Positions 1 through 58,781 of a DNA stretch of 58,781 bases are shown one piece after another. The stretch spans positions 64,001 to 122,781 of the IMG/VR virus record IMGVR_UViG_2879469214_000007. One strand, given 5' to 3'. Below the pieces are notes generated by a model. The model did no database searches. It saw only the letters and a list, made by a program, of their open reading frames with translations, and was not told the origin of the DNA. Each line of letters opens with the position of its first letter. Positions within the stretch are counted from its first letter, which is position 1. Made by a program: the position numbers and the translations under genes. The stretch comes from a virus (taxonomy: Duplodnaviria; Heunggongvirae; Uroviricota; Caudoviricetes).

Positions 1-59
1 TGCTTAATTAAAAACCCTACCGTTACGCCAACTAGTAGATATACTATGTTTAAAATCAT
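1..59 (-). CDS. Partial small membrane protein (possible lysis-cassette component), runs off the window edge
   Basis: ATG at 59-57 overlaps the upstream TGA (ATGA coupling). Hand translation gives the hydrophobic N-terminus MILNIVYLLVGVTVGFLIK. Confidence 0.5.
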   Translation of the reverse strand, partial: MILNIVYLLVGVTVGFLIK

Positions 60-310
60 TTCCTCATCTCACCGCCGATAAATGTTTGAATTATCTTCAT
101 AGAGGTCACTAGCTCATTCTGGATTTCTGCATTCTTATTGAGCTGTTCTTCAACTCTGTCGAGAGTATCTTCTATTCCCTGCAAAGTTGTGTGAATACTA
201 CCCCAACTCTTGTCCAGTCTCCATAATGCCCAAGAAGCAACCGCTATTGGAAAACCAAAATTTTTCAGAAACTCTGAAATTGTCTTGAAATCCAACAATT
301 TGAACACCAC
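56..310 (-). CDS. YvrJ-like small membrane protein, putative holin
   Basis: GFPIAVASWALWRLD matches the YvrJ-family motif as recalled, followed by a coiled coil. It lies downstream of the tail genes and has a GTG start. Confidence 0.6.
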   Translation of the reverse strand: MVFKLLDFKTISEFLKNFGFPIAVASWALWRLDKSWGSIHTTLQGIEDTLDRVEEQLNKNAEIQNELVTSMKIIQTFIGGEMRK

Positions 311-384
311 CTAAAAAGATTAAGGAAAGCTTTTCAACTTCCCAATTATCATATATTTATATTATATTAATAGACTGTAGCTTC

Positions 385-2094
385 TTATGGGTAACTCACG
401 ATTTCACTTCTTGGTGACTCATTATCAGATGTGTCAACCGAAGTTATTGCATAATTGTGCTTACCCTCAGCAATGCCTTCAAGTTGGTCAACCATTACTG
501 ATGTGATTAATCCGTCTTTGTTGTAAAGAACGCCATCCACATATAGATTGTATCCTTTGACATCTAAGCTATCACTTGCATTCCACATTGCCTTAATGCC
601 GCCGTTCTCGTTGTCTGCCAGCACTAAACCGCTAGGGGTATTTGGTGCAACAGTGTCTTTTGCAGAAGCACTAATTACCTCAGACATTGGGGATTCATTT
701 CCGCTAGTATCTATAGCTGACATCGAGAAGTTGTGACTCTCGCCATTCACCAGTCCCATGACATCATACATGAAGTCTACTACCGGCTTGTCGTTCAGCT
801 TAACTCCATCCATATAGAAGTTGTATCCGGCAATATCTTTTTCATCATTTGCTTTTTCCGCCATCACATGAACTGAACCGTCAAATGGCATTGCCATGAA
901 TCCTACTGGTGCTAATGGAGCCTTAAAGTCTACATAGCCAGTAATCTCAAGCTTACCTTTTTGAGCAGTTGATGAACCTGTGTTCCAGCCAGCTCTTACT
1001 TCCCAAGTGTAATCAACACCGTCAACGCCGGAAGTTCCGTTTGCAGAAGCATAGCTATTCATGAAGTCAACACAGTTGCCTAAAATCTGAATCTTAACCA
1101 TAGAGCCGCTAGCGCTCATGAACTTGGTATTTGTCCAAGCATACGAGTGAACGCCACCAATTGTGATTCTCGAAGCATCAAAGTCACTGTCTTGATAGAA
1201 GCCATCTGTTTTTGTTGATGCGAACACGCCGCTTGTGAACGCTGTAAGCACGCCAGAAGGAATGTCGTAAACCATCCTAGTGATTTGAGCCGCATTACTT
1301 GATGTACCTGTGTTAGTAACCTCAATCTTACAGCTTTGTGCTTCTGAAATTTGATGGTTCCAGCCATCCGCGCATTCAAGCATATATGCGCCATTGTTCG
1401 TTCCTGTTACTGGGGCTTTGTCGTTGATTGCTTGAAGCGTCTCTCCTGAAATGGTAAATACCACTTGCTCGTGCGCAGTTCGATATAGGTCAAGCTCAAC
1501 ATCTTTTGCTACCAGCGGAACACCAATAACGGAAATTCTGTCGATTTCAAAGTCAACAGCCGTAAAGATTCCAAGCTCTGTATGCAAACTATGGTCTGTA
1601 TAAGCAGTTAATCGTCCATTTGCTTTGTCAAAAGTGGATTTATACACATATGGAGACTTCTCAATTTGAGTGCCACCAACTGAATTACCGTTTGAATCAA
1701 CAACAAGCGAACCTTCGCTTAGTCCAGTGTTCACGCTTCCGGTTTGAGAAACACCACCAGTTATTTTTCCGCCAACCAAGAACTCTGCTCTTTCAACCGT
1801 AATACCACCCATACCCCTATCGGTTAATGAATATGAATACGGACATCCTCGAAGTGTTTTCAGCAAGCCCTGACCAGAATAGAGGTTAATTTCTATATCC
1901 TCAACTTTCCAAAGTGGGTCCATGCGTACTTCTAGTTGTTCTGACTGGTCGCCATTAGGCACAATTGCTTTTTGGACACTGATTACTGTTCTTCCGTCCA
2001 CACCGCGCCTGTAGTCACAATTTAATAAGTATTTATCATCGAAATCAATTTCCGTTGCCGGAATCTTAGTCGTGTCTTTAAATTTAAGCCACAT
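385..2094 (-). CDS. Structural protein with two C-terminal fibronectin type III domains
   Basis: Two Fn3-like units (APLAPVG..DIAGYNFY..SAIDTSGNES and APNTPSG..DVKGYNLY..TSVDTSDNES). The middle has an internal duplication (NGRLTAYT..DFEIDRI / SGVLTAFT..DFDASRI). Confidence 0.75.
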   Translation of the reverse strand: MWLKFKDTTKIPATEIDFDDKYLLNCDYRRGVDGRTVISVQKAIVPNGDQSEQLEVRMDPLWKVEDIEINLYSGQGLLKTLRGCPYSYSLTDRGMGGITVERAEFLVGGKITGGVSQTGSVNTGLSEGSLVVDSNGNSVGGTQIEKSPYVYKSTFDKANGRLTAYTDHSLHTELGIFTAVDFEIDRISVIGVPLVAKDVELDLYRTAHEQVVFTISGETLQAINDKAPVTGTNNGAYMLECADGWNHQISEAQSCKIEVTNTGTSSNAAQITRMVYDIPSGVLTAFTSGVFASTKTDGFYQDSDFDASRITIGGVHSYAWTNTKFMSASGSMVKIQILGNCVDFMNSYASANGTSGVDGVDYTWEVRAGWNTGSSTAQKGKLEITGYVDFKAPLAPVGFMAMPFDGSVHVMAEKANDEKDIAGYNFYMDGVKLNDKPVVDFMYDVMGLVNGESHNFSMSAIDTSGNESPMSEVISASAKDTVAPNTPSGLVLADNENGGIKAMWNASDSLDVKGYNLYVDGVLYNKDGLITSVMVDQLEGIAEGKHNYAITSVDTSDNESPRSEIVSYP

Positions 2095-2195
2095 TAAAAA
2101 AATCCTCCCTGTTCACAGTATCTCTTATAATAACTTCTACACTGATGCGTATAGATGCCATATAAAGACTGTTTTAAGGAGGATTTAATATTAGA

Positions 2196-3110
2196 CTACA
2201 GGCTGTTTTTGTCTAGCGTAAATAGTTCTTCCGCTGAACGATGCCTTAGCCCTTTCTTCCACTCTTCAATGATTTGGACAACTAACTCTCTGCTGTATTG
2301 AGGATAGAGATTCCATCCGCTCACAGCATTATAAGTTTGGTTCGGAGCCATTGAAGATGCCATTTTGTAATGCTTATCTAACAGTTCCTTTATTTCTTGC
2401 TTATGATTAGGAGACATTTGGTTTTGCATGGCTACTGCTTTCTGGAACAATTGAAGCTCTCCTGCTCGATATACCTTAACCCATAGCTTCCCATGCTCCT
2501 GTAGGGCTGAGGTTTGCAGTGAGCCACAGATATCCTTAAGGTAGGATAATCCTGACTGTTCAAAGATTTGGTCAGACATAGCCTTGTTGTAGTACGATTG
2601 GTTGCCCATATCAGCTATATCCAAGGCTGTAAATGTCCCTTCATGCGATATTCCATGAATGACACAGTTGTATTCATTGCAAACCTTTTTCAGTCTGCTT
2701 ACTGTCATAAAGGAATCAATCTTGCTAGAATCAAATATTTGACTATCCTTGTTCATCTCCACTAATTCACCATTGGGCAGTATGGCAACAGATACGACCT
2801 CTCCCTCTAAGCCGGGAATGACATGGTGCTTACAATCAAACATTAAATCGCTAATATCTTTAGGGTCGGGGTAGCCCATAAGAACAAGGGGCTTTTCCTC
2901 AAAAACGCTCACCATAGATTTGTAATCTACATCTCTCTCAGAGATAACACAGCCAAATCCACCTTCACGCTCAAACACATCAACAACTTGGGGGAACCTA
3001 CCGAATTTCTCTCGGTAGTCCCTCATGAAGTTGCTTCTGAATTGTGTCCCATTCTTTGCTGTTGTATCAACCAGCTCTTTGATTTCCATTAAGTGAATTA
3101 TTTTCTCCAT
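2196..3110 (-). CDS. Hypothetical protein, possibly a degenerate RNA-ligase/nucleotidyltransferase fold
   Basis: Motif order resembles ligase motifs I, III, IIIa, IV and V (PGLEG, VIHG, FTALDI, LWVKV, FQK), but GLEG replaces KxDG. It is coupled to the upstream gene. Confidence 0.4.
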   Translation of the reverse strand: MEKIIHLMEIKELVDTTAKNGTQFRSNFMRDYREKFGRFPQVVDVFEREGGFGCVISERDVDYKSMVSVFEEKPLVLMGYPDPKDISDLMFDCKHHVIPGLEGEVVSVAILPNGELVEMNKDSQIFDSSKIDSFMTVSRLKKVCNEYNCVIHGISHEGTFTALDIADMGNQSYYNKAMSDQIFEQSGLSYLKDICGSLQTSALQEHGKLWVKVYRAGELQLFQKAVAMQNQMSPNHKQEIKELLDKHYKMASSMAPNQTYNAVSGWNLYPQYSRELVVQIIEEWKKGLRHRSAEELFTLDKNSL

Positions 3111-3111
3111 G

Positions 3112-3954
3112 CTACACCAGCCCTCCGCTAAATACCCCTTTGAACGGGAAGTTTATTCCTTTTGCTACCCAGTCATAATCATAGTTGAATATGCCCGGGT
3201 TCTTCGGCTTAACATCCAGAACAACCTTTTCCTTATATGCATCCGTTGCAAACACTCCTTTAAACATAGGTGTGTCTACACAAGCCATCCCTCTATAACT
3301 ATCAATGCGCAATGGCATCTCTGTAATCATCTTAAGCGTCCCGAAAACATAATCATTGTCTTCCTGAACCAGCTTGGCTATTTCCTTGCCCTTCTCGTGT
3401 GCTTCCTTACAATCTAACGAACAAGGAACTATAGGGCTGATGAATAACCCCAATGGTGCCAGCAGACTGTTCATTTCAAAGCCTTCCAGCTTCTTGATTC
3501 TTCCTCGCGCCGCTTCATACAGGTGGTGATATGGGTCACGATACGGGCTTTCAAAATAAGCCTTCTTACAACAATCGGGAGCTAATGCAAGCTGGTAGAT
3601 ATCACGCATTAAATCCCATCTGTTACTTAGGTCAATTCCTTGAGAGTCAAACTTCCCGTACACTCCCACGGTTTTAACTAGCTGAGGATGACTCCTACGC
3701 GCCGTTTGCTCAGTAGACCATCGGACAGGGTAGTGATTGGTCACAACTGCATCACCAACGGTTTCTGTCATGACATTGGGATTATAAGTCGGTGCAAACT
3801 CTGCTAGCCCTGCATCCACAATGAGTCTTGGGAAACGGTTCAAGAGATAGGACTTGGCAAGCGCCACGTCCCTCTCCCATTGCAATTTAGCTGTTCCTGA
3901 TGCCCATACAAAGCGGACAAGATATGGTACGTTGATTTGATGTACTTCTCTCAT
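3112..3954 (-). CDS. DUF483-like Cys-motif protein, radical SAM partner
   Basis: LAPDCC and PIVPCSLDCKEA motifs. The start codon abuts the radical SAM stop codon. Confidence 0.5.
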   Translation of the reverse strand: MREVHQINVPYLVRFVWASGTAKLQWERDVALAKSYLLNRFPRLIVDAGLAEFAPTYNPNVMTETVGDAVVTNHYPVRWSTEQTARRSHPQLVKTVGVYGKFDSQGIDLSNRWDLMRDIYQLALAPDCCKKAYFESPYRDPYHHLYEAARGRIKKLEGFEMNSLLAPLGLFISPIVPCSLDCKEAHEKGKEIAKLVQEDNDYVFGTLKMITEMPLRIDSYRGMACVDTPMFKGVFATDAYKEKVVLDVKPKNPGIFNYDYDWVAKGINFPFKGVFSGGLV

Positions 3955-5208
3955 TTAATATGCACCCCTTCTGCCGCCACGGTCATTTGTTTGCTCAAAC
4001 ATCCTGCTGAATACAAGGTCACTTGCGGTTCCGTTATTAATTCGATTGAACATTTCATTGTCAGAAAGATTGTGTTTCTCCGTTGTTAGTCTCAGATTGG
4101 GCATCATTTTCTTGTATGCTCTTTCTGTTGTCTCATATAAAGCATAAAGGGATTCACAGTGTTGCGATTTGTTTCTCCAATCTCCATCCTCAGCAGAACC
4201 GGGACAATGCGCATTACAAATAGACCAATACTTACATCCGCCACATCCGCCTTCGGACATTGGGATTTGTCGAAGAATCGAATATCTTTCATTGGATACC
4301 CTGTCTGCATTCCCGTTCTTTTCCGCCAAGAAAACTGTACCATCCTTGGATGTACGCAAGCAGTTCCCTACTGTACCATCGCCATAAATAGGTCGCTCTC
4401 CAAGCGTGTGATACGGGTCGCACTGTGTTGTGACGCATGTTCTGTATCCGAATCCCAGTAGAGAATCGACCACATCAATAAACGGAGCATAATATAAATC
4501 GTTCTCCATTAGGAACGGTGCCATCTCTTGGTAGAAGTGAATTTCCTCTTCCATCGGAATTTGTAGCTGGTCAGCCAACTCAGGGAAGTCCAGTTCAATC
4601 ATGTTAAGCCTTCCGTTAATAATCCCAATGTCTTTCATCATCAATAGAAACTCTTTGAGCTTAGGGATGCGCTCCTTTGTCCCATTGTGCTTGTTTACTA
4701 CAGCGATAATGCTTGTGGGCACACCGCGCTCCTTGAGCTTTTGAATGTTGCGAATAATTTTCGCTGTATTCTTCCTTGTTTTATCTACATTTCCCATCCA
4801 TCTTCCATCGTTCAGTTCCTCGTGACCATCAATGCTGATTCCTACAGCCGTCTTGTATTTCAAGAACATTTCAATATGGTCATCGTCGATTAGGGAACCA
4901 TTAGTTTGTATGGAAGTCACTGTTTCATCCGGGTCAAGCTTCCCCTTGCGCTCAATAATCTTTTTGCTGAACATATCGTAAAATTCACTAAGAACCTTTT
5001 CTATTTGCTTCTTCGGCAACAATAGCGGCTCTCCCCCGTGAAGGTTTGGTGCGTAGGTCATATCAATATCTTTTACAGCTTGAATGAGCTTATCTACTTC
5101 ATTTCCCGGTTGTCTGCCCACATGTCTGTTCTCCTGACGAGAAACAGCTTCGTAGCAATAGGTGCAGTCTTGATTGCAGTTGATTGTTAGTTTCGCACTA
5201 TATGCCAA
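3955..5208 (-). CDS. Radical SAM/SPASM-domain enzyme (anSME/peptide-maturase-like)
   Basis: CNQDCTYC (CxxxCxxC), HGGEPLL, IQTNG and GISIDG motifs. The C-terminal SPASM pattern is GTVGNC ... CGGCKYWSICNAHC ... HC. Confidence 0.92.
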   Translation of the reverse strand: MAYSAKLTINCNQDCTYCYEAVSRQENRHVGRQPGNEVDKLIQAVKDIDMTYAPNLHGGEPLLLPKKQIEKVLSEFYDMFSKKIIERKGKLDPDETVTSIQTNGSLIDDDHIEMFLKYKTAVGISIDGHEELNDGRWMGNVDKTRKNTAKIIRNIQKLKERGVPTSIIAVVNKHNGTKERIPKLKEFLLMMKDIGIINGRLNMIELDFPELADQLQIPMEEEIHFYQEMAPFLMENDLYYAPFIDVVDSLLGFGYRTCVTTQCDPYHTLGERPIYGDGTVGNCLRTSKDGTVFLAEKNGNADRVSNERYSILRQIPMSEGGCGGCKYWSICNAHCPGSAEDGDWRNKSQHCESLYALYETTERAYKKMMPNLRLTTEKHNLSDNEMFNRINNGTASDLVFSRMFEQTNDRGGRRGAY

Positions 5209-5214
5209 AATTCC

Positions 5215-5934
5215 TCACTCCCTTATGTCGATTCCGCGAAGTATAATCCCTCTTGGTCCTTGTTCAATATTCATGGTTTCAGCTCCGTTGTTCCCCATAA
5301 TTGCTTTCGCGTGAGGACGATACGCTACATCACTTGGCAATGGCATGAGATGGTCTGATTCAGCCACCTTCCAGAACAATCTGAAATGCGGTTGCTTCGG
5401 AAATTGCACTCTATGCAAATGCTTGCTTGTCCATGTGTGTATTCTGCCTGACTCTGCTTCTACAGAATTTAAGCTGAACTTATCAGAGTTTTCCGTCATG
5501 TATCTCCTGAACTCCACATGGTTCATTCCCGGCATGTTAACCGAATCTTCAATAGTTAGTGACTTGTCTGTGTCCAAAAACTCTGTCTTTATCTGACCGT
5601 CAATTCCATCACCAAGCCCGACCATCGTATGAAAGATGTCGTCTGCATCTGGTGGGAATCCTGAGCCATCGCAATGCCAGTCACTAGTAGGCACATGTAT
5701 CAATGAACCAGCCAGATAATGAATGGTAATATAGCAGTTAACATATTTTCGATTATGTCGTAATGGCGTATTGTCTAATAGCCATCTATTAATTTCTCCG
5801 CCGCTTCTATAAAGCTCATTAGCGTCTATTCTTATACCCCAAGGGCTTCTTAGCATCTCTATAAAAGAGAAGGGGAGCACTAATCTCTCCCCGATTTCCA
5901 CACTTGAGATACCTTTTAAGTCAAGCTGATACAT
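5215..5934 (-). CDS. Fe(II)/2OG oxygenase-like paralog 6
   Basis: WHCDG ... HLHR facial triad and FRLFWKVAESD strand; paralogous to the neighbouring genes. Confidence 0.75.
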   Translation of the reverse strand: MYQLDLKGISSVEIGERLVLPFSFIEMLRSPWGIRIDANELYRSGGEINRWLLDNTPLRHNRKYVNCYITIHYLAGSLIHVPTSDWHCDGSGFPPDADDIFHTMVGLGDGIDGQIKTEFLDTDKSLTIEDSVNMPGMNHVEFRRYMTENSDKFSLNSVEAESGRIHTWTSKHLHRVQFPKQPHFRLFWKVAESDHLMPLPSDVAYRPHAKAIMGNNGAETMNIEQGPRGIILRGIDIRE

Positions 5935-5945
5935 AGCTACTCTCC

Positions 5946-6641
5946 TTAGTATTTATCTCTGATAATTACTCCCCATTGCTTGCTATGCTCCAAGCAAAGT
6001 GCTTTATCTCCGCGATTCCCTTGGAAAACAAATTGCTCCCATCGTCTGGAATTAGCCAGCCTATCAGCCTTGTGATAATCGGATTCCCTGATTTCAAAGA
6101 AGAATCGAAACTCTGGCTTTTCAACTACCCCAACGCGATGAACATGTTGGCACGTCATGGTGACGAAGCGATTCGGCTCAATTTGCTTCGGCTTGAAACC
6201 GTATTTGTGCTGAACGGATTCGAAGTATCCCATTAGCTCTCTATGCCCCATGCGGGAAACATCGAACTCCTCTTCAACTTCGATTTGGTTCTCTAAAAAC
6301 TCCGTTAATAAGTTACTTGAATCTCCAACCAGCAAATGCGTAATATCTCCTGAATGCATAACAGGGACATCATGACCGTCTACATGCCACTCTGTAGTGT
6401 TTACCGGACAATATCCCGGCTTAATAAACTGCATTTGCACACGAACGGAATAGTATTTCTTTGAATGTGTTAGCGGAGCACTATCAATAATTTTCCTTAA
6501 GTTCTCCCCGCCCAATCTATATACATCGTCGATTTCTGCACGAACGAAAGTTGGCATTGAAAGCAATTCCGCCAAGTTCGGCATGTCAATCTCTGGACCA
6601 ATCCCCAAACTGTCAAACCCAAGAAGTGTTGTTTTATGCAA
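5946..6641 (-). CDS. Fe(II)/2OG oxygenase-like paralog 5
   Basis: WHVDG ... HVHR and FRFFFEIRESD; TTG start. Confidence 0.75.
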   Translation of the reverse strand: MHKTTLLGFDSLGIGPEIDMPNLAELLSMPTFVRAEIDDVYRLGGENLRKIIDSAPLTHSKKYYSVRVQMQFIKPGYCPVNTTEWHVDGHDVPVMHSGDITHLLVGDSSNLLTEFLENQIEVEEEFDVSRMGHRELMGYFESVQHKYGFKPKQIEPNRFVTMTCQHVHRVGVVEKPEFRFFFEIRESDYHKADRLANSRRWEQFVFQGNRGDKALCLEHSKQWGVIIRDKY

Positions 6642-6675
6642 AGCCTTTCCCTTCCTCTCTTGAATTATAATTATA

Positions 6676-7380
6676 TTATAACATATTTAATGCTCTTAAC
6701 ACAATGCCGCGCTCGATGTGCTCAAGATTAATTGCTGAGACATCTCTATTCTTTAGCCAAACCTCCGAGTGCTTACCTCTTGCCTTCTCCAATGGATTTG
6801 ACTGGTCGAAGTTCGACTCACGGACTATCATGGAGAATCTAAAGCACGGCTTTGATGGCGCATCAGGTACTCTGTGCAAGTGCCTTGAATTAAAGGTTAC
6901 AAATGTATCCTGTGGTATTTCCCTTGCTTTGAAATTTTCAATCCTGTGTTTATTTTCCTCGATGTATCTTCTGAACTCATAATGGTCTAAATCCTTAACC
7001 GAGTCATCAGCTTCAAGAATTGCTGGTTCTGCTAAAAATTCCGTTACTAAATCCGTGTAGCCGATAAGGATGTGAAACTTTTCATCAAACGAGTAATACG
7101 GACATCCCATAGAGCCGTCACAATGCCAGTCTGTGGTTCTCATGGCTACGGTCTGTGGCGTAAGGCACTTCAAGTCTACAGTCACACATATATTATTATA
7201 CTCATGCGTTATTGGAACCTGATTTAAGAGCCATTGATTAAATTCTCCACCGTGCCTATAGAAATCATCAACATCTGCCCTTGTAAACATTGGGCTTCTC
7301 AAGATTTCAGCAATCTTTGGTAGCTCGATTTTATTTCCAATCCCTAGTGTGTCATATCCCTCAAACAAAAGTTTTTCCAA
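6676..7380 (-). CDS. Fe(II)/2OG oxygenase-like paralog 4
   Basis: WHCDG ... HLHR and FRFSMIVRESN; TTG start. Confidence 0.75.
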   Translation of the reverse strand: MEKLLFEGYDTLGIGNKIELPKIAEILRSPMFTRADVDDFYRHGGEFNQWLLNQVPITHEYNNICVTVDLKCLTPQTVAMRTTDWHCDGSMGCPYYSFDEKFHILIGYTDLVTEFLAEPAILEADDSVKDLDHYEFRRYIEENKHRIENFKAREIPQDTFVTFNSRHLHRVPDAPSKPCFRFSMIVRESNFDQSNPLEKARGKHSEVWLKNRDVSAINLEHIERGIVLRALNML

Positions 7381-7397
7381 ACCTTTACCATTCCTTT

Positions 7398-8195
7398 CTA
7401 GTATCCATCTGTGTGCGGCGTTCCCGGTGAATCGCTGTGCATTGTGCCGTCACTGTGGTTAATCCCATCGCTATGTGGTCTTGCATCATTATGGACAGCT
7501 TCGTGATATATACTTCCGTCTGCATGGTCGCCACCGTCCATATGTGGAGAACCATCGCCATGATACCCTCCGCCATCTGAGTGCGGTGCTCCATCGCCAT
7601 GGTAATTACCTCCATCAGAGTGAGGTCTACTGTCACCATGATACTTCTGAGGTGAGATATAATCATCGTGATAAGTTCCATCGCTGTGTGGAGAAATGTA
7701 ATCGCTGTGCATGGAGCTATCGGTATGCGGTGAAATATAATCGCTGTGCATCAATCCATCGGAGTGGAAGTTGGTGCCGTCAGCGTGCATACTCGAATAT
7801 TCCGGCGTGATGCTATCGCTGTGTAAATACGAGTCTGCGTGTCCGCCTGTTCCATCCGAGTGTGGGCTACCATCGCTATGCCCTGATGCCGGAGTATCAG
7901 AGTGAATTTTTCGTTTGTTTTTAGTTGACTCAGAAATCCAATACGGTCTGTCTCCTTCTAGCCATATGCTCCCCGATATTGCTCCGGCAATCTGCCCCAT
8001 ATTCAAGCTTGAGCAGACCCTATGGTTTCTTGAAGCGTCGATATAATGCAAGTCTTCTCCCTGAATCCATATGCTTGCAGGAATTGCATTTGAAACCGTC
8101 CCTAGATTTGACCCTGCATGATAACGGGTCACGCCTGTATTGTCTACCCAATAAAAATAGCTTCCGTCAACCCAACATGAGCCTACTACTGCCAA
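7398..8195 (-). CDS. His-X-Asp repeat protein (candidate modified substrate/precursor or virion appendage)
   Basis: The N-terminal ~95 aa hold three (G/A)S(C/I)W-x-x-G repeats. Residues 98-263 hold 24 HxD motifs (hand count) in a Gly/Ser/Pro/Tyr-rich background. Confidence 0.85.
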   Translation of the reverse strand: MAVVGSCWVDGSYFYWVDNTGVTRYHAGSNLGTVSNAIPASIWIQGEDLHYIDASRNHRVCSSLNMGQIAGAISGSIWLEGDRPYWISESTKNKRKIHSDTPASGHSDGSPHSDGTGGHADSYLHSDSITPEYSSMHADGTNFHSDGLMHSDYISPHTDSSMHSDYISPHSDGTYHDDYISPQKYHGDSRPHSDGGNYHGDGAPHSDGGGYHGDGSPHMDGGDHADGSIYHEAVHNDARPHSDGINHSDGTMHSDSPGTPHTDGY

Positions 8196-8207
8196 TGCTT
8201 TTCCTCC

Positions 8208-8885
8208 TTATAAGTGTATGAAGAATCGGTCTTCTTCTGAGTTGATAATATTCTTTGTTGGCTTGCCGACCTCCGAATAAATATAGGAGCCTAATAGCCT
8301 TGACTTGGAGATATGCTGGCTTGGCAATTCGTCAGATTCGCAAATACGGAACATGAATCTAAACTCTTCCTTTTCGGGATTGGTGGCTCTATGAGCATGA
8401 CCAGCAGTAAATTCAACGAACTGATTGGCTGGTATTCTTTTCCCAACGATTCCTATCTCGTCCGCATTGTCGTTAATATACTTGTCGTACTCTTGGTGTG
8501 TAATTTCACTATCAACAAGAAGCTCAATTCTATCTTTGTTAAATTCAGTTGTAGCCGTGCAATCACTAACTACTAGGAATAGCCTGTCATAAGCGTTAAA
8601 AGGAACCTTCGAGCCATCGACATGCCAATTATGCTTATACTTGATGGTTCCAACCCCCGGCTTTAGTAGCTGTAGGCTCGTCCAAATATTCACATACTTC
8701 ATGTCATTTTTCATTGGTGCCTTGTCTAAAAAATAACGGGCTATTTCCCCTCCATGTCTATAGAAATCTTCTGCTGAACATCTGTCATAGACGGGTACAG
8801 ATAGCAGTTCTGCAACAGTGGGCATTTCAAGCGCTATGTCATGCACCAATGGGAACCCTTCAAGTATTGTTTTTTTTAATTCCAT
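8208..8885 (-). CDS. Fe(II)/2OG oxygenase-like paralog 3
   Basis: WHVDG ... HAHR and FRFMFRICESD. Confidence 0.75.
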   Translation of the reverse strand: MELKKTILEGFPLVHDIALEMPTVAELLSVPVYDRCSAEDFYRHGGEIARYFLDKAPMKNDMKYVNIWTSLQLLKPGVGTIKYKHNWHVDGSKVPFNAYDRLFLVVSDCTATTEFNKDRIELLVDSEITHQEYDKYINDNADEIGIVGKRIPANQFVEFTAGHAHRATNPEKEEFRFMFRICESDELPSQHISKSRLLGSYIYSEVGKPTKNIINSEEDRFFIHL

Positions 8886-8896
8886 TCAAATCATCC

Positions 8897-9616
8897 TCAT
8901 AGATTGATAATTACTTTGTCCTTCAATTGCTCAATGCTTTTGTAGGCGGCAGTTTTCTCAAACTTATCTATCGTGAACTGTGTTCCGTCCGGGTTTTCGT
9001 TATAGGTGAAGCTATCCGTAACCAAGCTTTGCTCGAACGAAGCCGGCTGGAATATATCTGATTCAATGACGCGGAACATAAAGCGGAACTCTAGCTCTTT
9101 TGGTAGAACAGCTCTATGCGCATGTGAAGCCCCGAACGTCACAAATCTTTCAGCTTCTATGTCTTGTGCAACCAAACCGAGCCTATCCTTGTTTTCCTCA
9201 ATGTAATGGTTTAACTCCATTTGAGAGATATTCTCTGGTAAAGAATCAGTTTCCACCACCTGTGAATTAAACTGGGTTACTGCCGAACACTTGCTAATCA
9301 GCAAATGAGTAATGTCGTTATTTTGGGTGAGCAAAGGACTTCCGCTTCCGTCCGTGTGCCATCTGTCAACAAACTTGATTGACACCTTCGATGGACTTAA
9401 TAACTGCACACGAGAGGTAATCAGGACATGCTTTCTGTTATGCATGAGCGGAATCTTATCCAATAGGTTTCTATATATCTCCCCGCCGTGTCTGTATACC
9501 TCGTCTGCATCTGCATACTGGAACCATGGCATTGCCAGCAGTGATGCGATATTAGGAAGCTCAACCTTATCGCCTACTTTTGGAAAGCCTGAGAGCAACA
9601 TTTTTTTGGTAGACAT
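8897..9616 (-). CDS. Fe(II)/2OG oxygenase-like paralog 2
   Basis: WHTDG ... HAHR and FRFMFRVIESD. The start was moved to ATG 9616, which has the SD GAGGG upstream. Confidence 0.75.
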   Translation of the reverse strand: MSTKKMLLSGFPKVGDKVELPNIASLLAMPWFQYADADEVYRHGGEIYRNLLDKIPLMHNRKHVLITSRVQLLSPSKVSIKFVDRWHTDGSGSPLLTQNNDITHLLISKCSAVTQFNSQVVETDSLPENISQMELNHYIEENKDRLGLVAQDIEAERFVTFGASHAHRAVLPKELEFRFMFRVIESDIFQPASFEQSLVTDSFTYNENPDGTQFTIDKFEKTAAYKSIEQLKDKVIINL

Positions 9617-9636
9617 ACTGAAATCCCTCACTTATA

Positions 9637-10296
9637 TTATTTATATATTATAACCCCATCGTTTACTTGCTCGATGTTTGGGAACATCGTCTTATATTTG
9701 AACACATGGGAAATCCCGAAACTATCTTTGCTTACGGCAACTGGCTTTAGGCTGTTTGATTCACTTACTCTCCACATGAATCTGAGTGTTGGTCGCTTAG
9801 CATTTACTGCCCTGTGGATATCCCTGCACCCGAATGTTGCTATTCGATTCCCCTCAAGCATTTGAGCCTGAATCCCAATATCATTGTGGTTAATAAATCT
9901 CACAAATTCCGACTGAGATGTTTCTGGTGTGAATTGCTCAATGATTAGTGGATTGCTGTTAAACTCCGTGTTGCAGTCTGTCCCGTTGAGAAGCAGATAG
10001 TTTGTATCATCGGAATTAAGCCCACTTGCATCCACATGCCAATCTCCCGCTGGTTTTACTTCTGAGCGAACAGAAGAAAATTCCGGTGTTAGGTATTGAA
10101 TCTGACTTGTGACCGATATATACTTCTTATCATTCTTTAGTGGAGTTACTCCCAGCAAACGCCTTACCAACTCCCCGCCATGTTTCCACGCATCTTCCGC
10201 AGAAATTTGAACCATGATTGGACTTCTCAATAATTCCGGCAAATCAGGTAGCTCAATATAATCCGTTAGCTTAGGAAATCCGTTGATTTCTAACAT
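9637..10296 (-). CDS. Fe(II)/2OG oxygenase-like paralog 1
   Basis: WHVDA ... IHR and LRFMWRVSESN; SD GAGGGAGG upstream. Confidence 0.72.
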   Translation of the reverse strand: MLEINGFPKLTDYIELPDLPELLRSPIMVQISAEDAWKHGGELVRRLLGVTPLKNDKKYISVTSQIQYLTPEFSSVRSEVKPAGDWHVDASGLNSDDTNYLLLNGTDCNTEFNSNPLIIEQFTPETSQSEFVRFINHNDIGIQAQMLEGNRIATFGCRDIHRAVNAKRPTLRFMWRVSESNSLKPVAVSKDSFGISHVFKYKTMFPNIEQVNDGVIIYK

Positions 10297-10348
10297 ATGT
10301 TTCCCTCCCTCTTGTTATATTATAAATGAATTATAACATCAGAAAATT

Positions 10349-10379
10349 AAAAAAGTCAAGGAGAGTGGTTCCTCCTTGA
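10349..10379 (-). terminator. Intrinsic terminator separating the fibre genes from the HxD/rSAM operon
   Basis: 8-bp stem TCAAGGAG/CTCCTTGA followed by a U-run on the minus strand. Confidence 0.7.
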
Positions 10380-10381
10380 GC

Positions 10382-11401
10382 TTATCCAACTTGAGTTGCG
10401 TATTTATTAGTTCCTACAGGAAGGACAAATGCTCCTGCTGTAATAGTTCCCCTTGCTGTTAAATTACCGTTTCTTACATTCATGTAAATTGCATTTTCAC
10501 CTTGCGGAATTGTTTGTCCTGAAATACTTGGAGCGAATCCAATACCATACCAACTGTGGAGCTTTAAATTTGCATCATTTGCAGTAGCCGCATCTGTTCC
10601 GCCTGTAATCCAAGAACCGCCATTTTTAACTTGCCTAGCACTTGCACTTGCTCCAACTTGGATACCAATACCAGCTACTCCACCCGCCGTATCCAAAATC
10701 AACGAGTTGCTTAATAAAGTTTGCTTATTGGCATAGTTCCTGAGATATGTGTTGTCGGTCATATACCAACCACCATCATATCCTGAGATGTAGTAACCCG
10801 TGTCGCTTCTTACCCATCCTGTCACATAGGCATCTCCGATTACATGTAGTTTCCATGCGGGAGTATTCGAACCAACGCCCAAATTACCATTAGATAGAAC
10901 CGTTAATAAGTGTGTTCCCTGAGCATAGTTTCCGTTAAACAACCTAAAACCTCTTGAGCCGCCTGTCGTATCAGAAACAAAGTGAAAGTTCTCACTAGCT
11001 GTTGCACTGGCTCCTATGCTGATACCTTGTACTGGGAACCTCGTATTCTTCTGGCTGTTCGTTGCGATTTCCAAATGGTCAACACCGGATGTATCAATTA
11101 AGCTGTAGGACTGGTTGTTGGCTTGGTTGATTGTAGTCAGATACAAGGATTCTGAACCGCTTGAGCTATAAATATCTAACTGTTGGTTATTTACACCGTC
11201 ATAGACTATCACCCGATTTCCCTGCGGGTCGATTCGTAAGTAAGCCGTATTCGCGTCATCAGTAAAGACTGAATTAGACAGGGTAAGCTTACCGCCATTA
11301 AGCTTTAAGTCGCCAGCAATAGACTGCTCTGCCGTGTCTAACTTAGAGAGAAAGGCATTGTTTAGGTTATTGGCACTAAGCAACTGTTTCTTTAAAATCA
11401 T
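10382..11401 (-). CDS. Tail fibre / receptor-binding protein
   Basis: GNLGVGSNTPAWKLHVIG fibre repeat and a GGWYMTDNTYLR segment (shufflon-PilV/fibre-like), in beta-rich sequence. Confidence 0.7.
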   Translation of the reverse strand: MILKKQLLSANNLNNAFLSKLDTAEQSIAGDLKLNGGKLTLSNSVFTDDANTAYLRIDPQGNRVIVYDGVNNQQLDIYSSSGSESLYLTTINQANNQSYSLIDTSGVDHLEIATNSQKNTRFPVQGISIGASATASENFHFVSDTTGGSRGFRLFNGNYAQGTHLLTVLSNGNLGVGSNTPAWKLHVIGDAYVTGWVRSDTGYYISGYDGGWYMTDNTYLRNYANKQTLLSNSLILDTAGGVAGIGIQVGASASARQVKNGGSWITGGTDAATANDANLKLHSWYGIGFAPSISGQTIPQGENAIYMNVRNGNLTARGTITAGAFVLPVGTNKYATQVG

Positions 11402-11431
11402 TTATCTTCTGTCCTTTCGTATAGCATTGTA

Positions 11432-12778
11432 TTAGTAGGTAATTTTATAGACCCCTTTTGGGAAGAAAGGAACGCCGCCCAAGTACCATGACAGTACCTC
11501 TTCCTGTGAGCGCACAGATTTATCAATCCTTACTTCATCAATAATTCCATTGCATGGCTTATATGCTATTGATGTCCCGTCACCACCTACAGATATTACA
11601 TTTCCAGCAATCGGTCCATTAAAACCATTTTCAAGGGTGTTAGTAGATGCCATTAGGATTCCGTTCTTAAATAGCTGGAATATACCGTTGCTCCATGTTA
11701 ATGTAATCATGGTCCATTCTTTCATCGGGTCCGAAGTGAAGAATTGCAATGGAACAACCATACTATCACCTCTAATCATAACTCTCACTAAAGTCGGTAA
11801 TTGTAAAATCATAAATGAGCAAATTCCGTTTACAATGCCAAACTCAAACAGCTTCTTCGAGTCGGTAATTCCTGTTGGCAAATCTGCCGATGATTTATAC
11901 CAAAAGTTAAGGGTTCCTTGAAGTGGATTAACACAGTCAGCAGGGTATTGTAGCTTACCCGATGCTCTTATGGATGGCGTAAACGATGTCGGGAATCCTT
12001 TTCTCTCGACTTGAACATTCCTCACCCAAGCAGTACCTTCTGCATCGTTTCTGTAGTAGTGACCATAGATATACAGAAAGCACCATGAGGAAGGATTCCA
12101 GCTACCATTATTAATATCAATCGTAAAGGTCTGACTTATCCTTTCCCAACGATTTGGTAGTTCGCAAAGCTTAGCAGGGGATAGGCAACCAAAGAAATCA
12201 GCTTCATTATTTTCGTTCTGGTGATAAAGCCCAAAGGCGATTCCCTTATCGGTATTACTCACCATAACATCCATTGATACCGTGACCTTCGTTCCATCTG
12301 CCCATCCAATATCGTAAATATTGGTAGTAAATTGTTGCGTCGCCGCCATCCATCTATGTTTCAGCCCATATGCTCCGTTTAAGTCAGAAAGCTCAAGAAC
12401 TGGAAAGTCAAACTTATCGGTGTTGACATGCGCATGGTATCCTACATTTGCTGATGCATCCCAATCACTGTAGCAATACCAGTCGTTAAGTTGAGTTGTT
12501 CCATTTAGCTCAATGTCCCATCCGGGTGTGTATGAATGAGAAAGATTTACCATCTCTCCATCCCTAACTAAATTAGTGGTACCTTCTTCTACCGCAACAC
12601 CTCCGCCGAATTTACCCTCATATTGTCGCAAAGTAAATACAGAGTCATCCATCGCATGAATACCAGACAACACTTCTTTTTCCGTGATATCATAGTGGGC
12701 TAGGAAAGATGTATCTTCACCTATTCTTTTCATTTGCCCTGTATTGATTAATTTTGAACCCTTGTGTGCTTGTGACAC
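11432..12778 (-). CDS. Tail-associated protein with carbohydrate-binding and LamG/ConA-like domains
   Basis: GKFGGGVAVEEGTTNL linker and a C-terminal LamG pattern (WTMITLTWS..NGIIDEVRI); paralog of 12795..13973. Confidence 0.75.
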   Translation of the reverse strand: MSQAHKGSKLINTGQMKRIGEDTSFLAHYDITEKEVLSGIHAMDDSVFTLRQYEGKFGGGVAVEEGTTNLVRDGEMVNLSHSYTPGWDIELNGTTQLNDWYCYSDWDASANVGYHAHVNTDKFDFPVLELSDLNGAYGLKHRWMAATQQFTTNIYDIGWADGTKVTVSMDVMVSNTDKGIAFGLYHQNENNEADFFGCLSPAKLCELPNRWERISQTFTIDINNGSWNPSSWCFLYIYGHYYRNDAEGTAWVRNVQVERKGFPTSFTPSIRASGKLQYPADCVNPLQGTLNFWYKSSADLPTGITDSKKLFEFGIVNGICSFMILQLPTLVRVMIRGDSMVVPLQFFTSDPMKEWTMITLTWSNGIFQLFKNGILMASTNTLENGFNGPIAGNVISVGGDGTSIAYKPCNGIIDEVRIDKSVRSQEEVLSWYLGGVPFFPKGVYKITY

Positions 12779-12794
12779 CTACTCACATCCTTTC

Positions 12795-13973
12795 TTAATA
12801 TGCATAACCTCTGTAGTCATAGGGATTATAAAATGGTGTCCCAGCTATAAACCAAGAGGAAACTTCATCACTTGATACAGAATTAGGAAGGATGGTTAAT
12901 TCATCTATTAGTGCATTTGAAACCCCATACTTTCCTGAACCTATAGTTACATTTGCGCCAAGAGGGTCGGAAGCTGGTACCCAAGAAGTTTCTGATACCT
13001 TTACTCCGTCAACATATTGAAACATTTTGTTTCCGTCATAAGTGATTGTATACATATACCATTTACCCAGCTCTGGAATATGGCTAGACCTTATCTCGCT
13101 AACCCCAAGCGGTCCATTGCTAAAATATGTGAGCTTTTTTCCATTTGGCATAGTGTCTAGCATCCACAGGAATCTATTTGCGCTTCCATAGTTACATTCA
13201 AATAGTGGGTTATATGAATCATTTAGCTTTTTCCATTTTACCCACATGGTAATCGTAAATGATTTTGGATTGAAGATTTCTGTTGGGTAGGTTATCTTTC
13301 CTTGTTCTCTCGTAGTTCCTTTCGGAATGTAACTGGTTGATATCGTATTCTTCTCAGCTTGCTTATTTCTGAAATAGATTACATCCCCATCCTTTGCCCC
13401 ACCAAGATTTTTCAGGTAATAATTGCAGGCAAGACGACCAGTACCAGCGGGAGCGGGTATTGAATTGATTTCCCACCTGTTCCCACCTACCTCCACCAGT
13501 CTTAATTCAGGGATTTCAGTCCCGCCCGAAACTACCGGAACGATATCTTTGTTTGTTGAATAAAAATCCAGAGACATAGAATAATATGTGACAGTGCTTT
13601 CTTTAGTGATAGTATACGAAGCAATTCCAGCAACATAATCACCGATGGGATTTACTGTATTTATCGTTGTTTTAAACCATCCTGAGAATGGACCATCTGT
13701 TTCTGTTACCGTAGTGATATTTCCCGAGCCGCTTCTAACTATCCCATTTTCTACTACATTAAGATTAGTCGTACCATCCTCAATCAAAACAGCCCCGCCG
13801 TACCTACCTTCTTTCTCACGCATAGAATAGATATTGTTTCCCAGCGGCTCAACTAAGTCTCCTTGTCTTATTCCAATGGCATCTTCGTTAAAGTTAAAAT
13901 GTGTTGACTCAAAGGGCACCGCATATATAGCGTCTTTTATTAGCAGTCTACTACCCTTATGTGCTTGAGACAT
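12795..13973 (-). CDS. Tail-associated LamG/ConA-like protein
   Basis: The start was reassigned to ATG 13973 (MSQAHKGS, same N-terminus as the paralog). Contains GRYGGAVLIEDGTTNL and WYMYTITYDG..NALIDEL. Confidence 0.75.
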   Translation of the reverse strand: MSQAHKGSRLLIKDAIYAVPFESTHFNFNEDAIGIRQGDLVEPLGNNIYSMREKEGRYGGAVLIEDGTTNLNVVENGIVRSGSGNITTVTETDGPFSGWFKTTINTVNPIGDYVAGIASYTITKESTVTYYSMSLDFYSTNKDIVPVVSGGTEIPELRLVEVGGNRWEINSIPAPAGTGRLACNYYLKNLGGAKDGDVIYFRNKQAEKNTISTSYIPKGTTREQGKITYPTEIFNPKSFTITMWVKWKKLNDSYNPLFECNYGSANRFLWMLDTMPNGKKLTYFSNGPLGVSEIRSSHIPELGKWYMYTITYDGNKMFQYVDGVKVSETSWVPASDPLGANVTIGSGKYGVSNALIDELTILPNSVSSDEVSSWFIAGTPFYNPYDYRGYAY

Positions 13974-14048
13974 ATTTCTCTCTCCTTTCATAAATAAAAA
14001 CCCGCAATATAATATAATTATCTTATACATATACTGCGGGGTTAGCCA

Positions 14049-17000
14049 TTAGTATGCTGTTATTACTGCGTCAATTATTATATTTACATCTGATATATCA
14101 TCTATATTCAGTATAATTGAATTATCCGTTTTACCCGTCCAATAAATATGACGATTGGGGCTATTTGATGACCAAGTAATAGCATATCTCGGCAAATTAA
14201 AGTTATGCTCCCATGCGATTGCAGTGCTACCAGCAGGGATTGTTATCGAACGAGCAAATGTACCCTTGAGTGGAGCTGAGACAGTAACCGTATTCGCCAC
14301 ATTGGGTCCAATTGTGTCGGTCTTAATTCCAGAGCGATAACGCATTGACTTGTTGTAATTATCATATAAAACTGGCTTCATTTCTCTGATGTCAGTGATA
14401 TTTGATTGAAGTATACTTCCTACATTCTTTCCTACCCTGATTGTAGCAAGCTTAATACTTCCCGGCACAATGAATGGCTCTAAAGGATTCGGAGCTGGTG
14501 TGCCTGTGGCTACTCCAATAGTTCCCTCTAGGCTAGTGCCATAGCCTACACCCCTAATGAATATGACATCAATCCTGTCGTATGTTGCACTAGAAGTTGT
14601 GAGGGCTACACTGCCACCTGTATACCAGATGCTTCTTCCGGCTGAGGTGTAGAATGTACCAGCACCTACCTGAACGGTCATATTAGGAACTGCTTGAGCA
14701 GTCACCATTAGTGAGTTATCCTCAAGAACACCGTAGCCGCCAAAATCTAATAGAGCATTATTCTTAACGAAATCAGTATCCTTGTAGCCATTCAGCTTCT
14801 CTGCATTAAGATTAGTAACAAGGCTCGCACTAGATACAGCCAACCTATAAATTGATACTGTCCCAGCAAAAGTTGCTCCTCCGTTGGCATCAAGATAGGT
14901 ATTTACCCCTGTTAACTTGCCAGTGTTTCCTGCATCAAGCTGTATGCGGTTTTCCCCAGTCGAATTTCTCACAACAACCTGACCAGCATTTCCGGCAGTT
15001 GTTGAGCCAACCCATAGGTCGCCATCGCCACCTATTGTGAAGTTACCGCTTGCCATTGCTCCAGCAGGGAGCTTGCTTAAGTCAACATTAACACCCGTAG
15101 GGTCAAGGTTTCCTTTGTGCCACAGTTCTTTAGCTGTCCAGTTTACACTGGTTCCGCCAGCCGGAGCTGACACATAAGAAATGCCGCCGTTTTGTCCAAT
15201 CTTAATTCCGTAAGCGGGTTTGTCGGCGCTATCCTTGCCAAAGCTTGAGCCAAGCCAGAATGCATTCGTAGTTAGATATATGCCGTCTCCGTTGACAAAG
15301 TTCACCCTACCGAATGGACCGGAGCCAGCTCCATCAAGCTCGAAGTTACTGCCACCAATGACAAAATCTCTATACGCCGTGCTTGTCTGCATCAATTCCC
15401 AGCCGCCATAAGTTGCATATGGACCAATTAGCTTTTCAGAACTTGGAACTGCTCTCCACAAGGTTACTCCCGGCATCTCTTCAAACACCATGTTGTTATA
15501 GCTCTGCATTTGATATCCAAAGGCGTACTTGGTTAAATCAATTCTGTAGAAGCTATTGCCGCTATAATAGGCGTTTATCATCATCCATAGGTCGCCATCA
15601 ATCTGTTGTATTGATGAAAGCTGTCCGTTAGTTGGGTTTGAGAATTGGATGTTGCCAGTGATTAGAGGGTTTCCACCAATGGTAGCTCCACCACCGCCAC
15701 CACCGCCGCCTGACACGGAAGCAATGAGGTTGTCCACCTGACTCTTGTCATAATAGTTCGACTTGAGATACGGTACGGCAACAATTACATTGTCGCTCAT
15801 TGCATCGCCTGTCACTGAACTAATTGAATCAAGAATCATCTTGTTTGCGTGATTGTGCGTAGGGTATTTCAGGTTAAGCTTGTGTTCCTCAATTCTTGCG
15901 TAAGGGCTGATGTGGTAATCCATAACAGCATGAGGTAAGATTTTCGGTCCTCTTACCGCACCGTTCGCAAGGTGTTGAGTTTGAATACCTGTATTGCCCG
16001 GCTGGTTAGCATCCCAGTTTTGAATCTTGTTAGACGGGATACTATCAATTGACTCTGACCTTCTCCAATTCGTGTGAAGCTTACCTGTCTCGAAGATTGT
16101 TGATGTTACATATGCGACACCTCTTTCTTCCGATACGCCATTGGCACTCAGCTCTGCTTTCACACGGAAACGGTACTTAAGCGGTACGCTCTTATCCGGC
16201 AATCCTGTATCTGGATTTTTCCTTGGGGTATCGTATGCACCCTCAGTGGATTGTCGACCTTTACCTTCGTACCATTTTGACTGTTCAGCAACAATTTTCT
16301 TACGAGAATAGCTGGAAACAGTTTGGTTTGTTGTAAGCAAAGAGTTTCTTGCATAGAACTGGTAGTCTTCAATCCTGAATCGGTCAAGTGAGATTTTACC
16401 GCTGACTTGCCTAATAATCGCTCTGTGCTTACCCGCTTTTACACCAGTAGATGCATCCGCCTTTATGTTCTCCGAAGGATTCCATGTCATGATATGACGG
16501 TGAGCAATTTTATTCAGATAAGGAGCATCTAGGGACAAGAAGTGGTCGCCGCCCATGGAAGGCATTTCAACTTTTAGTCGTCCGAATTGTGGTCCTACAA
16601 GGTAAGTCATGTACCACCATGAAGTAAACTCGATTTGAGCGTCATAGGCAACATAAGCATCTTGGATGTCTGTTGTAACTACACATCTTCCGTTCGTCGC
16701 CATTTGTTGACCAGCCATCTCAGAGCCTTCCGGGTAGAAATAATCGTATTCAACTTCCCAGTCTCCGAAGGCTTCAATTTCAATCCAGTGGTTTGCATCA
16801 TTTGCTGTGCTACCGTTACTACTATCCCTGATGTATCGAACTGGTCTAGGGTCAAACATGAACATCATTGGCATTCCCATAGGGTCTTCTGCGTACTCGC
16901 CTTCGATGGCACTATCAAAAACCACATCCCAATTTGTTCCATCCTCAGAAACCTCTAGCTTGGTTTCATGGTATGTCCTTCCATCTGTGTAATAGCGAAG

Positions 17001-20000
17001 TACATGAACCATACCAATCATGTAAGTTTTTCCAAGGTCTAGGGTTATCGAAGCTGGACCCGAACCGGCATCAAAGTATAAATAGTCTGGACTAGTTATA
17101 CCATCGACAATCCTTGTGATATCATCAGGACTATTATCTCCTTCATGTCCGCGATACCAAGTATTTGTACCACCTGACAATGTGATTTGAGAACCCGGAA
17201 TCTTAAGTGCTCTGTTCGTCATCATACTGTATTCAAGACCCGGATATTGTTCATTTATGCCATCTTCAACCGGGGTGAATGCAGATGTCTGCTGGTTATC
17301 GAAGATAATAAATTTAGGAACAAATTCATCAATCTCAAAAGTCGTGTCGAAATTTGGCGACGAGCCATTTTCAGTTGCCACAATCAATGAGCCGTTGTGC
17401 GGTTTAAAATACAGGTCATTTCTTGCTGTGTAGCTAGCTACTACAAATCCGCTCTCTGGAACAATACCCTCTTTGAACTTAACCAATGCATCAGTTCCAT
17501 AAGTAACCGTGTAATCATTTTCATTTGGGGTGATGATATTCACTGCCCCTCCTGAGATTGGCACCTCTACCTTGAACACAGGTTTTGGCGTAGGCAACCA
17601 AGGAGTCTGCGGTTGGAATTGCTTGTTTTCAGCGTCCAGTGGCATTAGCTTTTCATCGTGTGCTTCTACAAGGTTATTACCATTTGAGTAGTTTGTAACC
17701 GTGTAAATGTCCTGTTCAATTTGAGCATACTGATAATCTCTTCCTGAAAGAGCTAGCCTTACATAACCACCCTCGTTCAAGAACGGTTCGTTGATTCTGA
17801 ACTCGATTGTTGAATAAGACCTAATGACTCCGTTTGAATCATAAATCCAGTCGCTTCTGTCTGGTATCCAAAACTCTGCCCCCTGTAAGCTGATTCCGCC
17901 CTCCAAGCCAAGGAATGCGTCTCCGATATATGGACCGCTTGGGTAAACAAACGATAAATCACCGGAACCTCCGTGGTTCACTACATAAAAGCTGGATTTG
18001 TCATTAGAGAAGCAAATTCCTTTAGGGTTCGGACCAACATTAATTGTTGTGAAGGTTTCTGTTGCCGTATCAATTTTGGCTACTTGGCTTTGCGCACTAA
18101 TCAATGCATAAAGTAAGCCGTCACCACCGTCTACCATTTTTGAAGGCTTAGAACCTACTTCGATGGTACGGATATTGAATGTTGGTAAGTCTCTCATTGG
18201 AAAGAACGGATAATCACCATAAGGAATATCGCCCAACAGACCTTTGTAATACTCTCTGTCAGCCACGATTTCATTGATAATGTCTTGCTCGTTAATCACT
18301 GCAATTTTCCCTGCACCTTGAAGGGAAACAAACACTTTTCCATCCTTAACAGTTACATAGTCAGGAGCATTACCAATTGGGATTCTGTAGCGAACATAGT
18401 TAGTCGTTGGTCCGCCGCCTTCCATCAGCATTGCAGTTTTAGGGCTACCGTCATTCATTCCTGTCATGTCATGGTTTCCAGTATCTCCGTGGTCCATGCC
18501 GCCATGGTCCATGTCCATATCCATCATCGTGGTCATGGTTGAGTCTGTTGCCGTTGCCATGCTCATTGTGTGACCAGTGTGACCACCGCCACCAGTTACA
18601 ACTTCAATCGGAGGGGTCATATCGGACATGCTTCCCATGTTTCCTTGAGAGTGCAATCCTGTCATATCGTTGTATGGAGCTTTACCGTGCTTATCAATAA
18701 CCAGCAACTCATTGTTTTTGAAGTCACATACATACAGTGTATCAGGGTCGCTTGAGAGAGCTATGCCGTGTGGTTCGTATTGCTTAAGAGAACCTGTCGG
18801 TTGACCATATCCAGAGTGCATATGGTGTGCGTGTTCAGATGATTCAGTAGAACCGCCTGATTTTGCGCTTTGGTCATATGCCGCCGAAGAGTCACCACCA
18901 ACTGCCGCGCCTAATCCGAATACACCTGATAATCCACCGTGGTAATTGTCTGTCATGTACGCCGAAATTGGAATGTTCCCAATTACTTTCCAGTATCTTG
19001 AGTTGTGATTAGACACATCGACAACAGCAATATCACCTTGCCCTGCTTGTGTGATGTAGACCTTAAGTGAGTCATCAAGAACCATATCATAAGGAGTGTT
19101 GCCGACTTCCCACCAGTGGTGAACATAAAGGTCGTCATCAACCGAAGCTGGCGGAGCGTCAACCACGATAACTGAATCGGGGATGTTTGTATCCGAAGGG
19201 TCATTGTTGATTACGAAAAAGTGCTTCATGTCATGGAGCTTATCACCTGAGTAAAGCATGTTGCCCGGACCCACGCCCATAGCAAGTGATTCACCAGTTA
19301 GCGTAAAGTTTTTCAGGTCTACTTGAACGAATGAGTTATCACCTTGTACTGTGACATACGCGAATGTTCCGTCTGTGTCAATTGCGAAATCAACTGGCTT
19401 TTTAGCAGGGATAGCAAGTGTTGCTAACCTCTGTCCTGTAACCGCGTCCATTTTCCAAACTTCATGTGCTCCCGGCATATTTGAAATATTACCAAGGATG
19501 GCTTCACCAGCCTGATTATCTCGTTTCATGCCATAAGCAGAAGAAGCTGTAAGGAATAGACCGTTACCAATCAAGTTGTCAGACTGTATTACGCCGACAT
19601 CCAGACCATCTACTCGAACATAACCGCCCCCGATTAGGACTTGTCCAGTTTGGCTATTGTACACATTAATCAGATTAGCATCTAAGCCTTTAGCCGAAAT
19701 GTGCTCAGCAGAGATGGAGCCAGAACGAATTTTTTCACTCGTGATGGTTTCCGCCGCAATCTTCTCACCTGTAATTGCACCAGCCGCGATTTTGGTTGCG
19801 GTAACTGCACCAGCCCTCAGATTGTTTGTGTCAATCGTATTCACAGCTATTTTGTCACCTGTAATAGTGCTACCTGAAATCATGGAGCCGACAATAGACT
19901 CTGCCGCGATAACACTTGCGCTCAGATATCCAGTCGTAATCTTACCAGCGTCCAAGTCTTTCACTTTTGCATTCGTAATCGAAGCATCCGCAATCAGAGC

Positions 20001-21140
20001 TGTCGTAATATTACCGCTGGCAATATGTGCTGTTTTAATTTCAGCGTTTCCGATTTTGGCGCTGGTTATTGCACCGTTCGCAATGTTCGCATTGGTAATT
20101 GCCGCATCGCCTATAACACCAGAAGCCGCTGTGATTGTACCCACCTTAATTGCGCTTGCTGTAATTGTGTTTGTGAGGATTGTTCCTCCATCAACTACAG
20201 TTTGAGCTTGGGTCATGTTCCTTGCCGGGATGATTTCCCTTGCTAGTGATGGACCAGCCCATTCTAATTTAATATTAGACACTCCGGTTCCCTCAACATA
20301 GTCCAATCTAATCGGATACCATGTATCCTTGCTTAAGGTAATTGTTCCGCTGGCTTCACCATCAGCGCTAGAATCAATTATTTGATTATTGTCTACCCAT
20401 AGCTTGCTTCCTTCGTCAGAGGTCACATAGAATGTGTACTGCCCTGCAACCGGTGCGAAAATCATACCTTGCCATCTGATAGCGAAGTTATCATTCTGAC
20501 CCACAAGGCTAGGTGAACCTGTTCCCCAGTCGAAGTAAATTGGACCTTCTACCCTTGAGCCTTTAAACACCTCGAATTTGTTACTACCGCCTGAATTAGT
20601 AAAGTATTGACCTAATAATCCAAACTCTCTTGCAGAAATGTTCAGCTTACTTGCATCCACTGAATTAGCCGCAATTTTTTCTGAGGTAATTGAGTTTGCT
20701 GAAATCGCATCCGCCGTTACAGCATTTGCAGAGATATGGTAAGCTTCGATGGCTTGAGCCTTAATATGAACAGCTTCAATTGTTGCCGCTCGGATATGGT
20801 CGGAGTTAATTACCCCATTCGCCATGTCAGTTTGTGAAACAATCTTAACTTCATTATTAATGTTCACTAGACCGCTCGACATACCGTTGCTGTTGCCGCC
20901 ATTAGCTACTGGCTGTCCGTTCCTCCAACTAACCGTTACCCAGTCGCCCACCTTCGGAACATAGTTTCCTTCTACGGAAACCGATTCAAGGATAACTAGC
21001 GAACCGGATGCGTCTCTAGCTCCACCCATATTCACATTGATTAACTTGTCGTTGATTAGAGAAACAACCTCGCCATAATCAGCATAGGTTGAGTTTGTGC
21101 TATTCTGCTCGTACATCAGCAGTCTTCTAAAATCGCTCAA
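14049..21140 (-). CDS. Large tail-tip/host-specificity protein (PA14, YVTN beta-propeller, F5/8 discoidin, fibre domains)
   Basis: I-x-A-x-x-I repeats, a PA14 domain (GLLGQYF..FAIRWQG..YPIRLDYVEG) at ~20220-20620, YVTN-type blades, and a discoidin-like domain (ITLDLG..EVSEDGTNW..VRYIR) at ~16770-17090. Confidence 0.85.
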   Translation of the reverse strand: MSDFRRLLMYEQNSTNSTYADYGEVVSLINDKLINVNMGGARDASGSLVILESVSVEGNYVPKVGDWVTVSWRNGQPVANGGNSNGMSSGLVNINNEVKIVSQTDMANGVINSDHIRAATIEAVHIKAQAIEAYHISANAVTADAISANSITSEKIAANSVDASKLNISAREFGLLGQYFTNSGGSNKFEVFKGSRVEGPIYFDWGTGSPSLVGQNDNFAIRWQGMIFAPVAGQYTFYVTSDEGSKLWVDNNQIIDSSADGEASGTITLSKDTWYPIRLDYVEGTGVSNIKLEWAGPSLAREIIPARNMTQAQTVVDGGTILTNTITASAIKVGTITAASGVIGDAAITNANIANGAITSAKIGNAEIKTAHIASGNITTALIADASITNAKVKDLDAGKITTGYLSASVIAAESIVGSMISGSTITGDKIAVNTIDTNNLRAGAVTATKIAAGAITGEKIAAETITSEKIRSGSISAEHISAKGLDANLINVYNSQTGQVLIGGGYVRVDGLDVGVIQSDNLIGNGLFLTASSAYGMKRDNQAGEAILGNISNMPGAHEVWKMDAVTGQRLATLAIPAKKPVDFAIDTDGTFAYVTVQGDNSFVQVDLKNFTLTGESLAMGVGPGNMLYSGDKLHDMKHFFVINNDPSDTNIPDSVIVVDAPPASVDDDLYVHHWWEVGNTPYDMVLDDSLKVYITQAGQGDIAVVDVSNHNSRYWKVIGNIPISAYMTDNYHGGLSGVFGLGAAVGGDSSAAYDQSAKSGGSTESSEHAHHMHSGYGQPTGSLKQYEPHGIALSSDPDTLYVCDFKNNELLVIDKHGKAPYNDMTGLHSQGNMGSMSDMTPPIEVVTGGGGHTGHTMSMATATDSTMTTMMDMDMDHGGMDHGDTGNHDMTGMNDGSPKTAMLMEGGGPTTNYVRYRIPIGNAPDYVTVKDGKVFVSLQGAGKIAVINEQDIINEIVADREYYKGLLGDIPYGDYPFFPMRDLPTFNIRTIEVGSKPSKMVDGGDGLLYALISAQSQVAKIDTATETFTTINVGPNPKGICFSNDKSSFYVVNHGGSGDLSFVYPSGPYIGDAFLGLEGGISLQGAEFWIPDRSDWIYDSNGVIRSYSTIEFRINEPFLNEGGYVRLALSGRDYQYAQIEQDIYTVTNYSNGNNLVEAHDEKLMPLDAENKQFQPQTPWLPTPKPVFKVEVPISGGAVNIITPNENDYTVTYGTDALVKFKEGIVPESGFVVASYTARNDLYFKPHNGSLIVATENGSSPNFDTTFEIDEFVPKFIIFDNQQTSAFTPVEDGINEQYPGLEYSMMTNRALKIPGSQITLSGGTNTWYRGHEGDNSPDDITRIVDGITSPDYLYFDAGSGPASITLDLGKTYMIGMVHVLRYYTDGRTYHETKLEVSEDGTNWDVVFDSAIEGEYAEDPMGMPMMFMFDPRPVRYIRDSSNGSTANDANHWIEIEAFGDWEVEYDYFYPEGSEMAGQQMATNGRCVVTTDIQDAYVAYDAQIEFTSWWYMTYLVGPQFGRLKVEMPSMGGDHFLSLDAPYLNKIAHRHIMTWNPSENIKADASTGVKAGKHRAIIRQVSGKISLDRFRIEDYQFYARNSLLTTNQTVSSYSRKKIVAEQSKWYEGKGRQSTEGAYDTPRKNPDTGLPDKSVPLKYRFRVKAELSANGVSEERGVAYVTSTIFETGKLHTNWRRSESIDSIPSNKIQNWDANQPGNTGIQTQHLANGAVRGPKILPHAVMDYHISPYARIEEHKLNLKYPTHNHANKMILDSISSVTGDAMSDNVIVAVPYLKSNYYDKSQVDNLIASVSGGGGGGGGATIGGNPLITGNIQFSNPTNGQLSSIQQIDGDLWMMINAYYSGNSFYRIDLTKYAFGYQMQSYNNMVFEEMPGVTLWRAVPSSEKLIGPYATYGGWELMQTSTAYRDFVIGGSNFELDGAGSGPFGRVNFVNGDGIYLTTNAFWLGSSFGKDSADKPAYGIKIGQNGGISYVSAPAGGTSVNWTAKELWHKGNLDPTGVNVDLSKLPAGAMASGNFTIGGDGDLWVGSTTAGNAGQVVVRNSTGENRIQLDAGNTGKLTGVNTYLDANGGATFAGTVSIYRLAVSSASLVTNLNAEKLNGYKDTDFVKNNALLDFGGYGVLEDNSLMVTAQAVPNMTVQVGAGTFYTSAGRSIWYTGGSVALTTSSATYDRIDVIFIRGVGYGTSLEGTIGVATGTPAPNPLEPFIVPGSIKLATIRVGKNVGSILQSNITDIREMKPVLYDNYNKSMRYRSGIKTDTIGPNVANTVTVSAPLKGTFARSITIPAGSTAIAWEHNFNLPRYAITWSSNSPNRHIYWTGKTDNSIILNIDDISDVNIIIDAVITAY

Positions 21141-21170
21141 TGATTAAATCTCCTTTCCATTTGTGTTGCA

Positions 21171-22739
21171 TTAATTGGTGACAGCATCCGCTATTTTTGT
21201 AAGTGAAATCGTTGATGATTCAGCAGATGATTTTCCAAATTTATTGATTGCAACTATCTTGTATTGGTTCGCCCCAGCAAGTGCCGTGTAGTCGTACCAA
21301 AAGTTCACTATTAAATTTTGTGCTTCTATATAGGATTTCACGGATGCAACCGGGAAGAACTGCGAATCTGCTGGTCCTTTTCGATAAATTGTGTACCCGC
21401 CAAAATCGTTAGATAAAGCATTACCACTTATGTCTTGGGTCGGTTGATTCCATTTCAACATTGGATAATAAGCTGTCTTCGTGTATCCAACCCATCCTGA
21501 ACCAGCGTAGTTCTGCACCGCTCTCGTGATAAATGTGCTTGTGAGATTAGTTGCTGGCTTAGGAGCAATAGATTCGCTGGGCTTATATGCATTGTAGCCG
21601 TGGAGAGTCAGGGTAGTTCTTTTCTTATCGTTCGTAAAGCTGTCTCTTAAGGAAACAACTCTGTATTTATAGGTAATGGCATTTGTGCCAAGTCTCGTGT
21701 TTACAAGAGAAACGATATCTCCACACTGAATGTGCGGCATTAAAGGAACTTCTATCCTATCCACAGGAATGACATATGCGTAATCAGCCAATATGTTATC
21801 GACAAGCCTATGACCCTGCTCTGCTGTTGTCAGAATGGAAGAAAGGCTCCTGTGTACCTCGAAGTATCTTCTACCGTATTTAGCGATAGATTCTTCGTCT
21901 TTCTTTTCGATTGGGTCAAGCCCCTGCACCCTGAGCATAATGTGATTTCTGACATCAGAATCGCTTGTGGAAAGGCTATCTTTTATCAGCACGCTTTCAT
22001 CAAAGGTGTGAACCGAAGGCGCTTTTGAGTAGTCTCTTATTATATTCTTCATTCGCAAGATTCCGTTTTCGTCGAACATTACACAGAAGTTAAATGCATC
22101 TGCAATCTGCTGGATAGCGTCCCAAAGGTTAATGTCTTTGGCTGTGTAAGGCTGGTTCGGTAACCCGACTACAAAGTTTGTTGGGTCGTCTACTGCCATC
22201 GTGATTTTTTCATCAGGGAGGAAGGTTGTAATAAGGTCTTGAATTACCTTTTCCGCAAGGGTTAAAGCGGGGGTTGCCAGAGGGGAGTATGTCTTACTCT
22301 GATAAATATAGGTGTCTTGGAATCGTTTGGATTTATCCCTAACAGTTAGGTTGACGACTCCCGGCATTGTGTCTGCGTCAATTTCATCACCGAGTAATCC
22401 GGTGAATTTTTTAACATACTCATAGCCGTTGGTGGTTAGTATCCCTTCCCAAATCTCAAGAATATGGTTTGAGTCCAGCAAAGGGTCATATACCCCTGCC
22501 ACCTGATTTGTTAAGCTTGCTTGATTGACTGGCGAAAGCGCGTAGTCATAATTATCAAGCTCAATGTTGGCAAAAGTGCTTCTCCTTTCCCACTCGCAAC
22601 TGATATCACCGGAAATTACTCTGTCGCTAATGTCTATCGGAACAGCATTCGGGCTATTCCTTGTGATTTGCGCCTTGTATTTCCAAAATCTATTATTAGA
22701 CTGAAAGGCTTGTTTAAATGCATCTGTTACTGTAATCAA
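21171..22739 (-). CDS. Tail tip/baseplate hub-like protein with C-terminal Fn3-like domain
   Basis: Follows the distal-tail genes. Has the LWDAIQQIADAFN..FDENGILR hub pattern, ESIAKYGRR, and a C-terminal GYTIYRK..YKIVAIN unit. Confidence 0.7.
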   Translation of the reverse strand: MITVTDAFKQAFQSNNRFWKYKAQITRNSPNAVPIDISDRVISGDISCEWERRSTFANIELDNYDYALSPVNQASLTNQVAGVYDPLLDSNHILEIWEGILTTNGYEYVKKFTGLLGDEIDADTMPGVVNLTVRDKSKRFQDTYIYQSKTYSPLATPALTLAEKVIQDLITTFLPDEKITMAVDDPTNFVVGLPNQPYTAKDINLWDAIQQIADAFNFCVMFDENGILRMKNIIRDYSKAPSVHTFDESVLIKDSLSTSDSDVRNHIMLRVQGLDPIEKKDEESIAKYGRRYFEVHRSLSSILTTAEQGHRLVDNILADYAYVIPVDRIEVPLMPHIQCGDIVSLVNTRLGTNAITYKYRVVSLRDSFTNDKKRTTLTLHGYNAYKPSESIAPKPATNLTSTFITRAVQNYAGSGWVGYTKTAYYPMLKWNQPTQDISGNALSNDFGGYTIYRKGPADSQFFPVASVKSYIEAQNLIVNFWYDYTALAGANQYKIVAINKFGKSSAESSTISLTKIADAVTN

Positions 22740-22758
22740 GATTATTCTTTTCTCCTTC

Positions 22759-23766
22759 CTATATTATTTTCCCGCTTAAGGTGATGGAGTACCTTGCATC
22801 CTGCTTATTTCTTTTTCTATCCACCGTCATATCCTGCATGAGTGTATAAAATGCTCTGTTCTTTTCATCTGTAATGAGCACTATGCCATTTTTCATCTCG
22901 GCTCTGATTAACTCAATGTCTACTCCGCAAACATTAGGATATATTTTTATAATTTTATTTGCTGTTAAGACAGTAAAATCGCCAGTGAAAGAACCATATA
23001 TTATACTTATATTATATCCTAGAGTAGTTGCAGGAAGTTCATTGCCGTAAACCACATTGAATCCAGCATCTAAATAGGTTAGTGTTTGTTTTTTAATGAA
23101 GCCACAGAAGTCTTTATAAAAGTGAATGCCACGATATGCCCCTAATGAATTGGCTTTATTGAAATCATAATCGTCCATTTGCTTAATGAGCGTTGTTGTG
23201 CCATTTGAATAATCCGTTTTAAATATTTTACCGAACTTGCACATTACATAGAGGTTACTTCCGTAATCCCATGCTATGCTTGAGCAGTTGATGTAATCTG
23301 TGTCTGTAACTGTATATTTACTAATTTGGTTGCAAGATTCGTCAGTAATATATAAATACCCTGATGACCCTTCCACAAAAAAAAGAGCCAACCTATCATC
23401 CAAATGCGCAATAGCAACAGGTGTTCCAGATAATGAATGGCTTGCAGTTCTTGCCAGAGTTCCATCTTTCCTGATAACATCAACAGCGCCGCTACGCAAG
23501 CAATAAAGCTCTCCGCTTACCCTCTTCTCTGCAATTGCAGAATAGTGGTTTGCGGCAGTCGTTTTAATTGCATTTTTTTCGTAATAGGTTGGCTTATCAT
23601 AGAGGTCTATGACAAAATTTATGCTATTATCGTAGTACGGATTTGTATTAGTCATTGCCCCGGAAAGTGTAGCCTGTTCTCCGCTTGTTGCCTTCTTGCT
23701 TCTTGAGTCGCTATATGGGTTATAAGTAAACTCATATGAACCAAATTTCCATCGTTGTATCGCCAT
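22759..23766 (-). CDS. Distal-tail-like protein with inserted beta-propeller (paralog B)
   Basis: RWKFGSYEFTYNP N-terminus, a propeller-like middle, and synteny after the TMP. Confidence 0.55.
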   Translation of the reverse strand: MAIQRWKFGSYEFTYNPYSDSRSKKATSGEQATLSGAMTNTNPYYDNSINFVIDLYDKPTYYEKNAIKTTAANHYSAIAEKRVSGELYCLRSGAVDVIRKDGTLARTASHSLSGTPVAIAHLDDRLALFFVEGSSGYLYITDESCNQISKYTVTDTDYINCSSIAWDYGSNLYVMCKFGKIFKTDYSNGTTTLIKQMDDYDFNKANSLGAYRGIHFYKDFCGFIKKQTLTYLDAGFNVVYGNELPATTLGYNISIIYGSFTGDFTVLTANKIIKIYPNVCGVDIELIRAEMKNGIVLITDEKNRAFYTLMQDMTVDRKRNKQDARYSITLSGKII

Positions 23767-23770
23767 TCCC

Positions 23771-24751
23771 TTACCCCCTGTCCACTTTGGTTATTGTCAT
23801 TGATACTTCATACATATGTTCAAATTCCAGTCTTCGTTTTATGCTCATATTGCTCACCATAACTTTCATACTTACTCCCATGTCGGTTATCATGTTTACG
23901 AACGCATAATTTTCTATCTCGTACTGGAACAAATGCAAGTCACACTCTACTGTATTGCCGTCTATTTTTTGCAATACATTATTTTGATTTATAGTATAAA
24001 AATATTTCCCATCATAAGTTACGTCATAAACTGGGTTCATTTTATCGAAGTAGATTTGGTTGATGATTTTCCCTGTTTTTGTATCAACATGGTATAGCTT
24101 ATTATATGAATCCCTGTTTCCTACAATGAGGAAATTGCTATCAGAAGATAGCCCTGAGTAATAGAGTTCATATGGCAACACAACGATACTTACCTTAGCA
24201 AAATCATTGGTTCTTATTTTCTCTATGTTCCCGTTGGTTCTTAGTAACCATAGGTATCCATTGAAATATCTAACACCGGAGCACTCCATTGTCTTCGAAA
24301 TGGTTCCAGATGAAACAATATTCCCATTGAAATCCAACTGAGTTATGCTATCGGTTGACGAATTAACACTAGAAACTAACCAAAAACGATTAGATACAAC
24401 ATCTAGGTTTACATAATTCTTATTCTGTAAATTAGATAGTGAAACACTCGAAACTCTATTTGATAAATTACTGCTGTACACATCTATTCTATCGTTTACC
24501 CTGTTGAGCACATACAATTGCCCATTATCAAAGCATACTGCCGAAGAGTTTTGGACTACCGCCTGTGCGATAGCCCTACTCCTTGGTTGATAGAAGACTG
24601 ATGTTACACTATGACTGTCTTTTAAAAAGCTTGGTTGGGAGATAGTGGCACCCGAAAGGGTACGCACATTGTCTCCCACTAGCTCAGTTGAGGTTTCCAT
24701 TCCATTGGGATTTACCCCAAATTCATAGTTGCCATATTTCCATCTGGTCAT
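23771..24751 (-). CDS. Distal-tail-like protein with inserted beta-propeller (paralog A)
   Basis: RWKYGNYEFGVNP N-terminus; overlaps the TMP stop codon; repeated blade motifs. Confidence 0.55.
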   Translation of the reverse strand: MTRWKYGNYEFGVNPNGMETSTELVGDNVRTLSGATISQPSFLKDSHSVTSVFYQPRSRAIAQAVVQNSSAVCFDNGQLYVLNRVNDRIDVYSSNLSNRVSSVSLSNLQNKNYVNLDVVSNRFWLVSSVNSSTDSITQLDFNGNIVSSGTISKTMECSGVRYFNGYLWLLRTNGNIEKIRTNDFAKVSIVVLPYELYYSGLSSDSNFLIVGNRDSYNKLYHVDTKTGKIINQIYFDKMNPVYDVTYDGKYFYTINQNNVLQKIDGNTVECDLHLFQYEIENYAFVNMITDMGVSMKVMVSNMSIKRRLEFEHMYEVSMTITKVDRG

Positions 24752-27700
24752 GAGTAACCAACAACTCCTTTATTGCGAAGATTTGTTAACCTATTTTGCC
24801 TTTGAACCTCATTCACCGCAATCGTTACAGCGCGAGAAATTGCTTCTTCATAAGCCGCTTCATCTGCTCCTGCGCCAGCTACATCAACCGACACATTTAC
24901 ATTTGTCCCACCATTACTTGTGCTTGAGGAACTGGATACCCCGCCTTCAAGGAAATGGTTTAGGAAGCTTCCTAACTGACCTTTTTGGAAGATAGTTTCA
25001 TCATTCTGCAATACTGCACTAAATTCGTTTGATGATAACTGGTCGCCCCTAGCGAAGTTCATTGCTCCACCAATACCGCCAGTATGATACTTCCCTTTTT
25101 TAAAGACATTGTTCCAGTCAACTGAGTTTTGGAAATCATTTAGCTTGCCCTGATTGTACTCAGCCGCATCAGCCGCGTCTTTAATTTTGCTTGGGTCGCC
25201 GCTTACAATTCCACTAATATAGTCTTTTGTTGCATCAGAGTAACCAGGGTTGTTTACAACGCTACCTATTGCATCTGATAGTGAGCCACTGCTACTTCCA
25301 CCGCTTGAACTACTTGACCCGCCGCTGTATCCACCTGAACTGCCTGAACTGCTTGAGCTACCTGAACTGCTTGAGCTTGATGGGTTTGCTACCGCATTTT
25401 TAGCATTGATTGCAGAAACTACGCCGCCCACACCATTGATTACACCCTCAATCTTGGAAGCCAGTGTATCGCTCATTCCAGTTACGCCAGTATCTATACC
25501 ATCAAGATATTTCGTCATGTCGAACTGACTAAGCTTACTGTCTTGCAAGAGTTTTTGGATTGCATCAATTCCGAGTGTAGATGGGTCAATACCGTCACCT
25601 AATGCCTGAACAATATCCTCTGTGCCCGGAATTAAAGCTAAAGCTTCACGAACCGCATTCGCTGTAGAATGTGACTGAGCTTTTCCGTCTGTGTCTAATC
25701 CAATACTTCCGTTATAAGAAGTTTTCAAATCAATGATAGCTTGGAGAGCTTCTTTAACCGGATTCCATTTCACACCAGTTTGGAATGGAGTAGACAGGCT
25801 ACCACCACCCCCAGCGGGAGCGAGAACATCTTCAATTGGCTTAGTCACAAAATCAGGAACACCAGTAGGGATACTGCTCATAGGAGGAAGAACGATTTCT
25901 CCCTTAGCGCCACCCGGCGAAGTTGGAGAACCGGCTTCATTTACAATTGTCCCGTCTGCATAGCCCCATTGACCAAGGTCTTGGGCAGTTTTTGGCTTCT
26001 CAATTTCATACAAATAGTCATCAATTTTGAAACCAGTTGGGGCATTAAATAGCTGGTCTTTAAGAACTCCAAAGATTCCATCTGTAGATGCAGTTATTTG
26101 TTGAATGAGTGGCAGGAATGGTGCGAGAGCATCATCTATTTTCTTTTTGAAGTCTGTTGTATTGAATGCGTTAATGCTCTTGTTTGCATCCCCCGTTGTT
26201 AACGAGCCTACAATGCTTGTCACAAGACCATTCATTACATCTTGCAAACCTGATTGTTGGAGTACAATATTAGACATTTGACCAGAAATAGAACCTGCTA
26301 ATCCATCCTTAATGCTTTGAACGAACTCTCCCGGTGCATCGAAGCTACCTTGCATCCCACTCTTAAGAGCATCGGCTAGCGAGCTTGAGAAGGTGCTTTG
26401 CATAGCATCTGTCATGTTTACCGCTTGAGTTTTAATCTCGTCTTGCATATCACGAAGATTATTCAGTCTCTCCATGTATTCTTTCAAGCTAATTGCCCCA
26501 GCTTTGAAAGCTCCTACAACGGCACTCCTGTAATCGTTCATGACGTTAATCATCTTGTCATGGGATTCAGAAATAATTTGTAGGTTGACGAGCTGTTCAT
26601 TTGCATCTAACGAACCTTTGCTGGTTTGGTATTTGCTTATCGCGGCTTCTCTATTGTCCTTAGAAAGAACATAGTCACGGCTTTGAGTGTACGCCCTAGC
26701 ATTGATATATGCGTAAACGCCTTTGCTAGTTTGTTCGAAATACTTTTTGGAGAGTTCGGTTTTTTTGTTTTCCAGCTCGATGACTTTATCTTGAAGTGCT
26801 ACCGCATCCTCAAGAGCTAAGTACCAGTTGTTCGTACCTTGCTTCATCTTATCAAGCTGACCAGCTACAGCTACCATTTGCTTAACAAGCAATTTCACTT
26901 CATCGGCATACTGCAACTCTTTACTTTTCAGCAAGTCTTTGTAGTTATAGCCGTGGTTATCAAACAAGGTTTGGCGAATTTCTGTTTGCTTCTTCCTTGT
27001 CATGTAGGTGCTGTCCATCTCGTTGATTTGTTGCATTTTTTGATAGTAGCCTACGCTTCCCCCATTGCCAGCCTTGTCCATGTTCTCAAGGTTAGATAGC
27101 TCTCCTTGGATTAACTTGAACGCTTCGGTAGCATTTTGATTAGGGTCTTTGTATGCCATATCTGCATATCTATCAGCTAAAGTCTCAAGATTTTTGGTAT
27201 TCTTCTTAAGCTCTGAAATCAGATTTCCGTTTTCAAGAAGGTTCTTGAGAGATTGATACTGAGCGCTTGCAACCTGTCTGTCGGCAGTAGACTTCGTTTT
27301 GTCGTTTGCATCCTTAGCCAGTTGTTGTAAGAACTTAGGAGCATTCTTAATGAAGTCGTTGTTCGCTTTGATTGCATCTGCAACTTGCAAACGAGAGTCT
27401 TTCAATGTGTCCATTTGGAAGTTCTTGTAGTCGAATTTCCCTTGACCATTGATTGGCATTTTGGAAACATAATCAGCCATCGTCTCATTGTAGCCGTACT
27501 TGATGGTGTTTTTCTGAGACATCAATGCGTTGGCTTCGCTAGTAAACGCACCTTTTACAGCTTGTTTAGCTTGGTTTATCATGTCAGTGAACGCTTGCTT
27601 CATGTCAGCTATTGCTTGGTCTTGTTGGCTTCCGATTAGATTATCGGTAATATTGGATGCATCAATGCCCGGATACCTTCTGGCACCATCGTAATTACTG

Positions 27701-30700
27701 CTCCAATATTTAGATGTCAAGTCGCCTTCTTTTAAGCCTTTATTCCCCATCTGCATAAACTTATTGTTTCCTGTGTAGATGCCTACATGGGAAGCAGTTC
27801 TGCCTTGGTCAGTATGGAAGAATACAAGGTCGCCAGCTTTTAAGTCGCTCTTGGCTACTTTCTGACCGCGTGGGTCATTGTACTGCTCTGCCGCTGTTCT
27901 TGGTAAATTAATGCCGAGGAACTGGTCGAACATCTCTTGGACGAACATTGAGCAATCAGAAAGGGCTTGTTGAACGAACTCTTGGTATGAGCCTTGGAAC
28001 TTACCGTTGATTTTTTGGTAAACAAACTTACCGCTTGAGGACAGCTTATCCATTTCTTCAACCATGTTGGTGAGAGGACTGCTTGTAGGCAAGGTTGGAG
28101 TCTCCGTACCAGAAACAGCATTTTTACCAAACCCTTGCATGATTTGAGCAACACCTTGAACCCATTCATCATGAGAGTTGTATTGGTGAGTTGATGGACC
28201 TTGAGGACCCATGGTGAGGATTGTATCCTGACCTTTGGCAGTGTAGTATTTCGCAATCCACTTAGCGCCTTCAATAATACCTTCTCTTACGGAATCATAT
28301 TTGTAGGCATTGCCGTTCGGGTTAGTATCATCTGCTCCAATGCTATATACCGCATTTTTCTCCTTCGCAATGTTACCCCTACCCCAACCGGATTCCTTAG
28401 CCGCTAATGAAAGTAAGAATACTGGGTCAAGACCCGACACATTTGCCGCATCAATAAAGTCTTGTCCTTTACCTTTGAGGATACTGCTTCCTGCTGATGC
28501 ATTCTTGGCTAATTGCTTGTCCAAATAAGCATTCAATTCATCTGCCGTTACCGATGTTTGAAGAGTTAGCTTCTTATTCGCAAGCGTCTTCCAGCTAGCA
28601 TCAGAAGTGCCAGCATTTCCAGCAACACTATTACTGGTGCTCGTTGTTTTCCCTGCCGCCGCAATACCAGCTAATGCGCTTGCTACGCCAGAAGCAGAAG
28701 TTGAAGAGGATGTCGGCTTAAAGTTTTTAAGCAAACCTAGAGGGTCATCGAATACACCGTTTACTCTATTTGCTGTCTCTTGAGAGATTGGTCCTAACCC
28801 TAGTGCAAGATTGGAAGCCGCCGTAGCGCTTGTAACCGAGGTTGGAGCTGTGGAAGTAGATGTGTCTGTAGTTGTTGTAGTTGAATCAGTGTTTGCATTC
28901 AATTGGCTTACAACTGTATTCAGAGCTTCGAGGTTTGTGTTGAGGATTTGTTGCAGTGTATCCATGCTATCTTGCATAGCTTGAGCCGCTTGAAGTTGTT
29001 TGTCAGATACATCTTGGAAATCAGTATCAATGATATTTTTAAGAGGGTCTAGGAAAGCCGCCTTAATTTTATCAGTGTATGTTCCCTTGATTTCTGCCAA
29101 TGCTTCTTTCAGCTTAGTTGCATCATCGCCATAAGTAACCAATGACTTCTTGATTTGCTCAGTGACTTCGATGTAACTGTCCCTTGCGCTTTCAGATTGC
29201 TCTTTCAGATACTCGTTCCTGTTAAAGTTCGGTGTCAGAACAGATTTTAGGTTCGCCATGTCAGGACTTACTTTTTGACCGATGCCAATGTCTTTCAATT
29301 GACCAGTCAGGGTCTTGCTAAGTTCAATCCTGTCGTTAACGCTCTCCCACATATCTTTGTACTTATCCGAATTAAGAACAAGTTCTTTCATAGCGTCGAT
29401 TTGTTGCTTCAACGCTTCAAGCGATGCGTTCTGGTTAGCTTGGGTTTCATAGAGCTTCTCATTCAATTGCATTACAGCGGATTGCTCTGCTGTTAACCCA
29501 TCAGCACCCGGATTGTACAGGGCTGACAATGAAAAGTCTTGCTCTGGATTTTGCAACTTATAGCTGTCCATAGTTTGCTGAATTTGAGCCGCCTGAGCTT
29601 GGTAGAGCTTAGCTTCCTGTGCCATGCTTGTGAAAGCATTCTCCATTGCTACTCTCTTGTCATCATTATTAGCCGCCATGGTGATTGCGTGAGTATCTTT
29701 TCCAACATTCGATTGAACCTTTTTCAAGGCACCATCGAATACGCTAGCTCCACTCGCCGCCACCAAGTAGGAAATGGACAATTGCTTAAGGTTGGTGATT
29801 TGCTGTGTCAAGGAGCTTGTGATGTCGTCGATTGACTTCTTCGCTTGCTCTTGAGATTGTTGGCTGTTGTAATTGTCTACCAAGGATTTTGCATAGTTGT
29901 ACTTAGCTTTGTCTTCATCAGAACCGCCAGTAACATCATATGCTCCGGTAAACTCATTTACAGAACCCGCTTCTTTTGCCGAGTTAAACGCTTCGGTTAT
30001 AGACTGGATATATTCTTGCCCTTTATCCATTCCCATTAGCGCATTCTGAGCCTGTAGACTTCTTAGGGCGTTGTCGCTTGCACTAGCGGCAATCTTGTCA
30101 TTCTCAGCCTTAAGTGTTGCATAGTCTTGGGATAGTCTAGCGACCGCATCTGTAGCATTGCCTAGCTCTGCTGTGTAATACGATGCGCTATTCTCGCCGC
30201 CGCCCATGAACTTAGTTGAGTTCAGTGCAGAAGCAATGCTTTGAACCTGAGTGATTTTATTCAATCTCTCTTGAATATCTGTTACAGTAGCCAAGCTATT
30301 AGCATAATCAACCGCATTAGAGTTCGCCTTTTCCCACTCAATTGACAGGGAGCCAGTCCCATTTACAAGTGCGTCAGTTATCTCTAAATACTTTTCATAT
30401 GTGTTTTCCTTGCCACCGCCGATACCGAACAGGTCAAGAGCGCCATTTTTTCTTTCTCCGGCAACTTCATCTTGGTACTTAAATTCAAAAACTCCTGCAC
30501 CATAGTTTTGAAGCTCCATGCCGTTCTTACCTAATTCATCAATGATTTTCCTGAACTCTTCTGATTCTTTGTACTTCGTTTCATCTGTTACCCCATCAAT
30601 TTTTCCGAATGAGGAATAGTTCATCAAAGTATTTTTTCTATCAAACAAATATTGGGCTTTGTCATATTCGTTCAAATCAGAGGGCATATCTTTTTGAATT

Positions 30701-33672
30701 AAGTCTTTGGCTCTCATTAGCTTAGCATTGGTTGCATCAGCAGATTCTTGAGTATCGTACATACCCATGAATCCTTCTGCCTTTTTATCCTGTTTTGCTT
30801 GGTAGCCATTGTACAGAGCCTTGATTCCCCAAGCTACTCCACCAATTGCGGCTCCCCAAATGGAAAGTCTTCCGATTAGAGAAGCAAACCTAACTAATGA
30901 AGGAAGCATTTTGCTAAATGCACTGCCAATTTTCTCAACTAAACCAGCCGTTTTCCCACCAGACGAAACCACACTTCCCGGTCCCTTTCTGAATGTGGAA
31001 AATAACCACGCCGCATTAGCCGCATTTCCTACCGCATTACCTACCCTGCTTAATCTGCTAGCCTGAGCAACAGTTGCAGGAGCGCTACGGTGAGGAACGC
31101 CATTGATAATCGGGATGTTTGAATTTATCCTAGAGTACGGATTGTATCCACGATAATAGCGACCATTTGCTGGGTCTTGGAGAGGACTGTATGCAGACAG
31201 AATCCTTATGCTACCATTGCCGTGTCGAGTATTAAAACCTCTGCTGACATTAGCCGGAAGTTGTCTTCTGTTCGCTGGGTTAGTTGGGTCATTTTTGCCC
31301 CATGGAAGCGCAAGTAAAGCAGTAGATGCAATATCGGCTACTCCACCAAGCCCACCGCTAGCTGAGCCACCAGTTCCACCAGCTCCACCCTTACGGAACC
31401 ATTTGCTATAAACAGCTTTACCGCCAGCAAATAGAGAGCCATATAGCAATGCATTAGAAGCAACACCATTGAGCATTCCGCCAAATTCGTCTCCGAAAAC
31501 AGCTTTAGTTGCTCCGCCTAGTTTGCCGAAGGCAAGAACCAGACTATTAACACCTGATACCAGTGTGTTAATGGAAACAACCATGGTCTTAAACCCGTCA
31601 AGAATACCGGAATCTCCGACATTAACAGAAAGCTCTTGTAGCTGTGCTACTAGCTTTTGCCATTCACCCCTGAGCGTTTGAGAGTTCTTGATTGCCAAGT
31701 CTTCTGCTTGACCTTGAGAATTAAGGGTTTCTTGCCATAGTGCGTAGGCACCCGGAAGTCCTTCGATGATTTTCTTAAACTCAGCTTGCCTTACGCCGCC
31801 GTTACCGCCGCTAGAAGCAAGTTGACGAGTGAACTCACCTAATTCTCCCTCTGAAAGCTTTGTTGCCCCTTTATCTTGAGCCATCTTAGCCAGTTCAGGG
31901 TCATATTTCCCTACATCAGCACCCATTCTCACTGCCAACATGCCTAGCTGTGATTCAAGACTCATGTCCGATGTTGTTCCTAAAATTCTTCTTGCTTCGT
32001 CTGAACCAATGTTTCCTGAACCTGTTTTGGTCAGGTTACTGAACATTGTTTTAAGAACAGCAGAGATTTGAGCACCAGAAGCATCGCCCATTGATTCTTG
32101 CGCTTTACCTACGATGGCTGATAGGAAGTTAAGGTCTAGCTTGCCATCGCCAGTTACATAAGGCACAAGGTCCGCAATGGCATCCATTGACTTATCAATA
32201 TCAACGCCTTCTTTGCTCATTGCCGCAAGAGAATCAACGAAATTACTCATTTGGTTGATAGCTCTGTTCGGGTTGCTCTGACCGCCCCACTTCTTGTACA
32301 TTTGTGCGTAAATAGAAGTGAAGTCTTTACCTAAGCTCTGTAGGTCTGAACCCTGAACATCATTACCTCCGGTTGCTACACCAGCCCTAACAACCAATTG
32401 AGTAAGAAGTTTGGCTTGCGATGCATCTGCCGCAATGTCTTTTCTCTTCATGATGTCAGTGTAGATTGGCATTACATCGTCAGTAGGATTCAATCCATAC
32501 TTTTGACCAATTGCAAAAATATCTCTCTTGGATTGATTTTTCACATAGGAGCCGGGATTGTCCTCATTGCGCTCACTAGAGATATTGTCAATTCTTCTGT
32601 ATGCAGATTCGAAAGCAACCATCTGAGAAACAGCCGATTGCAGGGAATTAACAATGCCATTGAATACTGCGTTAATACCCATGTAGAACAACATGTTTTT
32701 ACCCATGATGTTTCCAAGGTCAGCTAGCGAACGGTTTGCTCTATCAACCGCGTGCCCCATTTCATTAAACTCAAATGTTGCAGTGCGGGTTTTAGTCGTT
32801 AAGCCATCAGCACCTTTGGTTGTGATTTCCCAAGACCTGTATAACCTTTCGCCCATAGCTTTTGCTGTAGCACTTGCTTCTTCCTTAAGTGCTTTCAGAG
32901 CAGTTGTTTTCTCACTAAGAGAGGTATCCGGGTTTCTTAAGACATCAGTAGGTGTATTGGTGTAAGTAACCTTACTATCCCTACTGGCTCCACTAGTTGA
33001 AGCTTGCAATCTTTTATTTGCCCTGTCTTGGGTCATTTGAAGATTGATTTCTTCACGCTGTCTCCTGAGTGTTTGTCCAAGCAATCTCTCTTGCTCAGTA
33101 GCGCTTTTTGCTTCTTTAAGCTTCCTGTTCGCTTCGGCAACTTGCTCCCTGAGCGCATATAGAAGCCTATTTGTTTCTGCATTCATCGCCCTTGAATTAG
33201 CATTGACTACTTTAGGGTCAACAGAACCAACAGGGGCAGAACCTTGTTGCCCCGGCATACCCAAACGCCTTAAGCCATTCTGATTCGATGCACCATTTGC
33301 GCCATTTGCACCATTGCTAGCTGGACTAGGAACAGTACGAACCGGAGCCGAAGCCGGAGCTGATTGTTGCTGTGCATTAATCGCAACGGTTAACTCTCTC
33401 TTGGCATTAGCAATAACCTTTTCAACTTCTCTTTGAAATGCCGAAAGCGATGTTTTGTCCAGTCTTAAGCTAATTGGCATGGTCGCTTTCATTCTGCCAA
33501 TTTGCTCTGTGATAACACGCTGGTCATTACTATTTAATTTTAAGCCAACATTGACTGCTGAAACTTTCTCTTTGATTCTTCTATCTGTACTTGCTACTTC
33601 TTCTAGTAGCTTATTTACAGAGCTAGGAGAAAGCTGTAATTCAGTCTGTATAACATACTTAAAATCTGCCAT
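24748..33672 (-). CDS. Tape measure protein with glucosaminidase-like and NlpC/P60 domains
   Basis: 2974 aa, Ala/Gly-rich and helical. Contains LDPVFLLSLAAKESGWG..NAVYSIGA (~28140-28480) and DCSMFV..LPRTAAEQ..GDLVFF..HVGIY (~27670-27970). Confidence 0.92.
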   Translation of the reverse strand: MADFKYVIQTELQLSPSSVNKLLEEVASTDRRIKEKVSAVNVGLKLNSNDQRVITEQIGRMKATMPISLRLDKTSLSAFQREVEKVIANAKRELTVAINAQQQSAPASAPVRTVPSPASNGANGANGASNQNGLRRLGMPGQQGSAPVGSVDPKVVNANSRAMNAETNRLLYALREQVAEANRKLKEAKSATEQERLLGQTLRRQREEINLQMTQDRANKRLQASTSGASRDSKVTYTNTPTDVLRNPDTSLSEKTTALKALKEEASATAKAMGERLYRSWEITTKGADGLTTKTRTATFEFNEMGHAVDRANRSLADLGNIMGKNMLFYMGINAVFNGIVNSLQSAVSQMVAFESAYRRIDNISSERNEDNPGSYVKNQSKRDIFAIGQKYGLNPTDDVMPIYTDIMKRKDIAADASQAKLLTQLVVRAGVATGGNDVQGSDLQSLGKDFTSIYAQMYKKWGGQSNPNRAINQMSNFVDSLAAMSKEGVDIDKSMDAIADLVPYVTGDGKLDLNFLSAIVGKAQESMGDASGAQISAVLKTMFSNLTKTGSGNIGSDEARRILGTTSDMSLESQLGMLAVRMGADVGKYDPELAKMAQDKGATKLSEGELGEFTRQLASSGGNGGVRQAEFKKIIEGLPGAYALWQETLNSQGQAEDLAIKNSQTLRGEWQKLVAQLQELSVNVGDSGILDGFKTMVVSINTLVSGVNSLVLAFGKLGGATKAVFGDEFGGMLNGVASNALLYGSLFAGGKAVYSKWFRKGGAGGTGGSASGGLGGVADIASTALLALPWGKNDPTNPANRRQLPANVSRGFNTRHGNGSIRILSAYSPLQDPANGRYYRGYNPYSRINSNIPIINGVPHRSAPATVAQASRLSRVGNAVGNAANAAWLFSTFRKGPGSVVSSGGKTAGLVEKIGSAFSKMLPSLVRFASLIGRLSIWGAAIGGVAWGIKALYNGYQAKQDKKAEGFMGMYDTQESADATNAKLMRAKDLIQKDMPSDLNEYDKAQYLFDRKNTLMNYSSFGKIDGVTDETKYKESEEFRKIIDELGKNGMELQNYGAGVFEFKYQDEVAGERKNGALDLFGIGGGKENTYEKYLEITDALVNGTGSLSIEWEKANSNAVDYANSLATVTDIQERLNKITQVQSIASALNSTKFMGGGENSASYYTAELGNATDAVARLSQDYATLKAENDKIAASASDNALRSLQAQNALMGMDKGQEYIQSITEAFNSAKEAGSVNEFTGAYDVTGGSDEDKAKYNYAKSLVDNYNSQQSQEQAKKSIDDITSSLTQQITNLKQLSISYLVAASGASVFDGALKKVQSNVGKDTHAITMAANNDDKRVAMENAFTSMAQEAKLYQAQAAQIQQTMDSYKLQNPEQDFSLSALYNPGADGLTAEQSAVMQLNEKLYETQANQNASLEALKQQIDAMKELVLNSDKYKDMWESVNDRIELSKTLTGQLKDIGIGQKVSPDMANLKSVLTPNFNRNEYLKEQSESARDSYIEVTEQIKKSLVTYGDDATKLKEALAEIKGTYTDKIKAAFLDPLKNIIDTDFQDVSDKQLQAAQAMQDSMDTLQQILNTNLEALNTVVSQLNANTDSTTTTTDTSTSTAPTSVTSATAASNLALGLGPISQETANRVNGVFDDPLGLLKNFKPTSSSTSASGVASALAGIAAAGKTTSTSNSVAGNAGTSDASWKTLANKKLTLQTSVTADELNAYLDKQLAKNASAGSSILKGKGQDFIDAANVSGLDPVFLLSLAAKESGWGRGNIAKEKNAVYSIGADDTNPNGNAYKYDSVREGIIEGAKWIAKYYTAKGQDTILTMGPQGPSTHQYNSHDEWVQGVAQIMQGFGKNAVSGTETPTLPTSSPLTNMVEEMDKLSSSGKFVYQKINGKFQGSYQEFVQQALSDCSMFVQEMFDQFLGINLPRTAAEQYNDPRGQKVAKSDLKAGDLVFFHTDQGRTASHVGIYTGNNKFMQMGNKGLKEGDLTSKYWSSNYDGARRYPGIDASNITDNLIGSQQDQAIADMKQAFTDMINQAKQAVKGAFTSEANALMSQKNTIKYGYNETMADYVSKMPINGQGKFDYKNFQMDTLKDSRLQVADAIKANNDFIKNAPKFLQQLAKDANDKTKSTADRQVASAQYQSLKNLLENGNLISELKKNTKNLETLADRYADMAYKDPNQNATEAFKLIQGELSNLENMDKAGNGGSVGYYQKMQQINEMDSTYMTRKKQTEIRQTLFDNHGYNYKDLLKSKELQYADEVKLLVKQMVAVAGQLDKMKQGTNNWYLALEDAVALQDKVIELENKKTELSKKYFEQTSKGVYAYINARAYTQSRDYVLSKDNREAAISKYQTSKGSLDANEQLVNLQIISESHDKMINVMNDYRSAVVGAFKAGAISLKEYMERLNNLRDMQDEIKTQAVNMTDAMQSTFSSSLADALKSGMQGSFDAPGEFVQSIKDGLAGSISGQMSNIVLQQSGLQDVMNGLVTSIVGSLTTGDANKSINAFNTTDFKKKIDDALAPFLPLIQQITASTDGIFGVLKDQLFNAPTGFKIDDYLYEIEKPKTAQDLGQWGYADGTIVNEAGSPTSPGGAKGEIVLPPMSSIPTGVPDFVTKPIEDVLAPAGGGGSLSTPFQTGVKWNPVKEALQAIIDLKTSYNGSIGLDTDGKAQSHSTANAVREALALIPGTEDIVQALGDGIDPSTLGIDAIQKLLQDSKLSQFDMTKYLDGIDTGVTGMSDTLASKIEGVINGVGGVVSAINAKNAVANPSSSSSSGSSSSSGSSGGYSGGSSSSSGGSSSGSLSDAIGSVVNNPGYSDATKDYISGIVSGDPSKIKDAADAAEYNQGKLNDFQNSVDWNNVFKKGKYHTGGIGGAMNFARGDQLSSNEFSAVLQNDETIFQKGQLGSFLNHFLEGGVSSSSSTSNGGTNVNVSVDVAGAGADEAAYEEAISRAVTIAVNEVQRQNRLTNLRNKGVVGYS

Positions 33673-33743
33673 CTCTCTATCGTCCTCCTTAATAAAAATA
33701 GGATGGAATAGTTAAAAAACTGTTCCATCCCTTAGCTATTCCT

Positions 33744-34145
33744 TTAATCCGTATTATCTTCGTAGTATTCATCCACATAATCCTCAAACTCTTCATCGTC
33801 GAAGTGAATAACCTCGTCGTGGTCATAAGCAGAGGAATTAGGATTTTTGAGATTCCTAGAATTTTTCCTAGCCATCTCTTCCATCTCTTTGCCTTTTTGC
33901 TCAACCCATCTGTCAAGCAAGTCGTCATTTTCAATTGTCTTATTGTCAGGTCTTTCAGGATGCTCGAAGATATTGTCGTAGAATGTACTCCAAAAAACTA
34001 AGGCAACTTGGTTCAAATTCCAGTCTGTTGTAGCACCTTCAAAGAGGGGGCTTCCTGTTTTAGTGGATGCTTTCCATCTCGCTCTCCACTCTGCTCCAAC
34101 TTGACCAGACCCCCTCGCTATCTGTCTAAGTTGCCCTCCGCAAAA
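33744..34145 (-). CDS. Downstream tail-assembly-chaperone segment, in frame with 34146..34805 beyond a single TAA
   Basis: Hand translation: 133 open codons (FCGGQLRQIAR..WRARWKAS..LVFWSTFYDNIFEHPERP) begin right after the stop codon. There is no ATG/GTG/TTG until 34016. Confidence 0.65.
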   Translation of the reverse strand, partial: FCGGQLRQIARGSGQVGAEWRARWKASTKTGSPLFEGATTDWNLNQVALVFWSTFYDNIFEHPERPDNKTIENDDLLDRWVEQKGKEMEEMARKNSRNLKNPNSSAYDHDEVIHFDDEEFEDYVDEYYEDNTD

Positions 34146-34805
34146 TTACTCTTCTTCCGTTTCAGCGGATTCTTCGTTTACCTCTGCGGAGGGTTCTTGA
34201 AGAAAGTCCGCTGGCAAGCCATTTACGAATGTGATGAACTGGTAAGCGATAGTGTTTACCAAGTTTTGGTCTTCTTCATTTTTGAATGCTTCGTAGCTTG
34301 ACCAGAATGGTTTTCCTGTATCAGCTACTTCCGTACATTTATAAATCAGGAAGGACATTTTGCCTTCGTCAGCTTTTGATTCAGCAGTGTTTTGGTAGAG
34401 TTTTTGACGCTCTTGTTGGAGAGCCATAAGTTCTTGACGGAACTCAGAAATTTTATCTTCTGCTTTCTCCATGTTCTTACTGCCCTCTGCCATCTTGCCC
34501 ATGACAACAATTTGCTTGTCGATTTCATCACGGAGAGTTTGGACTTTTTCATCGTCCTCTTTCGTCCACAATTCCATGCTTTCAATCATTTTCGTCATCT
34601 GCTTGTTAGATGGAATCCCATCCTTAATTGCTTGGTTTAAAACCTTCGAATACTCCCAGTCCGCCAAGCGATTTTCCTCAACTTTAGGGAAACGAATCTG
34701 CACTAGACCTCTTGCGCTATCGAACACCCTACGTCCAGTTTTGATTTCAGTCATCAGCTCGTTTGATTCTTGGTCTTCATAAACCTTTTTAGTTTCTTTT
34801 GCCAT
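34146..34805 (-). CDS. Tail assembly chaperone (gpG-like)
   Basis: Lies between the tail tube and TMP genes; helical with an acidic C-terminus. Confidence 0.65.
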   Translation of the reverse strand: MAKETKKVYEDQESNELMTEIKTGRRVFDSARGLVQIRFPKVEENRLADWEYSKVLNQAIKDGIPSNKQMTKMIESMELWTKEDDEKVQTLRDEIDKQIVVMGKMAEGSKNMEKAEDKISEFRQELMALQQERQKLYQNTAESKADEGKMSFLIYKCTEVADTGKPFWSSYEAFKNEEDQNLVNTIAYQFITFVNGLPADFLQEPSAEVNEESAETEEE

Positions 34806-34881
34806 TTTTCCTGTACCTTCCTTTTTGTTATTTTATATTTATAATATAATAATAGAGGATGCCCGAAAGCATCCTCCTATG

Positions 34882-35130
34882 TCAGTCGCGGGAATCTTCG
34901 CCAAAGTCAATTCGCTCATTATAAGTTGGCGTATATTTGACTTCGTACTTCTCAAGTTCTTCTTTGAACTTGCGAATTTCATCGTTCCCTGACCTTAGAA
35001 TCTGCTTTCTAACTTTTTTGAACTGCTCTTTATCTAGCCCCGATAACTCTATCAGCGCTAAGCAGTCCTTAAATACTTTGGTTATGCTTCGCTCTCCGAG
35101 AATGGATAGCTTCTCTTTGTCAGCATTCAC
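34882..35130 (-). CDS. Hypothetical protein
   Basis: 82-aa ORF with SD AGGAAAGG, co-directional with the tail genes. Confidence 0.6.
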   Translation of the reverse strand: MNADKEKLSILGERSITKVFKDCLALIELSGLDKEQFKKVRKQILRSGNDEIRKFKEELEKYEVKYTPTYNERIDFGEDSRD

Positions 35131-35275
35131 TTCAACCTTTCCTCCTTACTCCTTTATTCCCTAGATATTAAGTTTTGTTCTATATATAATCTTCTTTGTA
35201 GTTAAAAAGATATGCTATCAAGGGTTTCATCCTTATAATCATATATTTGATTATTTTGCCAGTAGTTCGACACAT

Positions 35276-35308
35276 AAAAAAAATCTGCCCAAGAGATTCA
35301 GGCAGATT
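35276..35308 (-). terminator. Intrinsic terminator after the tail tube gene
   Basis: Stem AATCTGCC/GGCAGATT followed by a U-run on the minus strand. Confidence 0.75.
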
Positions 35309-35320
35309 AATTAAAGTCTA

Positions 35321-36826
35321 TTATGAGATTTTATCGGAAACAGTCAGGTTGTGCGCCATGAACTCAAATGTTTGAGTTGCATCACTATCAACACGAGCAT
35401 CCCAGTTCTCATTTTGCGGGATAAGGTTCTGAACTGTGAAAGTCTTAATCGCAAATTTGCTTGGGTGTCCGGCTGGCAACTTAGCTCTAGCAACATCGTT
35501 TTCACGATATAGCTTAATTGTTAAGCCCATGTCTTTCACCAAGTCTTCGATTGCGATTTCTCGAACAGTTGCAGGGTCCTTACCAGCGAAACGAGCCATC
35601 ATTTCAAGGTCAGAATCCTTGAACTCTAATGTTATGCTTGTATTAACAGGCAATTGCATTGGACGGTCGTATGGTCTTAGGGAACCAAGCTCTTTCAATT
35701 GCTCACGAGTAAGCGGTAAAGAGATACGCGCCGATTGGATACGAGCCACACGGCTGTTTGCTTTGTCAGAAAGGAAGATTTCAACTTGTCCCTCTTTAAG
35801 ACCACCAGCAAGCTCAGGGTGCGGAGTTTCAGCAATTGGAACTGGTGAGAAGAATGCTCCACCTGTTGCCGCTGTGTAACGAGCTTTGATAAGGTCGCCA
35901 GCAACAAGAGCTGTTGTGAATGTAACAACTTTATTTGCTACAGTGAAATCTGTTCCTTCTTCAAGCGGATTACCATTTTTGTAAAGCTTAAGCATGTAGT
36001 ATCCGTTTGCCAGTTGGTTAGGTGTTGCAGTAAGGCTTGCAGTCAAACCAGCAGTTGCCTTAATGTTGTCAACGATTACTTGGGCACCATCATTTAGGAA
36101 CCAGCGTTTGTTATCAGTTTCAAGACGGTAGCTTGCTGTTACTGTACCTTGTGTCTGGAAGTTGTAGTCAACATTGTTGACGAATGCCTTTTCCATGTAC
36201 ATAGTACGCTTAACATCGTCACCGCTACCTGATTGTTTTACAGGTACGAAGATATCTACATTCGCTAGCTCGAAATCAAGGTGTGAAACCTCTCCGAACG
36301 GACGAGTATCTACAATATCAGCTTGTTTGATTACATTGGAGCCAGCTACAGTAGCAAGGGCAATGCCGCCTGTTGGCAAGGATGTTCCTACGCCTACCTT
36401 AGCTGTACCGCCACCAGTAACTTCTGGTTTTAAGTAAACAGTTTGACTATTTCCTGTTGGAACAGCAATTGTTGCTCCTTCGAAGAAAATCGGGTGTCCA
36501 CTTGCAGTTTTATATACACCAGCCAATACTTTTACTTGATTTGTACCGATTGCAGAGCCGTCTGGAACAGCTACTACTTGGCAACCATATGGTTTGTTAG
36601 CAAGCAAAGCGAAAAGGTCTAGTGTTCCGTTTTCGTTTTGGTCGATTGATACATCAACTTGAGGTACATCGTCAACAATCTCGACAATGTTTAGAGTACC
36701 AAGCTCTTTCATGTCTTCTGTTGTCAAACGGCTTGAGCTACCGAATGCTTGAATACGGTTAGCCTGTACATCATCTACGAATGCACCAACGCCGGAATAA
36801 CGAACGCGTGTTGGTCTGTTAGCCAT
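35321..36826 (-). CDS. Major tail tube protein with inserted accessory domains
   Basis: Synteny after the neck genes. N- and C-terminal tube-like segments (ELGTLNIVEIVD, ELGSLRPYDR) flank beta-rich insertions, and a terminator follows. Confidence 0.75.
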   Translation of the reverse strand: MANRPTRVRYSGVGAFVDDVQANRIQAFGSSSRLTTEDMKELGTLNIVEIVDDVPQVDVSIDQNENGTLDLFALLANKPYGCQVVAVPDGSAIGTNQVKVLAGVYKTASGHPIFFEGATIAVPTGNSQTVYLKPEVTGGGTAKVGVGTSLPTGGIALATVAGSNVIKQADIVDTRPFGEVSHLDFELANVDIFVPVKQSGSGDDVKRTMYMEKAFVNNVDYNFQTQGTVTASYRLETDNKRWFLNDGAQVIVDNIKATAGLTASLTATPNQLANGYYMLKLYKNGNPLEEGTDFTVANKVVTFTTALVAGDLIKARYTAATGGAFFSPVPIAETPHPELAGGLKEGQVEIFLSDKANSRVARIQSARISLPLTREQLKELGSLRPYDRPMQLPVNTSITLEFKDSDLEMMARFAGKDPATVREIAIEDLVKDMGLTIKLYRENDVARAKLPAGHPSKFAIKTFTVQNLIPQNENWDARVDSDATQTFEFMAHNLTVSDKIS

Positions 36827-36844
36827 TAGTTTAATCTCTCCTTG

Positions 36845-37525
36845 TTATATAAAAATTTTTAAATCTACGATAATTTCGCTATAAAATTTGGGTTTGTTAC
36901 CTATATCTAAACTTCCACCTTTTCTGTAATTAATGCTCTCTGCATGTGTATAAGTTATGATTTGATAAGGGTCAAAGCTATCATTGAGCGTACCGTCTTC
37001 ATTTAACGGGAAACCCAAATTATAGTCGGTTATGCCTATACTTCCCTCAAGCAATTCAACAATGCTATCGGTTACATCGTTTCTCTCGCCGCCGCGTTCT
37101 GAGAACACTTGAATAATATAGGTTTTTGTCTTTTCTGTTTGAGAACTACCAAGCTCATAGGGCTTTGTCTCTGTTTCGTCCTCATAAATAGCGACTGCCG
37201 GATACTTAAAACTCTCCGATGTCTCATTCGAACTTTCATCGTAAATATTGAAGTTACAGTAGTAGTAGTCCACTTTAACTTGGTTGCTCTGAGTGAGAGC
37301 AATATCGAAATTCACAATGCCATTGAGATAGTCAACGCTGTATCCAGAAGCAACTATATTCCCGTCCACTTTGACAACAACATCCTTGGTTGTCGATATA
37401 TTATTATATTTAAGCTGATAGCTGATAAAGTCTACGGACTTTGCTATGTCGTTTGTTTTTTTGACAGAAAGCAAATCTCTTAATTGATAAAAAAGAGAAA
37501 GCTCAATCAATCTGCTAATCTTCAT
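36845..37525 (-). CDS. Tail terminator/completion-like protein
   Basis: Synteny; YPAVAIY..YIIQVFSE..ERNDVTDSI pattern. Confidence 0.55.
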   Translation of the reverse strand: MKISRLIELSLFYQLRDLLSVKKTNDIAKSVDFISYQLKYNNISTTKDVVVKVDGNIVASGYSVDYLNGIVNFDIALTQSNQVKVDYYYCNFNIYDESSNETSESFKYPAVAIYEDETETKPYELGSSQTEKTKTYIIQVFSERGGERNDVTDSIVELLEGSIGITDYNLGFPLNEDGTLNDSFDPYQIITYTHAESINYRKGGSLDIGNKPKFYSEIIVDLKIFI

Positions 37526-38215
37526 TTACACTACCCTCCATCCATATCTTCCTGCCACTTCTTTCATGGACTCTTTCAACGCATCCCCCAGCAATTGTCT
37601 TACATCATCCTGTGAATTTCTAAGACCATCTCTAAAGAAGTGACCAGCTCTTACACCCGGATGCATTCGATTTCTGCCGTCAGTCTTGTTCGTCATAAAG
37701 AGGATTCGCTTATTGAAGTGATAGGATTGTGAAGGTCCATATAGGAATTGCTTACTTGAATCCCTGGCGGTATAGGGAACTTGGAATGCCTTTGGTATCC
37801 CTTTCGCACCAGCTCCACCACCAGCACGGCGACCAAACTCCATGATAATCCACGCTGGCAATGATGGCTCCGGTCTTAGTCCAATGGAACGAGTAGTCCC
37901 GTCTTTATCAGTAAAGATACCTCTTTGCGGTCCACGCTTTGTTTCCATGTTTAATTCGTCAATGTCACCGAAGCCGATTTGTGCCTTGGTTCCTGTCTTA
38001 TTGACTTCAACATGCGGCACATCCCCTTTTACCACTCGAAGCAATGTACCGGATTGAAGGTAGTCATAGCCAGAAGACGAAAGACTGTTCACAACCCTTG
38101 CCTTCATCGCTTCCCCTGCACCTTTGGCACCTTGCTTAAACGATTCTGTTCGGAGAACCTCTTTGTGCATCTGCTTTAAATGATTAAGGATTTCATCTAT
38201 GTTTGTTTTAATCAT
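37526..38215 (-). CDS. Neck/tail completion protein (HK97 gp10-like)
   Basis: WIIMEFG and MHPGVRAGHFFRDGL motifs; synteny. Confidence 0.55.
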   Translation of the reverse strand: MIKTNIDEILNHLKQMHKEVLRTESFKQGAKGAGEAMKARVVNSLSSSGYDYLQSGTLLRVVKGDVPHVEVNKTGTKAQIGFGDIDELNMETKRGPQRGIFTDKDGTTRSIGLRPEPSLPAWIIMEFGRRAGGGAGAKGIPKAFQVPYTARDSSKQFLYGPSQSYHFNKRILFMTNKTDGRNRMHPGVRAGHFFRDGLRNSQDDVRQLLGDALKESMKEVAGRYGWRVV

Positions 38216-38221
38216 TACGGC

Positions 38222-38716
38222 TCACTCCATTAGGGCTAAGCTTATGCCAATCTCATATAGATACCCTTGTAAATAACCGGGTTCAAAGGATTCCGTTTTG
38301 AACTTCGCGCCCTTCCAAACTACATAATCAAATGATTCAATAAAGGCTTTCATTTGGTTGTAATCATCCAAGTCATATTTTTCATCTACATTCAGAACTG
38401 TGTTGATTTCCTCTATATCAATTGTTAAAAAGATATTCCCATCAACATACTTACCAGCCTTAGTGTAGTCGTATCTGAAATCCTCACTTTGTTCTACAGA
38501 TGCCGGGATAGTCTGGAATACTTCGGTAATGATATAACCAACACCCTCGCATGTCGGGCAATTGCGGTCGGTTGACTCCTTGCGGATAGGGTCAAACTTA
38601 CAATCAGGGCACTTGGTTTTGGAATTGCTATAAATCTGAACCGTTTCATTGAGAACATGGTTTCCGTTCCCAATCGCCTTAAGCATGTTTCTAATATTAG
38701 ATTCTGGAATCTTCAC
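38222..38716 (-). CDS. Head closure / head-tail adaptor with Zn-finger
   Basis: CPDC..CPTCEGVGY; synteny. Confidence 0.6.
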   Translation of the reverse strand: MKIPESNIRNMLKAIGNGNHVLNETVQIYSNSKTKCPDCKFDPIRKESTDRNCPTCEGVGYIITEVFQTIPASVEQSEDFRYDYTKAGKYVDGNIFLTIDIEEINTVLNVDEKYDLDDYNQMKAFIESFDYVVWKGAKFKTESFEPGYLQGYLYEIGISLALME

Positions 38717-38720
38717 TTAA

Positions 38721-39167
38721 TCACTCCATTCTTACGCCTTTGATTGAGCCATTGCCGTTCTTGACGCGATACAAAGCTCTCCTATACTCCAAGTCAATAA
38801 GCCTTAAAGTTTCGGCATGGTCATCAGATTGGTTCGTGTTGTCGAGTGTCAATCTGCCTTTTACCATACGGAAGTTATCTCTGTCGGATTGTCCTTTGGT
38901 TCTCAGCGTAATCAGATAATGAGCCTTGGTTGCAAACAATTGAGCGTCGAGCCTTGTCAGTTCCAACGGAGCTAAGATTTCGCCGGACACGACATTAGTT
39001 ATGCTATCGACAATAATATTTAGTGCCACTTCACGCTGGTACTCTAATTCAACTTGGTCAATAGCGTCACCGATATAGCCCAATAACAAGTCATCTGCAT
39101 ATGTGTAAGGCGTTTCAGTATCACCAATACGACGACGAACAATTGCCAAGATTTCATTTGCTGTCAT
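38721..39167 (-). CDS. Head-tail connector
   Basis: VRRRIGD..YADDLL adaptor-like N-terminus; synteny. Confidence 0.6.
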   Translation of the reverse strand: MTANEILAIVRRRIGDTETPYTYADDLLLGYIGDAIDQVELEYQREVALNIIVDSITNVVSGEILAPLELTRLDAQLFATKAHYLITLRTKGQSDRDNFRMVKGRLTLDNTNQSDDHAETLRLIDLEYRRALYRVKNGNGSIKGVRME

Positions 39168-39189
39168 TCTTTACCTCCGTCCTAATCTG

Positions 39190-39222
39190 AAAAAAGGGAC
39201 AGGATGCACTTCATCCTGCCCC
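39190..39222 (-). terminator. Intrinsic terminator
   Basis: GGG-CAGGATG/CATCCTG-CCC stem followed by a U-run on the minus strand. Confidence 0.7.
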
Positions 39223-39230
39223 TCATGAGC

Positions 39231-39782
39231 TTAAATTTGCTCTAATCTTGCTTCAATGATTTGTTTTTTCTTATCTGCCGCGCCCGATTCATCGGCTACT
39301 ATAAGCAGGAAGTTTAATTTTCTCTTGTCGGTCATTTTACCAACCTCGGATTCAAACCTTTTCCAGTGTAAGCCTAACAATTCGGTAGCTTCTTCTTTAG
39401 TCATTTTTTCATCTTCAACTACTTTAGGTGTCTCTGCAATTGGCTCCGTTACACTTACGGGCTTACCACCTAAATCAATAGGTGCAACCTCAATAGGTTT
39501 TGGAGCGTCAAGCACTACATGCTCATTCTTCTTTCCGTTAGCTTTAGTTGTTTCAAGCTTTTTCACGGCAATATCGTTCATCTTGAGGGGCTTCGCTTCA
39601 ACGACATTATTGTTGACTTGAATCATCCCTCTTCTATGAAAAATCTTTAAATCCTCAACCGTTTTTTCTGGATGCCTTGCAGGGTCAACCACCGTAGTTG
39701 TTCCGTGTAATAATGTTAGAACGCCGCTGATAATAATTCGTCCACTCTCATTGATAGCATTAAATTTCTTATTCCAATCCAT
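39231..39782 (-). CDS. Hypothetical head-module protein
   Basis: 183-aa ORF with SD GGGAGAGG, following the capsid gene. Confidence 0.6.
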   Translation of the reverse strand: MDWNKKFNAINESGRIIISGVLTLLHGTTTVVDPARHPEKTVEDLKIFHRRGMIQVNNNVVEAKPLKMNDIAVKKLETTKANGKKNEHVVLDAPKPIEVAPIDLGGKPVSVTEPIAETPKVVEDEKMTKEEATELLGLHWKRFESEVGKMTDKRKLNFLLIVADESGAADKKKQIIEARLEQI

Positions 39783-39810
39783 AAGTAAAATACCTCTCCC
39801 TATTAGTAAT

Positions 39811-39852
39811 AAAGACCATCACTCCCCCAAGCAAAGTTGAGGGGGATGGTCT
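39811..39852 (-). terminator. Hairpin/terminator after the major capsid gene
   Basis: AGACCATC..CCCCC / GGGGG..GATGGTCT inverted repeat followed by TTT. Confidence 0.6.
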
Positions 39853-39874
39853 GTTATAATATAATTATATTATA

Positions 39875-40771
39875 TTAAAATTCCAATTTAGCTACAGCTT
39901 TTTTGTCGATGCAAGCAAATCCGATTTCTTCCCAAGCAAGTACACCGTTACGAAGACGACGAATTGCAGTAGGGTCATCGTATGTTGTAAGCTCTGTACG
40001 GACAGGCATTACACCATAGCGAGTTGTATCGAACAAGTACACTTCATCATCGCCCAATGTGCGAAGCTCATGCAATTGAACATTCCAAATTTGGTTCAAT
40101 CCGCCGGCTTGGAAAATCTCACGCTGAGTTACTGGGTCAAGTGTAGTGTAAGTCCAGTCACGGATGTCTTTTGCACGAGTAGGTGAGCAATAGATATCAG
40201 TAGCGTTATAACCCGTTTTTGTCATGTAGGTAATCAAATCATTGAAAGCTTTCTTAGAAAGATTAGTTTCAGTAGTTGTTACCGTGTTAGCGCTGTCGAT
40301 GGAAGCGCGAATTACTGCCCAACCAGAAGCTTCTTCTGCTTTAACAAAAGATTCAGCCAGTTTCTCAAGAGCACGCTCTACGATATTGAAACGACCGTCA
40401 CGCACGAAGGAAAGTTTCCATTCTACGCTATTTGCAACCTCAAAAGTAGGAACGATTAGAGAATCGCCAGTTACTAGGTTTTGAGGTACAGCACCAAGGC
40501 GTGGCATAACGATTGCTGTCTCAATGTCATCTAGGTCGATTGGGTATTCAGCAAGGGCACCTGCTGGAAGCACATCAACTGCGAAGATATCACGAACCGA
40601 AGTTTGTGGAGGGATACTTTTCAATACTGGAACGCTTAAGCTTGCCGCAAAAGCTGTCCTCAATTGCTCATTGTCCGCTGTTGCTTTGAAATCAGCAAGG
40701 AACTGTGTAAGTTGCTCTGCTTCTAACTTCTGGTTAGCGGAATCATGAGCTAACGAAATTTTGTAATCCAT
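39875..40771 (-). CDS. Major capsid protein (HK97 fold)
   Basis: 298 aa after the scaffold and decoration genes. Contains VRDIFAVDVL..AEYP, an FEVANSV segment, and GVLAWEEIGFA at the C-terminus. Confidence 0.85.
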   Translation of the reverse strand: MDYKISLAHDSANQKLEAEQLTQFLADFKATADNEQLRTAFAASLSVPVLKSIPPQTSVRDIFAVDVLPAGALAEYPIDLDDIETAIVMPRLGAVPQNLVTGDSLIVPTFEVANSVEWKLSFVRDGRFNIVERALEKLAESFVKAEEASGWAVIRASIDSANTVTTTETNLSKKAFNDLITYMTKTGYNATDIYCSPTRAKDIRDWTYTTLDPVTQREIFQAGGLNQIWNVQLHELRTLGDDEVYLFDTTRYGVMPVRTELTTYDDPTAIRRLRNGVLAWEEIGFACIDKKAVAKLEF

Positions 40772-40810
40772 TTATATTTTACTCCTTTATAGTAGTTTTA
40801 TATTCTAAAA

Positions 40811-41230
40811 TTAGACTAGGGCTTTGATGCGAATTTCATCGCCGTTTGCCGCATTACCAACAGTTTCGGCTTCCGCTACAGCGTTACCAGATGCAGTTGC
40901 AGTCATCTTACCGCCTGCACCAGCGTAAAGCTTAGTTCCCGGTACAGTGATGTTTCCAACAAACATGTCAGTCAAGAACACGCCACCGCCGAAGTAAACG
41001 CCCACTTTGTCGCCAACGCGAGCTTGGTGAGTTACGGAATCCAATTTGTAGTTGTCTACATTAGCCGCGATTACATCTTGAGCTACGAAACCAACTACTG
41101 CATCACCAGCACCAGCGGCGATAACTTTACCTACATTTGCAGGGTCAAGTTTTACTAGCTGACCTTGTTTAAGCTCTACATCGGATGCTAGGTATGGGTT
41201 GATTTTTCCTGCTAATACCTCTTTAATCAT
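40811..41230 (-). CDS. Capsid decoration/cement protein
   Basis: Small Gly/Ala-rich beta protein (GQLVKL, VVGFV, GDKVGV) between the scaffold and capsid genes. Confidence 0.7.
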   Translation of the reverse strand: MIKEVLAGKINPYLASDVELKQGQLVKLDPANVGKVIAAGAGDAVVGFVAQDVIAANVDNYKLDSVTHQARVGDKVGVYFGGGVFLTDMFVGNITVPGTKLYAGAGGKMTATASGNAVAEAETVGNAANGDEIRIKALV

Positions 41231-41268
41231 TACTGTTTGTCCTCCTGTTATAAAATAATTATATTATA

Positions 41269-43095
41269 TTATTGTCTTGCTAAATGTCCGAACGGACGAA
41301 CTTCCTTGGCGCTTTCAGCTTCGATATTAAGTCCAGCAGAAGCTTTTGCTCCTTCAACTACAATATCTTCTTCAACTACCTCTTCTGATGCTGTGGCTTC
41401 CTCAGCTTCCTGAGTTTCCCCTACAGAAGCAACTGCATTCTTCCCAGCAACCTCCATTAGAAGTTCCTTATGGTCAGCGTAGTCTTCGTTAGACATGGAT
41501 TTAAGTTTTGCCGATTCTTTTTCAAGGCGGCTACCAGTAAACTCGATGCCAGATTCTTTCAAGTCAGCCAAGCGGCTAGCCAATGTTTTCTCAAGTGCAA
41601 TTTCGCCAAGCTGAGATTTCATAGCTTCAAGTTCTGACTTAAGGGATGCATTCTCTTGCTTAAGGGCTTCTAATTCTGCATTAGATTCCGAAGCAACTTT
41701 TTTCTTGGATTTAGGCTTTTCATCTTTGCCTTCATCCTCAGCACCACCATCTTGGTCTTCCTTGTCTTCCTTAGCGGCTTCTACTTCCTCTACAGTTTCC
41801 TCAACTGTTTCAGTCGCTTCGGCGTTCTCAACTACATCTTCAACAACTTGTGTTGCTTCTGCGTTTTCTACTACCTCAACCGTTTCTTGGTTTGTATCTT
41901 TCAACTCATTAACCTCCGTTTCTTGTATTTCTGTAACACCTGAAATATCAATTCCTATTTCATCATTACAAACGAACTTAGCCTTTAGCGTTTTAAAGCT
42001 ATCAGGATGGTTCAAAGAATAATCTACTAAGTCATATGTCACATAATCTTCTTCGACCGATGTTAAATATGCTTCTGCTATTCCTTCATTTGATGCGTAT
42101 ATGATATTCAGTTTTTCTTGGATGCTTTCTCCAAGAGGATTTACACTAGCGAACCCTACTGAATAGGAATTGTTAATAGATGCAATTTCTGATAAGAGCG
42201 TGTTCACCGTATTACGAATCTCTACAAGCATCTGTTCTTTGGTCTGAATGCTCTCTTTGTTGAATTTAGACACCACCGAACTCTTCGCCTTATCAAATGC
42301 TTTGATATATTTAGCGATTGCAGTGACGCTAACATCTTCTTTGGTTTGGGTTTTTCTTGTGAAGTCATTCACTTGCCTAATTATCTCAGCGGCTTTTTCA
42401 GAAGGGATATACCCGTCTTCATCAAAGGCTGAGTTAAAATAATCAGAAAGCAACGCTTTGGTTTCCTGACTGTCTAAGCTGTTTTCCTTTGCATAATCCA
42501 AGACATTTGCAACTGATAGAAAAACTGCTCTCTTGTCAGCCGGATTAGCCACTACGCCAACCCCACCAAAGATAACCTCTTTGAAAATTCGTGCTACCTT
42601 TTTGCCCATGTACTCTCTGCCGACATACGGGATAATCCCCATTTTCTCAGCTTGTTCATTATCAAAAATCTGGTCGCCCACTTTGTAGTTGGCATCCTTG
42701 TAATAGCACTCCATCGAAAGCCTTAACCCACCAGAAGAAGCCTTTTCTTTAATCTGGCTGGCGAGTTCAGGGTAAATAAATTTCCATACAACGCCTGTTG
42801 CTTCGATGTACCCAACTCCCATTGGGTCTTCTCTGTATACGCTATCCAGAATAGTTCCGATGATTGGCTGTCCATGTTCCCAGTTCACAGGCTTATTCTT
42901 TGGCGTAAATTGTGCTTCTTTTAAAACCTCGTTGCTGAAAGTATCGCCATTGGCGTTCTCTACTGCATGACACATGATAAAGCGCAAATGCATTAAATCA
43001 GGGTCAAGCTGAGGGATTTCCTCATAAGAACCAACGGCGACTTCAACTTCGAGCTTTTTGTATCCAGAAGCTAATAAAAAATCTTTTGAATCCAA
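41269..43095 (-). CDS. Prohead protease fused to an acidic coiled-coil scaffold
   Basis: NANGDTF, VNWEH, LSMEC and FGGVGVVANPAD motifs; Glu-rich C-terminal coiled coil. Confidence 0.75.
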   Translation of the reverse strand: MDSKDFLLASGYKKLEVEVAVGSYEEIPQLDPDLMHLRFIMCHAVENANGDTFSNEVLKEAQFTPKNKPVNWEHGQPIIGTILDSVYREDPMGVGYIEATGVVWKFIYPELASQIKEKASSGGLRLSMECYYKDANYKVGDQIFDNEQAEKMGIIPYVGREYMGKKVARIFKEVIFGGVGVVANPADKRAVFLSVANVLDYAKENSLDSQETKALLSDYFNSAFDEDGYIPSEKAAEIIRQVNDFTRKTQTKEDVSVTAIAKYIKAFDKAKSSVVSKFNKESIQTKEQMLVEIRNTVNTLLSEIASINNSYSVGFASVNPLGESIQEKLNIIYASNEGIAEAYLTSVEEDYVTYDLVDYSLNHPDSFKTLKAKFVCNDEIGIDISGVTEIQETEVNELKDTNQETVEVVENAEATQVVEDVVENAEATETVEETVEEVEAAKEDKEDQDGGAEDEGKDEKPKSKKKVASESNAELEALKQENASLKSELEAMKSQLGEIALEKTLASRLADLKESGIEFTGSRLEKESAKLKSMSNEDYADHKELLMEVAGKNAVASVGETQEAEEATASEEVVEEDIVVEGAKASAGLNIEAESAKEVRPFGHLARQ

Positions 43096-43108
43096 AGCTC
43101 ACACCACC

Positions 43109-45334
43109 TTAGTTAAATTCTAATGTGCATCGGCAACCACTATGGGGTCTAGGTGGGACATCTTCTATGGCGAACGCCCTCCCGTGAAGCCCCTTGCATG
43201 TTGCACAAGTTCTATCGTCAATATGGGCAATCCAAGTGGCATTGATTTTTCCAATGGCTTGATTACCAATGATTTGAGCTTGTCTCACTGATTCGATGAT
43301 TCCGGCTTGAGACATAAGGCTTACTCTGAACTTGTTCGACTGAAACACATCATTGACGGCATCGGTGATAGACTTACCGCTAGAAAGCGCCTGAGCAATC
43401 TCTTCGTTGATATCATGTGAAAGCTTGGAAACATAGCTGTCATTCCAATCTTTCAAGTCTCTTTTCATAACAACAGACTTTGCAATTTCCCTCTCAGAGA
43501 AGTGCGAGATTTCATCGTTGAAAATGTCTTCGATGTGCTTTGTGCCAATGATGCCAAAAGTCTTGAACAAGGCGATTATCGCACTTGCTACAATTACCTT
43601 TTTCACTCGTTCATCTTCCTCTTCGTGCTCATGCAGTAATGCAATGATTTCCTCTTGGATAGATGAATATTGTGATATCAGCTCACTCGCATAATCTTCT
43701 TCTGCTTTTGCATAAGATGCTGTTGCCTTGCTAGTTTTGGAAGGTTCTCCCTTATTTTTTTCAGGTGAAGTCTCTCTGTCTTCAATCTTCTTGCCGGGAC
43801 CGGCTGGACGACCGGAATCGTTAGGTCCGCTGTTTCCCCCTTGGAACGGCTGTTCTGGTGGAAGGAACAAGTCTTTTGTTCTCTCGTTGCGTTTCTTCAT
43901 ATCGACTACAGAGTGGAAATCTCTTCCTACCTCAGTGAGAATGTCTTCTTCATCAATCAATCCCCTGTCGTACATAGCCAACAGAACATCTCTGATGTAA
44001 GTGTCCTCACGAAGATTCATTTTGTTAAACCTAACTCTTGGATAGGTCTTAAATCCGTTTTCATCGGCAATCCTTTTGTACTCAGATTCGAGCCAGTGCT
44101 TAACTTTGGCACGAGCATTATCTAAGCGTTCAATAAAGGAAAGCATAGAAATCCATGAGCTTGATGTGTTGCTTTGACTACCGTTACCACCGTCAAGCAG
44201 TATGCGGCTTACGCCAAGTCCAGACAGGATATCTTCATTGACTTGCTTGTACTTGTCAGCAGTCAAAGTATCCAAACCTTCCGGCTTATGGAACTGAACC
44301 TTTAAGGTATGATTCCAAAATACGGTGTAAGCTTTATTTGGCGTTTGGAATAACTCAGCAATTGCTTTCAAGTCCTCGTCAGTAGCGGGATAATCCTTAT
44401 CGCCCACCGTCACTGTAACCAACTGGTTAACCAAGCCTTCAATAGTAGACATGTCCATCAATCTAAGCTTTGATTTAAACATTACGGGTTCGAAGATTCT
44501 CTCAAGGAATGGGGAAGCGTAGCGCTCGTAATCCATTTTCTTGCGGGTAATTCTTGAAGTGTAATCGGGGTTAAGTGTTGCGAAGTTTTCTCCTGACCTT
44601 GCATCTCTGATTAGCTCTGTAGGGATATCGACCAAATAATTATTCGGGCTTTCAGGGCTATTAATCATGTTTTGAAGCTCTTTGGATAACTTAAGCTGTA
44701 TTAACTCTTTCCCAAATACCATACTACCGTTCACATAAACATTCATCGGGTTTAGGATAGTGTAGCCGGATGGGAAATTATATTCTTGAATATCAATTTC
44801 AATATTTGTTGCCGCCTTGGTTGTTTTTCTTTTCTTCACCTTGGCATTATTTTTGCTTCTGTAGATAGTTACATTACCTGAGCGGTAATATTCTAGGAAG
44901 ACCTTTTCAAGAAGTTCATTGACATTGAGTTCTTCACTCCACTTATCAAAGACTTTCTTTACTTCTGCATCGTCGCATTCATTAGTGAATCCGCTAGAGC
45001 TGAAATCAACCATCATATCTATTACAGCGCCAATAATTGGCTCCTTGTAATACATGTCGATTGCAAGTTGAATCTTCTTATGCGGGTCAATCGGTAGACC
45101 ATTATACACTTGCGTATAAGGCGTATCGTTCGAAGTAAAGCCGTAGCTGTCTAGTCTTCTAGTAGAAGGGTCAAAGCGGTTCATGACGCTACCAGTGCCA
45201 AGTTTAATTCCGCTCTTTTCAAGCTCGTTCACCATGTTTGAGCTATCAAGTGAGAATGTCACTTCTTTTCTTCCTTCGCCTAAATCTGCCGTTGAAACGA
45301 TGTTGCTATTTGCTTTTTTAATCTCTTCTTCCAT
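43109..45334 (-). CDS. Portal protein with a C-terminal MuF/SPP1 gp7-like domain
   Basis: Follows terL. Contains IGAVIDMMVDF and EEYYRSGNV-like segments, and ends in IDDRTCATCKGLHG..PHSGCRC. Confidence 0.8.
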   Translation of the reverse strand: MEEEIKKANSNIVSTADLGEGRKEVTFSLDSSNMVNELEKSGIKLGTGSVMNRFDPSTRRLDSYGFTSNDTPYTQVYNGLPIDPHKKIQLAIDMYYKEPIIGAVIDMMVDFSSSGFTNECDDAEVKKVFDKWSEELNVNELLEKVFLEYYRSGNVTIYRSKNNAKVKKRKTTKAATNIEIDIQEYNFPSGYTILNPMNVYVNGSMVFGKELIQLKLSKELQNMINSPESPNNYLVDIPTELIRDARSGENFATLNPDYTSRITRKKMDYERYASPFLERIFEPVMFKSKLRLMDMSTIEGLVNQLVTVTVGDKDYPATDEDLKAIAELFQTPNKAYTVFWNHTLKVQFHKPEGLDTLTADKYKQVNEDILSGLGVSRILLDGGNGSQSNTSSSWISMLSFIERLDNARAKVKHWLESEYKRIADENGFKTYPRVRFNKMNLREDTYIRDVLLAMYDRGLIDEEDILTEVGRDFHSVVDMKKRNERTKDLFLPPEQPFQGGNSGPNDSGRPAGPGKKIEDRETSPEKNKGEPSKTSKATASYAKAEEDYASELISQYSSIQEEIIALLHEHEEEDERVKKVIVASAIIALFKTFGIIGTKHIEDIFNDEISHFSEREIAKSVVMKRDLKDWNDSYVSKLSHDINEEIAQALSSGKSITDAVNDVFQSNKFRVSLMSQAGIIESVRQAQIIGNQAIGKINATWIAHIDDRTCATCKGLHGRAFAIEDVPPRPHSGCRCTLEFN

Positions 45335-45394
45335 GTAACTCTCTACCCCCTCTCTCTCTTATATATTTAGGAAAACATCGTAAAAACTCCCCAC

Positions 45395-47029
45395 TTATCG
45401 ACCATTTAAGTAGGAAGTTGATGCAAAACCTCTCGCTAGTTTTTTTACTGGCGGTCCGGCTAATTCTCTTTGCAGTTCCCTTGCTCCTTGACAAGCTAGC
45501 AGGAATGCAGAATATCTATCTTTTTTCATCCTTTGTTTTGGCGTATCGAAGTGATGGAAGCCGTTTTTCAAAGGAGTCGTTACAATGGTCATTGTCTCTT
45601 GAATCATTTCTTCAATTTCTGAAAAGATTATTTCGTACTTCCTCTCATGGGTCGGTGGCTGTGATGGAATAAGGATTTTCCTTTGCTCCAAATCAGCTCT
45701 CAAGTCGAAATTCATAGAGTTAATAGATTGTGAAGAGAACACTTGCATTCTTAAGATGCGTCTGCCCGACATGTACTGCATTTCTTCATCGTCCATGTCA
45801 ATAAGCGCTGGCTCCGATTTGTATTTTTCAGTCGTCGGGTCATACCAAGCATATTCTTCTGCCAAGTAGTCTTTTAATGTCTGACCACCACCGCCGTTAT
45901 CCATGTGAATACGAACGACTTCGCCGCCGTTTTGCTCATACTCTCTCAACTTGGTTCGTATGAACTCATGCATCTGAGGGAATGTATTTCTATTCAGTGA
46001 GTAACAAGCGACAATTTTATTAGGCGGACCAAGACGCAATACCACAAGGGCGAAGTTATCTCCACTACGGGCAGGGTCAATGCCGAATACATATTTAGCG
46101 CCCTTTTCTCCCTCTGGCTCAATGATTACAGAAGTCTTACGACCGCCATTGACCAAGTTTGCTGGGAAGAATCCGTCTGAATCCGGTGGGAATAAGCATA
46201 GATACTCCATCTGGAATTGAAGCTCTGTCATGGACTCTTTCGCCATCTGAATAATGGCTTTATCCATCCAGTTGTCAGGCATATCGTCTACCGTGTAGAC
46301 ATGCAATCCATAGTTGGGGTCATAGTCATTGCCAAGCTTGTTCGACTTCGATTGGTATTGAAGGTATTTTTGATACAGGTGGTTGAATTGGTAGTACGCA
46401 GAACTTGCCATTACTAAGTGGTTTTTACGACCAGATGTATCGAAGGGGTCTTGTCGGGTGTTCATCATCGGGATAATAACGAGTGAAATAATGTCTTCTG
46501 GAATTTGGGCAACCTCGTCCATTACCAGAGTATTGGCGCGAGCACCACGAATTTTCTGCCCGTCACCAAGAGGATAGGCGATTATCTTAGAGCCGTTGTC
46601 TAAGTGCATCTCACATGAGTTTGGACCTTTGGAGGGGTCTTTTTCACAAGCCTGTCGCAAGAGCGGGGATTCGTCCCAAAACTTTATGATTTCGTCAAAC
46701 GTAAATTGCGCCTGACGGTAGGAGCTGGATGCTACAACGCATTTTTCGCGGGGATATAACATTGCCTTAAGTACACAGTAGAGGGCAAGCAAGAATGTCT
46801 TACCGCCACCACGAGTTAAGATTAGTAGGTTAAATTGATGATTCCATAAGCCTTTAATAATCAACCTTTGGTGAACCGCTAACCTACAGGGTTTGTCATT
46901 CCTGACCAGCAGTTTTGCCGCCGCAAAGTCAGGATTCTCAATGAAGAACTCAACCATTTGCCTTTGTTCATCAGATAAAGAGGTAATGTCTTTACCGATG
47001 AAATCAAGGTTATTCTTCTTCGATGCCAT
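45395..47029 (-). CDS. terL: Terminase large subunit
   Basis: Walker A TRGGGKT, IRGARA, Walker B VMDEV, nuclease GIDPARSGD, and KDRYSA. Confidence 0.93.
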   Translation of the reverse strand: MASKKNNLDFIGKDITSLSDEQRQMVEFFIENPDFAAAKLLVRNDKPCRLAVHQRLIIKGLWNHQFNLLILTRGGGKTFLLALYCVLKAMLYPREKCVVASSSYRQAQFTFDEIIKFWDESPLLRQACEKDPSKGPNSCEMHLDNGSKIIAYPLGDGQKIRGARANTLVMDEVAQIPEDIISLVIIPMMNTRQDPFDTSGRKNHLVMASSAYYQFNHLYQKYLQYQSKSNKLGNDYDPNYGLHVYTVDDMPDNWMDKAIIQMAKESMTELQFQMEYLCLFPPDSDGFFPANLVNGGRKTSVIIEPEGEKGAKYVFGIDPARSGDNFALVVLRLGPPNKIVACYSLNRNTFPQMHEFIRTKLREYEQNGGEVVRIHMDNGGGGQTLKDYLAEEYAWYDPTTEKYKSEPALIDMDDEEMQYMSGRRILRMQVFSSQSINSMNFDLRADLEQRKILIPSQPPTHERKYEIIFSEIEEMIQETMTIVTTPLKNGFHHFDTPKQRMKKDRYSAFLLACQGARELQRELAGPPVKKLARGFASTSYLNGR

Positions 47030-47693
47030 TATCTTGCACTACTTCATATTCAGCATCAATCGTATGTGCTTCGCGCTCTTTTTTCTGAGCAAGAAAACGA
47101 GCTTCTTCCTCTTGCTGAGCTTTCAAGTCATCTTGTAGGCTTCCGTTCATCAATTCTCTTGCGAACTGTTGAGCAAGCGTACCAATACTGATTGTGTTTG
47201 ATTTCTCGTTTTGGTTGAGCCTTTGTCTTCTTAATGCACCCAAGTTATCTAAAGCACGGTTAAGGCGACCAGTGCATTCAGAAAGGGGTCTGTCGATGGT
47301 ATCAGCCAATGATGGCTTCTCTGCTAGCTTCACTTGGAGACGGAAATAAATTACTTCCTCCATCAACACTTGATGCAAAGTTATTTCATCTGCTGAGCCG
47401 TTAATGTCATAGTCTTTCAGGTACTCTTCTCTACGGGAGAAATACAATTCCTGTTCATCTTCATTCAGGATTCTTCGTACATATCCACCATGTTTCGTAG
47501 GAGAAACATCCCCGGCATTCCTGCCAGCTTGTAAGTTTGCCAATGATTTCATCTTCCCTTCTACGGTCTTAGGACCGGTTAGATTTTTTGCTTTATAAGC
47601 TACCTTTTCATCGCTGGTGAAAATGGGAGTTTTCTTCCACTCCTTGCTTGCTACTTCTGCAATTTCATCCGGCGTTAATTTTCTTTTTGTCAT
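47010..47693 (-). CDS. terS: Terminase small subunit (putative)
   Basis: Overlaps the terL start; TGPKTVEGK..SLANL and TKHGGY motifs. Confidence 0.7.
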   Translation of the reverse strand: MTKRKLTPDEIAEVASKEWKKTPIFTSDEKVAYKAKNLTGPKTVEGKMKSLANLQAGRNAGDVSPTKHGGYVRRILNEDEQELYFSRREEYLKDYDINGSADEITLHQVLMEEVIYFRLQVKLAEKPSLADTIDRPLSECTGRLNRALDNLGALRRQRLNQNEKSNTISIGTLAQQFARELMNGSLQDDLKAQQEEEARFLAQKKEREAHTIDAEYEVVQDNGIEEE

Positions 47694-47757
47694 TCATAAA
47701 CCTCCCTTTTCTTACACTTTCAGAGCATCGTAAAAAATGCTGTCGTTTGTCCTTGCG

Positions 47758-47793
47758 CTTCTGATAATATTTGTTTTATATTATTATCAGAAG
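47758..47793. promoter_or_regulatory. 12-bp perfect inverted repeat upstream of the recombinase gene
   Basis: CTTCTGATAATA-N12-TATTATCAGAAG, overlapping a candidate promoter (TTGCGC 47753, TATATT 47777). Confidence 0.55.
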
Positions 47794-47815
47794 TTAAAAC
47801 AAGGAGGAATTTTCC

Positions 47816-48646
47816 ATGAAAGCACACATCGAAGAGTACCTGAATTTCCTTAAAGCAGAAAAAAACTGCTCAAAAAACACCCTCAGAGGATATCGGGTAG
47901 ATATTGAACAGTTTGCTAATAAACAAGGAATTACGTCTCTTGAGCAAATCTCTAAACAGGCGATTCGTGCTCACATTGCATCGCTTGTAGAAAACGGAAC
48001 AGCCGCTTCTACTAGAAACCGCAAGCTTACTTCTATTCGCTCATTCTGTAACTACCTGTTTGGTGAGGGTTATATTGCAAGCAATCCTGCAATCTCAATC
48101 CAATATGCCAAAATCGACAAGAAGCTTCCGAAGGTAATGAGTGTTAGCCAAACATTAGAATTTATTGATTCAGCAGATAATTTGAGAGATAAAGCCGCGA
48201 TGGAGACTCTTTATGGAACAGGGGCACGAGTTGAGGAACTGGTCAACATCAAATTGACTGACATTGATTTTGAACAGTCTCTTGTTCGTCTATTCGGAAA
48301 AGGCGGAAAGGAAAGAATCGTTCCTATTTCTGGTGCGGCGATTGAGGTAATCAAGGCTTATCTTGAAACCAGAGAAAGTGCTAGCGAATATCTCTTTGAA
48401 AGCCCTGTTCTTAAGGGTAGACCTATTTCAACAAGAGCCATGTATAACATCACAATTAAATATGCTCAGCAAAGTCCGCACAAATTCCGTCACTCCGTTG
48501 CCACTCATTTGCTGGGGAATGGCATGGACATTCGTGAAATCCAAGAGCTATTGGGTCACGAGAATATCAATACAACTACGGTATACACTCAAGTTGCTGT
48601 AGAACAAATGGCTAAGGGGTTTCATCGTGCCCACCCAAGGGGGTGA
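47816..48646 (+). CDS. XerC/XerD-family tyrosine recombinase
   Basis: Complete catalytic set: YGTGARVEE (R), GKGGKER (K), HKFRH (HxxR), LGH and TTVY (Y). Confidence 0.92.
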   Translation: MKAHIEEYLNFLKAEKNCSKNTLRGYRVDIEQFANKQGITSLEQISKQAIRAHIASLVENGTAASTRNRKLTSIRSFCNYLFGEGYIASNPAISIQYAKIDKKLPKVMSVSQTLEFIDSADNLRDKAAMETLYGTGARVEELVNIKLTDIDFEQSLVRLFGKGGKERIVPISGAAIEVIKAYLETRESASEYLFESPVLKGRPISTRAMYNITIKYAQQSPHKFRHSVATHLLGNGMDIREIQELLGHENINTTTVYTQVAVEQMAKGFHRAHPRG

Positions 48647-49262
48647 TGTTACTCCTTATGTTTTCAACACCACGCTTCTTTGCACGAGAAACATTTGCCT
48701 GATTAATCTGCAATTCTTCTGCAATGTTGTATTGCGTTTTATCATCAACATAGTACATAAGCAAGACTTCTCGTTGATGCGCGGTAAGCTTAAGCATTTC
48801 ATCTTCAAGCATTATTTTTTCAATTATGGTGTCTTCGTCAAAAGTCTTTTTGTCATCAATAAAATCGTAATAACTGTTCTTTTCTCCGAGCTTTCTCGAA
48901 TGCATGTCACTGTTTAATGAAAGGGCATCTAAGCTAATTGTTATCTTATCTTCGTCGAAGTAGTTCATTTCCTTGCGGTAGTAATTCCAGATTCCATTCC
49001 TTGTTCTGGACACCAAATGTCGCAGAGCGGAAGGGTCTTTTGCTTCATCATAATCATAAATTGCTTCCAGTAATTTTAGGTCAATCTGCTGGGTGATATC
49101 GTCAAACTCAACACCCTTATTTGCGAATTTCCTAGCCAATGCGTATCGGAATGGCTTAAGCTTTTCGTATATATAATTCACGGCGGAACTCTTCTCTTCT
49201 CTGCAAGAAGATTGTTGCGCTAATTTCACATTGTTGTTAATCTGTTTTTCGTTAATTTCCAT
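48612..49262 (-). CDS. Sigma-70 family RNA polymerase sigma factor
   Basis: Region 2-like (DDITQQ..LLEAIYDYD..SRTRNGIWNYYRK) and region 4 HTH (TQYNIAEELQINQANVSR). Confidence 0.88.
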   Translation of the reverse strand: MEINEKQINNNVKLAQQSSCREEKSSAVNYIYEKLKPFRYALARKFANKGVEFDDITQQIDLKLLEAIYDYDEAKDPSALRHLVSRTRNGIWNYYRKEMNYFDEDKITISLDALSLNSDMHSRKLGEKNSYYDFIDDKKTFDEDTIIEKIMLEDEMLKLTAHQREVLLMYYVDDKTQYNIAEELQINQANVSRAKKRGVENIRSNITPLGGHDETP

Positions 49263-49289
49263 ATATGACCTCCTTCCCTTTTGCCTGTC

Positions 49290-49364
49290 AAAATATTGCC
49301 AACCAAAATATTGCTAACCAGAATTTTGCCTAGCAGAATTTTGCCAACCAAAATATTGATAAGC
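49290..49364. repeat. Five tandem imperfect 15-bp direct repeats
   Basis: AAAATATTGCCAACC, AAAATATTGCTAACC, AGAATTTTGCCTAGC, AGAATTTTGCCAACC, AAAATATTGATAAGC. Confidence 0.9.
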
Positions 49365-49543
49365 TGAGAAACCCAGCAGTATCAAGGGTTTGGGCTATCT
49401 GCTCTCCTTTATACAATCTCCATTACCCATATATAATATATATATAATATAATTATTAATTATTATTAAATATAAATAATAAAGACTTATTAAAATCTTA
49501 TTTAATTATTTATTTAAGAAAAAGGTATAGAAAGTTCCCATCC

Positions 49544-49573
49544 TTGTGAAAACCGCTTTGCCTATGTTATAAT
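49544..49573 (+). promoter_or_regulatory. Sigma-A-like promoter
   Basis: TCC-TTGTGA-N18-TATAAT with an extended TG. Confidence 0.55.
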
Positions 49574-49612
49574 TTAAGTATAATATAAGATTAAGGGGGT
49601 ACATGTTTTTAG

Positions 49613-50182
49613 TTGAAATTGTTTTGTTTCATGGGAGCTAGTGGCTCCGGTAAGAGCGTAATACAGCACTCCCTGCCGGGTACAATTAAGTTCCTGACAC
49701 ATTTTGTAACCAGAGAAATCAGGCAAGAAGAAATAGACGGATATCATGTAAAGCACATCAGCAAGGAATTGTTTGATAATGAATACAGAGAAGGAAACAT
49801 AGCAACTCGCACTGAGTATGCTGGTAATTTATACGGGGCACCTTCCGGTTCGATAAAGGAAATTATCAACGGCACTCCCCATCATGCTACAACAACGGCA
49901 GACAGCATAGAGCAATTCAAGAGTATTCTTGGGGAAGACAAAGTGGTTGTCATATACATCAAACCACCAAGCATTGAAGCATTGGTTGAGAGAATGACAA
50001 AGCGCGGAGATAGCGAAGAAAATATTGTAAAGCGCATTTCCCATATATACTCTGCCGCAGAACTGGAGAATGAACAGTTGGCTGATTATGTAGTCATCAA
50101 TGACGACCTTGAAAATGCAAAATCAATGGTTCGCGGCATTATATATCAAGAGTTATATACGGAAAAGGAAAATGACATATGA
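49613..50182 (+). CDS. gmk: Guanylate kinase-like protein
   Basis: P-loop GASGSGKS, THFVTREIRQEEIDG, YAGNLYG and IYIKPPSIEALVERM. Confidence 0.85.
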   Translation: MKLFCFMGASGSGKSVIQHSLPGTIKFLTHFVTREIRQEEIDGYHVKHISKELFDNEYREGNIATRTEYAGNLYGAPSGSIKEIINGTPHHATTTADSIEQFKSILGEDKVVVIYIKPPSIEALVERMTKRGDSEENIVKRISHIYSAAELENEQLADYVVINDDLENAKSMVRGIIYQELYTEKENDI

Positions 50183-50937
50183 AATTAGGAATCGTTAGCG
50201 ATGTCCATTCGAATCTACCAGCCTTTATGAGCGTGCTGGAACACATGGAATCGCAAGGCGTAGATAAGAGAATTAGCCTTGGGGATACAGTAGGATATGG
50301 TCCTTTCCCCAATGAGTGCGTAGACCTCACTCTGTCGCACTTCAATTTTATTTTGAAAGGGAATCATGATGAAGCATCGTATGATACTGAGACTGCTTCC
50401 TACATGAACCCACTCGCAAAAACTGCAATTGAGTGGACATCTAAAAAACTAACAAAAGAAAACAAAGACACTCTTAAGAATTTAGAATATGGGTTTGTGA
50501 CCGAAGACGGAATTATGTTTGTACACGGAAGTCCAGAAGCTCCATTCCAATACATCAGCAGGATTGCCAATGCTATCAATGCATTTATGAATCCGATTGA
50601 GGATTTTCAAATCGCATTTGTCGGACACACACATGTCCCGGCAGTTTGGCAAACAGAAGACCACAAATCTGCTTATGTAGAACCGGAGTTCAGCACAAAC
50701 CACAATACGATTAGCGAATGGGAGCATTATATTGGCACCGAACGAACGATTGTCAATGTCGGCTCTGTTGGGCAACCACGAGACAATGACCCCCGAGCGT
50801 CTTATGCAATCTTTGATACAGAAACCAACCACCTTAAAATTTTCAAAATTCCTTATGCTATCGACAAGACTGTAGCAAAAATGCAACAAGCTCAGTTGCC
50901 GATGGATTTATGGCTGAGAATTATGTATGGAAGATAA
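50179..50937 (+). CDS. Calcineurin-like metallophosphoesterase (YfcE/MJ0936-type)
   Basis: SDVHSN, GDTVGY, GNHD, VHGSP, GHTH and GSVGQPRD motifs. Confidence 0.9.
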   Translation: MKLGIVSDVHSNLPAFMSVLEHMESQGVDKRISLGDTVGYGPFPNECVDLTLSHFNFILKGNHDEASYDTETASYMNPLAKTAIEWTSKKLTKENKDTLKNLEYGFVTEDGIMFVHGSPEAPFQYISRIANAINAFMNPIEDFQIAFVGHTHVPAVWQTEDHKSAYVEPEFSTNHNTISEWEHYIGTERTIVNVGSVGQPRDNDPRASYAIFDTETNHLKIFKIPYAIDKTVAKMQQAQLPMDLWLRIMYGR

Positions 50938-51424
50938 AAGCTATGTCATTTGCAATGTTTGCGGTGGCAGAGGTGGATGGTTGGGAGGAGCAAAGTTGTT
51001 CCCGGAAGACCCTTGGATATACTGCCAGTTCTGTAATGGCTTTGGCTTTTATGAAAAGGAGCCTGATGAATCATCAGATAATTTCTTTGCAGAGTATGTT
51101 GGCTACAAGAAAAAAATTGTTGAAGCCCTAACAGATTCAATATGTGAAGTCAAAAATTATACTACAGAGGACATGGGCAAAACCATAGAAATAACGATTA
51201 TGCCTTATAACAGGGGCAGATTCAGCGACTTTGTTTTCTTAATCTTAAAGCTGAGTCACTATAGTACCAAGATTAAAATCAGGGTGATTCAGGAGTTCTT
51301 ATACAAAGAGGAAACTAACGCTTATGTTCATGTATGGAAACTGGTGCTTGAGCCAAATGAGCTTTCTGATTTGGACGGATTCCATGACATTGTTAAACTT
51401 TGGGAAAGAAATGGCGGTCGATAA
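50927..51424 (+). CDS. Hypothetical protein with N-terminal CxxCxGxG Zn finger
   Basis: CNVCGGRG and CQFCNGFG; overlaps the upstream gene. Confidence 0.65.
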   Translation: MEDKSYVICNVCGGRGGWLGGAKLFPEDPWIYCQFCNGFGFYEKEPDESSDNFFAEYVGYKKKIVEALTDSICEVKNYTTEDMGKTIEITIMPYNRGRFSDFVFLILKLSHYSTKIKIRVIQEFLYKEETNAYVHVWKLVLEPNELSDLDGFHDIVKLWERNGGR

Positions 51425-51524
51425 TTTGGTAACTAAAATCAAAAAATTGATTTCCAATCTATTCGGCGGCAAGAAGAAAAAGGTCGAAGAGGTTGAGGGA
51501 TTCAAGAAAGCATACGGGAAGTGA
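51411..51524 (+). CDS. 37-aa basic amphipathic peptide
   Basis: ATG 51411 gives MAVDNLVTKIKKLISNLFGGKKKK..., filling the gap between two genes. Confidence 0.45.
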   Translation: MAVDNLVTKIKKLISNLFGGKKKKVEEVEGFKKAYGK

Positions 51525-51528
51525 CTAT

Positions 51529-52317
51529 ATGGCTAATATAACAATTCAATTTATGGGAACAGGCAGTTCCTTTTCAAAGAAATACGGCAACACCAGTGCA
51601 TTAATCTTTATTGAGAACAATGGAACTACTAAAAAGCTTTTGATTGATTGCGGCAGAACAACGCCGGACGACCTCGCAAGCCTTGGCTACAGCTTTGCCG
51701 ATGTAGATGCTATATTTATCACCCATTTGCATGGCGACCATGTGTATGGGCTTGAGGAAGCCGCTTTCGTGGGCAGATATGTGATTAACAAAAAGCCACA
51801 CCTTATCTTTCCTCATGAAAAGCTCAAGACAGACCTTTGGGAGAGGGTTCTCAAGGGCACAATGATGAACGGTGACTTGCCAAGGCTCATGACTATGGAA
51901 GATTACTTTGTGAGCACCATTGTTGAGCGCGAAGAACAATACTTCTTCTTGAACGATGTAATGTTCTCCGTCTTCCCTACTGTTCATATCAAAAACAAGA
52001 AGTCATACGGCGTAATCATCGGTGAACGAGATTTTATCATCTACTCCGGCGATTCCATGTTAAACAAAGACCTGATTGATATTGGATTCATCAACGACTG
52101 CCAAGCAGTGTTCCATGATTGCCAGATGTTTCACACTGAGGATAGGGTTCATGCGTCACTCGAAGACCTCTTGACTCTTGATGAAAGCATCCGTGAGGAT
52201 GTCTATATCATGCACTATGGAGACGACCTTGAGGAACATGTTGAACGCATTCACGGCGAAGGTTTTAAGGTTGCAGTTCGCGGGGAAAAATATCAGTTCG
52301 TAGTAAAAGAGATTTGA
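51529..52317 (+). CDS. apyc1: MBL-fold cyclic nucleotide phosphodiesterase, Apyc1 (anti-Pycsar)-like
   Basis: GTGSSFSKK, LLIDCG, THLHGDH, GLEE, LWE..LKG, YSGDS, FHDCQ, VHASLEDLL and MHYGD follow the Apyc1 motif order as recalled. The start was reassigned to ATG 51529. Confidence 0.75.
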   Translation: MANITIQFMGTGSSFSKKYGNTSALIFIENNGTTKKLLIDCGRTTPDDLASLGYSFADVDAIFITHLHGDHVYGLEEAAFVGRYVINKKPHLIFPHEKLKTDLWERVLKGTMMNGDLPRLMTMEDYFVSTIVEREEQYFFLNDVMFSVFPTVHIKNKKSYGVIIGERDFIIYSGDSMLNKDLIDIGFINDCQAVFHDCQMFHTEDRVHASLEDLLTLDESIREDVYIMHYGDDLEEHVERIHGEGFKVAVRGEKYQFVVKEI

Positions 52318-52324
52318 TTTATCC

Positions 52325-52354
52325 TTGTCAAACATTGGACAAATATTTTATAAT
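52325..52354 (+). promoter_or_regulatory. Sigma-A-like promoter
   Basis: TCC-TTGTCA-N18-TATAAT. Confidence 0.6.
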
Positions 52355-52386
52355 ATAAATATATTACAACTAGAGCAAGAAAGGCT

Positions 52387-52899
52387 GTGAAGCCTACGAA
52401 TAAATACACAATGAAAGAAACCATGGATGTCGCTAAACAGGCATCCTTGGAAATTGAACAATACCTATGGCAACAACCCGAAACACTGGGCGTTGTTAAT
52501 CTGGAAGACGACCCTTATTTCCAATCACTAGATATTGACTTGGTTTGGGAAACAAAAGACGGCGTGTTCCTCGTTGAAATCAAAGGTGATAGATATTATC
52601 GCACCGGGAACTACTTCTTTGAGGTAGTAAGCAATCAAAGCAAGAACTCATTGGGATGTTTTATGTATACCGAAGCTGATTTCGTCTTTTATTATTTCAT
52701 TGATGAAAAAGAGCTTCATGTCCTCCCCATGCCCCAAACCAGAGAATGGTTTAATGAGAACAAAGACAGATATCAGCAAAAGACGGTTTCTACTTCGGTT
52801 GGTACGGGAAGATATTTAACGGTTGGCAAGCTGGTACCAAGGGATGAAGTTAAGGGTAAAAAAGTCGTAAATCTTTCCGTCCTTGACAAATTGGCTTAA
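52387..52899 (+). CDS. PD-(D/E)xK nuclease-like protein
   Basis: DIDL..VEIKGD..TGNYFFE..EADF pattern; GTG start. Confidence 0.55.
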   Translation: MKPTNKYTMKETMDVAKQASLEIEQYLWQQPETLGVVNLEDDPYFQSLDIDLVWETKDGVFLVEIKGDRYYRTGNYFFEVVSNQSKNSLGCFMYTEADFVFYYFIDEKELHVLPMPQTREWFNENKDRYQQKTVSTSVGTGRYLTVGKLVPRDEVKGKKVVNLSVLDKLA

Positions 52900-52911
52900 T
52901 CGTGTTATAAT
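52883..52911 (+). promoter_or_regulatory. Strong sigma-A promoter for the RNA-repeat array and the DUF2828 gene
   Basis: TTGACA-N17-TATAAT with an extended TG. The downstream TATATTTATAAGATAACA is nearly identical to that of the promoter at 55058. Confidence 0.8.
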
Positions 52912-52930
52912 ATATTTATAAGATAACAGT

Positions 52931-52994
52931 TAGACGCAAACAGCAATCCAATACTAATTCATATGCGAATGAATAAAACAGTCTATTGCGTCTA
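52931..52994 (+). ncRNA. ACAGCAA stem-loop unit 1
   Basis: TAGACGCAA/TTGCGTCTA closing stem; ACAGCAA at 52940. Confidence 0.6.
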
Positions 52995-53005
52995 GTCCGA
53001 ACGTT

Positions 53006-53120
53006 TAGGCGGTCACAGCAAATCAAAAAAACATTAAAATAATACTAAATTGATTATTATATTTGATTTATCTCATGTGACATAGGTTTCCTCCAACAAA
53101 CCCTACCATATAACCGCCTA
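53006..53120 (+). ncRNA. ACAGCAA stem-loop unit 2
   Basis: TAGGCGGT/ACCGCCTA stem; ACAGCAA at 53015. Confidence 0.6.
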
Positions 53121-53139
53121 GTCCTTATGCTGATTTTAC

Positions 53140-53227
53140 AGGCACACACAGCAAACCATTTGTATCCTACAGGATAAAAAGACAATCGTTTGATTCATAA
53201 ATTAAATGAGAATACTATCTGGTGCCT
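53140..53227 (+). ncRNA. ACAGCAA stem-loop unit 3
   Basis: AGGCAC/GTGCCT stem; ACAGCAA at 53148. Confidence 0.55.
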
Positions 53228-53232
53228 AGAAA

Positions 53233-53318
53233 AAGACGCATCACAGCAAACTGCTAAAAGAGTAAATTACGATATACTTATAATATATTTATAATATAAA
53301 TTAACCTTTTAGCGTCTT
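53233..53318 (+). ncRNA. ACAGCAA stem-loop unit 4
   Basis: AAGACGC/GCGTCTT stem; ACAGCAA at 53243. Confidence 0.55.
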
Positions 53319-53350
53319 GTTTACAAAATCGAAAAGGAGAATTGCCTTAA

Positions 53351-54835
53351 ATGTTAAACCATCTTAAAGCGGCAACAAACGTTGCATACACAGAGAACGG
53401 AGCACGAGCTTTTGCAACAACTCAAAGCGCACTGCTTGATATGTTCGCCCAAGGCGGCGCACTTCGTAACCGCTCTGATTCCGATAAAATTAAACTGTTT
53501 ACTAAAGCATTTGCGGAAAATTCCACTCTCGCTATGAGAATGCTGTTTTACTTCCGTGATGTTCGCGGCGGTCAAGGTGAGCGCAATACTTTCCGTGTAA
53601 TCGTTCGCTATCTGGCTGACCACCACACTGATGCAATGAGACGTAACCTCGGTTGGATTTCATTCTTCGGTCGCTGGGATGACTTGTATGCATTTGTCGG
53701 TACTAAACTTGAGAAGGATGCTTTCGGCATTATCACAAGCCAGTTCCGTGAAGATGTTTCAAGCGAACGCCCTTCCCTACTAGGTAAATGGCTCAAATCA
53801 GAAAACGCTTCTTCTTACGAGACTAAAACCCTTGCTAAGAAAACTCGTGAATCTCTGGATTTGACACCACGACAATACCGCAAGGCTCTGTCGGCACTTC
53901 GCTCTCGTATCGCTATCGTTGAATCACAAATGAGTGCAAATGAATGGACAGATATCGACTACAGCAAATTGCCATCGCAAGCTAGCCTTCGTTATCGTCA
54001 AGCCTTCTATCGTCACGACCTCGATGGATATCAAGGATATATTGATTCCCTGAAACGCGGCGATGCTGGTGTAAAAGTAAATACAAAAACCCTTTATCCA
54101 TACGAAATTGTCCATGAAATCTTTTCTGGTAAAGTTCGCGTCGGCAACAAGTACAATGTTCAGTTCGGCAATGCCGCAAATGAAGATATGCTTAATGTGA
54201 TGTGGGAAAACTTGCCTGATTACTTCAATGGAAACACTGAAAACTCTCTTGTGGTTGTTGACACAAGCGGCTCTATGTACGGATTGCCAATCGAAATTGC
54301 GGTTTCCCTTGGTATCTATGCGGCAGAAAGAAATAAAGGTAAGTTCCACAACCACTTTATGACTTTCAGCAACCGTCCAGAGCTTGTTGAACTGCAAGGC
54401 ACAGGAATTGTGGAGCGTGTTCGCAACATGAGCCAAGCAAACTGGGATATGAATACAGATATTAAGCGTGTCTTTGACTTGGTGCTTAAGACTGCTATTG
54501 AAAACAGTTTGCCACAGGATGAAATGATTGGACGCATCTACATCGTGTCTGACATGGAGTTCGATGGTTGTGTCACAGGCGGCAACAACCAAACCCTGTT
54601 CCAAACCATTGAGAGTGAATACCGTGCGGCTGGCTACACAATGCCTAATCTGGTGTTCTGGAATGTAAATGCAAGAGGAAGCCAATTCCCTACTGATATG
54701 ACTGCCACTGGCGTTCAATTGGTAAGCGGAGCAAGCCCTAGCATCTTTACAAACCTCCTGAAAGGTTCTATGTTAAGCCCATACGAGCTGATGCTTGATG
54801 TAATTAACAGCGAACGCTACGGTGTAATTTCGTAA
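53351..54835 (+). CDS. DUF2828/TROVE-like helical protein with vWA domain (Ro60-related RNA-binding candidate)
   Basis: TENGA..LLDMF..FYFRDVRGGQGER, GRWDDL, GKWLKSE, MIDAS VDTSGSM, TFS, SDMEFD, FWNV and VSGASP. Confidence 0.8.
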   Translation: MLNHLKAATNVAYTENGARAFATTQSALLDMFAQGGALRNRSDSDKIKLFTKAFAENSTLAMRMLFYFRDVRGGQGERNTFRVIVRYLADHHTDAMRRNLGWISFFGRWDDLYAFVGTKLEKDAFGIITSQFREDVSSERPSLLGKWLKSENASSYETKTLAKKTRESLDLTPRQYRKALSALRSRIAIVESQMSANEWTDIDYSKLPSQASLRYRQAFYRHDLDGYQGYIDSLKRGDAGVKVNTKTLYPYEIVHEIFSGKVRVGNKYNVQFGNAANEDMLNVMWENLPDYFNGNTENSLVVVDTSGSMYGLPIEIAVSLGIYAAERNKGKFHNHFMTFSNRPELVELQGTGIVERVRNMSQANWDMNTDIKRVFDLVLKTAIENSLPQDEMIGRIYIVSDMEFDGCVTGGNNQTLFQTIESEYRAAGYTMPNLVFWNVNARGSQFPTDMTATGVQLVSGASPSIFTNLLKGSMLSPYELMLDVINSERYGVIS

Positions 54836-54842
54836 TAACTAT

Positions 54843-54870
54843 GGGGAGCCTAAAAACTCCCCTTTTTATT
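54843..54870 (+). terminator. Intrinsic terminator after the DUF2828 gene
   Basis: GGGGAG/CTCCCC stem followed by TTTTTATT. Confidence 0.7.
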
Positions 54871-54944
54871 TTCCTAAAAAGGCATAGCATCATTTATTAG
54901 ACTTCAAGAAGTTGAGTATTTATCTGATTAAAAAAACAATATAT

Positions 54945-55032
54945 GGTGTGCGTGTTGGAATAGTAAACAAGTCGGACTGTGAATCCGGTGGGCATAACGC
55001 CCTTGCGAGTGCAAGTCTCGTCGCATACCCCA
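54945..55032 (+). tRNA. trnH: tRNA-His(GUG) with long variable arm
   Basis: Anticodon loop CTGTGAA; 8-bp acceptor with G-1:C73; encoded CCA; 16-nt variable region. Confidence 0.8.
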
Positions 55033-55057
55033 CGTAATTATAACTTTTTGTTTATCC

Positions 55058-55087
55058 TTGTCGAACTTCGATAACAAATGTTATAAT
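55058..55087 (+). promoter_or_regulatory. Sigma-A-like promoter for the tRNA cluster
   Basis: TCC-TTGTCG-N18-TATAAT with an extended TG. Confidence 0.65.
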
Positions 55088-55114
55088 ATACTTATAAGAT
55101 AACATATTAACCGT

Positions 55115-55189
55115 TGGGGATTAGCCAAATGGGACGGCAGAGGACTTTGACCCCTCTATGAAGTGGTTCGATTCCACTATCCCTAGCCA
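55115..55189 (+). tRNA. trnQ: tRNA-Gln(UUG)
   Basis: Loop CTTTGAC; acceptor TGGGGAT/ATCCCTA; CCA. Confidence 0.9.
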
Positions 55190-55208
55190 ACGTTTTACAA
55201 ATTAATAT

Positions 55209-55284
55209 GGCGCTATGGTCAAGTGGTCAAGACACGGTGCTTTCACCACCGAATCGGCGGGTTCAACTCCCCCTAGCGTCACCA
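55209..55284 (+). tRNA. trnE: tRNA-Glu(UUC)
   Basis: CGGTG-CTTTCAC-CACCG; acceptor GGCGCTA/TAGCGTC; CCA. Confidence 0.9.
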
Positions 55285-55331
55285 ACGTATCACCAAATTA
55301 AAATTACATATCAAAAGGAGAGGTTTTATAG

Positions 55332-56006
55332 ATGCCAGCACCAAGGACAGGTAGAGCAACAACAAAACAGGAAACTCAAGCAACACTCGTGGCGGCTTAC
55401 AACGCGGTACTCGATGAACAGCGCGTAGCATTTGAAGCGGAGATTGCAGAGGAAAGAGCTAAATTCGAATCTGAAAAAGCAGAGCAATTAGCCGCATGGA
55501 AGAAAGAACTTGCACGAACTAAGGAAGAAGATAACTACCAGTTTAACAAAGAAAAGCGCGACCGCGAAGATGAACTCAAAGTTGAACTAGCTAAGCGTGT
55601 GTCTGATGTAACTGAGCGTGAAACTAAGGTTAAGGAACGCGAATCCGCTATCGGAGATGCAGAAGCAACAATTGCTAAGCTTCAAAAATCTGTTGATGAC
55701 ATTCCAGCTATCACCGTAAAAGCAGAAGCAACTGGTGTAACGAAAGGCGCGGCAGAAGCTAAGAAAGAAGCAGAAGCGAATGCACGCATTAAAGAAGCTG
55801 AGACTAATGCTAAGGAATCTATCCTGAACAACCAAATCACTGCTTTGAAAGCAAGTGAAGAAACTCAAACGGCTACAATCGCACGACTTAATGAAGAACT
55901 TAAAGCGGCTAACGCTCGTGTTCAAGAGATTGCTAACAATGCTGTTCATTCAGCAGGGCTATCTAAAGTAACTGTACAGAATGCACCAGCCGGAAACGGT
56001 CGATAA
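55332..56006 (+). CDS. Coiled-coil protein
   Basis: 224 aa rich in Ala/Glu/Lys with heptad character; SD AAGGAGAGG; followed by a terminator. Confidence 0.8.
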   Translation: MPAPRTGRATTKQETQATLVAAYNAVLDEQRVAFEAEIAEERAKFESEKAEQLAAWKKELARTKEEDNYQFNKEKRDREDELKVELAKRVSDVTERETKVKERESAIGDAEATIAKLQKSVDDIPAITVKAEATGVTKGAAEAKKEAEANARIKEAETNAKESILNNQITALKASEETQTATIARLNEELKAANARVQEIANNAVHSAGLSKVTVQNAPAGNGR

Positions 56007-56015
56007 GATTTAACT

Positions 56016-56031
56016 GCCCCTTCGGGGGCTT
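56016..56031 (+). terminator. UUCG hairpin after the coiled-coil gene
   Basis: GCCCC-TTCG-GGGGC followed by TT. Confidence 0.55.
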
Positions 56032-56036
56032 AATAA

Positions 56037-56111
56037 TCCGAAGTAACTCAGTGGTAGAGTAATCCGCTGTTAACGGAGAGGTCGGGGGTTCGAATCCCTC
56101 CTTCGGAGCCA
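56037..56111 (+). tRNA. trnN: tRNA-Asn(GUU)
   Basis: Loop CTGTTAA; acceptor TCCGAAG/CTTCGGA; CCA. Confidence 0.9.
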
Positions 56112-56114
56112 TAT

Positions 56115-56186
56115 GCCTTTACTAATGGATTTAGCACCGTGACTACGAATCATGGTTGGGGAGTTCGATTCTCTCTAAGGGCACCA
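56115..56186 (+). tRNA. trnR: tRNA-Arg(ACG) with shortened D-arm region
   Basis: Loop CTACGAA; acceptor GCCTTTA/TAAGGGC; CCA; only 72 nt long. Confidence 0.7.
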
Positions 56187-56222
56187 CGTAATAATGTAAT
56201 ATAGCGAACAGTTGGAATCGGC

Positions 56223-56292
56223 TACCTAGTATAAACGACATCACAAGATGGGTTGACTTGCGCCCCTCAAAAGGCAAGCTACAGACTAGGTA
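56223..56292 (+). ncRNA. Unassigned three-way-junction RNA candidate
   Basis: TACCTAGT/ACTAGGTA closing stem enclosing CATC/GATG and CTTGC/GCAAG hairpins. Confidence 0.4.
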
Positions 56293-56307
56293 TTACTTAT
56301 TTCATAT

Positions 56308-56383
56308 GCATCCTTATATCAACTGGGAGATTATCACTCTTACAAAGTGAAGGTTACAGGTTCGAGTCCTGTAGGGTGTACCA
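56308..56383 (+). tRNA. trnV: tRNA-Val(UAC)
   Basis: TCACT-CTTACAA-AGTGA; T-loop TTCGAGT; CCA. Confidence 0.9.
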
Positions 56384-56387
56384 TTTT

Positions 56388-56461
56388 GGGGTCTTAGTAT
56401 AAAGGGATTACATTCGGCTTGCAACCGAATAATAGGGGTTCAATTCCCCTAGATTCCACCA
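56388..56461 (+). tRNA. trnA: tRNA-Ala(UGC)
   Basis: TTCGG-CTTGCAA-CCGAA; G3.U70 present; CCA. Confidence 0.9.
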
Positions 56462-56464
56462 CGT

Positions 56465-56610
56465 TCCTTGCAACTCTACGCATAAACGAGCAGTTTTTAA
56501 CAGGCTTTTCTGCTTTATCAAAAATAATCCCAACGTTGCTAGAGGTAGAAAAGGTTCTCTACGCGCCTGTTCCGCACATTGGTTCGATACAGGTAACAAG
56601 AGATGCAGGA
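56465..56610 (+). ncRNA. Unassigned ~146-nt structured RNA candidate
   Basis: 5'/3' closing stem TCC(T)TGCA.CTCT / AGAG.TGCAGGA; internal hairpins GCAG/CTGC, TAGAG/CTCTA and CCTGT/ACAGG, the last enclosing TTCGAT. Confidence 0.4.
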
Positions 56611-56640
56611 GATGCCGCCCTGCCTAGCACATCATAATAT

Positions 56641-56717
56641 TGTCTAGTATATCAGTGGTTTAGATAGTCCGTCTGATAAGCGGGAGGTCGCTGGTTCGAA
56701 TCCAGCCTAGACAACCA
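56641..56717 (+). tRNA. trnI: tRNA-Ile(GAU)
   Basis: Loop CTGATAA; acceptor TGTCTAG/CTAGACA; CCA. Confidence 0.9.
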
Positions 56718-56718
56718 T

Positions 56719-56792
56719 GGCTCCGTAGTATATGGGTATCATCTTCGCCTGTCACGCGAAAGAAACGAGTTCGAGTCTCGTCGGAGCCGCCA
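56719..56792 (+). tRNA. trnD: tRNA-Asp(GUC)
   Basis: TTCGC-CTGTCAC-GCGAA; acceptor GGCTCCG/CGGAGCC; G73; CCA. Confidence 0.92.
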
Positions 56793-56797
56793 CGTAT

Positions 56798-56870
56798 CGC
56801 AGGGAGAATTGGTATTCAAATTCGTTTCATAAGCGAATCTCCGTGGGTTCAATCCCCACTCCTGCGACCA
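56798..56870 (+). tRNA. tRNA with CAU anticodon (elongator Met or Ile2)
   Basis: Loop TTCATAA; fully paired acceptor CGCAGGG/TCCTGCG; compact D-arm; CCA. Confidence 0.7.
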
Positions 56871-56892
56871 ATAAACGTAAAGAGGTTTTCTT

Positions 56893-57060
56893 ATGGTCGA
56901 TAAAGATTTAGTTTTACAATTAAGGCAAGAAACAGGTATGGGAATGCTTGATTGCAAAAGAGCTTTAGAGAAATCAAATGGCGACTATGCTAATGCTAAA
57001 ATCTTCTTAGTTGAACAATGGGAAATAACTAAAATGGTTTCTTTTATTACCTACAGATAA
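56893..57060 (+). CDS. 55-aa protein resembling the EF-Ts N-terminal (UBA-like) domain
   Basis: Not in the ORF track (<60 aa). Hand translation gives MVDKDLVLQLRQETGMGMLDCKRALEKSNGDYANAKIFL..., with SD AGAGG. Confidence 0.75.
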   Translation: MVDKDLVLQLRQETGMGMLDCKRALEKSNGDYANAKIFLVEQWEITKMVSFITYR

Positions 57061-57071
57061 TCTAATAATAT

Positions 57072-57147
57072 AGCTGGCGGGAGGTAGGCATCTCATTGGG
57101 TTTCATAAGCCCGACTAATCTGGTTCAATTCCAGAGCGAAGCAACCA
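57072..57147 (+). tRNA. Initiator-like tRNA-Met(CAU) with imperfect acceptor stem
   Basis: Loop TTCATAA; GGG/CCC in the anticodon stem; 1:72 mismatch plus an extra bulge/mismatch; CCA. Confidence 0.65.
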
Positions 57148-57154
57148 AAACGTA

Positions 57155-57219
57155 AAGGCACTAACAGCAACTCATACACAACTACTTTCAATTTGGTGAA
57201 AACATGTGATATGTGCCTT
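57155..57219 (+). ncRNA. ACAGCAA stem-loop unit 5
   Basis: AAGGCAC/GTGCCTT stem; ACAGCAA at 57164; lies between tRNAs. Confidence 0.6.
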
Positions 57220-57225
57220 GAATAT

Positions 57226-57302
57226 GGACAGTGAGCCGTTCTGGTGGGCGGGGTAGCCTGCAAAGCTACATCAAAGAGGTTCAATTCCTCCACTGTTCTC
57301 CA
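57226..57302 (+). tRNA. trnC: tRNA-Cys(GCA)
   Basis: GTAGC-CTGCAAA-GCTAC; U73; CCA. Confidence 0.88.
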
Positions 57303-57309
57303 ATATCAT

Positions 57310-57381
57310 GACTCTGATAATGTAATGGTAGCATACCTGTCGAGCAGTACAGGAAGCGGAGTTCGAGTCTCCAAAGAGTCC
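57310..57381 (+). pseudogene. tRNA-like element with 8-nt non-canonical anticodon loop and no CCA
   Basis: Acceptor GACTCT/AGAGTC; D-loop TAATGGTAG; CCTGT-CGAGCAGT-ACAGG; T-arm GGAG-TTCGAGT-CTCC. Confidence 0.6.
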
Positions 57382-57391
57382 TCTTTAATAT

Positions 57392-57486
57392 GGATAGTTA
57401 CCGAAGCGGTCATAACGGCATGGTCTTGAAAACCATTGTGTCAGCTCGTATCTGACTCGGGGGTTCAAATCCCTCACTATCCGCCA
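57392..57486 (+). tRNA. trnS: tRNA-Ser(UGA)
   Basis: ATGGT-CTTGAAA-ACCAT; long variable arm; G73; CCA. Confidence 0.92.
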
Positions 57487-57492
57487 CGTATA

Positions 57493-57586
57493 TCGACACA
57501 TACAGCAATTACTATCTCCCAAATATATCTAAGGATAACTATACCCAAACCTTTACTGTAAGATATGAGAACTTACAATGTGTCGA
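57493..57586 (+). ncRNA. ACAGCAA stem-loop unit 6
   Basis: TCGACACA/TGTGTCGA stem; ACAGCAA at 57502. Confidence 0.6.
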
Positions 57587-57596
57587 GCGTTTATCC

Positions 57597-57625
57597 TTGC
57601 CAAATGATAATATTTATATTATAAT
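57597..57625 (+). promoter_or_regulatory. Sigma-A-like promoter
   Basis: TCC-TTGCCA-N17-TATAAT. Confidence 0.65.
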
Positions 57626-57647
57626 TGTATTATAAGGAGTTGAGCTA

Positions 57648-57803
57648 ATGTACAAGTCTTCACGATATGACTATAGCAAACATCCCGATTATGAAAGACC
57701 ACGCAAGGTAGAAAGAAAACTGTTGCATAAGAAGTTTAGAGCTTATGAGAAACAATGCGTAAAAATCCATGAAGAAATTAGACCAATGAAAAGTAGAGGA
57801 TGA
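57648..57803 (+). CDS. 51-aa basic hypothetical protein
   Basis: SD AAGGAG and ATG 57648; MYKSSRYDYSKHPDYERPRK...; directly behind a promoter. Confidence 0.6.
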   Translation: MYKSSRYDYSKHPDYERPRKVERKLLHKKFRAYEKQCVKIHEEIRPMKSRG

Positions 57804-57843
57804 CAAAGATGAAGAGTGACAAGGAAAGCCACAAACTTAATAT

Positions 57844-57918
57844 GGAGCTATAGTGAAACGGTTATCACAGTTGCCTTTTAAGCAATCATTTCGGGTTCGA
57901 ATCCCGGTGGCTCCACCA
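57844..57918 (+). tRNA. trnK: tRNA-Lys(UUU)
   Basis: Loop CTTTTAA; acceptor GGAGCTA/TGGCTCC; CCA. Confidence 0.92.
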
Positions 57919-57944
57919 AAACAAAACGTAAAGGAGATTCCATT

Positions 57945-58181
57945 ATGAGCAATAGAGTTGAGTTACCAATAGAGATAACTTTCGACTTGATGATATTTAG
58001 ATGGAGCCTTCGCCAACTAGCCTTTAACCAAGAGTTCCTTGAAAAGAAGCTTGGCAGAGCGGTTGACTCAACGAAAGAAATGTTCGTAAAAATCAATGAT
58101 AAGTATGAATTACCAGTAATAATTGACAACGATTTAAACGAATATGAAGTAACTTATATTCATCGCAGTATTAAATATTAA
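57945..58181 (+). CDS. Hypothetical protein
   Basis: 78-aa ORF with SD AAGGAG, between tRNA genes. Confidence 0.65.
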   Translation: MSNRVELPIEITFDLMIFRWSLRQLAFNQEFLEKKLGRAVDSTKEMFVKINDKYELPVIIDNDLNEYEVTYIHRSIKY

Positions 58182-58182
58182 T

Positions 58183-58271
58183 GGATAGATACCCAAGTGG
58201 TTTAAGGGGTTCCTCTGCTAAGGGAATAGGCTGTAACAGGTGCATGGGTTCGAATCCCATTCTATCCGCCA
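58183..58271 (+). tRNA. trnS: tRNA-Ser(GCU)
   Basis: Loop CTGCTAA; long variable arm; acceptor GGATAGA/TCTATCC; CCA. Confidence 0.92.
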
Positions 58272-58274
58272 TAA

Positions 58275-58350
58275 CGTCAGGTAGCTCAGTTGGTAGAGCA
58301 TTAGACTGAAAATCTAAGTGTCGGGGGTTCAATCCCCTCTCTGACGACCA
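58275..58350 (+). tRNA. trnF: tRNA-Phe(GAA)
   Basis: TTAGA-CTGAAAA-TCTAA; canonical D-arm; CCA. Confidence 0.92.
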
Positions 58351-58354
58351 CGTA

Positions 58355-58450
58355 ATTCCATTAGTTTAATGCCCTGCTCCTTCCAAGTGTATGGCGGCAA
58401 AATACTCGCCTTCCAAGCGTGAGTTATCAGTTCGAATCTGGTATGGAATT
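58355..58450 (+). tRNA. Atypical tRNA-Gly(UCC) with a 25-nt second anticodon arm inserted in the D-loop; no CCA
   Basis: Acceptor ATTCCAT/ATGGAAT; CTTCCAA loops at 58380 and 58410; U73. Confidence 0.65.
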
Positions 58451-58457
58451 GTTTTAT

Positions 58458-58544
58458 GAGAGTATAGAGCGTAATTGGTAGCGTCCCAGACTGTAAATCT
58501 GGCGGCTTCGGTCCTTGGGGGTTCAAGTCCCTCTGCTTTCACCA
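58458..58544 (+). tRNA. trnY: tRNA-Tyr(GUA)
   Basis: CCAGA-CTGTAAA-TCTGG; long variable arm; CCA. Confidence 0.92.
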
Positions 58545-58574
58545 CGTAACAACTTAAGTAAAGGCGGTGTCCTC

Positions 58575-58781
58575 ATGAATTTTACATTGAGCGACCAAGA
58601 AGTTAAGAATGCAAAACGATTCATGGAAGAAAAACATGGAGAATGCGCTAAGCAATACTTAGGAGCAACTGGCGGACATTTCAGCTATACATTTGTTCCT
58701 GACTCAATCGGTTTACACGTTTCTATCAGATGCGGCGTATGCAAAGAAAAAGAAAACATTACCGATTATGATATGTTCTAA
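58575..58781 (+). CDS. Small hypothetical phage protein with CxxC
   Basis: Start reassigned to ATG 58575 (SD AAGGCGGTG); GATGG..YTF..IRCGVC. Confidence 0.7.
   Translation: MNFTLSDQEVKNAKRFMEEKHGECAKQYLGATGGHFSYTFVPDSIGLHVSIRCGVCKEKENITDYDMF

Follow-up and report, generated by a model that had tools for sequence, protein, structure and literature searches.

A phage His-X-Asp repeat protein as a likely target of its neighbouring radical SAM enzyme

The triceptide motif is defined as an aromatic residue at position i, any residue, and a residue with a beta-methylene group at position i+2 (PMC11499958). Crosslinks from the C2 of His to a C-beta are made by HaaB, YhhB and HtkB, and the C-beta of Asp is the acceptor for YxdB and OscB (PMC11002830, PMC11499958). 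Further, triceptide enzymes accept substrates in which His is swapped for Tyr (PMC11002830). In ChlB the formation of the cyclophane is coupled to 2OG-dependent beta-hydroxylation (reference 51 in PMC12912966). In the literature we found no description of a link between His C2 and Asp C-beta, of the H-x-D pair as a cyclophane motif, or of a substrate of the size reported here.

Radical SAM (rSAM) cassettes also occur in phages, and according to a remark in the literature they vary within the host-recognition clusters of pelagimyophages. A preprint on Thermus phages proposes DNA modification as the role of such a module and leaves HxD repeats unmentioned (bioRxiv 10.1101/2024.08.14.607894). Phage proteins with HxD repeats were not found described in the literature.

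Here we describe such a protein from a viral DNA stretch of 58,781 nucleotides, the whole of which is called the window, and compare it with its relatives. The HxD protein is always linked with an rSAM enzyme of the crosslinking type, which makes it probable that one of the late proteins of the phage is chemically modified by the phage itself.

The HxD protein and its gene block

Behind a terminator-like hairpin and a strong promoter-like site, ten genes run in one direction as a block. The HxD gene is one of them, and it starts with a TTG codon 7 nt 3' of its ribosome-binding site (Table 1). In the order of transcription the block consists of three oxygenase paralogs, the HxD gene, three more oxygenase paralogs, and the genes of the rSAM enzyme, a DUF483-like protein, a 304-aa protein and a 569-aa protein. 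A megablast search with the operon of the window had no match among phage genomes, and the 304-aa protein had none in Pfam, NCBIfam and PHROG. The N-terminal ~120 aa of the 569-aa protein is found as a separate small ORF directly after the cassette in three related loci (L005, L011 and L012). Two ORFs that overlap the HxD gene, at 7475-7810 (+) and 7385-7681 (-), are shadows of the repeat.

Table 1. Features around the HxD gene, in positions of the window.
Feature	Position	Strand	Remarks
569-aa putative structural protein	385..2094	-	
304-aa protein	2196..3110	-	After the DUF483-like gene; conserved in L003, L004, L005 (BLASTP)
DUF483-like partner	3112..3954	-	Conserved CC...C-S-x-x-C motifs; Pfam DUF483 5.9e-4, below cut-off
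Radical SAM/SPASM enzyme, putative HxD-tail maturase	3955..5208	-	Pfam Radical_SAM 1.4e-16
Three paralogs 3' of the HxD gene, predicted Fe(II)/2OG oxygenases	6676-7380, 5946-6641, 5215-5934	-	
HxD-repeat protein, 265 aa	7398..8195	-	TTG start with AAGGAGG ribosome-binding site
HxD protein tail, residues 98-265 and stop codon	7398..7904	-	24 H-x-D motifs
HxD protein N-domain, residues 1-97	7905..8195	-	Three ~35-aa repeats
Three paralogs 5' of the HxD gene, predicted Fe(II)/2OG oxygenases	9637-10296, 8897-9631, 8208-8885	-	
Terminator-like hairpin, then promoter-like TTGACT-18-TATAAT (11/12)	10330..10379	-	Upstream of the 10-gene block
Tail-fibre gene, T4 gp36-like	10382..11401	-	Directly upstream of the 10-gene block

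The protein consists of two clearly different parts. After residue 97, 24 of the 25 His residues stand in H-x-D, the exception being H231 in YHEAV, and the middle residue is most often Ser (S13, A3, G3, T2, D1, M1, N1). The step from one His to the next is 6-12, i.e. there are 3-9 residues between an Asp and the following His. When the residues of the window tail were shuffled 20,000 times, HxD appeared 3.8 times on average and at most 11 times, to be compared with the 24 observed. Almost all Asp residues of the tail (25 of 26) have a His or Tyr at position -2. Among all scanned ORFs of the window, no other has more than two HxD per 60 aa.

The composition of the tail is equally biased: His and Asp each make up 15%, acidic residues outnumber basic ones by 28 to 3, only 9% of the residues are hydrophobic, and the pI is about 5. 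The tail is predicted to be disordered, and the AF2 model has a pLDDT of 41-57 beyond residue 100.

For residues 1-100, on the other hand, AF2 predicts a confident all-beta fold with a pLDDT of 94-98, using an alignment of 49 sequences. The model has eleven strands, and each of the three repeats contributes three to four of them as a beta meander. In the window the repeats read GSCWVDG, ASIWIQG and GSIWLEG, and their general pattern is GSxW[VI]xG..[LF]xY[IV]D..G..R. The model thus confidently describes a compact all-beta domain with three-fold pseudo-symmetry. Both the recount, together with the shuffles, and the model agree with the preliminary description, which had reported 24 of 25 His in H-x-D with x mostly Ser and a spacing of 3-9, and had read the N-terminus as a folded domain instead of a short leader. 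The internal duplications that it listed, MHSDYISPH twice and YHDDYISP once, are all present.

The relationship of this domain to known structures is more distant. Its best match in PDB is LlpA (3m7h), and this is weak, with Z 4.8 and an rmsd of 3.4 over 85 aligned residues; further weak matches to beta-prism II lectins score lower (4tkc, 2dpf, 4le7, 5gyy). The likeness to beta-prism II/MMBL lectins is suggestive but weak. With a best Z of 4.8, the N-domain has no convincing match to a known tail-attachment domain. In BFVD the sole clear match is a family member that has no assigned function, and the Atlas gives weak leads to propellers or lectin repeats (at most 0.84).

The first HxD begins 3 residues past the final strand of the predicted fold. 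A conserved K/R ahead of the first HxD was considered as a cleavage site and rejected, as it is the structural Arg of the repeat: R95 corresponds to R24 and R59 of the other repeats and sits in the last strand. The tail therefore starts without an evident linker or cleavage motif.

A cassette shared by unrelated phages

The whole HxD protein had no match in Pfam, NCBIfam or PHROGs, and as a homologue query it returned nothing at near lengths; the family emerged with a profile of the N-domain. The same was true of the related loci, none of which was found by single-protein queries but which were found by an alignment query; the contigs L003, L004, L005 and L007 were reached via homologs of the rSAM enzyme. 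Among 1.84 billion proteins the N-domain profile matches 494 cluster representatives at E<=1e-3, and of the best 150 of these 494, 51 have five or more HxD. The repeat unit is also found C-terminally in proteins with BNR, GLUG or PEGA domains. The 122.8-kb virus record that contains the window has one copy of the N-domain.

In every locus where the N-domain is combined with an HxD tail, about 22 in all, a homolog of the rSAM enzyme lies directly 3' of the HxD gene. This count takes in the window, L001-L005, L007, L009 and 14 of the 15 IMG/VR loci that were gathered by a scan with the N-domain profile; these 14 have both an HxD-rich tail and an rSAM gene directly downstream. The remaining IMG/VR locus (L022) has an N-domain protein that lacks an HxD tail, and no rSAM gene adjoins it. 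The same holds for another member without an HxD tail (L010). The DUF483-like gene follows the rSAM gene in most loci and was detected in 10 of the 15 IMG/VR loci. The order of the core cassette is thus HxD protein, rSAM/SPASM enzyme and DUF483-like partner, and the gene linkage between HxD tail and rSAM is strict across unrelated phages.

These phages are indeed diverse, and include a Firmicute-type phage, Thermus phages and metagenomic phages. In the Thermus phages phiMa and Cumys the HxD protein has 343 aa, shares the three-repeat N-domain (E 4e-18) and contains 54 HxD motifs; its gene is directly followed by an rSAM gene whose product is 36% identical to that of the window, and then by the gene of a DUF483 protein. 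The DUF483-like protein of the window matches Cumys_11 with E 4e-7; in the Atlas it falls into DUF483 clusters that are mostly phage-derived, and its profile has no match among PDB sequences. The HxD protein of L007 has 819 aa and 90 HxD motifs.

Many HxD proteins carry an extra domain of ~95 aa (MAWTxPRTW...IRDN...LPVGTDKW) N-terminal to the repeat domain, and in the Thermus phages and L009 it is encoded by its own small ORF immediately upstream. The window protein is the free-standing form, which together with the six flanking oxygenases is particular to the window.

The linkage also bears on the idea that the rSAM-DUF483 pair modifies DNA and that the HxD protein is an unrelated neighbour. 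Homologs of the pair do lie near deazapurine DNA-modification genes in some cyanobacteria (bioRxiv 10.1101/2024.08.14.607894). However, the rSAM enzyme has the SPASM architecture of peptide maturases, it strictly adjoins HxD tails and is absent where the N-domain lacks such a tail, 10 of its 17 homologs themselves have a short HxD tail, and the cassettes are located in tail modules. The architecture and the linkage to HxD tails make DNA modification extremely improbable.

The position of the cassette among other phage genes follows a recurring pattern. In the window the genes upstream of the block encode fibres, one T4 gp36-like and two Laminin_G, and in a relative that is 89% identical (L003) the holin-endolysin genes follow downstream, so that the cassette lies between fibre genes and lysis genes. 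In L011 and L012 the gene immediately ahead of the HxD gene also encodes a fibre, and it has the N-terminal 120 aa in common with the gp36-like fibre of the window. In Cumys the trio of HxD, rSAM and DUF483 genes follows baseplate and tail-collar-fibre genes. A siphophage prophage (L007) has the order Dit, 1009-aa tail protein, HxD protein, rSAM enzyme, DUF483-like protein, holin, amidase and integrase. Several related loci have neighbours that cannot be annotated, and in L016 the HxD gene follows a DarB-like gene.

This synteny, i.e. the tail-fibre slot in the Thermus phages, the Dit-Tal region of the siphophage prophage and the corresponding place in the window phage, fits an HxD protein that is part of the virion tail, as the preliminary description had proposed in calling it a virion appendage. 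In the papers we found no proteomic data on the HxD protein in virions.

A different fate of the protein would be that of a classical RiPP, in which the N-domain serves as a leader or scaffold and the tail is cut at lysis into cyclophane peptides that act as antibiotic, signal or anti-defence agent. In favour of such a fate are the RiPP-type enzymology and the large leader domains known from other classes of RiPPs. In addition, the cassette is preceded by a promoter-like site of its own and adjoins lysis genes, and one bacterial relative (L008) lies beside PqqD genes, not phage tail genes. However, neither a protease nor a transporter or exporter was found in the phage cassettes, and the Arg residues that could suggest a conserved cleavage motif are the structural ones named above. 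Further, with 160-720 aa and up to 90 motifs the tails are far above normal core peptides, the tail-fibre slot recurs between phages, and some members are fused to the further N-terminal domain. We therefore regard a processed peptide product as distinctly unlikely, and favour a product that stays a protein.

The enzymes and the proposed modification of the tail

If the tail is modified, its conservation should tell what is recognised. We compared the window protein with orthologs of 80% and 54% identity. The His of HxD is kept in 24/24 and 23/23 cases and the Asp in 24/24 and 23/24, respectively, but the middle residue in only 17/24 and 7/24, and the spacers in 70/96 and 31/85. The period also changes between lineages, being 6-7 in the window, 4-5 in the Thermus phages and 5 in L007, with the triplet kept throughout. 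As judged from these alignments, selection appears to act on positions 1 and 3 of HxD only.

In L007 the motif itself is loosened: 25 of 34 Tyr stand in Yx[DN], compared with a shuffle mean of 7.6, and 30 of 47 Asn stand behind a His or Tyr. L016 shows the same replacement of His and Asp by Tyr and Asn. Taken together, the aromatic position i, the unconstrained middle, the beta-methylene residue at i+2 and the variable spacing indicate that the triplet is an enzyme recognition motif, and not a structural repeat or a tuned metal site.

A pentapeptide-repeat beta-helix, suggested by the period of 5 and the S-D-I-A-H repeat in L007, was considered as a fold of the tail. It was rejected as a general reading because of the periods of 6-7 and 4-5 in the window and the Thermus phages, and because the tails lack hydrophobic residues.

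The rSAM enzyme has the cluster motif CX3CX2C (C11-x3-C15-x2-C18) and eight further Cys: C258, C263, C283, C322-x2-C325-x5-C331-x3-C335 and C351. All eleven are invariant in 17 homologs, and from this pattern the protein can be identified as a SPASM enzyme. Its top NCBIfam model is the cyclophane-forming maturase AmcB, with 85.9 bits against a cut-off of 425, and the second is the anaerobic sulfatase maturase (anSME) with 82.7 bits; then come DynA, YhhB and GrrM/OscB, with XyeB, FxsB and HxsB lower. No NCBIfam cut-off of the named maturase families (AmcB, YhhB, GrrM/OscB, XyeB, FxsB, HxsB) is reached. Among PDB sequences the only matches are anSME (4k36, the best) and the triceptide synthase ChlB (9gm3). 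These matches place the enzyme, as far as sequence comparison tells, in a separate clade inside the group of anSMEs and three-residue-cyclophane enzymes (3-CyFEs).

With scores far under the cut-offs and anSME at nearly the same level as AmcB, another chemistry at C-beta has to be considered. The enzyme would then act on HxD by oxidation of the formylglycine/aminomalonate type, by epimerisation or by a crosslink through other atoms. That anSME is the best PDB sequence match points in this direction, as does the relatedness of 3-CyFEs and anSMEs; a 3-CyFE reportedly makes formylglycine and aminomalonate in vitro (Ma et al. 2021). However, the invariant pair, aromatic at i and bearing a beta-CH2 at i+2, with His and Tyr interchangeable, is exactly the triceptide motif, and a simple oxidation or epimerisation would have no need for such a pair of residues. 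We consider a chemistry other than the His-Asp crosslink unlikely, although it deserves some weight.

For the chemistry, the location in the virion and the role of the protein, we infer the following as the best explanation. The HxD tail would be the dedicated substrate of the SPASM rSAM enzyme and the DUF483-like partner encoded in the same operon. The rSAM enzyme would abstract a hydrogen from the C-beta of Asp and join this C-beta to the imidazole C2 of the His at i-2, by analogy with the triceptide enzymes. Each H-x-D would in this way become a rigid three-residue cyclophane, giving 24 rings in a row, and in the lineage of the window the six oxygenase paralogs would oxidise the same tail further, probably by hydroxylation. 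The product would remain a protein, mounted on the phage tail via its folded N-domain, and may function as a chemically stapled filament or adhesin that resists proteases and heat. On balance we find it somewhat probable that the tail is a dedicated rSAM substrate and becomes such a poly-cyclophane, hydroxylated and stapled tail appendage. The preliminary description had already assumed a modified tail, and the neighbouring enzymes are its likely agents.

The six flanking paralogs have no Pfam match and belong to phrog_1843, a PHROG without assigned function. In 19 aligned copies the invariant residues form the pattern WHxD...HR...R, with H88, D90, H165 and R176. The AF2 model has a pLDDT of 94. 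Against PDB, Foldseek gave only matches with E >= 2e-3, and an independent structural search (VIA) returned Fe(II)/2OG oxygenases for all of its top 50 matches, with Z 6.9-9.1. The tied matches among these include ThoJ, a His beta-hydroxylase (6zyl, Z 8.7), as well as protein prolyl hydroxylases. From the invariant HxD...H triad and the structural matches of the model, the paralogs are predicted to be Fe(II)/2OG oxygenases with a DSBH fold.

Oxygenases beside the HxD gene are found in the window, L003 and L004, with six each, and in L005 with two. None was found beside the HxD-rSAM cassette in 18 of 22 loci, including the Thermus phages and L007, and none in any of the 15 IMG/VR loci of the N-domain profile. 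Since all 15 lack them, the core consists of the HxD protein and the rSAM enzyme, usually with the DUF483-like partner, and the oxygenases are an add-on specific to the lineage of the window. In Bacillus and Gordonia phages, members of phrog_1843 occur one at a time, outside the structural regions, and have neither HxD nor rSAM genes beside them.

This distribution matters for the purpose that the preliminary description had proposed for the tail, i.e. that Asp and His residues hydroxylated at C-beta could serve the virion as ligands of Fe(III) or of a different metal, for instance in binding to siderophore receptors or in making a fibre rigid. In this reading the six oxygenases would carry out the hydroxylation, and metal bridges would give the fibre its stiffness. 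Several observations speak for such a role: the tail is acidic and rich in His and Asp, its six neighbours are predicted Fe/2OG oxygenases, a His beta-hydroxylase is among their tied top structural matches, and Asp is strongly preferred at the third position even though 3-CyFEs take many residues there, so the carboxylate may matter in the product. However, the same cassette occurs without oxygenases in most loci, and hydroxylated ligands can for this reason not be the core function of the family. Tyr and Asn in place of His and Asp in L007 and L016 fit an enzyme motif better than a metal site, and it is the rSAM enzyme, not the oxygenase, that is universally linked. The hosts also differ widely and share no siderophore system, and elsewhere the phrog_1843 oxygenases stand alone, outside structural regions. 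Metal binding by the tail is physically plausible, but we do not favour it as the core function, and rate metal chelation as purpose of the modification as fairly unlikely.

The complete reading, in which the phage applies radical chemistry of the RiPP type to its own particle, forms dozens of His-Asp rings in the tail and here hydroxylates them further with six oxygenases, is more tentative, and we rate it as a little short of probable. If true, it would represent a new kind of viral fibre that is enzymatically stapled and possibly metal-binding, and the first case of a virion protein modified by a radical SAM enzyme. Should both the chemistry and the location in the virion hold, the products of radical-SAM peptide maturation would include structural parts of virus particles beside small secreted natural products. 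A rigid and acidic ladder of His-Asp macrocycles on a tail could then provide resistance to proteases and heat, adhesion or metal binding.

Further, the triceptide toolbox would gain the H-x-D motif together with an enzyme that is very processive and apparently needs no leader, and a function would be found for DUF483 proteins as well as one use for the phrog_1843 oxygenases. The lineage of the window, with its six oxygenases, is the richest version found and a good entry for biochemistry.

Comparison with described systems

By analogy, we class the system with the triceptides, as a case in which maturation of this type would act on a large late protein of a phage. In triceptide systems, as in the window, a SPASM rSAM enzyme is encoded beside a substrate with repeated aromatic-X-X motifs, and both His as a donor and the C-beta of Asp as an acceptor are known. 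Examples are HaaB (H-A-A), HtkB (H-T-K), YhhB (H-N-R, Y-x-R), YxdB (Tyr-C3 to Asp-Cbeta), OscB (Trp to Asn/Asp-Cbeta) and ChlB, in which the rSAM enzyme is fused to a 2OG hydroxylase. An interchange of His and Tyr is tolerated as in the family of the window, and 2OG-dependent hydroxylation can be coupled.

There are, however, clear differences. Triceptide substrates are short leader-core peptides, whereas the window substrate is a protein of 265 aa, with relatives of up to 819 aa, that has a folded domain and 24-90 motifs and is encoded in phage tail modules. The combination H-x-D is not described for triceptides, and the rSAM enzyme scores under every family cut-off. A DUF483-like partner is present in addition, and the oxygenases are six free-standing DSBH proteins according to the models, not an HExxH domain.

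The rSAM module of the Thermus phages consists of the same three genes (Cumys_13/12/11; phiMa_29/28/27; bioRxiv 10.1101/2024.08.14.607894). It differs from the window by its 54 motifs, its period of 4-5 and the absence of oxygenases.

The His-Xaa-Ser system (HxsA, with the rSAM enzymes HxsB/HxsC; TIGR03978) resembles the window in combining repeats of His, any residue and a small polar residue with SPASM-type maturases. In contrast, its third residue is Ser and not Asp, it is a bacterial system of four genes, and the window enzyme reaches only 44.8 bits with the His-Xaa-Ser rSAM model, which has a cut-off of 370. To our knowledge the chemistry of Hxs is uncharacterised.

Two further systems are similar in single aspects. 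In collagen-like proteins with viral or bacterial Fe/2OG prolyl hydroxylases, such as vCPH of PBCV-1, a repetitive structural protein is likewise modified many times by DSBH oxygenases, and vCPH (5c5t, Z 8.4) is one of the tied matches that the structural search gave for the oxygenase paralogs. This is an analogy only, as the window repeat is not Gly-X-Y and there are six paralogs instead of one enzyme. The MMBL (beta-prism II) domains of LlpA and pyocin L1 resemble the predicted N-domain in having three four-stranded sheets with three-fold pseudo-symmetry, but the N-domain lacks their sugar-binding motif QxDxNxVxY, and at the low Z the likeness is perhaps only one of common arrangement.

Modules attached to HxD proteins

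The three-repeat unit (GSxWxEG..LxYID..G.ER) that forms the N-domain of HxD proteins is an independent module: it is also found as the C-terminal end of BNR, GLUG or PEGA domain proteins, and these carry no HxD tail. At the two loci checked for such tail-less proteins, L010 and L022, no radical SAM/SPASM (rSAM) gene adjoins them. The unit possibly has a role in binding or docking.

A second addition is a domain of about 95 residues. In the Thermus phages Cumys and phiMa it is a 97-aa ORF, ending in LPVGTDRWAP, that is in frame with the HxD ORF; between the two lie a single stop codon and three codons for Gly. Elsewhere (phages P0240, P0170 and P0249) the homologous domain is fused to the N-terminus of the HxD protein, and the locus L009 has it twice, as one free and one fused copy.

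Variation among the rSAM genes

Of 17 rSAM homologs adjoining HxD proteins that were compared, 10 have a short C-terminal tail of their own (such as ...HGDRPHGDKPHGDSYL) in which the HxD motif occurs 3-7 times; the window enzyme and its close relatives are without it. This tail may serve self-modification, or act as a tether or pseudo-substrate.

At L009 the rSAM gene, 3' of the HxD protein, is split inside its CX3CX2C motif by an intein-like insert. The insertion point lies directly after C-T-Y; Cys is the first residue of the insert, its last residues are ...SHN, followed by Cys, and the enzyme sequence restarts with GGEPLL at the end of the contig. In L005, a 558-kb contig with an HxD cassette, a second rSAM gene (379 aa) and then a 275-aa ORF lie immediately 5' of the cassette. 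The 275-aa product gives no alignment to DUF483-like proteins.

Positions of the features described
Feature	Position	Phage or gene
Three-repeat unit, no HxD tail	L010:2704-3645; L022:5587-6543; P0142; P0163; P0161	
97-aa ORF + HxD ORF	L002:8683-10017	Cumys
97-aa ORF + HxD ORF	L001:8584-9915	phiMa
rSAM with own HxD tail	L007:8001-9320; L002:10026-11276; L014-L017; L020; L021; L023; L024	
Split rSAM	L009:2981-4183	
Second rSAM + 275-aa ORF	L005:4736-6683	
304-aa protein	window 2196-3110	
569-aa protein	window 385-2094	
Met/His/Asp-rich insert	window 18420-18845	giant tail protein (ORF 14049-21140, minus strand)
phrog_1843 oxygenase	L026:4944-5642	Bacillus phage McCartney gp202
phrog_1843 oxygenase	L027:4929-5609	Gordonia phage Culver gp76

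Neighbouring genes and oxygenases elsewhere

The 304-aa protein is kept after the DUF483-like gene in the oxygenase-bearing relatives L003, L004 and L005. In L005, L011 and L012 the cassette is directly followed by a separate ORF of 111-127 aa that corresponds to the first ~120 residues of the 569-aa protein. Both proteins may be part of the HxD system, or of its docking on the tail.

The insert in the giant tail protein (EHAHHMHSG ... MMDMDMDHGGMDHGDTGNHDMTGM) contains a few HxD triplets, but a regular ladder is absent.

In Herelleviridae and Gordonia phages, phrog_1843 oxygenases are single genes amid small early or non-structural genes, and near those of McCartney and Culver there is neither an HxD protein nor an rSAM; the putative substrate of the oxygenases in these phages is a different one.

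What the first reader, a model, noticed from the sequence alone, without database searches (positions are those of the whole stretch)
52931..57586. Six-copy structured RNA family (closing stem + invariant ACAGCAA) linked to a DUF2828/TROVE-vWA gene and the tRNA cluster
Seen: four units lie in tandem between a strong promoter (52883) and the DUF2828 gene, and two more lie between tRNAs (57155, 57493). Each has a 6-9 bp stem whose sequence differs between copies but always pairs (natural covariation), ACAGCAA 0-2 nt after the 5' arm, and a variable AT-rich interior; units are 64-115 nt long. Established: Ro60/TROVE proteins bind Y RNAs through a stem formed by the RNA 5' and 3' ends, and Y RNA genes are usually adjacent to the protein gene. 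Inference: these are Y-RNA-like partners, or an autoregulatory leader, of a DUF2828 protein, forming a possibly undescribed ribonucleoprotein system for RNA repair or anti-defence.
Basis: partly seen in the sequence, partly recalled or inferred. Interest (0 to 1): 0.82.

Follow-up and report, generated by a model that had tools for sequence, protein, structure and literature searches.

The report
Phage Ro60-like protein's ACAGCAA-handle RNAs
A large Paenibacillus-type phage carries six small structured RNA modules that share one "handle" (a closing helix followed by ACAGCAA) beside a gene for a protein that folds like the RNA-binding autoantigen Ro60; the same pairing recurs in very different phages and bacteria, I found no published description, and the two probably form a Y-RNA-like RNA-protein particle.

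Summary
Six same-strand units (64-117 nt) each have a 6-11 bp Watson-Crick closing stem, 0-3 spacer bases, ACAGCAA and a variable interior. Four lie between a consensus promoter and the DUF2828/DUF7788 gene; two lie between tRNA genes. Nothing else in the 122.8-kb record matches.

Rfam 15 has no family for them. A covariance model built from such units finds them on the gene's strand beside DUF2828 genes in phages of Bacillus, Listeria, Staphylococcus, Enterococcus, Mycobacterium, E. coli and Campylobacter. An exact-motif scan found at least one in 138 of 160 metagenomic DUF2828 loci. Five tRNA-rich phages without the gene have none.

The stem covaries (7 of 7 pairs); between close relatives the handle is kept while the interior drifts. 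The protein's predicted fold matches only Ro60 structures. In relatives some units enclose a tRNA-like domain laid out as in bacterial YrlA Y RNAs.

The Y-RNA-like partner reading is therefore supported by comparison, although transcription and binding are untested. The autoregulatory-leader reading is unlikely.

The handle also matches the published pattern of Dictyostelium Class I RNAs. This scan had already noted the same pairing in at least 120 other genomes, and I found no publication describing it.

The parts
52883..52911 (+). Sigma-70-type promoter (TTGACA, 17 nt, TG-TATAAT) that would drive units 1-4 and the DUF2828 gene.
   Evidence: It matches 12/12 with a TG extension. The same layout, a promoter followed directly by the first unit, is seen in Bacillus phages Tsamsa and vB_BcoS-136.
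52929..52996 (+). Unit 1, a handle RNA with an 11-bp stem, ACAGCAA at 52940 and a short interior.
   Evidence: Model R1 scores it 52.2 bits, E 9e-9. The stem closes the fold. A compensatory G>A / C>T change is seen in the 94% relative.
53005..53121 (+). Unit 2, with a 9-bp stem, ACAGCAA at 53015 and a 117-nt body with an AT-rich interior.
   Evidence: The fold z-score is -3.6. The handle is invariant in L097 and L098 while the interior diverges. R1 finds only its 5' half (13.7 bits) because the interior is long.
53140..53227 (+). Unit 3, with a 6-bp stem and ACAGCAA at 53148.
   Evidence: R1 scores it 20.6-23.2 bits. Fold. It is conserved in L097 and L098.
53233..53318 (+). Unit 4, with a 7-bp stem and ACAGCAA at 53243. 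Its interior holds a second copy of the promoter's 17-mer.
   Evidence: R1 scores it 25.3 bits. Fold z-score -3.5. The 17-mer copy lies at 53278-53294.
53351..54835 (+). Gene for a 494-aa DUF2828 + DUF7788 protein with a predicted Ro60-type helical-repeat ring plus a vWA domain carrying an intact DxSxS MIDAS motif.
   Evidence: Pfam. PHROG 850, 'RNA-binding protein'. AlphaFold2 model, pLDDT 82. The top 13 Foldseek PDB hits are all Ro60/TROVE structures. D304, S306 and S308 are invariant.
54843..54870 (+). Intrinsic terminator that closes the unit-array plus DUF2828 transcription unit.
57155..57219 (+). Unit 5, lying between tRNA-Met (57069-57142) and tRNA-Cys (57226-57302).
   Evidence: R1 scores it 47.1 bits, E 1e-7.
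57493..57586 (+). Unit 6, starting 7 nt after tRNA-Ser (57392-57486) and lying just before a promoter at 57597.
   Evidence: R1 scores it 26.3 bits. Fold.
54946..58544 (+). The tRNA gene cluster that hosts units 5 and 6. It holds 16 standard tRNAs plus atypical ones and is cut by the end of the contig.

Best explanation
The six units are genes, or processed modules of longer transcripts, for small non-coding RNAs. They share one protein-docking handle: a terminal helix joining the 5' and 3' ends, followed by single-stranded ACAGCAA. The co-encoded DUF2828/DUF7788 protein is a ring-plus-vWA protein with the Ro60 fold, and it most likely binds this handle as Ro60 binds the terminal stem of Y RNAs. 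That would give a phage ribonucleoprotein. Units 1-4 would be made from the strong promoter on the same transcript as the protein's mRNA. Units 5 and 6 would be released from the tRNA operon by the enzymes that cut out the neighbouring tRNAs. The variable interior would be the displayed or effector part. In relatives it is often a tRNA-like domain (T arm, acceptor-like hairpin, D arm), as in bacterial YrlA. The particle therefore probably engages enzymes that act on tRNA or structured RNA during infection, either for RNA quality control or repair or as a decoy against host RNA-targeting defences. Shown here: the anatomy of the units, their conservation, their covariation, their exclusive linkage to the gene, and the protein's predicted fold. 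Inferred: transcription, processing, binding and biological role.
For: Anatomy: there are six units with exact ACAGCAA and closing stems, and no other match in the whole 122.8-kb record.

Linkage in cultivated phages: R1 scans of ten complete phage genomes (about 1.4 Mb) place every hit with E<0.01 within about 3.5 kb of the DUF2828 gene and on its strand. The hosts are Bacillus, Listeria, Staphylococcus, Enterococcus, Mycobacterium and Campylobacter, plus weaker hits in E. coli and Vibrio phages. The units lie upstream of the gene in some phages and downstream in others.

Linkage in metagenomic loci: in 80 IMG/VR DUF2828 loci, 170 of 171 R1 hits are on the gene strand. My own descriptor counts 172 units on the + strand against 13 on the - strand, with permuted-motif controls giving 4-13. 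At least one unit is present in 66 of 80 loci, and the median distance upstream is 466 nt. In 80 loci from bacterial and archaeal assemblies the counts are 212 against 12, with 72 of 80 loci positive.

Negative control: T5, T4, K, Bastille and LP65 carry tRNA genes but no PF11443 (DUF2828) match. They give no R1 hit below E=0.1, and the PF11443 search was validated on the window's own genome.

Stem: 98.6% of cells are paired, 7 of 7 pairs show compensatory changes, 0 of 500 shuffles reach the observed values, and slid registers give 27-45% pairing. Between 94% and 70% relatives the handle is kept or compensated while the interiors diverge.

Protein: the top 13 PDB fold matches are all Ro60/TROVE structures, including Rsr and the Thermus phage phiLo Ro60 (E 1.5e-6 to 4e-5, TM 0.43-0.59).

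Y-RNA likeness: the middle unit of mycobacteriophage MiniMac matches Rfam YrlA positions 23-89 (37.7 bits, E 1.3e-5). The long units of humlepung, ZJGS3 and MiniMac fold in the V-T-AS-D order of YrlA: variable hairpin, T arm, acceptor-like stem-loop, D arm (layout as in PMC4201824).
Against: There are no expression, processing or binding data for any member. None of the six units of this window has a tRNA-like interior, and their interiors evolve fast, so the effector idea rests on relatives. The handle differs from the known Ro60-binding motif (GNCGAA/CGAA), and the protein is not a TROVE member by sequence, so binding is argued from fold and linkage only. Units 1-4 have no obvious processing sites between them. 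The covariation count was made on an alignment fitted to the model. About 14% of DUF2828 loci show no exact-motif unit, though several of these are short contigs.
Confidence: 0.7

Rival explanations
1. The four tandem units are a cis-acting autoregulatory leader of the DUF2828 mRNA. The protein would bind its own 5' UTR to control translation or stability, and the units would have no role in trans.
For: In this window units 1-4 fill the whole space between the promoter (52883-52911) and the ribosome-binding site, with no terminator between them. Upstream placement is the commonest arrangement: 160 of 172 units in IMG/VR loci.
Against: In MiniMac, SEP9 and the Felix O1-type phage humlepung the units lie downstream of the gene. 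In this window two units sit 2.3-2.7 kb downstream, behind a terminator and a separate promoter, between tRNAs. In Bacillus phages many copies are scattered through the tRNA cluster as far as 3 kb upstream. Some copies enclose complete tRNA-like domains, which a leader does not need.
Confidence: 0.1
2. The units are RNA-processing spacers or signals of phage tRNA operons (targets of RNase III, P, Z or Y) and sit near DUF2828 only because that gene often neighbours tRNA clusters.
For: Units 5 and 6 and many copies in Bacillus and Felix O1-type phages lie between tRNA genes. DUF2828 genes often adjoin tRNA clusters.
Against: Five tRNA-bearing phages without DUF2828 have no units. MiniMac and SEP9 carry three units each directly after the gene with no adjacent tRNA cluster. 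An invariant 7-nt single-stranded motif at a fixed distance from the helix base is more typical of a protein-binding site than of a nuclease stem.
Confidence: 0.1
3. The units act at the DNA level as small inverted-repeat elements, for example miniature mobile elements or recombination or replication sites.
For: Each unit is bounded by an inverted repeat and has an AT-rich variable interior.
Against: Polarity is strict: 170 of 171 hits, and 384 of 409 descriptor hits, are on the gene's coding strand. The conserved motif is asymmetric. Compensatory changes keep the pairing. The handle is conserved from GC-rich mycobacteriophages to AT-rich Firmicutes phages while the flanks differ. There is no transposase or target duplication.
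Confidence: 0.03

Closest known systems
Ro60 (Rsr, TROVE + vWA) with Y RNAs: bacterial and phage YrlA/YrlB/Yrn1 (Rfam RF02553; Chen et al. 2014, PMC4201824) and Thermus phage phiLo Ro60 with Yrl1/Yrl2 (PMC12135203).
   Same: A ring-plus-vWA protein is encoded next to several small RNAs on the same strand. The RNA ends pair in a terminal stem with a conserved motif near the 5' strand. Each locus has several RNAs. In relatives the other module is a tRNA-like domain in the same V-T-AS-D order.
   Different: The protein belongs to Pfam DUF2828/DUF7788, not TROVE, and has 10-14% identity to solved Ro60 structures. The RNA motif is ACAGCAA rather than GNCGAA/CGAA. No unit reaches the YrlA gathering score. 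The six units of this window have no tRNA-like domain. I found no publication that links DUF2828 to any RNA.
Dictyostelium Class I RNAs (Rfam RF01414; Kjellin et al. 2021, PMC7919456; search pattern printed in Mosig et al. 2006, PMC5054030).
   Same: These are about 60-nt RNAs with a short stem joining the 5' and 3' ends, a conserved motif directly after the 5' arm whose last seven bases are ACAGCAA, a variable remainder, and clustered multi-copy genes. The published pattern is GTTGRC-CTT-ACAGCAA ... GTCAAC-TG. It has the same order and spacing as the phage handle, including the W-G after the 3' arm.
   Different: They are eukaryotic, have their own upstream promoter element, and are reported as unique to Dictyostelia. 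The RF01414 model does not hit the window's units. Their known direct binder is an RRM protein (Rnp1A). I could not test whether Dictyostelium encodes a DUF2828 homologue. A match of 7 nt plus architecture could be convergence.
Small stable RNAs encoded in phage tRNA clusters, and the skipping-rope RNA (RF02924).
   Same: They are non-tRNA structured RNAs embedded among phage tRNA genes. This window itself has a skipping-rope RNA at 56535-56631.
   Different: They share no sequence or structure with the units and have no known link to DUF2828. The statement about phage small stable RNAs in tRNA clusters is from my own general knowledge.

Membership tests
YrlA (Rfam RF02553, bacterial/phage Y RNA) | Score at or above the family's gathering threshold (69 bits). 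| tested here: not met
   No YrlA match overlaps any unit in the window at E<=10; the only YrlA row is a 23.4-bit match to a tRNA T arm at 58243-58299. In the relative MiniMac the tRNA-like core alone scores 37.7 bits.
YrlA (Rfam RF02553, bacterial/phage Y RNA) | The 5' motif GNCGAAN0-1G, thought to contact Ro60. | tested here: not met
   All units carry ACAGCAA at that place instead. The motif definition is from PMC4201824.
YrlA (Rfam RF02553, bacterial/phage Y RNA) | A tRNA-like domain (T arm, acceptor-like stem-loop, D arm). | tested here: not met
   None of the six window units has one. It is present in long units of relatives: MiniMac, humlepung, ZJGS3 and Bacillus phages.
YrlA (Rfam RF02553, bacterial/phage Y RNA) | Encoded next to a Ro60 orthologue. 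| tested here: inconclusive
   The neighbour has the Ro60 fold but is DUF2828/DUF7788, not TROVE, by Pfam.
Dictyostelium Class I RNA (Rfam RF01414) | A short stem joining the 5' and 3' ends, with a conserved motif directly after the 5' arm. | tested here: met
   The published pattern ends in ACAGCAA.
Dictyostelium Class I RNA (Rfam RF01414) | Score at or above the gathering threshold (41.5 bits). | tested here: not met
   The RF01414 search of the whole 122.8-kb record gives one 11-bit chance match elsewhere and none on the units.
Dictyostelium Class I RNA (Rfam RF01414) | The full 11-nt motif CCTTACAGCAA and a conserved 5'-terminal G. | tested here: inconclusive
   Only the last 7 nt are shared. 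The 2-3 bases before ACAGCAA vary in the phage units.
Ro60 / TROVE protein family | A helical-repeat ring plus a C-terminal vWA domain. | tested here: met
   In the AlphaFold2 model (pLDDT 82, pTM 0.81) the 13 best PDB matches are all Ro60 structures and align over the full length. This rests on a predicted structure only.
Ro60 / TROVE protein family | Sequence match to Pfam TROVE or to solved Ro60 chains. | tested here: not met
   Pfam gives only DUF2828 and DUF7788 at E<=0.01. phmmer against PDB sequences finds no Ro60.
Ro60 / TROVE protein family | The MIDAS motif (DxSxS) in the vWA domain. | tested here: met
   D304, S306 and S308 are invariant in 30 homologues.
Ro60 / TROVE protein family | Binds Y RNA through the terminal stem. 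| not testable with these tools
   This needs RIP, EMSA or a solved structure.

The most novel reading that the evidence does not exclude
The stem-plus-ACAGCAA handle is the recognition element of an ancient RNP family built on DUF2828 (Ro60-fold) proteins and spanning phages, bacteria and eukaryotes. On this reading the orphan Class I RNAs of Dictyostelium, thought unique to social amoebae, are the eukaryotic branch of the same RNA family, and their missing partner is a DUF2828 homologue.
Probability: 0.25. Interest if true: 0.9.

Novelty: new variant of a known kind. Interest (0 to 1): 0.8.

Why it matters
Ro60-Y RNA particles are a classic but still poorly understood RNA-surveillance system, known in animals, about 5% of bacteria and a few phages. 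If this reading is right, a second, much more widespread phage and prophage branch exists. It would have its own protein family (DUF2828, in 696 of 50,697 phage records, including Felix O1-type, P100/A511-type and Campylobacter phages) and its own RNA handle.

That would give DUF2828 a function and add a new RNA family that could be submitted to Rfam. It would explain many unannotated gaps in phage tRNA clusters. It would also give tractable models (E. coli, Salmonella, Listeria, M. smegmatis) for asking what Ro-type particles do during infection, for example in tRNA repair or as decoys against host RNA-cleaving defences. The shared handle would also make the function of Dictyostelium Class I RNAs directly testable.

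Tried and rejected
- Rfam 15 at gathering and at E<=10 finds nothing on the units and nothing on the units of three Bacillus phages beyond tRNA-like cores.
- Nucleotide searches of the region against 50,697 phage records, by megablast and blastn, gave no match. The RNA family is therefore invisible to plain sequence search.
- RF01414 (Class I RNA) run on the whole record gives no hit on the units.
- A sequence search of the PDB with the protein finds no Ro60; only the fold search finds it.
- RtcB is absent from the 122.8 kb held for this genome. The RNA-ligase link seen in Listeria phage P100 therefore cannot be claimed here.
- Literature searches for DUF2828, for Ro-like proteins with Y RNA in bacteriophage, for TROVE in phage and for ACAGCAA found no description of this pairing.
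- The two Wolin-lab reviews and Avesson et al. 2011 are not held.
- The first MAFFT alignment of 21 short units misplaced several 3' arms. I rebuilt it from 14 units with the same spacing.
- Model R1 is weak on long units and on the 9-nt-spacer handles of enterobacterial phages, so its counts are lower bounds.
- I considered a hammerhead-like core in the short interiors and dropped it, because no consistent core is present.

Full report
WHAT IS THERE. The window is the 3' end (64001-122781) of a 122.8-kb IMG/VR virus record. Earlier notes of this scan describe the record as a Paenibacillus phage-like element of about 160 kb. A consensus promoter (TTGACA, 17 nt, TG-TATAAT) lies at 52883-52911 and a DUF2828 ORF at 53351-54835. 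Between them are four tandem units: 52929-52996, 53005-53121, 53140-53227 and 53233-53318. Two more lie in the tRNA cluster: 57155-57219, between tRNA-Met and tRNA-Cys, and 57493-57586, 7 nt after tRNA-Ser.

Each unit has a 6-11 bp stem (Watson-Crick pairs except a terminal G-U in two of the longest), 0-3 spacer bases, an exact ACAGCAA, a variable AT-rich interior of about 40-90 nt, and then the 3' arm, usually followed by (A/T)G. The distance from the helix base to ACAGCAA is nearly constant at 8-9 nt. The other 19 ACAGCAA sites in the window lack such stems. All six units keep the closing stem in both the MFE and the centroid fold, and ACAGCAA is mostly unpaired. A terminator follows the ORF at 54843-54862, so units 1-4 and the gene form one predicted transcription unit.

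NOT A KNOWN RNA FAMILY. Rfam 15 gives nothing on the units at gathering thresholds or at E<=10. In the region it finds only tRNAs and a skipping-rope RNA at 56535-56631.

THE PROTEIN. The ORF is DUF2828 (PF11443) plus DUF7788 (PF25043) and belongs to PHROG 850, 'RNA-binding protein'. Sequence searches do not connect it with TROVE or with solved Ro60 chains. An AlphaFold2 model built from 30 homologues has pLDDT 82 and pTM 0.81. Its 13 best PDB matches are all Ro60 structures: Xenopus and human Ro60, Deinococcus Rsr, a TROVE-domain crystal structure and the Thermus phage phiLo Ro60. These have E 1.5e-6 to 4e-5, TM 0.43-0.59 and full-length alignments. Only isolated vWA domains follow in the ranking. 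The vWA MIDAS residues D304, S306 and S308 are invariant.

THE SAME UNITS ELSEWHERE. tblastn finds the protein in 696 of 50,697 phage records. The nearest cultivated relatives, at 45-48% identity, are the Bacillus phages PJN02, Tsamsa and vB_BcoS-136. All three show the same units, with stems following WAGRCRC and the motif ACAGC(A/G)A. The units lie both between tRNAs and directly upstream of the gene, and in Tsamsa and vB_BcoS-136 the first one again follows a promoter directly.

The decisive case is the GC-rich mycobacteriophage MiniMac. Its 'Ro-like RNA binding protein' is DUF2828/DUF7788 by Pfam. It is followed, not preceded, by three units with stems GGACACA, GGACCCC and GGACGG, each followed by ACAGCAA.

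Units also flank the gene in Listeria phage P100 (three upstream) and Staphylococcus phage SEP9 (three downstream). They do so too in Campylobacter phage F360 (two upstream) and Enterococcus phage ZJGS3 (two or three upstream). The Felix O1-type coliphage humlepung has four downstream among its tRNAs. A Vibrio phage has one weaker, TCAGCAA-type copy after its tRNA cluster.

SPECIFICITY. I built a covariance model, R1, from 14 short units, giving a 7-bp helix.
- In the window's whole record it finds only these units (five at E<=1, the sixth partially).
- In ten complete phage genomes (about 1.4 Mb) every hit with E<0.01 lies within about 3.5 kb of the DUF2828 gene, on the same strand.
- In 80 IMG/VR DUF2828 loci (850 kb, both strands) 170 of 171 hits at E<=1 are on the gene's strand.
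- An independent descriptor (exact ACAGCAA plus a stem of at least 6 bp) counts 172 units on the gene strand against 13 on the other. Permuted heptamers give 4-13. At least one unit is present in 66 of 80 loci, and 160 of the 172 units are upstream, at a median of 466 nt.
- In 80 loci from bacterial and archaeal assemblies, mostly gut Clostridia but also Synergistota, Treponema and Gammaproteobacteria, the counts are 212 against 12, with 72 of 80 loci positive.
- Five tRNA-bearing phages without the gene (T5, T4, K, Bastille, LP65; 724 kb) have no hit below E=0.1. The PF11443 (DUF2828) search used to show that they lack the gene was validated on the window's own record.

The units therefore travel with DUF2828, not with tRNA clusters as such.

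RNA, NOT DNA. On 31 model-aligned units the helix is 98.6% paired. All seven pairs show compensatory changes, no shuffle out of 500 reaches the observed values, and slid registers give 27-45% pairing. The caveat is that this alignment was fitted to the model. Relatives whose protein is 94% (L097) and 70% (L098) identical keep the same array. Their handles are invariant or compensated: in unit 1 a G>A in the 5' arm goes with a C>T in the 3' arm. Their interiors accumulate substitutions and indels. Strict strand polarity and an asymmetric motif argue against a DNA-level inverted-repeat element.

LIKENESS TO Y RNAs. Chen et al. 2014 describe YrlA RNAs as encoded next to Ro60, several per locus, with a conserved motif near the 5' end. 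They also have a tRNA-like domain in the order V, T arm, acceptor-like stem-loop, D arm. The middle MiniMac unit matches the Rfam YrlA core (positions 23-89, 37.7 bits, E 1.3e-5, below threshold). Long units of humlepung, ZJGS3 and MiniMac fold into exactly that order inside the ACAGCAA-tagged closing stem. One vB_BcoS-136 unit instead encloses a non-permuted tRNA body, tRNA model positions 6-65.

The six units of this window have no tRNA-like part. They are 'plain' members, like the short copies found in every clade. The handle motif (ACAGCAA) differs from the Ro60-type motif, which is GNCGAA, or CGAA in phiLo.

MECHANISM, INFERRED. The handle most likely docks the RNAs on the Ro60-like protein, and the interior is a variable, fast-evolving or tRNA-mimicking payload. 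Units 5 and 6 are placed like tRNA genes, 13 nt and 7 nt after one tRNA, and unit 5 ends 7 nt before the next. The tRNA-processing enzymes that cut out their neighbours would therefore release them as discrete RNAs. How units 1-4 would be separated, or whether they act as one multi-handle leader, is open.

The link with tRNA clusters in many clades, and with an RtcB ligase gene 1.3 kb away in P100, points to a role in tRNA or RNA repair or as a decoy. This recalls the Salmonella rsr-yrlBA-rtcBA operon (named in the scan's earlier notes; I did not check it in a paper). It remains speculative, and this genome's held part has no RtcB.

RIVALS. An autoregulatory leader is contradicted by the downstream and distant copies. 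tRNA-operon processing signals are contradicted by the negative control and by MiniMac and SEP9. A DNA-level element is contradicted by the polarity and the covariation.

WHAT IS KNOWN. Phage TROVE-type Ro60 proteins with Y-like RNAs are published for mycobacteriophages, CcrColossus, Bacillus phage G and Thermus phage phiLo. I found nothing that links DUF2828 to RNAs or that describes the ACAGCAA handle in phages or bacteria.

Earlier notes of this scan report the same pairing in at least 120 other genomes and point to Dictyostelium Class I RNAs. I checked that lead. Kjellin et al. 2021 describe Class I RNAs as 42-65 nt, with a stem joining the ends and an 11-nt motif next to the 5' arm. Mosig et al. 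2006 print the search pattern GTTGRC-CTT-ACAGCAA ... GTCAAC-TG. That is the same order, spacing, heptamer and trailing (T)G as the phage handle. However, the RF01414 model does not hit the window's units, and I could not test whether Dictyostelium has a DUF2828 homologue. This is a resemblance, not membership.

VERDICT. The partner-RNA interpretation is supported by comparative evidence and untested by experiment. The system is a new variant of the Ro60/Y-RNA kind: a different protein family and a different RNA handle, very widespread, and to my knowledge unpublished.

Noticed in passing
window 56535-56631 (+): A skipping-rope RNA (Rfam RF02924, 62.4 bits, gathering score 36.7) sits inside the tRNA cluster between tRNA-Ala and tRNA-Ile. 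The 73 nt before it (56462-56534) are unassigned.
   Followed up: no
window 51493-52317 (+): Two genes upstream of the array lies an Apyc1-like metallo-beta-lactamase-fold gene (PF23023, E 1.9e-39; PHROG 392). It is a candidate anti-Pycsar cyclic-nucleotide hydrolase and keeps the same position in relatives L097 and L098.
   Followed up: partly
window 57310-57381, 56113-56185, 58380-58450 (+): Relaxed ARAGORN finds three tRNA-like genes missed at default settings. One has an 8-nt anticodon loop (four-base anticodon 'agca'). The others are a tRNA-Arg(ACG) and a tRNA-Gly(TCC) (weak Rfam hits).
   Followed up: partly
window 52905-52921, 53278-53294, 55081-55097 (+): The 17-mer TTATAATATAYTTATAA (the -10 box plus the initial transcribed region) occurs at two promoters and once more inside unit 4; a fourth, one-mismatch copy lies on the - strand at 6665-6681. 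None is expected by chance. The copy in unit 4 could be an internal start for the DUF2828 mRNA, or a relic.
   Followed up: partly
window 56893-57060 (+): A 55-aa ORF inside the tRNA cluster has a weak match to the N-terminal (UBA-like) domain of elongation factor Ts (PF25025, E 1.6e-5, below the cut-off).
   Followed up: no
window 56186-56307 (+): An unassigned stretch of about 120 nt between tRNA-Arg-like and tRNA-Val contains a long-range stem (CCTAGT ... ACTAGG). It matches no Rfam family and not model R1.
   Followed up: no
L005 (Listeria phage P100) 5768-7051: An RtcB-type 'tRNA splicing ligase' gene lies 1.3 kb downstream of the DUF2828 gene and its three units. This recalls the bacterial rsr-yrlA-rtcBA operon.
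   Followed up: no
L003 (Bacillus phage vB_BcoS-136) 1934-2057: One ACAGCAA unit encloses a non-permuted tRNA body (tRNA model positions 6-65, 43 bits) whose acceptor stem is replaced by the handle helix.
   Followed up: partly
L101, L116 (genome contigs): DUF2828 loci with ACAGCAA units occur on contigs binned into 'Promethearchaeota' (Asgard archaea) MAGs. These may be viral contigs that were mis-binned, or archaeal viruses.
   Followed up: no
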